From positions 56,358,001-56,422,000 of the forward strand of contig CM060734.1 in assembly GCA_030704615.1 (NCBI GenBank): a stretch of DNA of 64,000 nucleotides. Reading direction: 5' to 3'. Below are positions 1 to 64,000 of the stretch, in pieces. This DNA comes from Takakia lepidozioides. Lineage: Eukaryota; Plantae; Bryophyta. Under the pieces are notes generated by a model. It was given only the letters and a program-made list of their open reading frames with translations, was not told the DNA's origin and made no database searches. Positions within the stretch are counted from its first letter, which is position 1, and every line of letters begins with the position of its first letter. The position numbers and the translations under genes are program-made.

Positions 1-490
1 ATGTTTGCTGATCTTTGAGTTCTGGCAAATATGTTTGTGGGTCTTTGCGCTCACTAGAGTTAAGCTTTGGACAATTAATTTCTCTTCGCGTGACCAGATA
101 GTTTCGTATTTTTTATTTTTCCGCGAGAGCACATTTTGGTTTTGCTAGCGCATATTCTCCGGATTCTTGGGGAGTATGTTAAATATGCCTATGTGCTCAC
201 GCTACCCAACCTCGGGCATGTTAGTTGGTTCTCTTATTTTAGCAAATGGACTTGTCTCTAGGGGCCTGATTTGTGAGCTGTCGCTCCCAGGTGTTTCCCT
301 TTTGAAAAAAAAAAGACTTGAAAAACATATCAAACTTTGAAAACAAGTGTTGGTGCTTGTGCTTACGTTGGGATGGTCACCGTCTCGCACCTTTTTTTGT
401 TTTCTTTCTCTAACACAGTGCTTGGGTGATTCCGCAGCAGCTACTGAAAGAGTTGTGGTCCAGTCGTCCAGTCGGGCTGCTGAAGGTACA

Positions 491-1477
491 ATGGCTGTTC
501 GCTTAGCAAAGGCAGTGCCCATGGTGGCACTGGGAGTGTCCACATGGTACGTGCTTTTCAAAGATTCAGAAGAAGCTATGGCTGGGTTTGGGAAAGACTG
601 TCCCGGTATAGTCTCCTACAGCTGGCGGTTAGGAACTGAACGAGTTGATAGATTCATATGCATACTGGTTCTGTTTTTTGAGAGGACGATTGCCAGTCAC
701 GAAGGACAGTGGATTGCGGGTTATATCTTGTCGCTGTTGATGTCAGTGTTTGCGTTCATGGCGGTAGAGGGGTCTCGCTACAGGTCCGGGTGGGTGCTCT
801 CCCTCACCCCATTATTCGCTCTCCTCTTTCAAGTGCTGGGAATCTCGGTGGTGGTGCCCGCAGCCTGGCTACCCGTGTACTTTCTATACGGCTCTGGAGA
901 TCGTTCAGTTGAGCAAGTATGGACTAGGAAAATTTCGGTGCAGCGCGTGGTGGCCATAGCCTTCTTCTTGCTATTTGTTCAAATCACCATCTTGGGCATG
1001 TTCTTCCCCTTTGAGAGACTGGGGACTGAGATTGCAATATTGGGTTTTCAATTCTCGCCCCTGCTGGTCCCATTTCTCTGGTTACCGTTCAGGACCACCG
1101 AAAAAACCATGATAATGCGCGGACACAAGGGAGTCATCGCTCTCCATCTCCTCCAAGCTGGAGCAGGTCTAGTCTGGCAATTGACTGCAATTCTGTATGC
1201 GGTGCGAGAGCCACAACTGCCTTGGAAGGTCGTCCAGATCCTGCTTTCCTACAAGACACATGAATGGGTCCTCTACTTTCTAATTGTTGATGCGCTGGTT
1301 CTCTTTCTCGCATTCTTTTACTTATCAGTAGTGGAAGATGGGATTCTCGTGGGTTTGTTAGTGACTTTGGGGGCGGTGGCTCTGGGGCCCTCGTTTGCCC
1401 TATCTGCTTACTTCGTGTATAGAGAACAGCGAATATCTGAGGCCGTGGTCCAGTTCAATCGGAAAAAGAGTAAATGA
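491..1477 (+). CDS. Intronless multi-pass membrane protein (~328 aa), resembles fungal CtvD/AurD-like proteins
   Basis: Uninterrupted ORF; first ATG at 491 (the track's GTG start at 347 runs through T-rich, probably non-coding sequence). Many hydrophobic segments. Motifs VDRFICILVLFF, VEGSR...LFALLFQVLGISVVVP and LGPSFALSAYFVYRE. Family call is from remembered motifs. Confidence 0.75.
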   Translation: MAVRLAKAVPMVALGVSTWYVLFKDSEEAMAGFGKDCPGIVSYSWRLGTERVDRFICILVLFFERTIASHEGQWIAGYILSLLMSVFAFMAVEGSRYRSGWVLSLTPLFALLFQVLGISVVVPAAWLPVYFLYGSGDRSVEQVWTRKISVQRVVAIAFFLLFVQITILGMFFPFERLGTEIAILGFQFSPLLVPFLWLPFRTTEKTMIMRGHKGVIALHLLQAGAGLVWQLTAILYAVREPQLPWKVVQILLSYKTHEWVLYFLIVDALVLFLAFFYLSVVEDGILVGLLVTLGAVALGPSFALSAYFVYREQRISEAVVQFNRKKSK

Positions 1478-2005
1478 AGGGCTTCAAAGTGATAAATTCC
1501 CATATGTATCAAACAAGTCTCTGTTTACAAGTGCTTCCAAGCTTGAAAGACTAATTTCTGACATGAACTAAATTTTGTAAGGTGTGCGGCCCGAAGAGAT
1601 GGAATCAACTTTCAATGGCCACCGAAAACGTAAAAGAAACAGAGAGGGCACTAGAAAACGAGGTTTGAAGTGTGTGGAGACAGTTTCATTTCCCAGCAAA
1701 GGAGACCATAGTCAAATCCGACACATTCTATACGTGCTAACTGCCTTGGGGAAACTGACAGTCAGCTTGCAACATGGAAGAATGGTGCAAAGTCAGGCAT
1801 CTTGATGTGGTTATGTGCCTTTAGGACCAGTTTGCTGCAACTTGGTCCAAGGTTTCTTTGGTCTTGGTCCCTAGTCTAAAGTGGCCCTTATAGCAAACCT
1901 ACATGAGGGGACTATACAACCGCCCTTTACCGTGGGCCTTAAGCACCGTGTGCCTAATATGTAAGGCTAGGGCAGCTTTAATATTATTTGTATTTATGGG
2001 AAATA

Positions 2006-2523
2006 CCGTCCCGGCCCAACCATTTAGGCGATAATTAATTCAACTTTGAAAGTGCCTAACGCGATTTGGGAATTTTTCAAATTTTGGCCTAATTGCACGG
2101 AAACTATGGGACCAAAGTGCCTAATTCCTGAAAATTCGAGAAAAAAACTTTCAAGCCTTTTCTCATGTTGTTTGTAGTAAGATGAAAATTTCATTGAACA
2201 AAAATCAATACAAACATATGCGTGCGAAAATATCTTCCTACAAATCCCAATCTATTTGTGAGAGCTCCATGGGGTGCAAGCTGGGAGGAGAATTGAGCTG
2301 GGCCTATTGGCAGGGGACAAGGGGCCATGGGCACTGGGTTTTTATTTTTTATTTTTATTCTTAGGAAAATCAATTTTTTCTCTTTTCATGTGCCTAATTC
2401 AAAAAACTTATAGCATGGAGATGCCTAATGTGAAGATATGGTTTGAGAAACGTGCCTAAGCAGCCTGTTTGTTTTTTGATAATTATTAGGCGCAAAAATG
2501 CCTAAATGGTTGGGCAGGGACGA
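2006..2523. mobile_element. Tc1/mariner-type MITE
   Basis: ~24-bp terminal inverted repeats (CCGTCCCGGCCCAACCATTTAGGC / GCCTAAATGGTTGGGCAGGGACGA), TA on both sides, AT-rich non-coding interior with repeated GTGCCTAA. Confidence 0.8.
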
Positions 2524-2793
2524 TATGTATCAATAGTTAAATGTAAGAATTAATTCATGACACCAACAGTGGATAATGCACATATTGTCGCTGGAGTGTG
2601 TGGACAAAGAAATTATTGTTGACGTGATAAAAACATTTAAGAAAAAATCAAGAATACCAATGATCAGTAGAAATCTTGCTGGTAGTTTTTCTAGGATATG
2701 GGGATGGATGTGCGATTGCAATTGACATTAACTAGTATTGAGTTCTTTGCATATATTTTCAAGGACATAGAGAAGAAGTCATGTTCAAAGATG

Positions 2794-2830
<37 letters not shown>
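2794..2830. repeat. Compound (TA)n(CA)n microsatellite
   Basis: Directly visible. Confidence 0.95.
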
Positions 2831-2831
<1 letters not shown>

Positions 2832-3785
2832 TATACAGATAACGGTCCGAGAGAGACCTAAAATTTTATTTCATGAGGAAAAGTAACCTCACATGACATG
2901 CCATGGAGGCTGATGAAAGGGACGCCGCCCAGCTATATATTTCTATACATGACAAAGAGTATGTTTGTTGGAAAGACATTGATTAATGACATTGTAATAT
3001 CATGAATTTTGCATGAGAAAAATGAAACTCAATAATATAAAGTTTGATGATTGGATGAATTGATGACCACAAAACATAAGGTGATAAGAATATGATATAG
3101 TATCTTGTAATGTATGAGCAATTTTTTTTATTCAATGTGTGACATCATATCAAAAAGCGGCTTCAATAGAAATATAAATGTCTAAACTATTTATAAATTA
3201 GTGGGCTCTGAAGCCAGATTCCCGCTCCACTAGTGATTCATCTTCCTCAGTAGTGAAAGCTAGGTAAGTCGTAAGTAGCTCAGGAGGAAGGAACCAATAC
3301 CAAAAGACTTTCGACATCCTATCTCAAATCTTCATGACTGCGCCTCAACAACTCCGTTGTACAACTCTCAAACCCACCATTCATCCACATTAATTGAAGA
3401 CCAGGTTTAAATAGAAATCCTAATCCTAAGCAGACCAGTCAGTTGGCAAGTGTCCATTTGTTTCCTAAATCTCCAACCAAATGCCATAATAAATAAACTC
3501 CCAACAAGGCCAACTCTTAAATAAACTACATGTTAACATAATTTGCAAGTCACAAGCTGATTACAAGTATGCCAATAGTGTTTAGTGCTAAGTATCCCAA
3601 CAATAAATCTATCATCCATTCATGAGAATAAAACAATGCAAAGAATCAAACCTTTCTAAGGGCTCATATATATATCAGAACAGGGGACAAAGGCCCTGGT
3701 TTAATTTTATTAAGATTATTGAAGGGAAAAACATTAAAACCCTTAAAGGCACACGGCCGCCATAAGGCTCTAATGCACGGCAAGC

Positions 3786-4466
3786 CGTGACGGATACCCC
3801 GAAGTACATTGACTACCTTGCAAAGCAAAGGAAGGGAACAACCAGAATGCAAAATTCCGTGAGACATATACTGAGAACGTATAACAAGTTCAACCTAGAG
3901 GCAGTTTCTAGGCTAAGCAGGTCCAGAGTAACTATTGAAGCTACTGTACTTAGAGCCAGGAAGGGCGAGGCATCTCCATCATATCCTTGAAAATAAACCA
4001 GATAGCTTGAAGGAGAAATCATTGAAGGGGAAAACAGTCAGTCTGGAAACTGGACAACTGGAAACAGGGCTAGGGTACTGGGAACTGGGCTGGAATACTG
4101 GGAACTGGAAACAAGAGTAGCTTCAACTGGTGTTGAGACTGAAGAGTATCCAGTCTCGCCTTATATATATACTGTCTACTAAGAAGCTTCTCTTATGGAG
4201 GTTTCTTGCTGGAGAAGTTTCCAAGATTAAACAAAGGTTTCTTGATGGAGAAGCTTCCTTCAATAAATGACGTATCTTGATGGAGAAGTTTCATCCAAAA
4301 CAAGCTTCCTGAACAGTTTCCCAAGTTACTCTTGGTAATTTGGTAAACTCCCAGTAACTTGGTAAGTAATGATAAATCATGGTAACTTTCGGTAACATGG
4401 TAACTTGATACCTTGGTAACTTCTGGTATTTATTTTGGTAAGTTCCTCTGGGCCATGTCCGTGACA
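3786..4466 (-). repeat. 3' LTR of the minus-strand gypsy element
   Basis: 4041-4466 is homologous to ~8605-9044. Preceded on the minus strand by the purine tract AGAGGATGGGGTGA (4467-4480). Distal end placed at CGTGACGGAT (3786), an imperfect inverted copy of the LTR start. Confidence 0.75.
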
Positions 4467-4749
4467 TCACCCCATCCTCTAGCGCCGAATTCCGAAGCAG
4501 TTAAATCTAGGACTTGCTTAGAGTTAGAGAAAATCCAAAATCCGGCGAATGATACTTGCAAAGTATTCGGTTCTTCGTTCTTAATTGATGTTGAAGGTCG
4601 AGAGAGTCGGAACGGCTGATCTGGTAGCTAGATATGGAGTCTTCACCTTGAAGCTAACTTGGCTGACATCATCATTGTGACGTCTAATTGACGTGTAGCT
4701 TGGGGCTTAGCTGGATATCGTTAATGAAACTTTTGGACTTTGTCAGATG

Positions 4750-7700
4750 CATTGGCGAGGTTGGATGAAGGTTCCCACGTTCGTTAGCTGATGTCGTAGC
4801 CTTTCCAATGTACGAAACACTCAAGACGTTTATTCTTGATGCGAGAGTCTAAGACTTCGTCGACTTCATACTCAATTTCCTGATTAACTTCGATTGGTGG
4901 AGATGGTACGGAGACTCTCTCTGGAATATTCGATGGATGATACAACTCCAATAATGAAACATGAAAGATTGGATGGATACGCATACTTCGTGGGAGTTCA
5001 AGTCGAAAACTGACTGGATTTATTTGTCGAATAATTTTGAATGGTCCCAGGCGTTAATAATCCAACTTCCTTAATGGTCGCAAGGTTTGTATGTTCCGTC
5101 GAAGAAGCCACACACGATCTCCGACCTTGAACTGGGGTTGGAGTTGGCGACGTTGATCTGCATACTCCTTGTATTGTTTTTAAGCTTCTGCGAGGTGGAA
5201 TGTAAGCTCTTTGTGAAATATCGTAGCAAGATAAGTAGCAAGGTTTTCTGCAGCAGGGCCTCCAACAGTCTTCATATGGAAAGGGTTTGCTCGAGGATGA
5301 TGACCATAATTGGAGAAAAATGGAGTTTGTTTGGTCGAAAAATGTATAGTGTTGTTGTAGACAAACTTAGCCAATGACAGAAGGTCCGTCCAATTATCTT
5401 GGTGATAATTTATCGTTCAGTGAAGATACTGCTCCAAAATCTGGTTTACACGTTCGGTTTGACCATCAGTCTGTGGATGATTAGTTGTAGAGAGGTTGAT
5501 CTTAGTATCCAATATGTGAAATAATCCCCTCCAGAAATTTGATATGAACTGTGGTTCTCGATCAGATACGATGTCTTTCGGGAGACCATGAATGCGGTAG
5601 ATATTATTGAGGAAGAGTCTTGCAGTTTTCTCGCCGGTAACTGTCTTATTACATGAAATAAAATGTGTCATCTTCGTAAAATGATCCACAATAACAAGGA
5701 TTGAATCAGTGGTTTTGGAAATTGGAAGATCCGTAATAAAGTCCATAGACACGGACGACCATGGACCCTTGGGAATGGGTAATGGTTGAAGAAGGCCGTA
5801 AGGTCGATGTCGTGGTCCCTTCGCTCTAGCACACGTGTCGCAAGATTTTATAAATTCTTTCACGAGTTTCCACATCTATGGCCACCAATAATCCCTGGAT
5901 ATTAATTCCATTGTTTTGTTGAAACCGAAATGTCCTGTAGCCGGAAGATCATGACATGTGGATTGTCTCGAGGTCGATTTAGTTGACTTCGTAGTGTCAC
6001 GGCAAATTGGTCGCTTTTCAGTGCTTCCTGGATCTTCTTTATGATCTCTACATCATCATAAGTGGACATGGATAGCATATTCACTTGGAAATTTGTTGGT
6101 TTCAAGATGATGGATTTCTGTTGGTCAAAAGCTGCATCCCCTTCTTTTGACGCAAGATACGATCGTCGAAAAAAAGTATCTGGTTTTCCTTGAAGATGTC
6201 CTGGTCGGTAGGTAATAACAAAATCAAACCTTGCTAGTGACATACTCCATTTCGCTTGACGTCGATTCAAAACACGAGCACTCATGAAATACTCGAGGTT
6301 TTTGTGATCGGTGTAGACTGTGACCTGATGTTTAGCTCCCTCCAATAGATGACACCACTCCTCAAAAACATCAATAATCGCTAGAAGTTCTTTGTCATGG
6401 ATTTCATGATTGATCTCCGTAACGAAAAATTTGCGAGAACGAAAACCAATAGGGTAAAGTCGGCCATCTGTACCGTATTGAGAGAGTACCGCGTCAAGTG
6501 CAAAGTCCGATGCATCTGTTTCCAAAAAGAATGGTTTAGATGGGTTTGCATGTACCAGTGTTGGAGCCGTTGTAAATACCTGCTTCAGCCTTTCAAATGT
6601 TTGGTCAGCCTTCTCGTCCCATACAAATTTGTTTTTCCCTGTGAGTCGTGTCAATGGTGCATCAATTTTGGAGTAGTTTTTTATGAAGATTCTATATAAA
6701 TTGACAAATCCTAGAAAACATTGTACATCTCGAACCGAAGTTGGTTTAATCCACTCGATGATGGTTTGTATTTTCTTCTGATCCATAAAGACTCATTTGT
6801 CGGAAATAAACCCAAAAATTCGACTTCAAATTGGTGGAAAAGACATTTTTCCAACTTGACATATAGTCTTTTTTCCCTCAATTTATCAAGGACAAGGCGT
6901 ATATGGCGACCATGTTCTTCTTCATTCTGTGAAAATATCAAAATGTCGTCCAAATAGATGACTACAAAGTCATCTAAAAATTCTCGAAAGATGTCATTCA
7001 TCATGTGTTGAAAAATTGCTGGAGCATTTGTAAGACCAAAAGACATAACACTGTATTCAAAATGTCCGTACGTTGTGCGAAAAGCAGTCTTCCATTCGTC
7101 TCCTTCTTTAATTCGTACAAGGTTGTAAGCTCCTCTCAAATCGATCTTTGTGAAAAATTTGCTCGTCCAAGGTGTTCCAGGAGTCTGGAAATCAGCGGTA
7201 ATGGGTAACGATTTTTTATAATGACTTTGTTGAGCCCACGATAGTCCACACACATGCGTAACGATCCGTCCTTCTACTTCACAAATAAGATAGGTGCTCC
7301 CGCGGGTGATTTCGAATGTCGAATGAAATTCTTTGACAAATTTTCATCAATGTATTCGCGTAAAGTAGCCAGCTCCGTCTGAGATAAATTGTAGATTGGG
7401 CCGAATAGTGGTTGAGCTTCTTTTTGCAACTCAATTGCATAATCATAAGGTCGATGTTCTGGCAACATGTCTGCATTTTTCTTCTCGAAGACATCCTTGA
7501 AATCTTGATATTGAGTGGGTATTGTCGGAGTACCTTGGTCTGTTGTGGTTTTGATCGGAGTTGCATAAAGTGCAAATGTCGCATATTTCTTCGTAGCTCT
7601 CATGAAGGCTCTAGCTCCAAGAAACATGGGTTGAATACCTTTGGTACTTTTGCATTTTTGTCTTGCCGAAATTTTTTGTGGTCGTCAGTCGATGTCAGGA

Positions 7701-8391
7701 TTATGAAGTACAAACCAGGGAAGTCCAAAGATCACATGATTCGTTGGAGACTAGATGTCATTGAAAACAATCTGTGATGCTTGATTTTTAAACTTCATTT
7801 CAAGGGGTCGAGTTTCATGGTCAATATCTCCTGATGCTAACGGTCGTCCATCGATGACTTCAACAGGGGCCGATAATTTCTTTCTTACGAACGTTAAATT
7901 GTGTTGCTTCGCAAAGTCTTTCTCAATAAAACACACTGAAGCGTTCGAGTCCAAAAGTGCTTTTACGGAGATATCTCGATTTTGCATCCTGATCTTTACT
8001 GGAACTGTAAAACAAGATACACGGTCTGGAGGTAGAAAAAGATTTTATTTTTTTTAAGGAATTTGGGGGGTCCAGCCGCGTGGTCCCTACTATGACTGGA
8101 CATCTTTATTTTCCGACCTCCTCGTATCGAACACTTGAGTTGTGCCCCGAGCTTTGAATCTTCTCTTGTTGGGGCAGTTTAATGTTATGTGATCATCTTC
8201 TTCGCAATAAAGACATAATGCATTTGAGCGCCGTCTTTTGTTTTTCTTGTGGCGTCAATGGCTTGAAGCGGACAGCATCAATCTGCATATGATCATTACC
8301 GGATGTCTGATGGATCGTTGTGTTTGGTTCTTGCAATCTGGAGCTGAAGACTCTACAATGTGGCGACCATTTCCGCAAATGTGTCTTCCAT
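4750..8391 (-). pseudogene. gag-pol pseudogene with C-terminal chromodomain; most of gag deleted
   Basis: ORF fragments 7751-7987 (protease), 6711-7253 (RT), 5902-6786 (RNase H), 5417-5875 (integrase), 4784-4984 ([11 protein letters not shown]...VHWKGY). Multiple stops and frameshifts. Confidence 0.93.
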
Positions 8392-8412
8392 CTTAACTAA
8401 CTAAGGAACAAA

Positions 8413-8429
8413 CTTCAGTCTCGCCAAAC
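8413..8429 (-). promoter_or_regulatory. Self-priming (Tf1-type) primer binding site
   Basis: Minus-strand GTTTGGCGAGACTGAAG follows the LTR end and is complementary (14/15) to CTTCAATCTCGCCAA at 8720-8706, just downstream of the LTR TATA (8740-8747). Confidence 0.75.
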
Positions 8430-9044
8430 TATCAAGAACGAGAACATGATTGAACACAAACAAGAGATTAGACTAGAAGTACAAGACTATGCAAGAAGTC
8501 AAGGTCGGCGTGGTCGTATGCACGATGAGTGAATATAAATCAAGGCGATTTTTATAACAATGAACAAGGGTACAAGATATTGGAACGCGACTTGAATACT
8601 GGAATGCTGGAAACTGGACTGGAGTACCAGATACTGGAAACTGGGCTAACGTACTGGGAACTGGACTGGAATACTGGGAACTAGAAACAAGAGCTCCAAC
8701 TGGTGTTGGCGAGATTGAAGAGTGTTCAGTCTCGCCTCCTATATATACTGGCTACTAAGAAGCTTCCCTAAGAAGCTTCCCATATGGAGGTTTCTTGCTA
8801 GAGAAGTTTCCAAGATTAAACAAAAGTTTATTGATTGAGAAGTTTCCTTAAAGGAGGTATCTTTTATGGAGAAGTTTCTTCCAAAGCAAGCTTCCTGAGC
8901 AGTTTCCCAAGTTACTCTTGGTAATTTGGGAAACTCCCGGTAACTTGGTAAATTATGATAAATCATGGTAACTTTCAATAACTTGGTAACTTGATAACTT
9001 CTAGTATTTACTCTGGTAAGTTCCTCTGGGCTATGTCCGTGACA
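8430..9044 (-). repeat. 5' LTR (615 bp)
   Basis: Termini TGTCACGGAC ... GTTCTTGATA (imperfect inverted repeat), internal TATA, followed by the PBS and the gag ATG at 8391. Confidence 0.85.
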
Positions 9045-12000
9045 GTTTCCAGTATCTGGTACTCCCGTCCAGTTTCCAATATTCCAGTATTCAAGTCGTG
9101 TTCCAATATCTTGTACCCTTGTTCATTGTTATAAAGATCGTCTTGATTCCTATTTACTCATCGTGCATACGGCCACGCCGACCTTGACTTCTTGCCTGGT
9201 CTTGTACCTCTAGTCTGATCTCTTGTTTGTGTTCAGTCATGTTTTCATCCTTGATAGTTTGGTGAGACTAAAGTTTGTTCCTTAGTTAGTTAAGATGGAA
9301 GGCAAATTTGCGGCACCATGTTCATATAATCCACCGCTACATTCCCAATAAACCGCACTTGGACACACTGTCTCTGTTGACACAAAACACGAAATACAAT
9401 ATAATCACTTGTTAAAATAAGAGTCGAGCCAGGGGCACCCCAGCACGTCGGCCATCTCCTGACTGCCACTCCGGCCTGTAGGATGTCATTCTAGAGTCTT
9501 CAGTTCTAGATGCAAGAACTTTGTGCCTCTACTGCCCAACTACAAGCTGATCAGTCTTAAGATTTTGGCAACGCTCTCAACAATTTGTAACAACAAATTT
9601 CAGAGTTGAAGGAGTCGAACAATAGATCTTCAACCTTACGAGTCCCTACTACAACAAATCCTACTGCAACGGTTCCTCCATATCTTCAACATATTACAAA
9701 GGAACCAAAGGTCAGCATGCCCGAAACATTTGATGGGACGAGATCAAGATTTCGCGGTTTTGTTCAACAAGTACGATTGTTCTTACGACTACATCCATAA
9801 TGCTACCCTGATGAAGGTATTCAAGTGGGATTTGTAGGCACCCTTCTATCCGGCACTGCCCTATCTTGGTTTGCACCGCTATTAGAGAAAAATTCGCATT
9901 TACTATACAATTTTGAAGCGTTCATGTCCAAGTTCACTACAACATTTGGAGAGAATGATAGAGAGAGATTTGCAGAGACAAAGATGCGAAATCTTCGACA
10001 AGGAGTACGTCCAGCTTCCGTTTATGTTACTGAATTTCGACAACTTGCGTGCGACCTCGACTGGAATGAGAAGAGTCTCATTAGTCAGTTTCGATGTGGC
10101 CTAAAAGAGGATGTAAAAGATTTGTTGCTGACAATGTCAAACGTGAGTACACTGAGCAAATTCATCACCCAAGTCATTGCATGTGATAATCGTTTGTTCG
10201 AAAGACGTCAAAAGAAGCGATCTAGATGGTCGACGACGCACCATGCCGCTGCTACTATGGCACCAAACACAATGATCTATCAGACATCCAGTAATGACCA
10301 TATGCAGATTGATACTGTCCGATTCAAGCCATTGACGCAACAAGAAAAACAAAGACGATGCTCAAATGGATTATGTCTTTATTGTGGAGAAGATGATTAC
10401 ATAACATTAAACTGCCCCAACAAGAGAAGATTCAAAGCTCGGGGCACAACTCAAGTGTTTGATACGAGAAGGTCGGAAAACGAAGATGTCCAGTCACAGT
10501 ATGAACCATGCGGTTGGACATCCCAAATTCCTCACCAAAAAAATGTCTTTTTCTACCGCCAGATCCTGAACCTTGTTTCACAGTTCCAGTAAAGATCAGG
10601 ATGCAAAATAGAGATATCTTCGTAGAAGCACTTTTGGACTCGGGTGCTTCAGCGTGTTTTATTGACAAAGACTTTGCGAAACAACATAATTTAACGCTCG
10701 TAAGAAAGAAATTCTCGGCCCCTGTTGAAGTCATCGATGGACGACCGTTAGCATCAAGAAATATTGACCATGAAACTCGACCCCTTGAAGTGAAGCTTAA
10801 AAATCAAGCATCACAGATTGTTTTCAATGTCATCCAGTCTTTAACGAATCATGTGATCCTTGGACTTTCCTGGTTTGTACTTCATAATCCTGACATCGAT
10901 TGGCGATCACGAAAAATTTCGGCAAGACAAAAATGCAAAAGTACCAAAGGTATTCAAACTTTGTTTCTTGGAGCTAGAGCCTTCATGAGAGCTACAAAGA
11001 AAGACGCGACATTTGCACTTTATGCGACTCCGATCAAAACCACAACAGACCAAAGTACTTCGACGTTACCAACTCAATATCAAGATTTCAATGATGTCTT
11101 CCAAAAGAAAAATGTAGACATGTTGCCAGAACATCGACCTTATGATTGTGCAATTGAGTTGCAAAAATGAGCTCAACCACCATTCAGCCCGATCTACAAT
11201 TTATCGCAGACGAAGCTGGTTGCTTTACGCAAATACATTGATGAAAATTTGTCAAAGAATTTCATTCGACATTCGAAATCACCCGCGCGGGGCACCCATC
11301 TTATTTGTGAAGAAGAAGACAGATCGTTACGCCTGTGTGTGGACTATCATGGGCTCAACAAAGTCACTATAAAAAATCGTTATCCACTACCACTGATTTC
11401 TGGACTTCTCAAACAACTTGGACGAGCAAATTTTTTCACAAAGATCGACTTGAGAGGAGCTTACAACCTTGTACGAATAATAGAAGAAGACGAATGGAAG
11501 AATGCTTTTCGCACAATGTACGGACATTTCGAATACAGTATTATGCCTTTCGGTCTTACAAATGCTCCAGCAAATTTTCAACACATGATGAATGACATCT
11601 TTCGAGAATTTTTAGATGACTTTGTAGTCATCTATTTGGACAACATTTTGATATTTTCACAGAATGAAGAAGAACATGGTTGCCATGTACGCCTTGTCCT
11701 TGATAAATTGAGAGAAAAATGACTATATGTCAAGTTGGAAAAATGTCTTTTCCACCAATCTGAAGTCGAATTTTTGGGCTACATTATTTCCGACAAATGA
11801 GTCTTTATGGATCAGAAGAAAATACAAACCATCATCGAGTGGATTAAACCAACTTCGGTCCGAGATGTACAATGTTTTCTAGGATTTGTCAATTTATATA
11901 GAATCTTCATAAAAAACTACTCCAAAATTGCTGCACCACTGACACGACTCACAGGGAAAAACAAATTTGTATGGGACGAGAAGGCTGACCAAACATTTGA

Positions 12001-12464
12001 AAGGCTGAAGCAGGTATTCACAACGGCTCCAACACTGGTACATGCAAACCCATCTAAACCATTCTTTTTGGAAACAGATGCATCGGACTTTGCACTTGGC
12101 GCGGTACTCTTTCAATACGGTACAGATGGTCGACTTTACCCTATTGGTTTTCATTCTCGCAAATTTTCCGCTGCGGAGATCAATCATGAAATCCATGACA
12201 AAGAACTTCTAGCGATTATTGATGTTTTTGAGGAGTGGCGTCATCTATTGGAGGGAGCTAAACATCAGGTCACAGTCTATACCGATCACAAAAACCTCGA
12301 GTATTTCATGAGTGCTCGTGTTTTGAATCGACGTCAAGCGAGATGAAGTATGTCACTAGCAAGGTTTGATTTTGTTATTACCTACCGTTCCGGACATCTT
12401 CAAGGAAAACCAGATGCTCTTTCTCGACGATCGTATCTAGCGCCAAAAGAAGGGGATGCAGCTT
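9045..12464 (+). mobile_element. Truncated inverted copy of the same gypsy element (partial LTR, gag, protease, RT, RNase H)
   Basis: Reverse complement of 6129-8641 apart from indels. Gag with zinc knuckle CLYCGEDDYITLNC, LLDSGAS protease, RT and RNase H. Ends abruptly at GGGGATGCAGCTT. Confidence 0.93.
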
Positions 12465-14844
12465 ATATATTGGGGCATATATCATGTTACTAATGGTTGT
12501 GGATTCAAAACAACATATGTGTGTAGGACATCATAAAGATGTCCACCTTCCCATTCATAAAAGTGTCCACTTTCCACCATAAGGCAGCTGTCTTTGGGGT
12601 CAGTGCACACCATCATTCTCACCCTTGCTTCTTCGCAATGCATCCATGATCCATGTATCCACGTTTTATTTTATTTTATTTTATTTACCATTCCATCTCT
12701 AGGAAATAGCCCTTCCACATATGTATGTGATTAGATGTCATAAAGATGTTCACCTTCCCACCAGCAATAACATTTGGATTTACTCACACCATAAGTTAGG
12801 CTTGCTTAGTTAAAGGTCTACATTTATGATATAAAATGCATATTATTACTAGTTTTAATTTTTTCTTTGGAAGGAAACATCTAGTACTAAACGACCAACT
12901 TCCATGTGGTGGTCCTTGTCAAACTAGCAATTATCTCTTCTTTGATTTACTGCTGTGTAAATGTGAAGCTCCAAATAGATTGAGAAGAGCTTTAACCCTA
13001 AACAATATGTCTCTATTGGCAGGCATGTTGCCACAAATGTAAATGCTCCAGCAACACAACCTATGGTAGGTTGCCCTCCCTGCATAATCCTGTCATGTGT
13101 GCCGAGGTATCTTGTGACTGGTGGGTCATTTTATGGTTACACGTGCTAGAACTCTGAGTCCATTGCTTCTAATCTATTACCAGATAAAACGGCATGTATC
13201 AAGGTCCTCAATGATTAGAATGAATAAATACAGGGGATAAGTTCTGTGCGCTGTTCTGTGAGCTGAGACTAGTATCCACCCATTGCTCGAATCCCATCCA
13301 AATGTGTACATGCAGTTTGGAAGACAACAAGAGATGTAGTTGTGACACCCAGGTGAAGCAGATGAGAGATTTTGATGAAATTCCTATGTGAAATGTGGGA
13401 CAGCCACACTTATGGGTGTGGAGGATTGGCGGGACATATGGAGGGGGCTGCTTTTGCTTGTTTTCATGACGTACCTCTCCTCTCTGCTGTCAACGAGTCA
13501 ACCGTCAGATATGGTGCAATGCCAATTGGTTTTTTTTTAACAAGCTTTCATGTGCAGATCATTGGCCTTGTGGTCACGGATTAGTAATTGTGCATCTCCA
13601 TTTCCCTTGGAGCTTCTGCTCTATCTGTTAATATTATCATGGGTACTCCCTTCCTGGTCCCTGATATTACTCTAGCTGGTCCCAAACACTAATGAGAGAT
13701 AGCAAGAGATAGTCTATTTTGCACTTACATTTGTGGTGGGTGCTTCTGTGAGTTCATTCTGATGTCTATGGTGACTAGGTCTGAAGCCTGATTCCATCTA
13801 CCTTGATTGATGACTTGAACACCAAACATTTGTTTTTACTGCAGAGGGTTATCGTGGGTTTTGTGCTTTATAGGTTGACTCTAGATGATAGGTCTTCTTG
13901 TACCAAATAGAGCTAATGACCTTGCACAGGTTACAGAATTGAAGGGACTCTTTTTCAGCTGTCAGTGGGTTGATAAGTGGTGTAGGTGCAATTAGTGGCT
14001 TGTAGTGGTGAACGTAACTTTTCTTGGTTCCCTTGACGGATAATGAAAGTTTGTGGATCATCATGTTGCATGCAAGATCTTCAATGTTTGACAGCATTGT
14101 AGATATCCCATCTCAGTCAAGGTGCAATGGGGAACTTTGGAAAAGTTATATCAAGATACCGTCGTTAGCTAGTATATAAGAATTGTGTAGCCCAACCTTG
14201 AAGCCTTGTGTTGCAGGTGTTTTAGTGGGTATTGGGGTTGGGTATTGCTGCACATCTCATCTTGGAATGTTGGCATGAAAGAATTGTCCAACGGAATATC
14301 GAGAGAATGGAAATGGAGCCTTTCAGCAACCTCCATGGAAGCTTTAACCTTGCTCACCACCCTAGACTGATATAATGTCTAACTTAGCTGATTGTCCTTT
14401 TAGATGCTTTTAGGAGCTCTATATTTGTTTACATGGGCAACAATGTTGGTGGCCCAATGTTTGGGAGGGCAGTGGGCACCTTGCAATCATGGGGTGAAGG
14501 CAACCTAGGGTGGCTCAATGATGGAGATCATGAGTCCTTAATATGTACACAACATTTTAAAAAAAGTTTAAAAACTGAAAATGCAATCCATTGACTAAGA
14601 AAGTAGATGAATATATAAGGCAAATTTATTTCAATAAAATAATTGTGATTAGATTAAGTTGTCGAAATTATAAAGTCAACCTTAAATCATAAACCCTAAA
14701 CCTCTAAGAAAAACTATGACTAATAAGCCCCCCAAGTTTGCATGGGCCTGTCCATTAGAAGGTGATCCACGAATTAAAAAGGGGGGTTATAGTAACCTAC
14801 ACCAAGAGTTGTATTAATAACCACTAGGGTAGTTTCTGCCGTTG

Positions 14845-15290
14845 GCCCAAGCGTCCAGTGTCATCTAAGCCCAAGTGCAATCTCCTATGTATCCAAGTGC
14901 GTCTCCTATGTCGAGGTCCAAGTGCGACCTCTAGGGTAGCATGTGCCATTGGCCCAAGTGTCCAATGTCATCTAAGTCCAAGTGCATCAATATATGAAAG
15001 CCAGCCATATATAATCTTTTATTTTCCACAGAGCCTACGACCAAATTTGAACCGTTGACCTTTCCCTTGATATCTCTCTTCTTGAGGCTCCGAATCATTG
15101 TCCAACGACCAAAAGTACTTGAAATTTGTTTTAGCCATATCTCATCATTTTTTTTTCCCACATAGGCTATGACCAGATTTGAATCGGAGACCTTTCCCTT
15201 GATATCTCTCCCCTCGAGTGTCACCGGAAAGCCCACTTTGTTATTTTTCGTGAATTTCCAGCAACCAAAAGTACTTGAAATTCCACATCT
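14845..15290. repeat. Short tandem/direct repeats, probably the subterminal region of a non-autonomous element
   Basis: About six CCAAGTG-based units at 14845-14990. GACCTTTCCCTTGATATCTCTC (15057, 15189) and ACCAAAAGTACTTGAAATT (15108, 15265) are each duplicated. Confidence 0.55.
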
Positions 15291-18212
15291 CCCACACCGC
15301 AGGTCCAAAAAATTATGAGACCAAGCCCGTGCACCCCTCCTTGTCGAGGGCTTTCCAACGGTACCAAGCACCGGGGGTGGGGCCTCGCGATTTGGGACAT
15401 CTCAACTCTACAAAACGAAACAAAACAAACAAAACAAAACAAACGTCTCACTTCATGTATTGATCATGTAAGGGGGTGTCCAAAATCATGGTACCCAACA
15501 AACTTGCCCAAAGTTTTTGGGAAGGTAGGTTCTTTACGAAATTTAGGAAAATTGATAGGGGTTATGACGTTTATAGATCTGAAAAACCAGTGTTGGGTGG
15601 GTTTTTAGTTTTTTTCATAACTCGTCCCAAAATATAATTTGAAAATATGGTCATAACTGGCAGTTTTGGGTATTTCAAAGTTTACAATTATTAATATCCT
15701 TCCGGTTATCAAAAAAAAAAAAAAAAAAAAAAACACGCCTCCCCAAGGCAGCGTAAATGGTGCCTCTTCACCACAAGGGCTACTTCTTCCTGTTGAAAGG
15801 TGGACACCTTCATGATACACCATAGCGTAGTTTGAGCCCACAACCACATCCAACATGGTATGTGCCCATTACCACTCGGCTAAATGTTGGTTATCTCCGG
15901 TTATCAATATTGGATCCCCTGTGCCGGTTAACAAAAAGTCCAATTATTCTTTGTGATAACTCATGGTTATGCACAATGGCTATCAATACTACATTTTTTT
16001 GTTACATATGTGACGGTAATTATCTTTTGTATATGATATTTTTCACAAATAGAACTTAAATATATATTCTACGTTATTAGTGTCATCATTGTCGGGTTGA
16101 GAATCGGAAATGTCCCTCATTCCAGTTATCAATAATACTTCAAAACTTATTTTTTTCGTTGGATATCAAAGAGTGGTAGGGGGGGTCGGTATCATGTGAG
16201 CACAACCCACTAACCTCGGTCATATGAGTTACGTGTTTTCTCAAAACGGAATAAAGCCATAAGCGGGTATAGACGACTAGTGCATTTGTACGGTACATCT
16301 GTGTCAATTCAATGAGGTGAAACCTTTAGTAGTGTAGCCAGATGTGAATTTCGCATTGAGAAATGATATGTGATATGGGCACAAACCTAAGCAGCGGTGG
16401 GTTTTGCATTGAGAAACCCTTAGTGATATAGCTTGAGTCGAAACTTTCTTTACAAAATCCCATCATCCAACAATCCCATATCCAAAAGGAATGGGTGGGG
16501 ACTTTAAAAACCTATTCATCCTTTTAGCTACATTGTGATTTCATCTCAGGTTGGTTTCGCTAGGCGAAATTATCCATGGGCGAGGACCTTAAATTTGAGG
16601 TGAAGCCTCACCGCCCACTCTCGTGCCTGTTATGGAGAAAAAACCATTAGAATAATATGTTCATAAGCTACTTGTTCTTTATGTGTTAGTTTTGCATCAT
16701 GGTTAGTTTTGCCAATTTCGTTTCGTTGTGGAAATTTCACGGAAATTCCACGCTACCCAACCTCCTCTGGTTGTTCTCTACTTTCCTATTTAGCGGAGAT
16801 TATCAATAAAACAGGTTACCTGATTCTCTCATAACCGCCGGTTCGGGAGGCATATATCTGTTTTAATTCAGTGGTTCATTTCTGTAGATTGAAGAATTTT
16901 GCAAAAATATGGTCTATTTGGCCATTGATCTGCTGTTTGACGAAATTGTAGGGATTAATGGTTGAAGTTTAGCAGATTTATGGAGTCGTAAAATATGTAT
17001 TTTGGTACCTTAGGCTAGAACAGTTTGATTTCTTTCTTTCTGTCAATATATTTAGCTCAACGAGCTTTTATTTTTTCCTCGCGGGGACAGTTTACCCATT
17101 TGTACAGTCATCCCACTTGGGTCTTTTTATAAAGCCTTGCAGTCTTGCTTACTCTTGCTCCAGTTCTAATTTGCACCCTGTTCCTGCCTCCCTATCACCG
17201 TCTTGATTTCCTTGACTTTCAGTTTTTTCCCCAAACAATCTTACGCGTGGGCAAATTGCTAAGCTTACCTTTACCGTCCACTCTTTGTTTTTTTCTTTTT
17301 TTTTCCTCTTTGAAAAAACATTTAGAGGCCTTGGTAGAAATTTTATTGGAATTATTTCTAGTGTATACTCCAAATTATCTGGGGAAAAAATAAACCCTTG
17401 ATGAGGCTTGAGTACAACCCCTCTTAACTGAATTGGTTTTTCTGCTGGGTTTTAATAAGGTTAATGAGGTCCTCCATGCCCTTTTCCAATTTAAAAAAAG
17501 AACAAAATCCATATAATATAATATAATATCCCTCCCAATGTCCCCTCGACACCAACCGCCGTGCACCCCGGAGATCCGTATTCCACGTTCGGTAGGCCAC
17601 GTGGAAACCTGCCACATGTCTGTCAGGTGGCCGGACTGTGGTGGGGACACGCGACAGTCTGCGGCGCGCTCTGCGTGTTCAAACTCAACGCGGTGGTAGG
17701 TATCGCCAAACCCTCTATGATTGGCTGCACTTGTACGCCACCCACTCTTCATGTGTTTCGCCAGTCTGGCTATACCCGTGTCCTTGACAAAACCGATGAT
17801 ATATTCGAAGCGACGGAATTGATTTTATGTTTTATAAAAAGGCTGAGGCCGTCTTAAATTTACATATCATGCTCTCTTATTTAATATAAAATTTAACATA
17901 TTATGAATAAAAGCACGATATTTCACATTTCATCCGTCCGCGTTGCCTGCACTGCTGGATGATCAGCACATTCATTCACTGATCTGTCCCAATGATGGAT
18001 GCTTCATTAATGACAATCATCCGCAGGCTCTCTAAGATGATTTGCTGCCCCCATTTACTGCCAGTAGCTTCGAGGCCCTTGTACCTCCATCACTGCTATT
18101 TATTCGCCATACCAGAGGCAGACGAGACGTACACAGGGGATTGAACCCCCGACGCACTGACGGGCCGGGCCAGCCCTCGCTGCCTTTTTAAACTTACAAA
18201 AATGACACCACC

Positions 18213-18280
18213 AGTCCGTAGCTCAGCTGGATAGTGCACTGTGTGCTACCCAGGCGATTGAGGGCTCAAATCCTGCTTAC
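18213..18280 (+). repeat. Degenerate tRNA-derived (SINE-like) sequence
   Basis: A-box-like TAGCTCAGCTGGATAG and B-box-like GGCTCAAATCC at tRNA spacing; no intact cloverleaf. Confidence 0.5.
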
Positions 18281-20889
18281 CTTGTTAGGTGTGGTTGTAT
18301 GCTTCATGGCTCATAATTGTGAAATGTCGCTCTCTGGTTTCCATTTAAAAAACGTAAAAAATAAAAAATAAAATAAAATTCGTACTGTCTCTTAAAGATT
18401 AAAAACAAAACAGACGTGAGGACATGGCCTCATTGCAGCTTTCAAAAAACAGACAAACTTTCATGTTGATGTAGTGTATGATGTAGACTAAATGAATGAA
18501 TGCTGACAGAGCTGAGAATGTCAAATTCCTCCCACCGTACCAACTACCAACCTTCTCTTTCAAAGAAAAGGAAAATGAAACCTGTGATCAGAGGCGGGAA
18601 GGAAGAAAGAGACACAACAGTGGTCTGGAAAGTTATTTTTTCTCACTGTAAGGGAGCAGTCCTTCAAAGAGAAAAAATCCTGGGACACTGAACAGAAGCA
18701 TAGAAGTGTTGGTATTGGAAAGCTAAGGTCACAGGAGGACTCCTCTTGGACATAACTTTTGCAGACGGACTGCAACTTCCTTGGATTCCCGGCTACTGGG
18801 ACACAAGTACACTGTCCCTGGCCAGGACTAGGTCAGCAGAAAGTTTACAAACAGGGAGAAAAATTCACACATGGGTTTTGCTGGGTTTTCCTCCAGTGTT
18901 GGTAAGTTATGGCATACAGGGTTTCAAGTTCCTTGGGTATCAAGTATAAACCCATTGTATGAACCTTTTTTTAATTTTTAATTTTTAGAGAGTATGAACA
19001 TTAGTATGAAAAAACCGAACTTACCGACTGGTATGAAGAGTTCCAATACCTAGATTTACTAGGCTTACACTTAGACCACCCGGCCGGTATTTGAAAAATG
19101 TAAGACCAGAACAACACTTTTTCCTGTACAACAGTTTGTGGGTGCAGCTACTGGAAGCTTGGGAGCAAAGGATGTTTGGAATGGGACCCATGGGGGCCAA
19201 AGGAGTAAAGTGGAGAGAGAGAGAGAGAGAAAAAGAATTATGCAACATGGGGCCCATGAGAATTCTGAAGAGAAGTGCAGGAAATGATGCTTGTTGTTGT
19301 GGAGATGTGGAGATGTTGTTGCATAATGAGGCTGTAAAGTGATGGGTAGGTGCCCACCATTTTGGGCTTTTGGGTAGCCTGGCTCCCAATGACAACCCCC
19401 ATAAGCTGGTGGGATTCTTCCACCGGCCATGGGCAATTGGTTGGGGGCATTCATGGGCTTCTGCCATTGTTCCAAGTTGTTGAAAGATCCACTCACAACT
19501 GTCGGTGTTTGCTTGCTGTCTCATACAACCCACCTCCAACAGTGTAAGTTATCATTCTCACGACTTATCAAAGTCCATGACCACATTGGATATTTTGGGG
19601 CGGATTGTACTTGCAGGCTTGAATTTGTGGGTTGATTTCATTCAATGATGTGGCCCCAAAGAGCACAATTATTGAATCCTTGGATTGGGAGCCTGACCAA
19701 TGAATGGGTTCTCTGTTTTTCTGCTGACTAGGCTTATAAAATAAGATGATGTGTCTCTCCCTGGATATACCATCCCAAATTTGGAGGAAAATAAAGGACA
19801 AAGTAGATCTAGCTTGCAAAACAGTACAAGACTCTTCTCCCAAACACAGATCTCCATTCAGTTATTCCTTCATTGTGGTACCAAATTTAGTAGTCCATGA
19901 GCTATTAGTTAGAAAACACATAAATTTAGTTCACTGCTGCCACTATTGGAGAATTTTTTCTTGGGTAATGTGGCTTGTTTTTCTTAAACTGTATATTTTT
20001 ATGTCTTAGGGTTATTATTATTACTAGGGTTTCCAAACCCCAATTAGATTTACTTCAAAGTCGGATGAGATAAATAATCTTTTGGGTAATAGGTAATGTG
20101 CCCAACAGTTCCATCAACCAGAACCAGGCCTAAATTATTCAGTGGTGGGTTCACACTCAAATGCTCTCACAGCCTGCATACACTGACTTCTTCGCTAGAT
20201 ACACGCAAAAAGAGATACAGGCCTTGATCTCCCCCCTTGGAAATAAAGCAAGCAAGGGAGAGAAGAGACAGATTTGGGGTTACCTAAGTTTGTTCTAGGA
20301 AAAGCTGATTGGAATATAAGTAGTAAGTGGATGCAAATAGGTGTAGATATGTTGGGCAGTTTATGGTAAGTATAGTGGTGGGCAAAGTAAAGTAAGAGCC
20401 TCGAGTGCTGCGTCCAGCTTTTGGTCTCTGACAGCATGACGTCGGAGAGCAATCATGTAGGTCCAGCTGCTCTGGGGTGCTCTGGATCACTCACATGCCA
20501 GAGAAGTATCATGCCTGCAGTTTCAACCATGTCAGCAGATGTGCAAGTTGTCTCTGAAGAGAGTTTGGTGCATGGGTGGACAATCAGGCTAGAGATTCGG
20601 ATGCTCTAGACTCACCACACTGGGCTAAGGGGGAAGTGTTGATCCAAGAGGAGGATCGAATTACCCAGTACTTAAGAGAGAGATTGTCTGGGAGAAAGAG
20701 AAGTTTTCATCTCGGATCAGTCAGAAATCTATCGGAGGTCGTGCCTATGTATAGACAAATTCGCAGGTGAGGACATTCTTCCAGGAAGTCCGCCCAGGTC
20801 GAGCTGCAGGTGAAGAGGGCAGCTTGCTGGTAGTCATCTCTGATGCGGTCTTTGAGAATTTGAGGTGTACAGATTGCTGGGGGAGAACC

Positions 20890-22418
20890 ATGAAAAAGAG
20901 CGATGCAGATAAGGGTCATGCGCACTCAAGTGGGGACGGATGCCTCCCAGGGGTCTCAAAGTTCCTTGGTGGGCTCAAAGGAAGACATGGCCAGAAGCTG
21001 CAATACAAGACCGTGTATGTTGTGTGTTTTGGTGCTCTTATCTGCACATTGGTCCTGTGGGGTGCTGTTAGGCAGGCCGGTCTGAGTACTCAATCTTCCG
21101 CTCCCCAAGAACCCGTGAAGCAACTGACGCCCGAGGAGGTAAAGAGACAGCTGAGGACGATAGACAAACAGTTGCAACAAGTTCTGAATGTCAGCAAGCA
21201 ATTCACAAAGTTTGGGCCCAGAATTCATGACTGGGACAAGCAGCGCGAGCTTGCAAAACAGAAGTATGCAAATGCGACAGGTAGTAATAATAAAAAGCCC
21301 CGCATTATGCTCATCACGAGTTCCCACCCACAAGCGTGTGATAACAAACAAGGCGACCAGATGCTTCTGAAGGCAATAAAAAATAAAATGGACTACTGCC
21401 GCCTCCACGGCATTGAGATCTACTACAACATGGACAAAATAGACGATGAGATGGACATATGGTGGGTGAAAGTGTTTCTTACTCATATGCTGATGCTTGA
21501 GCACCCGGAGGTAGACTGGTTCTGGTGGATGGACAGTGATGCGATCTTTACAAACATGAACTTTCAGCTGCCCCTCGACAAGTACAAGGGGTACAACCTG
21601 GTGGCCCATGGCTGGGACGACGCGATCTATGATAAAAGGAGCTGGTTAGGCCTCAATGCAGGCGTCTTCATTCTTCGGAACTGCCAGTGGTCAATGGATT
21701 TGCTACACTCCTGGGCGCCTATGAGCCCCAAGGGTGCTATCAGAGATACAATAGGCCCACTGCTCTCATCCGCCCTCCCTGACAGACCACAAGGAGAGGC
21801 CGACGACCAGTCTGCACTGGTATACCTCATGGTCACAGACAGGTAAGATCATGCTGCTTTGTGGGCAAAGTGAAGCTGCTGTGAGCTGTAGTATTGACTA
21901 GAAAAGGCCAGCCCAGAAATTTGCAAGCGTGATCAATTTGGGAAACCGAAAAGACGGAGTGCCAAGTCACTCTTGACAAAGCGGCAGCTCTCGATTTCAA
22001 GGTTTCAATGGATCGATGTATTGACATATAAGGTTTGTGGTGCAGGAAAAAGTGGGGTTCCAAGGTGTTCTTGGAGAACTCCTACTACTTCCAAGGTTAC
22101 TGGCGGATTCTGACAGAGAATTATGAGGATATGATGGCAAAATATGAGCCAGATGCGGGCGAACATCAATATCCTTTTGTGACCCATTTCTGTGGTTGCG
22201 AGTTCTGCTGTGGCGCACCCAATCGCGAATACACGAGGGACCAGTGTATCAAGCAAATGGAACGGGCTTGCAACTTTGCAGACAATCAAATCATTGAACG
22301 ATATGGCTTCCAACACCGCTCGCTTGAGACTATCGCGGTTGAGCCCATCAGACCTACACCTGCTGTAAGTCCAGATCGAGCTCTTCCAGACACACTTGTG
22401 CCTCTATCTCACATTTAA
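20890..22418 (+). CDS. GT34 (GMA12/MNN10) glycosyltransferase, xyloglucan xylosyltransferase / galactomannan galactosyltransferase-like; exons 20890-21842 and 22046-22418 (441 aa)
   Basis: Type II TM anchor. Motifs GPRIHDWD, NKMDYCRLHG, WFWWMDSDA, GLNAGVFILRNCQWS, EADDQSAL, PFVTHFCGC, MERACNFADNQ. GT-AG intron 21843-22045 joins in frame (R-KKW). Confidence 0.93.
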
Positions 22419-25049
22419 GCCATTAGCTGGTGGGCACAACAGTGACACAAGAATGCTTGGTTTGGAAAGTAGAATAATCTGAAAGAGTATCATGCTGAAG
22501 CTACTTAATCACTGAAGCTAACGTTGCCCACAGAATGTAATCCATCAGCAGCTGGCCTAGTGGGTGCTGGAACTTTCCCTTGAAATTCTTAGGTCAGAGT
22601 CTACAGCGAAATCTTCACTGACGCTCAAAGTCATTCATGTTAATCCTGGTTATGCGTATGGTAGCCAAATCTAAGGGCTCAGGGGAGAGTTTGCTTCATC
22701 GGTCAAAGTATTCAAAAGAAGCAGCTCAACCATTCATTTAGAGGGTAAAGAAGGCAGTAATCCTGCAGGAATTCTCGTATTTTCCATCTTCACTTTGGCC
22801 TTCTCTTCCCTTGTTCTCTGCGAGGGGCATCTATGACCTTAAGTGCATAGCATCCTGTAAATAACTCGGTTTTGGAGGTGAATGAGTCACCAATGTTTGC
22901 TGCTCATGACCTGTTTCCTAACAATGTTGTGGAATTTGTTGCAGTGAGTGCCACCCACTTACAATTAAGGAGCCTTGTCCCAGTTCCTCATGCGAAAATG
23001 TCGGTCATCTGTTCCGATCCTGGTCATACATTTGTGTCAGCTCAGCGGCTACCCTTGTATATGAAGCCCTGTAATCTCAGTAAACTTTCAGCTCCTTGCA
23101 ACCATTAGATGTTGCATGATGACACTGGTGAGTTTCTCTTGTCATTCTTTCTACAAGTAAGCCCCGTCTTGCAATTGCAAACATTCTCTACTTCTGAGTG
23201 TGACGGGTAGAGGGGAAGGAGGAAGGCGGATTTTGATAGGGAACAGAAATAGGAGAGAACACATACCAACCAAGGTTCAGAAAGGAATAAGAGGGGGCGG
23301 TGGTACGCATGTCAATTACAATAATTTACTTTAGATGATGAAGCTGTAACATGTTGAGGGGGGCAGCAAGGCTACCGGCTCCTTTGCTGCACAGCAATGA
23401 CTGTACTATTGGCAGTCTCTTGTACCTTAGGAAGTGCTTGCATCAGGGCCACACCAGCTCAATCCTACCATATCAATGGGTCTGTTTGAAGACGTATTTG
23501 GGCAGGGTTTTTGTTGGCTAGTTCCAGCCTTATAGAGGGGTAGGCTGTGAAAGAGATTTGCGTTGAAGGCACTGTTCATACAAGAACTGTTCTATGGAGG
23601 CTTGTTCCACCAATTCTAATCAGTGAAGAAAGCATGCGTCACTGGTTATTAGGGTCTTCAAAAGCTGTTTGGTGAGTGCTTGTAGCAAAGTTCTATGGGT
23701 TCTTAGAGCTTGCAATGGATATCCAGGGCACCCATCTCTCTCACCCTTGTCTGGACTTAGGGCAAACTAGTGCTGGTACCTGCCTGCCTTCAAAGAATTG
23801 CAGGGAGGTTTCTGCAAAAGTAGTGAATTGACTCTCTCGAGAGAGTCTTGTGGTGCATACTGCTGCTCGTGATGGTTTCCTGTCCTCCATTCAGTACGCT
23901 GTGGAGTATGCAACGAAAAAGTTTCCACTATTGAACACATCATTTAATCAACTCATGAGTGTTCAACCAGAGGGGGCTTGCAATAGAATAATCAGCACCA
24001 TAAGGGAACATATCATAGCACACTGTGACATGTTAATAACTCAATGGCTACCATAGGATACGCGCTGTACAGAATTTGCAGATGAATGGACTACTGTCAG
24101 AATGGTTACCAGTAGGTAGAAGTGGCGGTTTTTTCTGCTTGATGCTGCTCGAAGTTCTGTGACAACTTCTGTAGGTGTTTTTGTGTTGTTGGACAGCCAA
24201 TAGCATTCTATTGCAATTTGTGTACACAGTGTCCATGAAACAACACCAACTTTCTTGAAAATCCTTACTGCGAAAAGGTTTTCAGATTGTTCCTTTCATG
24301 ATGAGAGTGCTTCATCTCCGAATCCATCCACAACTGTGAAAATTGTGTGGCTTTGCTAGTGATCCCTGTGTGTTTAGTGGGTTCACATTATTCCACAACC
24401 TCTCCACAACACACAAGAAGAGGAAAGCTGGATCACCGCTTCAAGAGGATTGTGAACGTGTACTAAGGCTGAGGTGACAGCATCATATATATATCAGAAC
24501 GTACACTGAGCAGGCGTTCAGGTTTTGGGGGGAATTTAGTAGATTGCAGTGTTCCTCAAAGCTCCCCAAAAATTCCGCCCAAAAATGAGTCAGACTGCAG
24601 GGGGTACTGGATTGACAGATACCTGACTTTAAGCTTTGGGTAGGATCCGATACATGCACAGAAACATAGGATCTTCCTGGAGGTGTTTTCCCAATTCGAC
24701 AGCACAGAGGAAGAAGTTATAAGCCTGGCAGGACAGCCCGCACAATGGTCTCTCGGGACTCGGGACATCAGACTGGGGGACGTACTGCATCGTGGGACAC
24801 CTGACTTAAAAATCCGAGTACGGTAGATGTATATAAACGTAGAGATTCAACGTGGGGGAGAAGCCCCAATGACAGACATTCAGCCTCTTCCGCTAGTTCG
24901 GTCCCTGAACAGCCCAGTCTTGCATTGAAGTAGTGAATGCTCTTTGGTTAGGTGTCTGAAGCTTGCATGCATGCCAGAAAGCATGGCATTGAGCAGACTT
25001 CTCAGGATCTCATCAATGTTTAAAGATTCTCTCCATATCCATGTGGCAT

Positions 25050-25245
25050 GGTTGCCTGAGCACAAATGGCTTTCGTACCTAAGAACTCCACTGATCCACG
25101 AGGGTAATACACCAATGCATTGTTGAAAACCAGTAATAGGTCGCGGAAAAAATCCCTGCTGCCTGAGGAGGCACCCCTCCACAAGCCGCATACGTACAAT
25201 TGTCAATGTCTCCGAAGAATAAGCAGATTATATCTAGAGCCCTGC
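25050..25245 (-). pseudogene. Decayed bromodomain fragment (plant SANT-bromodomain protein-like)
   Basis: Minus strand reads QGSRYNLLILRRH*...SGSRDFFRDLLLVFNNALVYYPRGSVEF, typical of bromodomain helices B/C. Surrounding sequence contains stops. Confidence 0.65.
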
Positions 25246-27873
25246 ATGTATATATGGCGATCACATATTGGACAACGTGAAACCCGCTATCCTTCGGTTC
25301 CTCCTCGACTCCTCTGCACCTGCCACCCACTTACAGCTGCAAGGTTAAAAGCATGAAGAAGCTCCTCCTACATCCTTGTAGAAAAGGCCCTATTTGCTGG
25401 TGAGCCTCACTCCATCTCAGAAGAATTAAACCGTCATCAATCACGTAAGAAGAGACACATTTCAGCTATCGAGACCTCAAAATGGATCCATAATCCTCCT
25501 GGCTGGTAGGACCAATGAAGTAATCCAGAGTAGTGCATGCTGCCTCGCGTTGGATTCCTCTAACATCCGCCATCATGTTCATATTTGGGAGATCTTCAAT
25601 ATAAGGGTCACAAATTTTGGTAAGGGGTAGGTCCAAAACAGAGAGCTCAAGGACCCCGATACCATGGATTGCTTCTCATACGATGAATAAAAGACTTCCA
25701 CGCGCATCCACCCAACATGGCCCCATTGCCCGCCATCGACTCCTTTGGTTTCGAGGAGAAGAGCAAAACGTCCCAAAAGCGTTCTCTTGATCACAGAATT
25801 CAGGAACTTGGGTACATATGTCGTTTGTCCATCTCGCTCCAAGGAATGGGTTCAGAAGCTGAAGCATTTTGAGAATTGTTCGATTTGTTCTTTCTTTCCA
25901 CAAAGATTGCTTATACTACCTGCCTTTCTACCTCTTCATGGTCTCTTCCACCTCCTCGTGAGCTCGCCTACTAAGCTACAGTAGCTCATCTGACGATGGT
26001 GGGAAATCTAACGGTCATGGGCTCATCTCTCCTACCTCTTCAGCTACTACCTCTTCAAATCTAGAAAACCAGATCCCGAGTATGCGAAACCAAATCCATG
26101 AGTTTGGGCAAATCGCGTGTCCCTGCGCTTGTGGTTCTTGGGTCCCTTCCGCTTTCATGGGCAGTTGGCGCATCATCATTCACCACGGCCATCTTGACAA
26201 GATCTGACTAAGAAAAAATGGTGTATTTGAGGCCGTACACACCTCCAGAGCGACAACGGAAGAGAAAGTTGCAATGCCATGTTCGCAGAGTCTTCGTGGA
26301 GAGGATTCGGACGGGCAGTCTATTTCTATGGAATAATAATGTGGCATGCTGATGAAGTGTCCTCTTCTATCCTGATCTTGCAAGCAACGGTTGTTTGATC
26401 GAAGTCAGCACCTTCAACACTGTTTATAGTACTGTTGTGTAAACCATGCAGAAGGCCTCCAACCCCCAGCCCCAACACAAAGCATCTCCTCCACAGGCTA
26501 TGAAGAATAATCCTCGCCCAGAAACTGCTACTGCATCATCTCCCAAAACTGTTCCACTATCTACTCCACAAAGCGCTGAGAAAATATCATTTCCTGAGAA
26601 AGTGGGTCCTGCCCATTTCAGGAATTTGGATCGTTTTGGGGCGTGGCCAGGCTATCAAGATCATGCATCGTGTCCAGCAGTGCCAGAGAGTGCACCTGCA
26701 GAGATTGCACAGAGAACTGCGTCACCAAGGTGGAGCATGGTTGGAACAGTTGGCACAGAGATTGATTACACATGGGCCGATCGAGTCATGGGCGATCTAG
26801 AGTATGGCAGGAATCCTCAAGTACTCCTCGTTTCTCTATGCCACACAGAAAATATGGAATTTAAGGCACTGTGAGGCATTCATAGATCACAATAATTTGG
26901 AAAGTGTTACAAGTATTCTGGACGTGACACTTTCATCTGGAAAGAGAGTGCTTGAGATGAGGGAGAGAGAGAATGACGGCAGATAGAGATATATGGGTGA
27001 GATCTCTATGGATCGGGGGGTTCAGCATATGCTGCACACTGACTAACTTCATAGTTCTATAAAACATGAACGGATCCCACAAGTATTCTCGCATTGCTTT
27101 TATTGAAGATGCAAGTTTTTTCCAGTCGTGCCATCCAAGCCAAGTTCTGCGAATGACACACTGCTGAGTTCAATAATGTCTGCAGGCAAAGGAAGCACAT
27201 GATTGGATATGGTATAACGTCAAAGACCCTGACACTTTAGGTGTAAAGCCATCAAGAAGATGGAATCCTGCAGGAACTCGACAGCTTCCTCCCAAGCCCT
27301 TTTATGACAGAGAAGATGGTCATTTTTTGCTCAACAATACCTGTACACTTGTGACTCTGTTCCTGAAGCCCGAACTTCGAAGGCTGCAGTGCTATTTCTT
27401 CCCCAAGCTTCCAAAGATTATCCATCCCGTCTCCTATCACCCACCACTCCCCTATGTAACTCCACACTCCTTCCCCTATGGAATATTGTAGCAACAGAGA
27501 AAAGAAAAGAAAAGAAATGGAAGGCCTTGAAAACGTCCGACCGTGGGAAGCCCAAAGAGCTTATGGGTCGAAAATAGGAAACAACATGAAAATGGGCCCC
27601 CCAACAACGAGAAAGAAAGCATGAAAGAAGGAAATTACTACATCTGCAAGAGGTCCAAAGGGAGAGAGTGAGAGAACGACAAAACAAATTGTTGTAACAT
27701 GATTGCAGAACTGAGAGAGTGGAGAGGATCAATCTTCTACAATGATTACAGAACGCTCTAACATATTGGAGGATAGTCAAAGGCCTCAGTGCATCTTTTA
27801 TTCATTTGATAAGAGACACTCTCCGGGCATATGTTTTAAGGATTTTGAACTTCATTGGATGCTGAACAAACAG

Positions 27874-29161
27874 GTTCACCGTGCGAGCACAATTTGGAGT
27901 CGCCCCGCATATTGGGTGGCGCCTATGTTACCCTGGAATGTCAAATCTACCCGTGAGGAGCCTCAAATTGAAGAGCTCGCAACATATGATCGGTAAGGTT
28001 TGTCTGAGTATGATTCAACTTGACCTTTGGAGCTCATCACAGCCAGTGGTGTGGGGTTCCCCAGAAACATGGGCAGCCCCTTAGTGTGAGAATCATTTGT
28101 GATACTGGGTTGTCACATCTCCTTGACAAACCCACCGCAAAGAGAACTCAAAGAGAACAGATATGCCCATTTAGTCCACATTATGCCCCCAAATGAAACT
28201 GTAGCCACTTGTTTTCGGTTACAGCTTTGCTTCTCCCCTTTCTGAATCCCAAATAACCCCAGAATTTCTCATCCCCAAAGGGTATCTTTGCAGCAGCTTG
28301 AATAAGCATTACAGAGACTCAATCCTCACTGGGATGCTTGGAAGCTCTCCACCTGACTGAGCTCACTTACGGATCATGAATGTCTAAATAAAAACAACTA
28401 TCTGCTGCTGTTTTATTTCGATCGTACTGCAGTTTGTGGGCAGACAAGATCAACACAAAGGGCCACTACAAGAGGCATAAAACGGATATTGAACGACTAA
28501 GAGCGTTTCAAAGAATGCCAAAGTTACCACCACCACCACCACCAAAAGAGTTCATCCTATGCAAGTTGCGGTATGCTATATCTGCACATTGAACCCTTCC
28601 AACTCTTTAGGCCCATACAACTAGTATAACATTATACAGTTGTACTGCAGAGTTATTTTGAATCAAGAGTGTTACCGGCAACCATGAGGCAAATAGTAGT
28701 AGTTGCCCACATATTCGTCAAGAGTGATACCATCCTGGGGCTCACACAGGGATTTTGGTACTGTCCTCATCTGGATACCGTCATGTCACCTCTTGCATGA
28801 TATTGACATCTCAAGTACTCTGACTGTGATTCAAATAGAGTGCGCTGCAAGCTCTGATATAAGTTTGGATTACATTCCCCAGTACAAGCTTACAGGTTTA
28901 CTAAATGTGATCTTGAGCTTGTCATACAGAGTCCGAAGAGAAGAACTGCAGGCCATTAGAAAAATCAAAAAATGGGAAGACTCAACCTTGGATTTTTATT
29001 ATGAGAACGAGACTGTTGATATCATGACAATTATCTTGGCGGAAGAAGCAGCACGAAAGGCTGCAGAAGCTGCGGCTGAAGAGGCTGCGAGGGTGGCTGC
29101 AGCAGCAGCAGCTTCCAGTGCCGATTCCAGCTCTAAAGACCCTACCCCCCGGAGTGAGTGA
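27874..29161 (+). CDS. Unknown spliced protein; exons 27874-27992, 28433-28570, 28930-29161 (5' end uncertain, possible ATG at 27925)
   Basis: Two canonical GT-AG introns with matching phase give an open frame: MLPWNVKSTREEPQIEELATYDR|LWADKINTKGHYKRHK...PPPPPPKEFILCKLR|VRREELQAIRK...AEEAARKAAEAAA. Confidence 0.7.
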
Positions 29162-30829
29162 ACAATCTTCCACATTACGGTTGACCATTTTCAGTCTGCT
29201 TGCATGTCATCCGATGCAAGCTGTGCTCGTATAGCACCGTGCTCCAATTCATGTGAATTAAGGATTTAATTTTGACATTGTGACCAGCTAATGCTACAGT
29301 AATTGCATTGTCTAGGAGACTCCTAATTACTCCAAAAGGTCAGCAGGAATGTAGCATCTGCAAATGCAATACTTTTGAGTCCTCTCATCTCACATGGACG
29401 TATTTAAGCACACATCTTCAAAGCATTCCATCTGCACAGCTTTCTCATGCCCACATTTCCTTCCAACATTGTGAAGCCTGGTGGTAATAATGTCCAAGTT
29501 TCTGGGCCCTTTGGAGCCTCAAACATGTCGCAGTGTACCAGAGTGCCCAGCTTTGGATCCTGCCAAAGTGAAGGGGTTAGTATGTGTCAAAGCCTTCATC
29601 TATGCGGTTGCTGATGATAAATGGAAGGGGGCCATGTTTCAATCCAGCATTATCTGTATAGTAACCCACGTCATTACTAACTTGCAAAGAGTTGGATTGG
29701 CTCAAACGGATGATTTGTCTTCAAGACGCTAATGACTCAGACCTTAGACCCCTGTGTTCACACACCTGGAGAAAGGAATGCCTTCTGATGCCGTTTGTTC
29801 TCAAAACATTTAGAAAGAATATACTTCAATGGAATGTATGTTTGCAGATGATTCATGCTTTTGTAGGAGTCTAAATGAATATGTTGTCAACATATGATTT
29901 GAACTATCTGATGCATTCCTCCGCCACCGCTCTTGCTGTAGGTATCACGTGAGCACAAGGGCATATAGTTTGGTACATTCCCAGGATACCCAAAGAATAT
30001 GCTACTGCAAAAGGAGAATGTTCATACGTAACAAAAATTGCGCAACCATTATCAACTGTTCACGTAAACACAAATCAGAACAAATAACAAATATAGTAAA
30101 CATGTTACCACTATAGGGGGTTGGTAGATTGTGAGCACACCTCTGCGCACAGCTCAATGAGCATAGGAAAATGGAGTCGTGAGCACAAAATACGACAATA
30201 TGGTACCTATGTTTCCACAGAAATAGAATACCTTCGATAACAAAGGCGTTAGGGTTGTTGGGGTTAGTGGGGAGGGGGAAGGGTGGCAAGGTAGAGTTGT
30301 GAGAGTGTGGTGTGGTGTGGGTTGATGGTAGGCGGGAGCATGCATGTGGAGAAGACCAGTTTGAGGAGGGGGTTGTTGGTCATTAGATTGTGGCAGGACA
30401 ACGGAAGTAAGAGGGGACTGGGTATGGAGTAGTGGGAACGTGGTAGCTTGTTGTGAGAATTTCTGAGATTATTGAGTATAGAGGAGGTAGGGACTGACCT
30501 GTACTCAGGAAGTAAATCTTGTGGACTAGGGAATAGCCGACATGGAAAATCACAATCCAGGATGCATGATGCAGAGGGGTGGCAGAATAAGGTACGGAGG
30601 TAGAGGAGAAGCCGATAGGTCTCGGTTGTGGCTCTGGAGTATTTGAGGGTGAATTCACTGGGGGTGATTCTTTTGTAGGATACCAAAACTATAAATATTT
30701 GGAACTTGGAGCTTGTAGATAGATATTAGGGGTACTTATTTCGCATTAGGGCTCAGGGTTTAGGGACCGAAATAGGAATAGAAATAGGCACAAAAATCCC
30801 TATTTTGCGTGTAGAAACCCTATTTGTAT

Positions 30830-33140
30830 GTATCCTTGGTATAAAAACTCAGAATTCCACAGACTCATTTGGTGCTATCTGCCTAGACACATACTACCTA
30901 TGCCAATGGGCTGGCTTTTCATATGAAGACAACACTTGGCAAATTGAGGACGACCTATTTGGCTTGCATCATGACTGTGACCCTGACCACAACCTAACCC
31001 TCCTTATTGCCTTCCATAAACGTATCAACACCAACTACCTCACACACACTGACCAATAGCATGTATCCCAAACCCAAACCCGGGACAACCATCATGTGTC
31101 TCACCCGATGCCTGCTGCCAACATTCAAATTGTCACTACTGAATGCAACCCCGACAAGGACATTCTCCATGCCTCCCCTACTATATGCACAGGCCCCCAA
31201 ATGTCTATTATTTATACTATCAACGGCAGATTCCTTGGCCTCATTTCCAACGATAGGATAGTATGCTAGCTCCTGGAACGATACCTACGTGATATCCCCC
31301 ACGACCAAACCACGCTCCCAGACCAAACTCTCCCAAGCATACGCCCACAACACCATTCCCCTGATATTCTTACCCTCCTCATCAAGGGGATTCCTCCGCG
31401 TGAGCCTAGCCGCGTGAGCGTGTGAGCACGTGAGCGCAGTCAGGTTCACGCCGCGTCAGCAGTTCTAGTCACATTGGTTCACGGGTGGCACAACACATCA
31501 GCAGTCCTCGCTAGCGTGGTTGACGCCACGTCACGTCATGCCACATCACTTCCATAGGCACGGACCTATAACCGTGGACAGAACAGGCGAAAGGGGGGAA
31601 TGCTAGATCGTGAGCCCAGAGGCGTGAGGTAAGTGCCTATTTCCGCGGAATGATTTACCTTTTCCAGTCATTGCAGACTACATCTTTAATATCCATCCCA
31701 CCGCAGCCCCTCGTATCATAAACTGCGATTTGATAAGTATACAATTGCCGAAGTGAGACCTTTATCCCTCCCCTGAATGAGAGGTAGTGAAATCTTGGCG
31801 GGGAGGGGGTAATTGACTAGTAGGAGGGGTGTGGTGGAGTACCGGGCCCATAACCAGGCGAGCGTGCTAGTTTCAACAAGCTTTTGTATTAGTCGATAAC
31901 AGTAAGGTGTAGTAGTAGTTCCCAGTGCAGATCCCCAACCTTGAAAGTAGCCGGAGTGGAATTGAGGCTTTCCTATGTAAAAATCGCCCATATGGAATAG
32001 ACTGATTTAGATATGGTCTACATACTAAGCCCTTGCATGTTTGGAAATCAAGTATCAAGTATCAAGCAGAGGTGATGATCATCGACGGTCATCACAACTA
32101 CCCAAATGCCAAAACAGAGCAGAAGTGATGATCAGCACCGATCATCACTTCTGTTCTTTCTTTTCTTTTTCTTTTTCTCCGTATTGTGTCCAAAAAAAAA
32201 AAAAAATTGCTCTAGTTTGGCATTTTGGTAGAAGTCGTCCTGCTCTGTTTTGGCATTTGGCGTGTGCTTTGTTGGCAAGTTCTTAGAACTCATGCATCAT
32301 GGCACCTTTGGACGTCAAGATGGGCTCTTAGCTTTGAGGGGAAACCATCTTCTGCTAAACTTGTAAGCTTGGTCCACTCAGACCTTTTGTCTTTGTCACG
32401 TAAGGCGATCTGCATGGTTGGGGGAAGATGTTTGCAGATGTGCCCTCTGGTTGGATGCTATTATCCTATTATTTGGTCTTCCATCTTGGTCTATGGTGTA
32501 TCTCTGTTGTGTCGCTATATACTGCAGGCTTCTTTTTGATAACGTGCTCCCTCTTCTCTTCGTTATTTGGGGAAGAAGCAGCGTCTTCCTGGGTCAGCCT
32601 CTATGGAGCCTTATGAGGTTATTTTGTCATCCTTGTAATTGTTATTGTAAAACTTACAATTGTAATTGTAGAATGTTGTGGAATGGATGCCACAGTTTTA
32701 GGCTTATTTAATCCCATTTTGGGTATTCAAATGGTATTCTTGATGGTATTTTGGTTTCATGTTGCCTAAGTTCATCCCACGGTCATAGGACCCTCGGGTA
32801 TAGGCGCCGTATGCTTCTGTTGACGTGGGGATGCTGGCGTGGCGCCACGTCAACATTCCACACCATGGCAACCTGCTGGCATCACGCTCACGCCATGTCA
32901 CCAGTGTGTGAGTGTACGCTCACACACTCACGCGCGAGGCTCACGCAGTTGCGTCGTTGTCCTCATCACCTCTTCCAACTCACCCATTCGTACTACTCTA
33001 GCCCGCTTACCTAGGCCATATGAATCTCCAAACATTTATTAGCCCTATACTGATGGCTCCCTCACAGAAGCCAACGTCGGGTACGGCGTGTATCACGCTG
33101 CCACAAACCAGGGCACGGCCTCCAGACTCCCAAGCCTACC
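30830..33140 (+). pseudogene. Non-LTR retrotransposon remnant with chromodomain-like and RNase H motifs, interrupted by the 31385-32959 insertion
   Basis: YYLCQWAGFSYEDNTWQIEDDL (chromo-like), IQIVTTECNPDKDI, and after the insertion YTDGSLTEANVGYGVY (RNase H N-terminus). C-rich sense strand; frame continues across the empty site. Confidence 0.55.
31385..32959. mobile_element. Non-autonomous TIR element with 9-bp TSD (Mutator-like)
   Basis: TCCTCATCA at 31376-31384 and 32960-32968. Imperfect ~190-bp inverted ends rich in CGTGAG/CTCACG, including GGACCTATAACCGTGG vs CCACGGTCATAGGACC. The extreme termini match poorly. Confidence 0.65.
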
Positions 33141-33654
33141 ACCATACTCCGGGCTGAGTTCATGGCCATCTATGAAGCTCTCTCCCAATTATCTTCATTT
33201 TCCCCTCCACACTATTGCCACACTATATCTTTACGGATATGAGGGTAGCTCACGTGAGCACGCTCACGCTTAAAGTGGAAAACGTGAGCAGAATCCCTTA
33301 AGCGTGAGTAGATTAGTGAATGAAAGCCTACAACCAAGGGAAGAAGAGGGCCTATTGCCGTGGACAAAAACTACAATGCACGAACACATGCACACCCCAT
33401 CCGACAGGACAATCCAAGCTTCATGACGACCGTATGGCAGGGTTGTATACGTCAGTGACGTCACGTCACGTCGGACCTGACGCTGACGCGACCAACGTCA
33501 TGTCAGTTTTGCCGGAAAAATGAGTTAGGTGAAAAATATGCCACGTAGGTGGACACGTTGTATTCCAACGGACACCTTGGCAAGTGAATGAATTGTTTTA
33601 TAAATTACTCCATCCGCCAGTATTTGAGGTCATTTTTAAATCATTATTGTTAAA

Positions 33655-34200
33655 TTGGTGCGACCTCCAAATGTTGGTGGTCGCAGGTTTTATCTTATTT
33701 TTTAATAGTTGCGACCACCAGCAGAGGGGTTGTCGCAACATTTCTATTTTTTTTTAAATAGATGCGACCACCAGCAGGGATGGTCGCATTTTTTCCTTTT
33801 CTTAAACAGCTGCGACCACCGCTACTGGTGGTCGCACAATTTTTATTTTATTTGTAATAGGTGCGCCCACCATCAGGGGGGTGGTCGCAGCATTTTTCTA
33901 TTTTTTTAATAGGTGCGACTACCAGCAGGGGGGTGGTCGCAGCAATTTTCTGTTTTTTAATATCTGTGACCACGAGCATGGGGGTGGTCGCAGCATTTTT
34001 CTTCTTTTTAATAGGTGCGACCACCAGCAGGGGGGTGAGCAATTTTTTGGTTTTTAATATCTGCGACCACCAGCATGAGGGTGGTCGCAACAGTTTTTTT
34101 TTTTTTTAATAGGTACGACCACCAGCATGGGGTGGTCGCAGCATTTGTTAATTAATTTAAATAACATGCGACTTCCTCGTGCAACCTGGATCGGTCGCAG
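33655..34200. repeat. Left subterminal array of TGCGACCACC-n-GGTGGTCGCA hairpins separated by T-rich spacers
   Basis: About 11 units of ~50 bp. Confidence 0.9.
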
Positions 34201-34539
34201 CATTGGATTCTGATTCGTCGAGCGTGTGAGGCTTGGAGGCTGGAGGGTATATAAGGTGGTCACAATGCCCCTCACTTCTTTTGTGGAAAACACTTTTGTG
34301 GCGAGTAAATGTTCTCTATTCCTTGAGCAAGAGTGTAGCCCAAGAGGAGGGTGCGGACCGTTTGCTGTTGTGGCTTCTACCAGAGCCACTGCAGCAAATT
34401 GTCGAAAAGCACAATACTACATGGTGCATTGATCCACTTGGATTGATGCCGTAGTATTGGGCCATCGCATTCTGTTCTAACTTCTATTGTTCTTGACAAA
34501 TCTACCAAGTACACTAGTGTTCTTCGTTCAACCTTAAAT

Positions 34540-36740
34540 CTGTGGTTAAGGTTTTGGGTGTGAGGATAAGAGAAGAGTGGATCTCTTGGTTCACCGTAGA
34601 CCCGCACAAAAATAACGGTGTTCAATGCAATCTCTGTGCATTGAAGTTGGCGGGTCGCAAAGATCGCATATTATATCACCTCGGCTACAGAGATGGGAAG
34701 AATGCAGGGGTTAGTTTGTGCCCAAAAGCCTCCATGCGAGTGAAATCTCACTTTGCCCAATGTGAAGGCAATATCACACCGTCTCTTGATGTGGCCGCGG
34801 CTTTTGAGCCAAACACTCTATGTTCGAATCAAAAATGTCCATCAGAGTTGTACCTATGGGGATTCTTACAAGACGTCTGTTGTTCGTGGAGAAGCCGGTG
34901 GGTCAGGAGCAACACCCGATTGTACACCAACATTTATACGGACCAGACCATTGAGGCAACAATCAATGCAAGAAGGCTTAAATTTGTCGCACAGGAGGAC
35001 TCTGGATAAGAAGTGGGCCCAATTTTTCTACGAGGCCAATATTCCGTTCAATGTCTCGAGGCTTCATGCGTTTATGGCTACTATCAAAGCCACGGCCGAT
35101 TCCAAGTCCACATACACACCTCCGAGTTATCGCGATCTCCGCATAGGATTGCTAGAAGAGACTATGTCTGACCTCACCCAAAAAGTGAATGAAAAGACAG
35201 ATGATTCTCTCCGGAAATATGGAAGCACTATATGTGCGGACGGTTGGAGTTCTGTTACTAATCGACCACTGTTCAATGTCATGCTGGTCTGTCCTGCGTG
35301 GGAACAATTTTTGGGATCCGTTGACACAAGCGGGGAGATAAAATATGCACGTTATCAAGCAGGGTTGTGGACGAGATTCATCGATAAAATTGGAGCTGAT
35401 AAAATTGTCCAAGTGTGCACGGATAATGCATCTAACATGGTTAATATGACCGATATTTTGATGGTACGATATCCCCATCTATATTACCAAGGGCGTGTTG
35501 CTCATATCTTTGATCTCCTTTTGGTGGATTGTGGAAAAGAATCATGGATGAAACAACTAGTAAAAAGGGCAAAGTAGGTTGTGACGTTCATTCGTACATA
35601 TCACATCCCTCTAGCATTGTTTAGAAAGCATGAACCCAAATACAGCCTTAGGAACCCGGGTGAAACTCGCTTTGCCACAAACTTTTTGATAGTGGATCGA
35701 CCGGTGACTGTGATGGCGGGTCTAGAGCAGGTGATCATAGACCCTCAATGGGATGCGTATGTGGGCACCTTACGCGACACTCGTAAGTCCAAGTCTTTGA
35801 ACAAAAGTCGGAGGGTCTGCGCAATCATTCGCTCCGACGATTTCTAGGCGAAATGTGCAAATTTTGTGTACATGGTAGAGCCGGTGTTGATTGCTTTGCG
35901 GGAGTTTGATGGAAAACAACCAATAATGGATAAAACATGGTTGACATTGGAAAACCTTGAGAAGCACATGCAATCATTGAGGCGTTCTCCATTTTCTATG
36001 AACGATGATTTGGCGGCAAGGACCGAGGATGCATTTTACGACTGCAAACGGATGGTTCGCACGAACTTGCATTATGCGGGGGCCTTGGTGAATCCATTCT
36101 TGCTGGATAATACGGATTTGAGAAACGATGTGGATGTCAAGTCGGGCTTGTATAGGTCATCATACAACTCGCGCCCGTGACCATGGCAGAGCGAGTTTTG
36201 TCCGAGTACCAGTGCTTCTCGGATCGCCAGAATCTTTTTCATGACATGTCGGATCCAAAAGCAATGAACATGTGGTCACATGAATGGTGAGATCTAATTA
36301 GAGCTGGAGCAAAAATGTTAGCTCCCATTGCAAAACGTACTCTTATTCAAGTGTGCTCTACCTCGTCCTGTGAGCGGAACTGGAGCAGTTACTCGTTTGT
36401 TCACAACAAGATTCGCAACAGGTTGAATCCTGCCAGGGCTGACAAATTTGTTTATGTCTACACGAAATGTAGGCTACTGCGAGAGAGGACAGCAAGTGAC
36501 GCATCTGCATGGTACGAGAAGAATCTGTTGTGTGAAGAATCTGCCTCAAAGGTCCAATCTAGCAGCAATGATGACACTGACACCGCGAGGGACTCCGATT
36601 CCGACGGTTGGGATGGGTCCGATGATGCGGGCAATCCTCCACATGACTCATATGAATTTAATGATGATGCTGCTGCAATGCATCTATCCTTCGATGACCT
36701 TGTTGTTGATGAACTGCGACATGGTGTCATCTTGCACTAA
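34540..36740 (+). pseudogene. hAT transposase pseudogene (BED finger, DUF659-type core, C-terminal dimerisation region)
   Basis: VQCNLC...RILYHL, WAQFFYEANIPFN, ICADGWS, VQVCTDNASN, PGETRFATNF, LHYAGALVNP, SSCERNWSSYSFVHNKIRNRL. Several stops and frameshifts. Confidence 0.92.
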
Positions 36741-36989
36741 CAATTGTCATTTCACAGGCTACAATTGCAATTTGAGGGGTTGCAATTAAATTTCAGGGGC
36801 TTTAATTGCAATTTGAGGGGTTGGAATTGACAATTTCAAGGGCTCAAATTACAATTTGAGAGGTGGCCGGAGTTGGTCATTTTCGGGACTGGCATTACCA
36901 ATTTTAAGGGCTTGAATTGTATTTTGAATTGTAATTCAAGGTTTAGAATTGGCCATTGGGGGGCTAGAATTACCAAAGCTATGACATCC

Positions 36990-38270
36990 AAAGCAATATA
37001 AAATCATTTGATAGCGGAATGATTGGTTTACCCTTTCAACCATTTTTTATTCACGTCATACTTATCCGGTACTTGTAAGAGGGCATGTGGCTGACACTTG
37101 CAAAGCTTCAAAGCAATGTAAAATCATTTGATAGGGGAACAATTGGTTCACCCTTTCAACCATATTTTACTGACCTCATACTTGTCCGGTACCTTTAAGA
37201 TAGCATATGAAAGACACTTGCAAAGCTTTAAAGCACTAAAAAATCATTTGATATGTTCATGATTGATTCACCTTTTCAATCATTTTAGATTGACTTGAAA
37301 CTTGTGAAAGACCTGTAAGAAGGCATGTACAAGACACTTGCAAAATTTCAAATCAATTTCAAATCATTTGGTAGGGGGACGATTGGTTCACCCTTTAAAC
37401 CATTTTAGATTGATGTCATACTTCTCAAAGACGTGTAAGAGGGCATGTAGAAGACACTTGCAAAGTTTCAAAGCAATAAAATATCATTTCATCGGGGAAG
37501 TTTCCATTCACCCTTTCATCCAATTTTGAATTGAACTAGATTTTTACTAAATAAAATGATTTAGAGGGCATAGGATTGTGGGGCGCAATGGTGTGGGGCG
37601 CAATGATTTTGTTTTTGGCTTGATTTTGTTCTGTGAGTTGAACCCTCACACCACCACATCTTTGCCAAAAAATGTACCAAAGAAAAATGTTTGAAAAAAA
37701 ACGTTTATCCTTTGCTCTATGCTCACTATTGCAGAACTCTCTATGAAGAGTGCATGAAGTTGAAGATAACTTCACCTTGGAGTGCAAATGAGGGAATAAA
37801 ATGTGTTTTGGATGTAGACGATGTCTGTTCATGGTGATATTTTGCATGCAACTCTTCATGTTGTCATCAAGCATATGGCTTCAGAACGGAATTAAAAACA
37901 ATTCATGTGCAGGCGAAAGGTTGTTTCTCGTCTATACGACACGTACCTCCGTTATGAATTTGAATAACCCATTCAAACAACTTTATTGAAGTTCAACTTT
38001 GGTCCATATATGCATAAGTACGTACAAATCACATACACAAAGTTGCAAGCGAAGAGAAAATCATTTGCCCCCCGAACGACTCGTTAAACCTTTCAACCAA
38101 TTTTCAATCATGAATCATTTAATAGGGGAACTATTGGTTCACCCTCAGAACCATTTTAGATTGACCTCATACTTGTCCGGTAACTTAAAGAATGCATGTA
38201 CAAGACACTCCCAAAGTTTCAAATCAATCTAAAATCATTTGGCAGGGGAACGATTGGTTCACCCATTTAC
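36990..38270. repeat. 120-bp tandem repeat (about 4.5 copies at 36990-37530, further copies at 38040-38270)
   Basis: AAATCATTTG...GGTTCACCCTTTCAACC...AAGACACTTGCAAAG recurs at 120-bp intervals; ~500 bp of unrelated sequence interrupts the array. Confidence 0.85.
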
Positions 38271-40309
38271 CCGGTGTACACTGTCACTCTTCAAGATTCG
38301 TGGGTGTGGTGCTTGATTACCCCATATGATGGACCCAGGTGTCATGGCCAAGTAAACATTATGGTACGAGACAAACACAATTGAAAACAACATTTATTCA
38401 AACATGATGTACAGTTAGAGGTCATTAGAAAAAAACGAGGCAAAAGAAAGGCTGCTCCAAGGCGCATTTGTGCCCTATAGCCGCTCAAGGCGGGTACATA
38501 TTTTTGAAATGTACTTGAACGTCTACCGTGGCAAAATGGATGAATTCCACAGTGACGATGTTTCCACCGTGGCAAAATTATTTCCACGGATGACGTTTTG
38601 GCGAGGAGCATCGGCTTCTCGCGCGTTTCTTCCCCGCTTCTCGCGCGCGGCTTCTTCCCCAAGCTTATCTCGCCGTTCTTCCATCTCCTCTTGCAGCGCG
38701 TACTGCTTGCAATGTGAGCAACGTGAGTATCGTGCTCAAATCATTTTCGGTACAATTTCACAAGGCTGCCCAGCTGATGTAGAGCCACTGATGCTTGCAG
38801 GTAGCGTATGGCTTTGAAGTTGGGCTCGAAGGCAGCTACCCAGCAACCATAAGCTGCTGCCATGAGGGAGAAGTATCCAATCTGCTCGTTTTTAATCTTC
38901 CAGGGGTATTTTCTTCATCTTGTTCATCTTGAGTTTTACATTAGAGAACCGCAAGTCTTTAGGTGCATAGTTAGTGATGCCCCATGCAGCTGCAAACCGT
39001 GTATTCTGGTGCGCGACTAGATTTCGCTAGAACGGATTTTACCCGGCTATGTAGCTACCATTTATTCAACGCATGCTGCAGGTACCCTAAGGACGCTGAC
39101 AAAGTTCTGTTAGCCAAGCAAATTGGTTTGATATGAAGCCAGGTAACATTTCATCGCAGAGGGTTTCTTGCTTGCGCTTGACAATGAGGTGTATGCTTGG
39201 GTTTCTGTCTGCCAAGGCTGAGTGAGTAGCTTGCTAAGCGAGCCAGCGCCCTGCTTGTGTCCGCTGGGAAGCAATCCTCGGCGCTCGTCGGTGACCTTAC
39301 CGCAATGTTCGATGCACACCAACATACATGTGATCACAACAAGGACTTCAGAGAAGATCGGAGAACTGACCTTAAAGAGAACAAACTGAGTTCACATAAA
39401 TGGGCCTCTTGACTGGTATGTGTAGAATAACTTTGTGGTTGAGCTTCATATTCAGAACCACGTTGTGTGGCACTAATGCATTTGACTATGGCTCTGTATG
39501 GAGACTTTGGCTCTGGATTTGACTTTGGCTTTGGCACTTGTATGCAGGAGCATTTCTAACAGCGAAGTACAGCAATAGATCCACCACAGTTGCTGCCGCC
39601 ACACTGAAGCAGGTCTGTCCTTACTCACAGCTCGGTCTTCTCTTCAATAGGTACTGACAGATAGGTACTGATGGGTAGGTACTGACAGCCATAAGAAATC
39701 CCTTTGACACTCATTCTAGTCAGAATGTAGTCAGAATGGGAATTTTCTGGATCTGAAAACAGTGGATCAGTGTAAACATCGAGGGACCCTTTCTCTGTAC
39801 ATTTTCTCTACAAGGGGCATCTAAGACAACCATTTCTTCAGATGCGAGAACGGAGTGTCACATGATGAGTCGTGCATTCATGGATGCAACTCGGAGTTCC
39901 AGGAGCTGGAGGCAGTACCAACTGCAGCTATTGTGCAAGGTCCACTGGAGCCAGCTGTAGCAGTTTTCTCTCCTTTGCCGGAGGTCTCTGATGAGCCCCT
40001 CGAACTCTTTTCCACTGTAGGTCAATTTTTGACAAAGTCTCCATCTCTGCTTTTGCTTTTATCTTCCTGTAGTGGAGTGTTACAAACTGGAGTTCTGGGT
40101 GATGGCTTCAAGGTGAGGTTAAGCAGATTCTTGGAGGTACAGTCCCCCCTTCCCTCTTCTCTTCTCTCTGGAGATTTTCTCTACAAGTACAAGTTAGTTT
40201 GATGATGGTTGCTATGGTTGAGAAATGATTTGTGTAGTGTTTTTGTGTGGAAGCAGAATGCAGTTCGTGTGAACAACACCGAATTACCACCAACAACAGA
40301 CTCACGGCC

Positions 40310-41853
40310 ATTAGGAGGACGGTGATGAGGCAGAAATCATTCATGCCCAAAAGCTGGAAAGAGTGAGTATTACCCTCATGAACCGTGCATTAGACCCATC
40401 CGTCACTCCGGATAGTGAAAAGTTTTTCAGTGTGCAAAGTGAGAGGGAGATTTGGCCTATAGCTTGTTTTCAAGTGGCAAAGGAGAACACAGAGGTTCTA
40501 AACTGGGTGTTCCAACAAACCAAACTTCCTTCGTTAATTTCAAGCCCAAGAAGATGGGCAACTTCTTCACGTCCCTGCAAATAGTTTGCATTCTTGCATG
40601 CATTGCATGCAGGAGAGAGTCAAGTCTGTAGAGGGGTCCATGAAGGATGCCGCCATTGCTATTAATAAGCGTTCCCATACATGGAATGGAGGCTTATTTG
40701 CCCAAAACATTACTGCCAAACCGGTGAGTGGGAGTCAGGGAAAAGATCGTTGGAAACCACTGTTGCCCATCCCCATTGAGAGAGTGCATATTTGCACTTT
40801 ACATGCCATGAATAGGATCATTGAGAAAATGGTCCACCTCCATTTCATGTTCGTCTGGACCATTCGCGATAAGAAATTACAAGAGTTAGCTATTGCTGAC
40901 ATGGAAAAAGTGTTGTCCAGCACTGGTGCGCACGGTGGTTTGGTTAAGATCATGAAAGATGATCAACTGTCTGGCAAACTGAGTAATATCCCCAACAAAC
41001 CTTCGTTCAGTGGCCCACATGCTGCCAAACTCTTTAAACCGAGTACTTTAGAGGGAGGCTCCGACAAGTTGTACATTGATGTGGTAAAGTCCGAGCACAA
41101 CCACACGGAAGATGGGGCAAGTAGGAGAAATCGATTAGCATGTTGGGTTGCATTTGATAAGTTGAGCCCCTATCTTTCTGGCCTTGCACTCACCAGTGGA
41201 CAAATAGCTGAATATAAGAAATGTGTGGAGGAATTTGGACGCGCTTTCATCAAGAGTTGGGGGGAGGGTCCAGTTACACACTATATTGTGAGTATCTACA
41301 ACATCCCTTGATATTGATTGGAATGCTTATAGTAAAATTTTGCATTTCAATCATAGTACTTATAGATGACAATGCCAATTGTTCAAGTTGATTGGAATGC
41401 TAATTGTTTAAGTTGATAATTTGCAGCACGTACTGGTCAAGCACACCCCATGGTTTGTTGAAAAGTATGGAAGCCTATCTGTCTGGTCATGTCAAGGAAT
41501 GGAGAACTCGCATCACGCGGCAAATGCGGCATATCAGCGTCATACTCAACATGCTGGAACAAAATGCAAGAAAAGTCCTTTGGTATAGACCTATCAACAC
41601 TGGTTTAGGATCATTCAACATAGGTTCAGAAACAAAAACCTTCAATTGAATGTTGCCATTGATAACCTTAGAGGTGAGGAGGCAATTCAGGGCCCGACGT
41701 GCAGCATCCTTAAACTCAAGCGCAACAGCACACAGCGCTTTGTGGCGATCAAGATGCACTCGGGTTGGCAGTAGGTGGGTACCAAACTCTGAAGAGCCAA
41801 TTGTAGAAGAGCCAATTGAGGAATCACCGGAGGAGCCAATTCATGCATTGTAA
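40310..41853 (+). pseudogene. RAG1/Transib/Chapaev-like transposase core, spliced (intron 41288-41426), disabled
   Basis: Motifs in RAG1 order: WPIACFQVAKE; ANSLHSCMHC (CxxC); HICTLHAMNRI; VTHYI|HVLVKHTPWFVEKYGSLSVWSCQGMENSH (compare RAG1 [33 protein letters not shown]). The second catalytic Asp region appears deleted; there is an in-frame TAG. Confidence 0.75.
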
Positions 41854-43802
41854 ACAACACTTGCTACTACTTCCTATGGTTGTTTTGCTTATGTTGTTTT
41901 GCTTGTTTTGTTTTGTTTTGTTTTGTTTCTTTCTGTTTTGTTTTTTTGGTTGAACAGGGGTTCCACGAGGGTTGATAACTCTGCCCTTGCTGTGGCTGTA
42001 GGTGCCAGCATCATGCGTTGCGAGCTGACAAAACTGCGATGGAACCAAGCCCAGGTCCTGCAGGTGTGCACATCTTCAGCATCTGCCTTACTCCTCAGCA
42101 TCTTGCATGTAAACACAAGCTACCTACAGACCTATGACCTGCAACATTAGTACCTTATCAACAACTGAACATCATAGCCTGCAGGCAGCTCCCTCATGTT
42201 GTCATGTTGCCAGAAGGCCTAGTGCAACTTGTGTCCCTATCTTATCCCTAAACTGCAATGGAACCAAGCCCAGTTCCTGCAGGCCTTACTCATCGGAAAG
42301 GAATTAATTCTGTGGCTGTGGCTTGCCTCCACACCAAAGGAGTTAGCAAATGAGCAGGGTAGACAGGGGCAGACTCAGACTGAAAGCAAAGAAATTGCTC
42401 AACTAGTCATCCCATTGACAACATCTCCATCAGACCATAGTCTGAGATCTGCCCTGTCTATAAAAGGTAAAGAATGGTGAAAAGAAGGAGGTTACTCACT
42501 AGGGCAGACTCAGACTTGCTTTGACTTCTCAGCAGATTGATTATTGAGGGCGGGCGGAGGCGAGAGCGGGCAGATCTCAGCAGATTGGTTTCAGGTCATA
42601 CTTGGGGCGGGATTTCCTTGATCGATACAGTCAGGGCGCCTTGAGAGTGCAGTCTGTTGGCACCAGTCTGTTGATGGAGGTGAAGAGTGCAGCATGTTGA
42701 CAGTGGATAATCGTAGGCGACCATGCACCTCATGAAAACGAATTTGAATCGGTGATTCGAAGCACCGCCGCGAGGTCGTGTTTAGGGATCGACTGCCTCT
42801 GTTCTGCTGGGGGCTCCTGTAAGTCTATCAGACATGCTGCCATCATACAGCGTATTATTAATGGATCTTCAGTTGAAATGGACTAGTAGGGCTAGTGTGT
42901 TTCGTTACCCTACTCTCCATGGACTTGATGATTACAGCATCTTAAGCAAAGATCTTTCAGCACTTGACCACATGACAATAAACTGGAGGGAGGAGAGTAA
43001 TGTTACCCTGGTTCTAGAGAGAGAGTTTTCTTTGATGTGACCTTTACCCATCTTTTTAATGTTCAACCATGCAACTACTCGACTCCAACCTGTCATGTCA
43101 TTGGCGCATTCAAACCCAACTTGGCCCGGCATGCTCCAGGATCTCTGCCAAGCATGATGAGGAAAGCACTGCTCGAAGGACAGCACCGCTCGAAAGAACC
43201 TCCGCTCTGAAAGAACCTTTCATCTCCTGATGCGCAGAACTGAGCCTAACTAGTATGAACCTGAAGCTGCAGCCGTTGCCGCATGCGCCACATCCTCTGC
43301 CCCACAGACATACTAAGCGCCTGGACTTGCTGCTCAGGGGGGGCGGGACAACATTCTCCCTCCCTAAAAGTCCGCACACCTCTCCCTCTCTGTATTACGG
43401 TGTAAAATGGAAGCACGGATAGAGAAACAAGACCCCAGATCAATCTGTGTACCCAGCCAAGACCCAAACATCCATCCATTCAATCTCATCTGGAAAGTGC
43501 AACTTGACTAAACTGGAGCTTAAAATTGCATTAAGCATTAAGTACAAAGAAAGTTACAAGTACTTTCCAAGAGTCTATCCTTTTTCTTTTTTATGTTTTG
43601 GTTAAGTACAAATAAAATCAATCTGTTGCTAATGGATCATTACAGCATTCTTGGTTACCATGGCATCCCCCATCATTATATCAAACACAAGATCCTGGGT
43701 TCGAATTCTAAATATTATTCGCTCGACAAAAGTAACATTTTTGGTCATACCCCCTTCTCCATGATTGTCCCACTTAGCCACAAGGTCTAGGGTTCAAAAC
43801 AT

Positions 43803-43968
43803 CACATAACAAAGGTTAAAATGTCACCTAAAATGTCACATAATGTTATCCTAATGCTCCATAGCCCTAACTCTCAACCAACAAACATCATACTATTCAC
43901 ATAACAAAGGTTAAAATATCACCTAAAATGTCACATAATGTTATCCTAATGCTCCACAGCCCTAACTC
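43803..43968. repeat. Tandem duplication, 95-bp period
   Basis: CACATAACAAAGGTTAAAAT...GCCCTAACTCT at 43803 and 43898. Confidence 0.9.
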
Positions 43969-44055
43969 TAAGACTAAATGTCACCAAATGTTCCAGATGT
44001 CACCATTATCTTGTAGCCCACGGACTAACCCTAATTCTAAGGCTACACATCAGGA

Positions 44056-45434
44056 TTAATTTGCCACAAGTCGTAGTCGTTTCAGAGGCAGCACATGGGC
44101 AGCTGTGTACTTCTTCTCATTTCTGATGTTTACCTGTCAACAAGAAACATGTAATTTTGTCAGAAGCTGTCATAACATTTGAAGCTGTGAATGGATGACC
44201 ATTTCACATACCAAATTCCACATACCTTTTTGGACTTGATCCCATCCTCATCCACCAAGATCGTGAAGTCCTCAGGAATGTCTGATCCAAAAGCAATCGC
44301 AATCTCATGTCGAATGCTTGACATTGACCACTGTCGCCCAACCTCAATTTCTTGTTGTCTTGCTTCATATTCACAACATAAGCTGACCATCTCCACAGAC
44401 TGAACCTGATCCATCGTCTCCCATTTGTTTTCGGATATCGTGCGTTGCCGATTGAATTGAAATGTGGCATATAAAGCAGATCGGCCAATGTGATATTTGA
44501 ATCTCAGTGTTGAACGATCGACAACACATCTAATGACATCTGCTCCAATGGTGATTTTTGTATCCCATCCACTATCCATCAGTGATTCCAACAGCTTCTC
44601 ACATGGTTCTTTGAAAGTGAACATGGTATAGCTCTTAGAGATACTGCTGGCCACGGAAAATAGATCTACCATTACTCCAATTGGCATAAACCATTGTAAG
44701 TGGGTTGATTTGCTTCCTGTTCTGGGTTTCATAGAGGATAAGAAATCAGACCGCAACTTAAGTCTGAAAGACTCACTGGTCGCCATGTCCGGTAATGGCC
44801 AAGCTGGGTCACTAAAACCAGGAAGAGGGATCGGCTGCACTGTTCCAAACTCGGATCTACCATTGCGTGGGGTGTAAAATGCATTGTAGAAGTACACATG
44901 ATCGCGCAGAAGCTCCTTGTGCGTTCAATTTCCACGGCAAGCCTCACCCACTTCGGCGTGCACCACATACAAAACGTCCATTATACTCTTCGGATCAATC
45001 CAATCTTCAAACGTGGAAAGGTATAGGTCTGCAATAAAACCCCATCCTCATCGTATAGTTGTTCCACTGTGCACAATACAAGGTGAACTTGATAGCAAAT
45101 AATGTAAATTTATGAGGATCTTAGACAACTTACAATTGCAAGCGCCTATGCCAGGAGGATAATTGAGTTGTCGTTGCATGTAAGCATGTTGAACACAGAT
45201 TTTGGATACCACTGTGGATCCACCTTCGAAACGAAACTTCAGCACCTTCGCCTTGTACGCCCCCTCTGTTGTAGAAGTTCCGCCGTGCTTCAATGAATCT
45301 TTAGCATGATCGCCTTTTCTACCCGACATCAATGCTACCCAAGCATTACTCTCCAACTTCATGGGAATCCAATTATCATTCTCGTCTTTCGAATTGAACA
45401 AGATCACAGATCCTACTTCACTTCGTGGCCGCAT
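44056..45434 (-). pseudogene. 3-exon gene with BAH-like N-terminal region (exons 45434-45134, 45028-44226, 44133-44056); one in-frame TGA
   Basis: Two in-phase GT-AG introns. YKAKVLKF...VQHAY...NYLYLSTFEDWIDPKSI...YFYNAFY follows the BAH pattern; domain call is by eye. Confidence 0.6.
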
Positions 45435-46249
45435 TTTGTTTCGGATTCACAATTCCCTCTGTATCCCACCAAGAAATCAACTTACGATTTGGAATGAGAT
45501 TTGGAACACGAGATTTGGATTTGCAGCTTTACTGCACTTGTCTGCTTAAGCAACAATTGCTAACTAGTACCTGTCAACCTACAAGTACTAAGGTAAATTG
45601 AGGGTCCACGAGCTGGAGTCTCTTGGGCATCAAATAAACTATTTTTCCCACTAAGTGGCCATACCAGTGGCCGCCTCACCCAACCTATGCTCCTGATATG
45701 TCTCTTGGATAGTTGGATTTAGCACAAGTCAGATTGGATATACTTCAAAGTACCGTACGAAAGGTTCAGCATTTGCTTTTGCAGGGTGGGGCAACTGGGT
45801 TCCTCCAATCCCAGGCTGTTGCAAAAATGATGTTTGAGCATTTTGCTGGACAGCTTTGTAGGCTGGTCTGGTTTGACTTGCATACCCAAGTAGACTCTTA
45901 TCCATGATGACCTTAGTTATGTAGCAATGATTTTTCTATCAAATTGCAGTGATTGCGACCTTGGAATTGGGAAAGGGAAATCCATTTTTGGGTAATCCAG
46001 TTGTGAACCAGACCAGCTCAGCCCAGCTCAGCTCAGCCAGCCCAGCTACCACTTGATTTTTCTGTCAATTTGCAGTGATTGCGACATTGGAATTGGGAAA
46101 GAGAAGTCATGTACTCTTAAAAAGAGACTTTCCCTCCTGAGTTTTTCAATCCTTACAACATCAGTTTATTTTATTGTATCAGTTTATCAGATCACGAGCC
46201 TGAACATTGGAATACAACATTAAGGTAGATGCTGAAAGAGGATTATCAC

Positions 46250-46330
46250 CTTCTTTCCGCAGTTTAGTCCAAGCTGCTTCAAAACTGGTAGTGAGCTGGT
46301 CAAACACAGCAGCTCTTGTTTTCAACAGCC
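46250..46330 (-). pseudogene. Captured fragment of a chloroplast SRP54 (FFC)-like exon
   Basis: TRAAVFDQLTTSFEAAWTKLRKE followed by a GT donor; resembles the cpSRP54 N-domain start (MFGQLT.GLEAAW.KLKGE). Confidence 0.55.
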
Positions 46331-46689
46331 CACCTCTGAGCCCTGTCTACCCTGCTCATTTGCTAACTCCTTTGGTGTGGAGGCAAGCCACAGCTTAGTA
46401 CAGACTCAATCATCTATGGCCTGCAAGAGCTCAAAGCTTTAACTTCTGAGTCTCTGGCTCTTAGTGGCAACCCCAGGAACCCCAGATTGATTTGGTAAGC
46501 AATGTAGTAGGTTGAATCCAAGCTCAATCCATATGAGCAACCCTCTAAGGCATATAGCCACCATACTGAAACTACGACACCTACAGTCAAACCATCAACA
46601 ACATAGCCAAGAAAATGAAGATAGAAGGCAACTGCATTCCTTGTTCACCTAAGAGTGGCCTTGGCATCAGCAGCTAGAGTCCACAAGCG

Positions 46690-46915
46690 TGATTCCAAGT
46701 GTTGCACACGCACTGCAAATGCACACAAACATGATGTGGTCGAGCTTCACCCCTTCCGGCCCCGTCATTTGTTCATAGGTCTCCAAAGCCCCATCCCACA
46801 CCCCTGCTCTGCACACCCTGCAAGCATCGCGTTCCATGACACCACATCTCGTTCAGCTGTGCATCTCGGCCTTTGTGCTTGTGCTCCTGCATAGCGTCTG
46901 CAATGTTGCCCTTGC
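46690..46915 (-). pseudogene. Captured PLS-type PPR gene fragment
   Basis: ERDVVSWNAMLAGCAEQG..GALETYEQM..EGVKLDHIMFVCICSACATLG, with frameshifts. Confidence 0.8.
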
Positions 46916-47269
46916 TGGACCCATCTCCTGGTGCCACTGACTTCAACAGCAGGCTCAGTAGGCTGCCCATCACCAACAATGACGTCAGCCAATCTAATTT
47001 AAGCTCTCCCCAATAATCTCTCCTCTGCCACATACTCTCCATTCAAACAAAGCGTCAAAGTCTCTCACATCAAGAAAATGCAATGTCATGGAACAACATA
47101 AAACCTGGGGTGAATGAACTGCCTACCTCATGTAGCACACGGCCAAGCTTCAGGTAATCCAGAAAACCAGTTGCCCATGCAAACCAAATATCTGCTTCTA
47201 CAATTCTCACCCAATCAGGAGGCAAATTACTTATGGAAGACTGAAAACAGTGAGGGTGAGGGGAAACAC

Positions 47270-47365
47270 CTCTGTCCATAGAGAATGTTCAACAGTTCAA
47301 ACAGCTCAGCATCACTGGCCAGCTCCAGTACAAAGTGTAGCTCTGGATCAAATGCAGCTGCATGC
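47270..47365 (-). pseudogene. Captured exon fragment of a conserved plant protein of unknown function
   Basis: AAAFDPELHFVLELASDAELFELLNILYG followed by a GT donor; recalled as resembling a conserved plant/cyanobacterial YaaW-like family. Confidence 0.45.
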
Positions 47366-47858
47366 ACCAAATGAAATTTAGGGCAAGAACATAGGGACGA
47401 CCTCTCCAAGGTGTGAAGGTGCCCTGGGGCTTCCACTGTTATGTGCATGTGATTCAACCTGTTGCTTGAACTCCTCTGAGTTGTAGGCTAGAAGAAGTAG
47501 GTGACTTTGACTTCATAAGCTCCAGAAGAAACCCACAGCCTTGCCAAATCTGACAAAAAATGATGAGTCACAATGTTGCAGAACTTGGACCAACGTACTC
47601 ACATTCGGTGAGTCCATGGTTGCAATATAAGCGAATGAAAAGCAAACATTTTGAGAGCGAGCACCTCAAGTCTCAAGCAGGGACACCATCGTTGCCTGCT
47701 CTCGGAGCTTTCATTCTCAAAGACAGTAGCAATCGGATGGCTGATAAATAAAACCAAGCTTTACGGTTTCTGCTTATATTGACAAAGTCTACCCTCTAGT
47801 TTTCAAGGAGAACAAACCTTGTGCATATATTACTGATGAGCATTCGAACGTTGAACAG

Positions 47859-48000
47859 GCAAGAAGAACTCTGCGTACCTTGAAAGGGTTGGTGCGGCTG
47901 CAAGCACTGGTGCGGGGCCACACAGTGCGAAGGCAGGCTGCCAGTACCCTGCGGTGCTTGCGAGTGTAAGCTCAAGTGCGAGCACGCCGTGTTCGAATGT
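47859..48000 (+). pseudogene. Captured IQ67-domain (IQD) exon fragment
   Basis: After a CAG acceptor, [44 protein letters not shown]; starts at the phase-0 intron position typical of IQD genes. Confidence 0.88.
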
Positions 48001-48924
48001 GACCTCCTGCATTTCCTGCTCCGTCCCTCGTCGTTCCATTAACTCCCTGTTATCCCGATCATTCTCCCATTTCCTGTCAATACTCAACCATGATCGTATG
48101 GTCCCCCCATTCCACCAATATGTGTAACCTTCATTTCGACGTGGATGCAACGCAAAATACTTTATGATGCCGAAATGATGGAACTTTACAGCCAACGCCT
48201 CATTGTTAGGTTGGACTTTGACAAGCTCAGCATTTGTTTCCCTGGGCGTTTTCCCTGCTAGCTCCCAAGATGGAGGAATGAATTGATCCCCAACAATTCT
48301 AACCCTCCGAATTGTACTATACCCTCCCTGTTTGGGCGCGTCGAGTTGTTGTACATGTGCGTTTATGGATATGTATCTCACGTTCAATGCCGCATCCGCG
48401 GACGAGGCCCTGTCTTCCATGGGAGTGGTTTCGTACATCATTTGGCGTGGGCCTTTGCCATGTCAGACCACCAATCCACAAAGCACAAACAACTCCTCCT
48501 CCGAAGTTGGCATGCGACCTTCAGCTACAGGTGTTCTCGTAACAAACTTGTCCATGGTTTGCCTCAGATTCCATGTGGCATCATGGGCCCGGTCCTCCAT
48601 CCATTTCGTGAACTGGAACTTTGCCATGTCCTCCTCCCATTCATCCCCGGCCAAAGCCTCCCTCATTCTCATCTCCATATTGTGCTGGAATCTAATGAAC
48701 CCCTCATTCCCATGTCAGACATACAAAAGATTCAAACGCATTATGTCATTGTCCTTCAAATAATCGAGCACTACTTGTTTCACCACCTTCGCGGCCTCTG
48801 TGCTTGGATAGTCTTTTTTGTTGACCTGACTATCCCGTTCATATGCATGTTTACGCTTCCTACCTTTACGCCCACTTCCCGAGGAACCCCCTGACACTGC
48901 GTTCGAAGCAATGTTTCCGGACAT
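48001..48924 (-). pseudogene. Protein kinase-like gene, truncated after the N-lobe, two in-frame TGA
   Basis: One frame across ORFs 48715-48924, 48463-48678 and 47830-48441. QGGYSTIRRV, LAGK, NNEALA, HHFGIIK and WWNGGTI correspond to kinase subdomains I-V. Confidence 0.65.
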
Positions 48925-49289
48925 GATGAAAGTACTTTGCGGAATAGACGCGGCTTCGTATCGGAAAACTAAACCCAGACTATTGATAACCTTATATACT
49001 AGCGGACCAATTTCCTCACCCTCTCTTGGTATAGTACCTAAAGCAAACTCTCTCCCGTAGTCCTAGGAAAAAAAAAAAAAAAAAAAAACTCCTCCCCCAC
49101 ATAAATCCACTTTCTCCCCCCCCCACGGCTCAGTCCTGGCCACCGAAGTCGAAACTCCAAGAAGCCCCAGAACCGCACTCACAGAGAGGGAAAAAAATGG
49201 GTTGGGAATGGGGGGTAAGCCCTTATATACTGCCTTGAGCGTCGCGTGACCGCCTCTGCTGCCCATTCGCGCTTCGCCACGTGTCCAGG

Positions 49290-49730
49290 TAGCGGTCGCA
49301 CCTATGGGTGGTCGCAGTTAATAACAAAACAAAAAAACAACTGCGACCCCCCCCTGCTGGTGGTCGCACTTTTTTAAAAACAAAACGAAAATGTTCGACC
49401 CCCCATAAGCGGTCGCACCTAATAACAAAAAAGAAAAAGTCTGCGACCACCACTAGCTGGTAGTCGCACCCATTTAAAAAATAATTAAAAATGTGCGACC
49501 ATCCCCTGCCGGTGGTCGCACCCAATTTAAAAATAAAAATAAAAATGTGCGACCACCCTCTGCTTGTGGTCGCACCTATTAAAAAAAATGAAAATGTTGC
49601 GACCATCATCTGCTGGTGATCGTACCCATTTACAAAATAAGAAAAAATGTGGGACCACCCCCATCTGGTGGTCGCACCTTTTAAAATAAAATAAAAATGT
49701 CCGACCAACCGTTGCTGACGGTCGCATGAT
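49290..49730. repeat. Right subterminal array of TGCGACC/GGTCGCA hairpins with A-rich spacers
   Basis: Mirror image of 33655-34200. Confidence 0.9.
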
Positions 49731-50339
49731 TGACAATATAAATCATAATATATGAATTTTATAGATAAATAATGAAGTCCACGTAATGAGGCCACATCGG
49801 TTGCCACGTTGGTTCTCATAGTAAATAGTCAATAGTGAAGTAAAAAAATAAACATATTTATGTACAGTAACGTCCGTTTAGGACGTGACGTGACGCACGT
49901 CCGTCGCTGATGTCGGACGTGACGCTGACGCGCACGTCACGTCCAAATTTGCAACTAGGCCGTATGGTACGAATGTGTGATGCAAAAACCGATGGATGAA
50001 TGGTTTCAGGATGAATGAAAAGTGGAAAGGATGAATGGTGGATGACTTGTGGATGAGAAATGAGCGAAATGGATGAACCATGACTTCGTTTTTGTTTCAC
50101 GTGGAGCAATTGCATCTCGAGTGTGTCCTGAATTTTAGATTTGTCGGCTGATCCTGGCAGTACTTACTTTGAGGGAACTTGAAGGAAACTGCTGAAGTTA
50201 CAAGGCAATTACATACAGGAGTAAATTTGAGTTACCTATGGATTCTTCTGATGGGGAGGTGGGGCTGCAGAGGAGGGAGGAGGATAGAACATGAGAAGTG
50301 GAGGACAAAACAAAATCGCAAAAAAATTGAGTCCAAAAA

Positions 50340-50720
50340 AACTTTGAAGGCGGTGTGTGTCCAGGTGGTGGGGGGTTAAGGTGTCGTCAACGACGACTTA
50401 ATTCCCACCTCCTATTGCCACAAACATTTCATGGAAAATCCCAAAAAACCAGAAAAATCCAACAAAACTTTCAAGCGCGATATGACAGTTCATGGAAAAA
50501 CCCAAAACCCAAAAAAATATGAATCCAAAAAAGCTTTCAAGGCGGTGCGTGTGCAGGGGGGATTAAGGTGTCGTCAACGACATCTTAATTCCAAACCTCA
50601 ACAGAATTTTCAAGGCGGTGCGTGTGTAGGTCGGGGGGATTAAGATGTCGTCAACGACATCTTAATTCCCACCACCTGAACAAAACTTTCACGGTGGTGC
50701 GTGTGCAGATTGGAGGGATT
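50340..50720. repeat. Direct repeats containing the palindrome TTAAGATGTCG-TCAA-CGACATCTTAA
   Basis: Copies near 50377, 50563 and 50640, each preceded by AAGGCGGTG(C/T)GTGT. Confidence 0.85.
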
Positions 50721-51334
50721 GAGGTAGCCTATATTATATGCGCACACAAATGCATGCATATGGAGGAATGTATGCGTGCATACAAATTTTAGATATGCAT
50801 AGGAACAATTTTATATGCACAACACTTAAATAAGGGTACCCAAAAAAAATAAAAAATTGTGATTCAGCTAATCTTAGGGTCCATAGTCAAAATATCAAAG
50901 GATGGAATAAGAATATTCTATATAGAATATTCTATATTCATTGTATTATTATTCCACATGGGTGAGTGTAGGAATGGGAGAGGAACATGTTGCTTTTATG
51001 GCTTTCCAACATGAGAAAAAAGGTCGAAAAATTAAAAAGTGACGAGGCACGGCTCCTTGTTAGATACAAATGGTACGGGGCTCTTCCAATGGTGGGAGTC
51101 TAGTTTGAAGTTCAGAATGGAGCAATGCTCAGGGAATGCTAGGGAGCTTGACAATGTGATGGAGATGGTCCGCCTGTGCATTTGGTGTCAAGATTAATAG
51201 AATTTTAATGAACTCTCTGTACATTTAAATTCTATTCCAGAGTATATAAAGGAAATTCTCCCCGTCCTTCATGTCCCCTCTTCCATGTGCTTCGCAACGA
51301 CAACATCGTCCAAACCTGGTCCCTCCCAAAATCA

Positions 51335-52232
51335 GAAATGCGGCACCGCATTTCAATGTCGGAACGGAAATGTGGCAACTGCAAAAACCTCCTTTGGAAA
51401 TGCGGCACCGCATTTCCAAAACCGGGGCAAGAACAATTTTCCGTTTCATGGTTTGGACATCAGAAACTGTTCGGCCGAACGGAAATGCGGTGCCACATTT
51501 ACATTTTGGAGATGGACATTTTTTAAACGGCAGACCCATCCACGGAAATGCGGCTCCCCATTCCATGATGCTAGACGGGAATGCGGCACCGCATTCCATT
51601 GTCCAATAAGAAATTTCGATGATGTACATGGAATTGCGGCACCGCATTTCTAAAACGGACATCGTTGATTGTCCAATTCCAGACCCTTTGACGGAAATGC
51701 GGCACCGCATTCCATCGTCCTATAAAAACTTACATTGTCCTATAAAAACTTTCGATTGCCCAACATGGGAAATGCGGCGCCGCATTTCCAAAACAGACAT
51801 CGTTGTTTGTCCAATTCCAGACCCGTGTGGGCATTCCGTCTTGTTGGACGGAAATACGGCACCGCATTCCATTGTCCAATACGAAATTTTGATGACGGAC
51901 ATGGAAATGCGGTGCCGCATTTCCAGAACGGACATCGTTGTTTGTCCAATTCCAGACCCTTCGACGGAAATGCGGCACCGCATTCCATTCTGCTCTCCGG
52001 AAATGCGGTGCTGCATTTCAAGTATGGACATGGACAAGCATTAGCGACTGGACATGCTCGGACAATTCAAGGTCCAATATGGAAATGCGGCGCCACATTT
52101 CCAATTCGAAGTATGGTAATGCCATATCAGGAAATGAAATGTTGTACAACATTTCCGTTACGACGACAACGGAGGAAAGGGAGCTGCCAGAAATCGGTGC
52201 ATGGAGAAAAATGAAATGCGGTGCCGAATTTC
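51335..52232. repeat. Array of GGAAATGCGG-nn-CCGCATTTCC palindromes
   Basis: About 14 copies with partly repeated spacers; one more degenerate copy near 53325. Confidence 0.9.
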
Positions 52233-52509
52233 CGAGCTTCGGCGTGTACATGTTTCCTTTAACTCATACATGGATTTCCTTCACCTCAGGACTCTGATAT
52301 CGCTGACTCTGGTATATTCATATGGATAGACACATTGTAGAAATGAGATCTCAAATTGTAAACAGTGGGCCAATTACGGCTGTTCTTGAACACGATGAAA
52401 CACAAGCACACAGAAGTGAGGTACGATGGGTTGTTTTATTGATCGAACACGGTGTCTCACATTTAGCAACCCCAGACAAATGTAAGCCCTTCCTCCTTCT
52501 ACATGGGCG

Positions 52510-53166
52510 TCACCAAGTCGACGGAACTTCGATAGCCCTCAAAACAAGCTCATTACTGATGCGGCACCTCGAGGTAAACTGCAATGCGGTCGATCTGGTG
52601 CCCTTGGTGGAGCTGACGACAATGTCATGCCCATCAATCATACCACCATCATACATTGACAAGGTCATTGCGGGCCTCATGTGCCCGTGCGATTCGTCTT
52701 CGCAACTCAGCCGAATGTCTCCATACACTGGAAGAGCGGAGTGAACTCCACGAATATAGTTTTCCCCGGTGCCGTCCTCCCTGGTCCACTGGCAGCAGTT
52801 CCAGCGCTAAAGTGAGGCCGTGCGTGATCTGTCCGCCATCCCATTCCAGATTGGTATATCGAGGTCAACAATTTTCAGGACCCACGGACCGCATTGACCC
52901 TCGCCCTCACCTCGCTCAAAGCGGTAATAGCCCTCCAAATACTCCATTGTGCGCAAAGACTCCCGCTTGATTCCAGAAGCGTATGTGAAAACAGAGAGCC
53001 AGACAATGATGTCTCCTAATTCTGGTTTGAACATAGCATAATCGTGGCCATGATAAGGGCAGTCAGCAGGATTTCGACGGCACGGCATCCTTGAAAAAGA
53101 GCAGTGTCGTGGCTGGAAGAAGTTCAAGCAAACGCTGCAATTCCTCAGAAACACTCCAGGGCACAT
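52510..53166 (-). pseudogene. Unknown protein, frameshifted paralog of 53449-54162
   Basis: Shares SF.RMPC.RN..DCPY, FERG, PW.L.I.D, WNCCQWT, YGDIR, DGGMI.GHDIVV and ELVLRA.EVP. Confidence 0.7.
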
Positions 53167-53448
53167 TTAAATTTCCCCCCTACAGGAACCTGCACGGATG
53201 AAGATTGGCTGCTCCATGAATGTAGCCGTTTCAGTTTCCTTCCCTGCCATGCAAACTATAGGCAGTAAGTGCTAGGTGGGCCTATAGCCACTCGAGACGA
53301 CGAAGTCCATCCCCCCTTCGATGTAAATGCGGCGCCGAATTTCCTTCCGGGGGATGGACTTCGGTGGCAGATTTCAAACTATACCCCGTGGATGAGAAAG
53401 AGGTATCGGTTCATCCACCGCTGGTGTGATGAACACGTTACACGATGA

Positions 53449-54162
53449 TTGGTGGGTACGTGTGACCCAGATGCTCCATTATTGGAGCCCGCACTGCTCT
53501 TCCGCTTCTCATCATTTCTAAAATCTAAGGGCTTCGTTGCTGTCCGCAAGGTCATTGTCATCGGCATCAAAGACGTCCTCAGGTCCTCCTTTGCAAGGAT
53601 GCCGTGCTTCCGGAACCGGGACGACTGCCCTTATGGAGGCTTCAATTATGCAATGTATTCGGCCACATCTGGAGACATCGTTATCTGGTACACAGATTAC
53701 ACAGAAGATACTAGTTCGAATGTGGAAACATTGTCCGCTTTTGAGTATATCCCAGGCCACTACGCCTTCGAGCGGGGTGACGATCTTGGTCTGAGGAGTC
53801 CGTGGCTCCTGCGCATCCTTGATTCCGATTTTCCCAGCTACGACGGGCACCCATGCAGAAGAATGCGCACTGCTATGCTGTTGCGGTGGAACTGCTGCCA
53901 GTGGACGTGGGTGGATTCCATTGGAGAGACTTATACTCCTGAAGGAGTGTGCTCCTCTTCTCCATTGTATGGGGACATTCGCATTGGTGTGGACGACGAA
54001 AACGTGAAGCTTTCCATATTCGATGGTGGTATGATTGAAGGGCACGACATTGTGGTGGGCATCAACAGGGGCGGTACAACGGCTGCAATCCAGTTTACCT
54101 GGAGGAGCCCGATGACTCATGAGCTAGTTCTCAGAGCAGTCGAAGTCCCATTGACAACGTGA
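53449..54162 (+). CDS. Unknown protein ORF (5' end unclear or decayed), paralog of 52510-53166
   Basis: 237-codon open frame; amino-acid conservation with the inverted paralog despite nucleotide divergence. Confidence 0.6.
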   Translation: MVGTCDPDAPLLEPALLFRFSSFLKSKGFVAVRKVIVIGIKDVLRSSFARMPCFRNRDDCPYGGFNYAMYSATSGDIVIWYTDYTEDTSSNVETLSAFEYIPGHYAFERGDDLGLRSPWLLRILDSDFPSYDGHPCRRMRTAMLLRWNCCQWTWVDSIGETYTPEGVCSSSPLYGDIRIGVDDENVKLSIFDGGMIEGHDIVVGINRGGTTAAIQFTWRSPMTHELVLRAVEVPLTT

Positions 54163-54609
54163 CTTGTATTCAGAAGGCACAGGGCTAAAGATTTGTTTGC
54201 ACAATCAGCACAGTAGACGTGCTTCAAATGCAATTCATGTGGATCAATAAAAACCCCATTGTGCCCTCTTTTTGTTCTATTCTGTATCCATCGTTCCCAG
54301 AATGCATCATTCCTCATTTCGTTTGGGATTGGGAGTGTGGGTGGATTTTGCAAGTGGCTGGGAGGCTGAAATGGGCCCCCATTGTACATAGCAGTACCAC
54401 CCTACCATTCGCGAAACATTGCCTTTCAATATGTAATTCTAAAAAACATTGTCGAACCTCCTTCATCGGGAGGTCCTTCTCCCCCTATGACCGTGACACC
54501 CTGAACCCTATTCCCGCGGACACTCATTTCCGGAAAATAGTCCTGCTCATGTTTTTTTCGACACTTACGACTCTGCTCATGGCTCATGGCTCATGAAATA
54601 GCAGCCCCC

Positions 54610-54810
54610 GCCCGACACAGCTTCACACAGCCCGTCACAGTCTATCACAGCCAGACATAGTCTGACACAGCCCGACACAGCTTCACACAGCCCGTCACAG
54701 TCTATCACAGCCTGACACAGCCCGACATAGCTTCACACATCTAGTCACATCCCGACACAGCTTCACACAGCCCGACACAGCCCAACACAGCTTTACACAG
54801 CCTGTCACAG
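54610..54810. repeat. 10-bp-unit minisatellite (CCCGACACAG/CTTCACACAG variants)
   Basis: About 20 tandem units. Confidence 0.92.
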
Positions 54811-55479
54811 TACATGGGGAACAGTTATCATTGACAGGGAACGACTGTGTGGGAACGACATTTGCAGAGGGAACGTGTTACTTCAGAGGTGACGGCTAGT
54901 TAGTTAGGTGATTAGAACAGCTTGCGGGTAGATTAGGTAGAGCGGCAACAGGAAGGGGATCACTTCTTGAGGAGGGGGACTTGTTCAGGAGAGGAGGAGA
55001 CGTAATGGAGAGCGGAAACAGTGAAGAGGAGATGATGACTTGAATGAGGCTTGGTTCATGCAAGCTGTAAAATTATACAGTAGGATAGAATAGAGACACC
55101 ATGGCATAGGCATGATACATGATTAATCTTAATCCGATACTGAATCGATACAAATATATTGTGTAGAGAGACACGAGAGAAGCTGTGGAATGAATGCATG
55201 ATTAACTGGAACTTAGTAGATACTGAAGCAATCTGATGCTTCAGTATACACGGGGTAAGGTAAATTGATAACATGAAGGCAGGAAGGAATACAAATAAGA
55301 AGCACAACCATGATTCACTAGCTGCAGGTCATGATTGATTGTTCTCAGCGGGCTGAGTGCTTAGAGATATCCAACTCTTCTATCTTGGAGTTTCCACCTC
55401 GGATAGCGAAGGGATGGGTGAGTAAAAGCTGCTCGACATTTCTTATGTTGAATAACTCAAAATTTTGCGGATGCTTGTG

Positions 55480-56671
55480 CAGCTGGAGAAGCGGGCAATT
55501 GATACTTTTGAGAAATCACTGCTGGACTACAAGATCACAATGACCACTCTGAGCATCAAGTTCCAATCGTACGTTCAGAAATGGAGAAGAGAGCTGTGGA
55601 AGTTTGCATTTTTTCGTGAGTTCGAGAAAGAAGGGGGCATTTTGCGCTCGTAGGACTTCGACCATCAGTATAACGGGGAGCAGGCAATGAAACGAGTTCT
55701 ATACAGGTACTACCTTTTATGGTGATGGCACTACATTAAGATGTTGTTGACGACATCTTAAAACAGGCATTGTCTATAGTGCAAATAGCAATTTTTCGGT
55801 ACTAAACACAGAATTCCATGTATGAAGTGGGTCGATTTAAGGTGGCATTGACGACACATTAAATCGGTGCCCTTTGGGCTCTTCAAAACTGAACAGTTGT
55901 ACACATCTATTTCTTGTTTGTCTGCAGGTCTTCATTGTTTTGTTGTGCTTTCTGCAATTTAAGATGTCGTCAACGACATCTTAAAATAGGCATCCTTTTG
56001 TAGTCCAGCAAGTCATTTTTCATCAGACAACGAAAAAATACCATGTGCGTAGGGGTCGATTTAAGATGGCGTTGATGACATCTTAAATAGCTGCTCTTTG
56101 GGCTCTCGGAAACAGTTTCGTTGAGCATGTCTGTTTTCTCGTGTTCTGTAGCTCTTCAATTTTTGTTCAAGTTCTTGGAGTTTAAGATGTCGTCAATGAC
56201 ATCTTAATGTGTAGTCTGCAAATCTGCAGTGTTCTTGTGGTCTGTGGGGATATATGCTCTGAGGAGGAACACTTGTGTGGATGCAGGTACATCCACTTCG
56301 TTCTTATTCCAGATAAGACTCTCAGTGATGATCCGGACTTCATTCGTGGATGGGCGAACCCAGACGACGACACCACTATGTTCACTATGGGAATTGTGAA
56401 GGACTGGGGTCGGGCTCATTACCGCGACTGCGGGTGGTACCTCGACTGCCCGCAGCAGTCTACTCCGTGGGAGGAGAATGTCTTGAGGAATCAGAATGAG
56501 AATGCAGATGCCTTGGCACCCCGGACAGATGAGGAGTTGCAGGCTAGGTTCATTGCGCAGCTGAGTAAGAAGGAGCCAGCAAAGACAGCCATCCCCTCGG
56601 GTGGGAAGAAGAAAAACAAGGGAAACAGACTGCGGAGGCAGGTGGGTCTACCGGTGATGCGTTGTCGTTGA
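55480..56671 (+). pseudogene. Truncated paralog of the middle exons of the 59295-64000 gene
   Basis: LEKRAIDTF...KWR...FF.EF.KEG.ILRS*DFD and KDW...RDCGWYLDCP...LAP.TDE match 61061-61288 and 62211-62570. Confidence 0.75.
55735..56210. repeat. Intronic array of TTAAGATGTCG-TCAA/TTGA-CGACATCTTAA palindromes
   Basis: Five copies (near 55736, 55837, 55958, 56061, 56182) within a ~222-bp tandem unit; one more near 57035. Confidence 0.88.
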
Positions 56672-57059
56672 TTCTGGGTCAGGGCCTGCAGGGACTGGTG
56701 GGGCAGTTCTTGATCGCCCACAGGCACATGATCGCATTGTGCGTACAGAGGTCCAGCAGATTTCCGTCACAACTGATGAAAGGACTAACCACAGGGCAGG
56801 GAAACGACCTTACGAAGCCCGACTTTGTGTCTCCAGAGTAGTGGGTCCGCACTTCCAACGGAAAACGACAAATGTCAGCTTCCTGCGTATGATGGAGTCC
56901 AGGAAGTCCACATTCACAGGGGTCAAATCTCCTGCATGGGACCATCTCTGCTCTTTCCTCACCCTGGTAATGCCCATGCATCTTTCAACTTTGATTCCCA
57001 TTTCATGACATTGTGGGGTGTTGGATTTGCTGGATTAAGATGTCGTCAACGACAAATTA

Positions 57060-58433
57060 ATCCACTTTGATGGCACCTTGACCTGGGAATACATTGTCCT
57101 AGATGTAATCGTACTTGCTCACTCGTTTCAACTCCAAAATGTTGTCTATGTAGCCTCTCATACCAGAGCCCATTCTTAATGCATTGATCTGATGCCGAAT
57201 GTTAGGTGGACTCAAAGTGGAGAAATGATCCATGACCAGGTCCAATGCTGCACCGTCAAGTTTAGTCCCCACAGAATCCCCTTCACTCAAAATGTGGCTT
57301 TCCAAGAAGGACTTGCTTGCGCCAAGAGCAATTGCAGATGTTGTTGTGGACGGGTTTCTCCCAAACTCCTGTTTAATCAACCTCGATACTGTCTCAACAC
57401 TCTCCCTGTAATCCCCCTTCGAGACAGGATGGTTATGGAATCCGAAATGCACACAAGCTCTTGTCATTGTTTTCAAACGGTGGACAACATAGTACATTCT
57501 TGCTCCGCAGAGCGCCAAGCAGGATGGCACAAGTTTGCAGAATTTGCAGACAAAAGTGTTTGCCGGTGGTGGGGCAGTCCCAGGCTGAAATGGATTTTCC
57601 GCCAGACCCTCCCATTCGCTTTGATTATGAACCCCTGACTGAAGAAAGTGTTTGCAATTCAAATTATCACACCTAAGGTGTCCATTGCAAACTGTTCTCC
57701 TGAAAACAAGCTTGTCATCATTCTGAATATTGAATGTTTTTGTTCTGCACCACGGGTGCCCGTCGTGTTTCTTGTCCATTCTATGCATCATGATTGTTAC
57801 ACCTCCAACTTGCGGAGGAGGAGGCAGCTCGAATAGGATATCGCCATCAAAAGTCTCTGGCAAGAACTTCACAGGCACCTGCTTCAAAGATTCCCAATCA
57901 ATTCCTCGCAACTCACTTTTGAATCCAGCCATTCCTCCCATCGCCCGTAGTTTTGGAATGACACTACAAATCTCTTCTTCATCAGCTTCTCCAACCACAG
58001 TAGGAAGGACTGGATTTGGAATTTCACTTATGTCATCATCGGACGAATCCGAAAGCTCAACGATTGGAGTGGAGGACGTCTGTTCTTTTTTCACCACCAC
58101 CTCCCTCTTGTCTTCAACGACCGAAGCAGCAGTCCCGGGCATCACATATGATCCAAGGGACTTTCGCCGAGGCTCTCCAAGTACTCTGTATCGACCAGGG
58201 CGCACTCTCCACTGGCTGACATGAGTCGTCTCATCACGGTTTTGGAAAGAGTATCTCAACAACTTCCCTTTCAAATCGTACACCTCTTTCTCCAAAAAGA
58301 TGGAGTCATTCTGAAGCTGAAAACGGGTAGCCAAAACATGTTCCAGAACAATTGCAAATCCATTGTCAAGGACTTCCTGGGAGAACGGCACTGGTTTGTC
58401 GTCAGAGAAGAACTCCGCTTCAAAGGAAGCCAT
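57060..58433 (-). pseudogene. N-terminal half of a MULE-type transposase with WRKY/GCM-like zinc finger; catalytic domain absent
   Basis: 444-aa ORF with MDKKHDGHPW...CNGHLRC...C..CKFC...CLALCGARMYYV...VHFGFHNHP; continues through TAG as DNVFPGQG and then breaks off at a palindrome. Confidence 0.65.
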
Positions 58434-59294
58434 CTTCTTTCCTCGCGTACGTTGATATCTTGCTATCGCAGACCTTCAGTGTAAATCGGTTTACTGATGT
58501 CTCCAGAACACAGCTGAAGAATGAGCAGAGAATATGGCGGAGGAAGCTCAGACGACGACTGTGCATATTCTGTTATTCCTTCCAGATATGCAGCCGTCCA
58601 TTTTAATTACTTTTTTTGTGGGCCCAGTGGTCAGAGTATCCCTAGGAGCAATGTCGGCAGCTGTTAAACCGTTAATCAGAACCTCATCAATAAACACAAT
58701 AACAAGCCGACTTCCTGGAAGCATGCCACAGGATTTGAGGGTGGGATTGCAGATTAAGTAAATGCATCTTTATACTACTACCAATGATCATGCGCACCTG
58801 GAAAGTTCAAAATGTGAAACGAACGTGGGGTTGGCTAGCAAGGATGAACGTGTATGATATCCCAAAATTTGTCATCAAACTCTCGTTCATTTACATATAT
58901 TTGTCTAAGACTGTGCGCCAAGATTTCTGGGATTCGCTGTTATTTTTAAATATTGAAACCGTTCTAATAAAAAACACGCCGTTTATTTTGGGCGACACAC
59001 GTCAGACATCAATAACTATATTGAATACAAACAGCTGTACACTAATTGCTGGCATGTGCACTAATAAGGGAATGACTATATGTAACGGTCACGCGAGAGG
59101 GAATCCGATGCTTCTAGAGACAAGCCACAACGCACGCAATCCCGCAAGAAATCGGGAGTCACTTCGTTTTTCTACTTTTCGCGCTTAGAGGGAGAGTGGT
59201 AGTCAAGCTGGAGAGGGTTCCTTCTACAATACGAAAGAGAAAAAAGTCTCTTTATTTTACTTCCCTTAGAGAGAGACGCAGAGCAAGAGAGCAA

Positions 59295-62200
59295 ATGACG
59301 AGACGTCGTTTGTTGGAGAACACAGGGCCAAGGCAGCAGGTGAACGTGGAGACTGATTCACAAGAGCAGACCGAGACTGAGGTAGCGGCTGTGACACAGT
59401 CGACGATAACAGTGCGCGTTGGAAACCAGCCTGTGGATGCAGAGATGACTCGCAGGGAAACTGATGGAGGTGGAAGTACGGGGAACGCTGAACCGGGATA
59501 AGGTCCAGAAACCCTAGAGCAGACAGAAATTCCAGCAGATGTGAGAGGGAAGAGGAAAGCTGCAGAAGGGGATCCAATTTCAAAACCTAAGAAGGCACCC
59601 GTAAGTTTTCTCTAACTTCCATTTCATTGTTGAAAGATCTGCGTAGAGATTGAGTGGAATGTCCCAGAAAGGGATTGTCGCTACTGATCATCACCATGAA
59701 ACAACGGTGATTTGCTTTTTACTCCTCTGTTAAGGGTTTTCCGCACAATGAGTGGGTGACTGACGGTACCGTCATTCACTGTTGTTTAGATCATACAGTC
59801 TGTCTGATTGCCTTTCAAGCAGTCCTTCCTCTTCCCTTCTTTAGCAGGAACATGTGATTGAAGTCAACTGAATTGCGAGCGTCGTTAACGCCATTCGATT
59901 CTCCTCATGAGATTTATGTACCTATGTGTTTGAAGAGAGAGTGATGGTCGGCATATTCAGTCATATTGTTTTGCAATGCATTTTCTTTATTTGAGGTTGA
60001 ACAGATAGAGAAGTGGAAAGGCGGTACCGCCAATCAAAGATTTGAAGACCATACTGTAGATTCAGGTAGAGTATCGATTGGAAAGTACTCTCGACATAGA
60101 CAAGAAACAGTGAATGCTTGCGACGTTCATCACAATGGAGTCAATCTGAATAATCTGCACTTACTGTCCGCCCTAAACTATTCTGAGTGTTGTTGCCGCC
60201 AATCACTTACACATATATGTCATTGCACAACACCGATCCGGCAGGTCCCACTCTTTTGTAGATCGACAGAGAAATCGCATGTGACAACAAGCTTGGTCCA
60301 CACACTATTCCGAATTCAGAGGATTGGTCTGATGAAGCTGGATGATTTTCGGACAATATTCCCCCCCAATATAATCAAGAAGTGCGAAACAGGAAGAGCT
60401 GCAGGCACTTGGTATTCTTTGACTCGAGAGGCGTTTCTGGAGTACATGTATGCGGTAAACCCGAGTCTGTACTCAGTTTACTTTTCGAATACATGTTTGT
60501 AGTTCCTTCGGTACTAATCACTATTTGAATCGATGCAGCAAGAACTGGCAGAGGCAGCTGAGAAGGGAAAATCCGAATATTACCCACTACACCAGAGGAA
60601 CTAAGGACATCAAAGGGTGTGGAAGCAGCAATAAAGAAGGAGTTTGAAATGCGAAGAACCAAATTGATGTCTGCCTTTGGAAAGCACCTTAGAATAGCAG
60701 ATCCTGGACTTATTTCTGAGTTCTTTCAGCAGATCAAATCTCACTATGACAAGCATGTGCATCCGGAGATGCAGCAGGAGAAATTGCACTGGCTGGCCAT
60801 ATCCATGGTCGACCCACAAACAAAAATAAGGTGGCTGGAGATATGGAACTCAGATCAGACAGTAAAGGACTTGAATCAGTTCCCAAAGAGCACCATACAG
60901 TCTAGCACAAAGGTGGAAGGAATCAGTGATTTGGTGTTTGATAACTGGCTCCACAAGGCTACATTTTGGAGTCAGGTGTGTATTCAAATAAGCCGTTTTC
61001 TTTTCTTCAATTATGTGATGAGTATCTTATTTGCAATACTGACAAATATACAATTTGCAGCTCGAAAAGCGCGCCGTCATTGTGCTGGATCAGACTTTGA
61101 AGGACTTGAACATTTCGATTGTTTCCCCTCCCCAAATGTTATTGGAGGCATACATAAGGAAGTGGAGAGGTCTCACCTGGAGATACTGTTTTTTCCAGCA
61201 GTTCTCCAAAGATGGTAACATTTTACGGTCCATCGACTTTGACAGTCAGGTTGGAGGAGAGTGGGCCATGATGCGAGTTGTGTACAGGTGCAATATCATA
61301 CTGGAAACTCTACTGCACTTTTTGGGAAATAATTAGGCTTCATAAGGATTGTAATCATAGATCCAAATTGAATGTCGTTGACGACATTCACTTCTTTGTC
61401 TGAGTCATTCTTAAGCGAGAACTTGAATTCACCTGGATTAGGAGCTTAGGGTGTATTTATAGTGTCCCTGGTTAGAATTGATAATGTCCCTGAATGGTGT
61501 TGACGACATTCACATCCAGAGTTGTTAAGAGGTCCTCAGAGTTATGTAAGTTTTTGTAATGTCCATAGAGTTTACAGTGAGGGTTCCTCACTCCAGTTTG
61601 TTGAATGTCAATGCAGACATTCAGTTGTTCTGCAATGCTTTTGCCTCTTGCGAGAAAGCTTGAGGCTTGATTAGCTGTCTTATCAGAGATCCAAAGTGAA
61701 TGTCGTTGACGACATTCACTTCTATGTATGTGTCATTCGCCAGCGACAATTTGAATTTACATGGATTAGGAGCTTAGGGTGTATTTATTGGTTCCTTGTT
61801 CGGAATTTTGTGATGGCGTTGACGCCATTCACATCCAGTGTTATTATGAGGTCCTCAGTGTTATGTACGTTTTGAATGTCCATTGAGATTTTAGGGAGGG
61901 TTCCTTACTCGAGTTTCTGAATGTCGTTGCCAACATTCAGTTTCCATCCGATGATTTTGCCTCTTTTGAGAAATCATTAGGCTCGATTAGCAGTGTATTC
62001 ACAAAATCCAAAGTGAATGACGTTGACGACATTCACTTCTATGTCTGTGTCATTCCAAAGCGAGAGTTTGCATTCACGTGGATTAGGGTGTATTTGCAGT
62101 ATCATTGAATGGAATTTTTTGAATGGCGTTGACAACATTCACATCCAGAGCTGTCGCGTGGAGCAGTTCTCAGAGCCATTTCATTCCATGTTTTTTTCAT

Positions 62201-64000
62201 TCTGTGCTACTTGCATCTTACTCACTTCACGCTTTGGTGGGTTGGGATTTATCTCCTGTTTAACAAGTACACGAAATATGTGCTTATGGAAGGAAATCAC
62301 CTGAGCGGTATTCCAGACTATCTTGACATGTGGTCGGACCCTACAAACGATCCAACCAAGTATACTGCAGGGATATTGAAGGACTGGAGTCCTTCTCACT
62401 TCAGAGACTGTGGCTGGTACCTTGACTGCCCACCGGAGCACACGACCTTTCAAGAACAACACATGAAATATTTGAACAATAATGTTGAGATGTTGGCGCC
62501 TCTGACTGACGAGCAGTACCAAAGAAACATAGCAACATTGGCTGCCAAGGAGCCTGATGCTCAGGAAACGCCGCAGAAGGGAAAGAAGGCGGGCCGCAAA
62601 CCAAAAGACAAGGCTCTTGATGTCATAGCCATCTCACCAGCAAAGCCAAAGGACAAAGACAAGTCCAAAGAGAAGGAGAAGGAAAAGGACAAGGGGAAGG
62701 AGAAAGAAAAGGAGACGGAGAAGAAAAAGGAGAGTGGGCAGGACTTCACTGCTGGAAGATATACCCGCACAGTTCAGTGCGTGTTCGATGCCAAGCCACA
62801 CCCTTCCCGTTCTGATTCGGCAGGAGAGATTAAAATTGTCAATGAGGGTTGGCTGGCGATGATGTAGAGTCGAAAGAGAGGATACACTGGGGTGCCTTCG
62901 CCTACCTGGGACAACATAATCTCATTCCTCAATCTGGTGAGAATTCCAATTTCTTTCCTTTTTCTCTGAAAGTTTCATTGGCAGTATTTCAGTCTGGTTC
63001 TTTGAAAACATTCTTGCCATCGTTCTTAAAATAAATATGTCTGTTGCAGGTGAGCACTGGTCCCACCTTCGTGTGCGGTGTGCAGAAAACATATGCGGCT
63101 GACATTGTCATTCTCGACATCCCGGATGGCCAGGCTGTGCCAGAAGTTCTTCCAAAGGGCAAGACACCAGGCTGGAACAAATTCGAGGACAACTACTGGA
63201 GTTGGGTGTCCGGGTTCTGTAATAATTTCCTTTTCTGATGCAGGGACACTTCTGCTTTTTCAGTCATGTGACAAAGATAGTCGTCGGGCATTGGCATCAT
63301 ACCTGAAGTCTTCAAGGTTTGAAGTTTTGCGCACATGGAATTGTGTTAACAGCCTCTACCTTGTGAAAGGGGGTTTCCCTGGTCAGCTGGTATGTCGTCT
63401 CCCTTCTGCTTGTGCTTTCATGATGAGTTCAATGTTCTCTGCAGCTCCACTCTAGAAGAATCTGTCAAGATCGACACCGATCATCCCCGATTCGTGATAA
63501 AAATGATTGTTTTATGCCTGAGTTCTGAATAGCCGATGTACACACTTCCACTATAGATTGTGTTTACCACACTAACCTGCTATCTTTGGTAAACGAGGAT
63601 GTTCGAGGCGATCTACCTGTGGAGGATTCGCACCTCAAAGACACCATCCTCCATCCGCAGCTTTGAGATTTCTGACCAGGGTTGTTTTGTCAACCCCCCC
63701 CTATGAGCCCCATGTCGATGACATTTTGTACAACTTCATGCAGTCTAGTCAGACTCTGAAGAGACCAGATGGCACTCCTTGGAGAGGTGCAAAGGAAAAA
63801 TCCCCAGCGTTCATGCAAATACTGCTGGAGCCCCCCCCCCCCACCAAACTGTTCATGTCCTCATGTCTGGTGCAGGAGCAACTTGCCATGCATGCAAGGC
63901 AGGCGGAAGAAGCCTTTTTGGCATGGAGGGTGATTCTGACCTCTACAACACAGTGCTCCTCCCCCTTTTGTCTGGCTCCACTTTAGGCACACAGACTGAT
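59295..64000 (+). pseudogene. Multi-exon gene ending in a beta-class DNA amino-methyltransferase (N4C/N6A)-like domain; disabled, runs off the window
   Basis: Exon-like segments near 59295-59600, 60245-60454, 60539-60975, 61061-61288, 62230-62880, 63050-63390, 63600-63830 and 63876-64000. Motif IV-like ADIVILDIPDG, then FL.DAGTLLLF, PWRGAKEKSPAFMQILLE and GATCHACKAGGRSLFGMEGD. Frameshifts present; the first half of motif I appears missing. Confidence 0.65.
61368..62142. repeat. Intronic array of GAATGTCG-TTGA-CGACATTC palindromes in a ~320-bp tandem unit
   Basis: Eight copies (near 61370, 61492, 61603, 61698, 61812, 61919, 62014, 62122). Confidence 0.88.

Follow-up and report, generated by a model that had tools for sequence, protein, structure and literature searches.

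The window, the 64-kb stretch of Takakia lepidozioides DNA that was analysed, contains a segment whose two ends mirror each other inside an exact 8-bp repeat. The ends and the parts adjoining them are listed from left to right, with the target-site duplication abbreviated as TSD and the terminal inverted repeat as TIR.

33430-33437, no strand: left TSD copy, 8 bp, CCGTATGG (sequence reading and motif count)
33438-33510, + strand: left terminus CAGGGTTGTATA and cluster of ACGTC/CGTCA motifs (cluster at 33450-33510; depth jump)
33658-34200, + strand: left palindrome array, about 10 units of about 51 bp (palindromes at 33658-34140; TRF span 33676-34146)
34250-34258, + strand: inward TATA box TATATAAGG, 812 nt from the terminus
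34518-36737, + strand: hAT transposase pseudogene (Pfam domains, alignment to relatives)
36740-37534, + strand: tandem repeats with units of 41 bp and 120 bp, following the transposase (tandem-repeat analysis, self-comparison, depth)
37538-38100, no strand: stretch with a piece of about 40 bp (37722-37760) of a far commoner repeat, depth >120000
48000-49062, - strand: gene R, the second gene of the family (comparison with the copy L011)
49224-49232, - strand: inward TATA box TATATAAGG, 727 nt from the terminus
49293-49726, - strand: right palindrome array, about 8 units of about 51 bp (palindromes at 49341-49677; TRF span 49342-49726)
49860-49959, - strand: right ACGTC cluster (49860-49945) and terminus ending in TTGCAACTAGG
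49960-49967, no strand: right TSD copy, 8 bp, CCGTATGG

Boundaries and mirrored ends

The 8-mer CCGTATGG occurs twice in the window, directly outside the two mirrored ends, and on inspection the repeat cannot be extended to the left or to the right. It forms an 8-bp target-site duplication as is found in the hAT superfamily. Each end is about 0.8 kb long; behind the terminus come an ACGTC cluster, then a palindrome array and then the inward TATATAAGG. Each array unit of about 51 bp contains a palindrome, TGCGACC(ACC)...(GGT)GGTCGCA, and a T-rich spacer; the right array is the reverse complement of the left, its loops and spacers are mirrored too, and the arrays are absent from the rest of the window. 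The preliminary description had reported the flanking repeat and the mirrored ends (CGTCA cluster, TGCGACC hairpin array, inward TATATAAGG), and all were found.

The left terminus, CAGGG, matches the YARNG terminus of hAT elements, the right terminus, which reads inward as CCTAG, does not, and seven of 12 bases pair in the terminal inverted repeat. The positional chance of the 8-bp duplication is roughly 1%, and TSD-plus-TIR pairs as good as those of the element arise by chance within 23 kb. Because 11% of random pairs of 91-nt zones from the window share some 8-mer and the TIR is poor, the case for an element leans on the position of the repeat, the mirroring over about 0.8 kb and a jump in depth at the left boundary. 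In the flank the contig depths sum to 400-6400; the sum rises to about 17000 in the bin containing 33438 and then stays at 17000-50000. In X1 alone 6770 contigs lie over the stretch, in all identity classes (>=99%, 95-99%, 90-95% and <90%). The jump indicates that the family is high-copy. One hAT-type element within the 8-bp duplication, as first proposed, is supported, and it belongs to a repeated family.

Self-comparison of the 64-kb window revealed no further copy of either flank, so no empty site could be reconstructed; no second full copy of the element was seen. A domain search found no recognisable domain in the flanks. At related loci, too much noise in a TSD-plus-TIR scan prevented their ends from being placed; the preserved termini and duplication of the window copy define the ends of the family.

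Transposase gene and gene R

The pseudogene at the left end contains a DUF659 domain (PF04937) at 34744-35574 (E 5.3e-31) and a Dimer_Tnp_hAT domain (PF05699) at 36291-36737 (E 5.5e-4; 20.1 bits, slightly below the Pfam cut-off of 21.4). With a DUF659 core and a C-terminal dimerisation domain it belongs to the hAT superfamily of transposases, as had been claimed, and it is 44-64% identical to DUF659/Dimer_Tnp_hAT proteins. In-frame stops at 35575-35577 and 35845-35847 lie within gap-free blocks of the alignment to relatives, and the reading frame shifts between 36177 and 36291. With at least two in-frame stops the gene is dead.

The tandem repeats behind the transposase are family sequence, as high-depth contigs bridge 37383-37660. 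Because of these contigs, the sequence beyond about 37.5 kb cannot all be nested DNA private to this copy. More tandem-repeat units are present at 38101-38267, one of them inverted.

Gene R lies at the opposite end. A Logan contig from another sequencing run (L011) carries a 95.2%-identical copy in which gene R is uninterrupted, with 368 codons (product P0195), together with the last palindrome and the TATA box. The window copy is dead: its single frame is interrupted by stops at 48715-48717 and 48463-48465, and one patch is frameshifted. It diverges from L011 at 48000, and the L011 sequence past this point has no match in the window. Gene R is a lineage-specific gene belonging to the family and is convergent with the transposase gene; the claim of a gene besides the transposase holds in this form. 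It contains no recognisable domain. A PDB sequence search gave nothing significant and a language-model search for look-alikes nothing usable; a single-sequence structure model had a pLDDT of 35, too low for a fold search. A metagenome scan with gene R gave one weak match, of 31 residues.

Membership of the family was demonstrated for 33438 to about 37750 and for 48000-49304. Both parts show the same bias in their decay. On the left, G or C in the family corresponds to A or T in the window at 83 and 66 sites, compared with 31 and 35; on the right the numbers are 15 and 11, compared with 2 and 4.

Two partial hAT copies in opposite orientation around unrelated DNA, with the 8-bp repeat arising by chance, might look similar. 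Random pairs of 91-nt zones from the window have some 8-mer in common in 11% of cases, which fits this explanation, as do the weak TIR and the frequency of chance TSD-plus-TIR pairs. However, only 12 and 15 nt separate the repeat from the two mirrored clusters. The transposase half makes up precisely the left part and the gene R half precisely the right part, no family sequence is duplicated between them, and their decay bias is identical. We consider this explanation very improbable.

Contents of the interior

The following features were recognised between about 37.75 and 48.0 kb.

40324-41850, + strand: C-terminal part of a dead RAG1-fold (CMCT/Lanisha-like) transposase (homology, model of a relative)
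42315-42368, no strand: left arm of a 54-nt perfect inverted repeat (self-comparison)
44062-45446, - strand: gene Y, partner of the RAG1-fold transposase and convergent with it; no known domain
46341-46394, no strand: right arm of the 54-nt perfect inverted repeat (self-comparison)
46650-46950, - strand: frameshifted PPR-like fragment (by eye, from RDVVSWNAM at 46825-46851 and GVKLDHIMF at 46727-46753)

The RAG1-fold fragment has a frameshift near 40545 and about 26 residues are missing, among them the second catalytic-D motif; the C(2)C, H(4)H and E motifs are retained. The N-terminal half of this transposase was not found in the window. Three relatives (P0182, P0042 and P0020) have D...C(2)C...H(4)H...E, by which the family of the fragment may be assigned to the CMCT/Lanisha-like clade on the strength of these relatives, the window copy having no second D. 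A structure model of P0042 has a pLDDT of 68.5, with 85-95 in the core. Its first 47 matches are RAG1, BbRAGL and HzTransib only (E 1e-5 to 2e-2; TM 0.16-0.44, mostly 0.3-0.4). The model of this relative, as distinct from the broken window copy, points to a RAG1/Transib-type catalytic fold for the family.

The RAG1-fold gene and gene Y are also an adjacent convergent pair in other genomes (L007-L009 and L010), and at these loci no homologue of the hAT transposase was found within 10 kb. The pair is therefore a separate unit, from a different transposon. No CA...TG termini with a 2-5-bp target duplication were found around 40324-45446, and the fragment is truncated on both sides. For gene Y a PDB sequence search returned nothing significant and a language-model look-alike search nothing usable. 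Of the second, RAG1-like transposase that had been described, the RAG1 fold is real, as the matches of the P0042 model indicate, and what is present here is a truncated, frameshifted piece of another transposon.

A search of 36.7-48.2 kb for a TIR with a TSD found the 54-nt inverted repeat alone, without a duplication. The repeat is perfect although the copy is about 5% diverged from its family, which implies at least one late rearrangement of the interior. The interior also holds simple and dispersed repeats, and some of the middle may be decayed family sequence that went unrecognised. At a guess, there is a B-box-like motif near 43690. Scans of the element for tRNAs and against Rfam found nothing.

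The preliminary description listed at least four host-gene fragments, a kinase-like gene and a BAH-like gene. The frameshifted PPR-like fragment is the sole host-gene-like piece that was recognised in the interior, with PPR_2 at an E-value of 0.05 at best (Pfam). All 110 ORFs of at least 55 amino acids in 37.4-49.35 kb gave only chance-level Pfam matches. No kinase family appeared at E-values up to 0.1 in these ORFs or in the intact gene R product P0195, and no RING family appeared in the 110 ORFs. A regular-expression scan for the HRD-type catalytic loop and the RING-H2 pattern found neither; exons were searched singly. The BAH domain was matched at an E-value of 0.11, in one of 13 relatives. 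The kinase-like and BAH-like genes are thus not borne out.

These results bear on another explanation, that the window holds an internally deleted and replaced copy of a giant hAT with three genes (transposase, RING and kinase), gene R being the first exon of an atypical kinase gene and the RING gene and catalytic exons having been lost. One relative's locus (L003) does have a 585-aa RING gene 8 kb upstream of a transposase that is 44-53% identical, and residues of about 245-340 of P0195 resemble a kinase N-lobe by eye. Against this stand the absence of Pfam kinase and RING matches from all ORFs here and from P0195, and PDB matches that include no kinase; in tblastn searches of 37.5-48.2 kb the RING protein of that locus and its neighbouring ORFs had no match. 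The copy as read here seems to have neither a kinase gene nor a RING-H2 gene of its own, and we regard a three-gene ancestor as a tentative alternative.

Origin of the 16.5-kb copy and comparable elements

We think it probable that 33438-49959 is a single dead copy of a high-copy hAT-superfamily transposon, with an interior patchwork of nested and filler DNA that was rearranged later. The copy would have arrived by cut-and-paste and duplicated 8 bp of its target. The parts belonging to the family would be the two mirrored ends of about 0.8 kb, the transposase gene at the left end with the tandem repeats behind it, and gene R at the right end, the two genes reading inward from opposite ends. 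The ACGTC motifs, the palindromes or both are putative subterminal binding sites of the transposase, and the palindrome arrays may also serve as promoter-proximal elements. From about 37.75 to 48.0 kb, the roughly 10 kb of DNA would be a patchwork rather than an organised cargo, made up of the doubly truncated RAG1-fold transposon fragment with gene Y, the PPR pseudo-fragment and repeats of the simple and the dispersed kind. This DNA was probably gained by nested insertion, by filler DNA in the repair of excision gaps, or by both, and the interior would have been rearranged after the copy began to decay.

The whole 16.5 kb may instead have jumped as a giant cargo-carrying hAT, the nested or filler DNA having been gained before the last jump. 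The duplication still matches at 8/8 positions and nothing is missing from either end, and the many other copies of the family could move a dead copy in trans. However, the interior pieces are truncated and without borders of their own, gene R is broken at 48000 compared with L011, the perfect 54-nt repeat marks a late rearrangement and the same interior was seen in no other copy. A jump as one unit is somewhat unlikely. Given the truncated pieces, the broken gene R and the late repeat, nested or filler DNA, as in maize Ds elements (PMC3260210), accounts for the size of 16.5 kb better than an organised cargo does. Despite the mirrored ends and the second gene, most of the bulk is broken pieces of other DNA, and the element does not clearly stand for a new type of giant transposon.

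Elements of the hAT superfamily are generally described as a few kb long with one gene. This picture would broaden with a family that has copies of up to 16 kb and a conserved second gene, set behind a mirrored promoter array. A further reach, which we hold to be unlikely, is that the lineage is a true two-gene or multi-gene transposon in which the mirrored arrays are paired promoters and binding platforms, and that more than 10 kb of foreign DNA including a RAG1-fold transposon moves as a unit of about 16 kb. If true, a land plant would harbour a natural hAT vector for large cargo, of possible interest to users of hAT vectors, for whom limits on cargo size matter. A dead copy with a patchwork middle is by itself no proof of large-cargo mobilisation.

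The maize element MuDR has two convergent genes with promoters in its two terminal repeats, and belongs to the Mutator superfamily, with 9-bp duplications, TIRs of about 200 bp and a MULE transposase. The inward convergent layout of two genes is similar in the Takakia element, whereas these Mutator hallmarks are absent from it.

Ac/Ds elements, especially Ds2 and compound Ds-like elements, are likewise hAT elements with 8-bp duplications and short subterminal repeats (PMC3260210). In maize Ds elements the ends are intact and the DNA between them includes filler, captured pieces of genes and nested transposons; as here, filler has taken the place of the interior, along with a gene fragment in some cases and nested transposons of the LTR or DNA type, and many Ds-like copies are located and decaying in repetitive DNA, as is this one (PMC3260210). 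The Takakia element differs in its ends of about 0.8 kb with 51-bp palindrome units, compared with the short hexamer repeats and 11-bp TIR of Ac, and in the second gene at the far end, where Ac has one gene. It is about twice as long as the 7.3-kb compound Ds example (PMC3260210).

The hAT7 elements of rust fungi are likewise hAT elements with a second, non-transposase family gene, a TET/JBP dioxygenase (PMC12730594). They are fungal, with 7-bp duplications and an accessory gene of known enzyme fold, whereas gene R has no recognisable domain.

Lanisha, of the CMCT clade (EnSpm, Mirage, Chapaev, Transib and RAG1), has been described from the moss Ceratodon purpureus (PMC8245031, PMC12730594). 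The family of the internal transposase shares D...C(2)C...H(4)H...E with this clade, and its relative's model matches RAG1, RAGL and Transib only. The fragment is tentatively likened to Lanisha, by description, and is without CA...TG termini or a 2-5-bp duplication.

Pack-TYPE transposons of plants also have transposon ends around foreign DNA that includes pieces of genes (PMC8903248). These are non-autonomous carriers of host coding fragments, whereas the Takakia copy retains a dead transposase gene and its foreign DNA comes mostly from another transposon. As for captured host fragments, it has the one PPR-like piece, beside the transposase pseudogene. In L013, a related hAT at 64% protein identity, a motif array likewise precedes the transposase on its upstream side.

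A single hAT copy with mirrored ends

The element at 33438-49959 is one single copy from an abundant hAT family, flanked by an 8-bp duplication. Mirrored ends of ~0.8 kb and a pair of convergent genes characterise the family; in the window copy the two genes are dead.

Within the 64-kb window the sequence CCGTATGG is present at two places, 33430-33437 and 49960-49967, and neither copy can be extended on either side. The sequence immediately inside is CAGGGTTGTATA at the left copy and TTGCAACTAGG at the right one. Taken alone the 8-bp duplication is weak evidence, because 11% of random pairs of 91-nt zones have some 8-mer in common, the terminal bases pair at 7 of 12 positions, and pairs of target-site duplication (TSD) and terminal inverted repeat (TIR) of comparable quality occur by chance in 23 kb. 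The case for the element boundaries is carried by the placement of the CCGTATGG copies, 12 and 15 nt outside two mirrored clusters.

Features of the element
33450-33510 (left) and 49860-49945 (right): ACGTC/CGTCA clusters
33658-34200 (left, ~10 units) and 49293-49726 (right, ~8 units): tandem arrays of ~51-bp units
812 nt (left) and 727 nt (right) from the termini: TATATAAGG box, inward-facing at both ends
34744-35574, plus strand: DUF659, E 5.3e-31, behind the left TATA box
36291-36737, plus strand: hAT dimerisation domain, E 5.5e-4
40324-41850, plus strand: RAG1-fold transposase fragment
45446-44062, minus strand: gene Y ORFs
49062-47833, minus strand: gene R frame, behind the right TATA box, with stops at 48715-48717 and 48463-48465 and a frameshifted patch
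42315-42368 and 46341-46394: perfect 54-nt inverted repeat, arms 3972 nt apart, enclosing gene Y
~46.65-46.95 kb: PPR-like piece, frameshifted

Both ends have the same inward order of cluster, palindrome array and TATATAAGG box. Every array unit contains a TGCGACC(ACC)...(GGT)GGTCGCA palindrome, which is found nowhere else in the window. The loops and spacers of the right array are the reverse complement of those of the left, the two ends are therefore true mirror images, and the repeat flanking mirrored ends reported in the preliminary description is upheld. The terminal motifs and palindromes may serve in transposase binding, as promoters, or both.

Logan contigs of four sequencing runs, three from one sample that is probably the source of the window (X1-X3) and one from a plant metagenome (X5), were aligned to 31938-37937. 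Summed contig depth was 400-6400 in the flank, compared with 17000-50000 from the bin containing 33438 through 37537; the left boundary of the repeated hAT family is sharp. In X1 alone 6770 contigs were placed on this region, in every identity class from >=99% to <90%. Contigs of high depth span 37383-37660, so the tandem repeats after the transposase and the sequence to ~37750 are the hAT family's own.

The left flank (31938-33437) is itself repetitive, with a summed depth of up to 6355 in 33138-33337 compared with 532 in the preceding bin, which places the hAT copy within another repeat. Over a ~40-bp piece at 37722-37760 the summed depth is above 120000 and exceeds the hAT family's own depth several-fold. 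The loose contig ends flanking this piece (37721/37723 and 37756/37764) agree with each other, and the piece therefore belongs to a repeat of even higher abundance.

The two hAT genes and their decay

The proposed hAT transposase is present. DUF659 is recognised, the dimerisation domain falls just below the cut-off (20.1 bits against 21.4), and the closest proteins in public collections are hAT transposases with 44-64% identity. There are in-frame stops at 35575-35577 and 35845-35847, both inside ungapped alignments with relatives, and the gene is dead in the window.

A contig from another run, L013, encodes a hAT transposase 64% identical to that of the window. Directly upstream of it (L013:4250-4800) are ~25 tandem copies of a ~26-bp motif with the core CTGCGGTCGATCT. 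The window also has a motif array before its transposase, but the array sequences differ; such arrays seem to be a trait of the hAT lineage whose sequence changes fast. In an ENA assembly, locus L003 contains a hAT transposase 44-53% identical to that of the window, with a 585-aa RING-finger ORF (L003:196-1953; zf-RING_2, E 5e-7) 8 kb upstream on the same strand.

Gene R is read from the right end. A 1333-nt Logan contig from another run, L011, matches 49304-48000 of the window at 95.2%. It contains the final palindrome of the array together with the TATA box, and its frame of 368 codons is unbroken (protein P0195); gene R is therefore a second gene of the hAT family. It has no Pfam family and no relative among solved structures, and a single-sequence structure model was unusable. 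By eye, a basic stretch in P0195 resembles a nuclear-localisation signal and residues ~245-340 resemble a kinase N-lobe, both of which we treat as leads. The window and L011 are unrelated beyond 48000, directly after a donor-like GAG|GT, and the L011 sequence past this point is absent from the window. Opposite the break, the plus strand at 47880-48000 has a cysteine-rich reading (WCGCKHWCG...CGACEC...), which could be a zinc-finger-like gene fragment.

At sites where all contigs differ from the window, the window has A/T and the contigs G/C at 83 + 66 sites, compared with 31 + 35 in the reverse direction. Such an excess is what C-to-T decay leaves behind when a copy has been silenced. Against L011 the window has A/T for G/C at 15 + 11 sites and the reverse at 2 + 4; the two ends of the element have decayed alike.

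The RAG1-fold fragment and gene Y

The ORF at 40538-41308 matches no Pfam family, and 161 homologues of it were found. Two longer relatives, P0182 (811 aa) and P0042 (599 aa), contain D...C(2)C...H(4)H...E. A structure model of P0042 was built from 42 sequences (pLDDT 68.5, core blocks 85-95). Its first 47 PDB matches are solely RAG1, amphioxus RAGL and HzTransib (E 1e-5 to 2e-2, TM 0.16-0.44, mostly 0.3-0.4), so the earlier label "RAG1-like" is valid at the level of the fold. In the window, no similarity is seen before 40324, the frame shifts near 40545, and ~26 residues are missing, the second catalytic-D motif among them. The N-terminal half of the transposase was not found in the window, and judged from its sequence this copy is a wreck. 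Lanisha, to which the fragment may belong, is a cut-and-paste superfamily published from the moss Ceratodon purpureus, in whose genome hAT elements are abundant (PMC8245031).

Homologues of gene Y are 50-56% identical to it, and no domain was found in them; BAH appears in 1 of 13 relatives, at E 0.11. Gene Y and a RAG1-fold gene lie tail to tail, ~100-400 bp apart, in a metagenome locus (L007-L009, one and the same place and counted once) and in a 1.09-Mb contig (L010). No hAT transposase homologue was found within 10 kb of the pair at either. The RAG1-fold fragment of the window belongs to an element other than the hAT. The two have the same tail-to-tail arrangement in the window, where the gap between them is 2.27 kb, and no TIR-plus-TSD pair was found around them. 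In L010 a third gene lies head to head with gene Y, whereas the window pair has no such gene.

Outside the hAT element, a 444-aa ORF on the minus strand (57099-58433) is homologous, at 32-33% identity (E 1e-14 to 1e-26), to the L010 ORFs at 8066-9418 that lie in head-to-head orientation to gene Y. This ORF matches no Pfam family and may be a third gene belonging to the RAG1-fold transposons.

The remaining interior

The middle of the element would consist of nested DNA, filler DNA or both. Such a middle would resemble that of maize Ds elements, whose intact ends are known to enclose accumulated nested and filler DNA (PMC3260210).

Among 110 interior ORFs none matched a kinase, RING or BAH family at E <=0.1, and the kinase-like and BAH-like genes of the preliminary description are not borne out. 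The RING protein of the related hAT locus and its neighbouring ORFs have no match in the interior. Where at least four host-gene fragments had been proposed, the single PPR-like piece was seen.

The 54-nt inverted repeat has no target duplication and is probably a recent rearrangement. Its arms have zero mismatches in a copy that is ~5% off its family, so it should be young, and at least one interior rearrangement would then postdate the onset of decay.

ARAGORN and Rfam gave no matches on 43630-43970, a stretch which might be a tRNA-derived SINE. Near 43690 it contains a B-box-like motif of the GGTTCGAAT type, after which come two direct repeats of 73 nt, at 43802-43874 and 43897-43969, that are 97% identical.

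Follow-up and report, generated by a model that had tools for sequence, protein, structure and literature searches.

A dead RAG1/Transib-like transposase remnant in Takakia lepidozioides, very probably of a plant and algal lineage and carried inside a hAT element

Introduction

RAG1 is the enzyme that shuffles vertebrate antibody genes. Its descent from Transib-like transposons is a long-standing problem. Most of what is known of Transibs comes from animals, and other organisms have been sampled little. Does the genome of the moss Takakia lepidozioides hold a transposase of this kind, and if so, what is left of it and what carries it? A sequence-only reading of a 64-kb stretch, here called the window, had placed a RAG1/Transib-like transposase hidden by an intron at positions 40310–41853. 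We examined the locus, its transcripts, its relatives and its predicted structure. Positions 40324–41781 are very probably a dead remnant of a DDE transposase with RAG1/Transib architecture, which belongs to a plant and algal lineage and lies as a passenger inside a hAT element.

Layout of the remnant

The features of the fragment are as follows.

39839–40315, plus strand: upstream exons spliced onto the fragment (39839–40016, and 40257 onward), from contig joints
40324–40545, plus strand: initial portion of the RNase H-like catalytic core, from tblastn
40324–40326, plus strand: codon of the first catalytic Asp, followed by ERVSITLMNRAL and then the QSEREIWP...KE motifs
40546–40594, plus strand: frameshift and deletion site, from three-frame translations set against the homologue P0153 and family alignment A1
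40586–41287, plus strand: exon 1, from ZnC2 to the pre-ZnH2 helical region, open and ending ...GEGPVTHYI
40595–40606, plus strand: CxxC, in exon 1
40787–40804, plus strand: HICTLH (H 40787–40789, C 40793–40795, H 40802–40804)
41288–41426, plus strand: spliceosomal intron, 139 nt, phase 0 (GT 41288–41289, AG 41425–41426)
41427–41585, plus strand: exon 2, with the ZnH2 histidines and the catalytic Glu, starting HVLVKHTPWFVEKYGSLSVWSCQGMENSH
41427–41429 and 41442–41444, plus strand: H-x4-H, in exon 2
41502–41504, plus strand: catalytic Glu, in GMENSH of exon 2
41586–41588, plus strand: in-frame TAG stop, copy- or allele-specific
41589–41771, plus strand: C-terminal tail in the same frame, TYQHWFRII..., with a stop at its end

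Homology to the family starts at 40324, exactly at the first Asp codon (tblastn). The core part at 40324–40545 is 58–59% identical to P0153 and the L001 exon (residues 5–78; tblastn), and exon 2 is 68% identical to L001 exon 2 (E 5e-27; tblastn). The tail gives a weak match to the C-terminal ORF of L001 at 41716–41781 (E 0.003; tblastn); the equivalent segment of the homologue P0017 is PLQQMSFWFYRRV. The ORF at 41650–41853 is in another frame and lies outside the transposase gene. A transposase remnant is thus present where the span of 40310–41853 had been drawn, and its family homology is narrower, running from 40324 to near 41781 (tblastn). The CxxC and HICTLH motifs upstream of the splice are as that reading described them and can be read directly in the sequence.

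The copy is damaged throughout. The N-terminal ~450 residues of the family (P0165, P0025 and the L001 exons at 8047–9880) have nothing similar anywhere in the window by tblastn, and an in-frame stop stands at 40312–40314, in the frame of the first Asp. About 27 residues are absent between ...QLLHVP and ...SLHSCMHC, with a shift of frame; the tblastn matches skip from P0153 residue 78 to 112 and change frame there. The deleted segment is the one with the second catalytic Asp, VEWHLxxDxKTxKC in homologues. The D-D-E of the window copy is therefore incomplete: the first Asp (40324–40326) and the Glu (41502–41504) are kept, and the second Asp, which the sequence-only reading had found missing, was lost by this deletion and persists in 19 of 20 homologues. 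Homologues carry Gln at the position of the TAG at 41586. That the copy is dead, as had been proposed, is borne out by the missing N-terminus, the deletion of ~27 residues, the frameshift and the TAG.

Splicing and transcription

We mapped Logan contigs of public runs from the same organism to 38500–42500. The joint 41287>41427, which removes 139 nt with GT..AG borders, occurs in contigs of runs X3, X5 and X1, where the shorter flank of the joint is up to 158 nt long, and a single contig of 1155 nt consists of 40295–41287 joined to 41427–41584. The intron at 41288–41426 is thus real as predicted: it has GT..AG ends, its removal joins VTHYI to HVLVKH...GMENSH, and it is spliced out in contigs of three runs. 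The type labels of the runs with splicing are mere guesses ("RNA?" or "DNA?"); the runs behave like transcriptome assemblies, since canonical GT..AG joints are numerous in them, alternative sites included. The contigs match the window except at a few bases, and alleles or near-identical paralogues may be their source. At 41586, contigs of X5, X1 and X7 have C, and those of X3 have T.

Further upstream, joints at 39609>39839 and 40016>40257 are covered at higher contig depth in the Logan contigs. Some contigs depart from the window at 40315 and 40324, and their continuations past these points are not found elsewhere in the 64-kb window. Because contigs that share 39840–40315 or 40324 run into sequence absent from the window, we infer that the upstream exons belong to something else and that the locus is a chimera with its breakpoint at the first Asp. 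Transcripts correctly spliced at the conserved intron of the family come from this locus or, since the contigs may derive from paralogues, from a near-identical copy. The window copy is a truncated, transcribed fossil without transposase function.

Transcription and correct splicing of the locus or a near-identical copy could also be expected of a functional, domesticated host gene. Such a gene is very improbable here. Homology begins only at the first Asp, the stop at 40312–40314, the frameshift, the deletion and the TAG interrupt the frame, and the locus lies inside a hAT element beside a partner pseudogene with two stops. The lesions of the window copy contradict this reading. As a dead remnant, the fragment would have been fused behind unrelated exons to yield a chimeric transcript that is still spliced at the conserved intron.

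A family in plants and algae

A phmmer search with exon 1 against 1.84 billion representative proteins found 158 homologues (best E 9e-68), 89 of them at E ≤1e-10. Genomic contigs are the source of most of them, as fragments of ORFs. Some 35 independent ORF calls stop just behind THY(I/M/V), where a GTN (Val) codon leads into junk; the cDNA-like members P0017, P0021 and P0035 continue uninterrupted into H-x4-H...GMEKSH. These breaks and the read-through in the cDNA-like members indicate that the phase-0 intron is an old, conserved feature of the lineage. Its position is also common to loci L001–L004. The cluster of P0058 contains fragments named from Pyramimonas and Prorocentrum transcriptomes, so the family is present in marine algae too.

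Alignment A1 has a constant motif order. It starts with LKLDE, the site of the first Asp (D in 12/13 sequences). The second motif is ERVSLTLMNRAL and the next is QSE.EIWP..KE.H; the fourth, VEWHLAGDLKTLKC, carries the second Asp (D in 19/20). Then follow CxYC, IPLxRVHICTLH and KPSxxG, and the last motif, VTHYxHILxAHxPW...GSLGxW..QGMEKSH, carries the Glu (E in six of seven). Intact homologues thus keep the zinc ligands and the catalytic triad expected of them, with conserved D, D, E, CxxC and H-x4-H columns. In the algal subfamily of P0167 and P0143 both cysteines are absent, and histidines are lost as well: both in P0167, the second in P0143. This joint loss of cysteines and histidines fits four residues that form one shared zinc site.

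A word-indexed homologue search with P0017 and A1 added few proteins and gave no bridge to annotated families. We found no paper in the literature describing an intron-bearing lineage of such transposases in mosses or green algae, and the family is apparently an undescribed, intron-bearing plant and algal branch of the RAG1 family.

Kinship to RAG1 and Transib from sequence

The window exons were searched separately, and the junction was bridged by the natural cDNA-like homologues P0017 and P0035. The protein-language-model neighbours of exon 1 are clusters with RAG1_ZnC2 and RAG1_ZnH2 (score 0.96, 181 shared features). PF12940 (RAG1) is the sole Pfam family matched by more than one member (two of 37 family members, E 0.003), at 15.8–16.1 bits against a Pfam gathering cutoff of 25. 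The Pfam search of the window pieces gave no match at all, and none of these pieces or the 37 members reached the threshold for PF12940, PF26100, PF26101 or PF26104.

Against all PDB sequences, P0017 gave 15 phmmer matches at E 0.0024, every one of them RAG1. In this alignment thyiHilyaH...gmEksh lies on nyfHktlaH...gnEsgn of RAG1, which places the residues on H937, H942 and E962; the H-x4-H spacing in the window is identical to that of RAG1. The signal came from single sequences with the ZnH2–Glu part: the A1 family profile (307 well-populated columns) had no match among PDB sequences, and P0153, which covers the part from the first Asp to ZnC2, matched nothing meaningful there by phmmer.

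Kinship to RAG1 and Transib from structure

An AlphaFold model was made of P0167, a natural homologue with the full core (pLDDT 70 overall, >80 for residues 130–480). Its top 49 Foldseek matches (E ≤0.001, best 3e-9) are all RAG1, BbRAGL or HzTransib, and the first match outside this group is Hermes at 3e-3. VIA-align superposed the model on RAG1 (4wwx_B) with Z 19.2 and an rmsd of 3.8 Å over 348 residues, mapping residues 100–501 to RAG1 505–979. The other Z scores are 17.8 for BbRAGL, 17.8 for HzTransib, 11.2 for the P element and 8.9 for Hermes. The model shows the core order pre-RNase H, RNase H, ZnC2, helical insertion, ZnH2 and C-terminal domain.

A second model covers exon 1 of the window itself (pLDDT 85.5). 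In an exhaustive VIA-align search of 48,161 chains, the best six were all of the RAG family: BbRAGL (Z 9.7), zebrafish RAG1 (9.3), mouse RAG1 (9.0, 8.8 and 8.4) and HzTransib (8.0). The best unrelated chain had Z 6.0. Foldseek with the exon 1 model alone was not significant; its best match was RAG1, at E 0.57. Residues 2–234 of exon 1 map to mouse RAG1 726–936, so that the CxxC coincides with C727/C730 and the intron falls directly ahead of H937; in the window, the first codon after the intron is the H937 equivalent.

The order C727/C730, H937/H942 and E962 assigned by the sequence-only reading is hence recovered, the CxxC by structural alignment and the H-x4-H and Glu by phmmer. The structure prediction that it called for ranks RAG-family chains at the top for both the exon 1 and the P0167 models. 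Its description of a plant lineage related to RAG1, Transib and Chapaev gains support, because the language-model line, the Pfam and PDB sequence line and the two structure lines agree. The family relation is supported at the level of a RAG1/Transib-related fold and active-site layout.

Related elements of about 19 kb

Four copies of a related element that looks intact were found in the ENA assembly ERZ25073694 (loci L001–L008). They are 96–98% identical to each other, and their transposase exons share 44–47% protein identity with that of the window. Each is ~19 kb long and precisely bounded by 33-bp imperfect TIRs that start CATTAGAAAAC, giving CATTAG termini. The RAG1-like gene begins ~640 bp from the left end, and a partner ORF lies ~8 kb downstream of it on the same strand; the same two-gene layout recurs in the unrelated Logan contig L010.

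Transib termini start with 5'-CAC, like the RSS heptamer, and Transib insertions have a 5-bp TSD. Both hallmarks are absent from the four related elements, and no TSD of any length was found in the four of four with both ends mapped. The truncated window fragment has lost its own ends. Mapping the boundaries of other copies, as had been proposed, therefore did not recover Transib ends; it gave CATTAG termini without a TSD. With the CAC termini and the 5-bp TSD lacking in the relatives, "RAG1/Transib/Chapaev-related" is the right level of claim.

Intact relatives would move their elements by the cut-and-paste route of RAG and Transib: a nick, a hairpin on the flanking DNA and strand transfer. 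The window copy would be incapable of this, with its N-terminal DNA-binding part and the strand of the second Asp gone, its frame shifted and a premature TAG.

Genomic setting in the window

The surroundings of the fragment contain two further features.

33430–49967, unstranded: enclosing hAT-type element of 16.5 kb, from an 8-bp direct repeat, weak TIRs and hAT transposase remnants
44160–45434, minus strand: partner-gene pseudogene with two in-frame stops, from tblastn with L003:19082–20128 (E 2e-90)

The direct repeat CCGTATGG at 33430–33437 and 49960–49967 flanks the 16.5-kb unit. The TIRs, which start at 33438 and 49959, match weakly (~7 of 10 bases). Transposase remnants at 34.5–36.7 kb match the Pfam families DUF659 (E 5e-31) and Dimer_Tnp_hAT (E 7e-4). 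The enclosing element thus has the 8-bp TSD, the short TIRs and the transposase with a C-terminal dimerisation domain that define hAT membership. The fragment had been thought to be possibly an integral gene of a larger element. The larger element is a hAT element, and the fragment is a truncated passenger within it. The TIR motif of the relatives gave only chance-level matches in the window. The 64-kb stretch also holds retrotransposon remnants.

The partner pseudogene lies ~2.5 kb downstream of the fragment on the opposite strand and is 45% identical to the 349-aa ORF of the related elements (E 2e-67, BLASTP). Partner proteins of ~350–410 aa accompany the RAG1-like gene in elements of the L003 type and in L010. 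The partner family comprises 41 clusters, and the partner protein has no match in Pfam, PDB sequences or Atlas features. The fragment and the broken partner gene both ride as passengers in the 16.5-kb hAT element.

Comparison with known systems

The family shares with RAG1 and BbRAGL the core domain order, the D-D-E, CxxC and H-x4-H at equivalent positions, and the Glu within G-x-E. It also shares the long helical insertion between ZnC2 and ZnH2, which in vertebrates is the RAG2-binding region; exon 1 aligns over 171–178 residues to RAG1 726–936 and BbRAGL 833–1034. However, identity to these proteins is only 11–18%, and no RING or Chapa-type N-terminus was detected in the plant and algal family. 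No RAG2-like Kelch partner was found; the elements have a different, unannotated partner gene instead. Unlike RAG1 and BbRAGL, the plant and algal genes are multi-copy, borne by mobile elements and interrupted by spliceosomal introns.

With HzTransib the family shares the transposase fold, at Z 17.8 (full core) and 8.0 (exon 1), and the gene likewise sits in TIR-bounded elements. It departs from Transib in the ~19-kb size of the elements, in CATTAG rather than CAC ends, in the missing 5-bp TSD (4/4) and in the introns of its genes. The insertion domain of HzTransib is shorter, with 122 aligned residues versus ~175 for RAG1 and BbRAGL, and the lineage therefore keeps the long insertion that Tao et al. 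(2022, Natl Sci Rev, PMC9435367) describe as lost in Subgroup II Transibs. The same study proposed that ancestral "Subgroup I" Transibs keep the alpha11–alpha12 region. It counted 39 Transib-like proteins in plants and claimed RAG1/Transib relatives in Viridiplantae assemblies; the plants listed are angiosperms (Capsicum, Hordeum, Corrigiola, Juglans, Silene and Arabis). These plant proteins were set beside the intron-bearing lineage by their published description. What is known is thus the presence of Transib-like proteins in angiosperm assemblies (PMC9435367), and what is apparently new is an intron-bearing plant and algal lineage with a partner gene.

The closest competing reading places the family in the CMC assemblage (Chapaev, Mirage or CACTA), with the RAG1 likeness due to deep kinship of the groups. 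CMC elements have TSDs of 2–4 bp and CACTA termini. In the ESM Atlas fold search, a Transposase_21 (CACTA) cluster appears at TM 0.52, a score similar to that of the RAG1 clusters, and a DUF1280 cluster is among the neighbours; the others are RAG1 clusters and unnamed clusters from Streptophyta, Mucoromycota and Rotifera. The PDB matches include no CMC transposase structure, and the PDB ranking may fail to discriminate CMC. The lack of CAC termini and a 5-bp TSD in the relatives agrees with this reading, as does the view that Chapaev elements form distant clades within the Transib superfamily (Kapitonov and Koonin 2015, PMC4411706). However, the relatives also lack the short TSD and the CACTA termini. 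CACTA and CMC Pfam families (Transposase_21, Transposase_24 and the DUF4218 type) matched none of the 37 members at E ≤1, whereas RAG1 was matched twice, and RAG1 alone gave a sequence signal in the PDB and Pfam, with the H-x4-H and the Glu aligned exactly. The Atlas TM by target is 0.64–0.67 for RAG1 clusters versus 0.41 for the CACTA cluster. We consider membership in the CMC assemblage unlikely and retain the RAG1/Transib architecture as the preferred description.

A foreign source of the piece, animal or other, by contamination or recent horizontal arrival, is scarcely credible: the animal bias of known Transibs and at least one plant Transib of Tao et al. (2022, PMC9435367) that sits on a very short scaffold (3.6 kb, in Capsicum chinense) could suggest it, but a hAT element surrounds the fragment, in a stretch that holds retrotransposon remnants, the locus is present in runs from four studies with introns spliced out in the runs of three, the intron position is common to dozens of diverged copies, and the relatives sit on contigs of 0.3–0.66 Mb, two of which (L002 and L004) also carry F-box or peptidase genes.

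Meaning of the lineage

Plant transposon surveys based on Pfam miss this family, since all window pieces and all 37 members fell short of the threshold. A bolder proposal is that plants and algae have a two-gene RAG-like transposon, in which the RAG1-fold transposase and the partner of ~400 residues together move ~19-kb elements without a TSD. We hold this only tentatively, as rather doubtful on present evidence. If true, plants and algae would have arrived independently at a counterpart of the RAG1/RAG2 partnership, with a partner that is unrelated in sequence to RAG2 and belongs to no Pfam family.

This lineage, at home in plants and algae and borne by giant elements with ends unlike those of Transib, extends the range known for the RAG1-type fold, with its zinc site, long insertion, conserved intron and own partner gene. 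It also makes it possible to test whether the need for a partner and the hairpin chemistry are ancestral.

Enclosing and related elements

The 16.5-kb unit that encloses the RAG1-like transposase fragment (window 33430-49967) is bordered on both sides by the 8-bp repeat CCGTATGG. It contains a hAT transposase with DUF659 and a hAT dimerisation domain at 34.5-36.7 kb. ACGTCA/GACGTG repeats are abundant in its subterminal regions.

Related elements of ~19 kb, which carry the RAG1-like gene, are present on four contigs of the ENA assembly ERZ25073694 (loci L001-L008), with a mutual identity of 96-98%. Their TIRs are 33 bp long and start with CATTAGAAAAC; a target-site duplication was found in none of the four. 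Tandem repeats are observed inside these elements, and several additional ORFs within them gave no Pfam hits.

Elsewhere in the window, a second repeat-rich region holds a paralogous ORF pair (56207-56671 and 62211-62867) with the common motif DWxxxHxRDCGWYLDCP. In tblastn, neither ORF showed a relationship with the RAG1-like family. ORF translations alone suggest Ty3/gypsy-type retrotransposon pol/gag remnants in opposite orientations at 5417-7253 and 9825-12346.

Splicing around the fragment

Contigs of public runs show a run of short exons at 38904-40315, upstream of the fragment, linked through GT..AG joints; alternative sites were also seen.

38904 to 39081, GT..AG joint
39139 to 39545, GT..AG joint
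39609 to 39839, GT..AG joint
40016 to 40257, GT..AG joint

Contig depth is much higher over these exons than over the transposase fragment, and past 40315 and 40324 other loci carry different continuations. Most likely they are parts of a different gene, either a repeated one or one of the host, that is fused with the fragment.

A pair of alternative GT..AG joints occurs 3' of exon 2.

41581-42001, alternative joint
41770-41998, alternative joint

The donor of one of these, at 41582/41583, overlaps the TAG stop at 41586, and part of the transcripts therefore skip the stop.

The partner gene

A conserved gene of ~350-410 aa accompanies the RAG1-like gene.

Window 44160-45434, minus strand, partner gene
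L003 (ERZ25073694) 19082-20128, partner gene
L010 (a separate Logan contig) 10001-11360, partner gene

Two in-frame stops interrupt the copy in the window. Searches of Pfam, PDB and Atlas with the partner protein returned no match; the family comprises 41 clusters in public data. The pairing with the RAG1-like gene is found in three diverged lineages, represented by these three loci.
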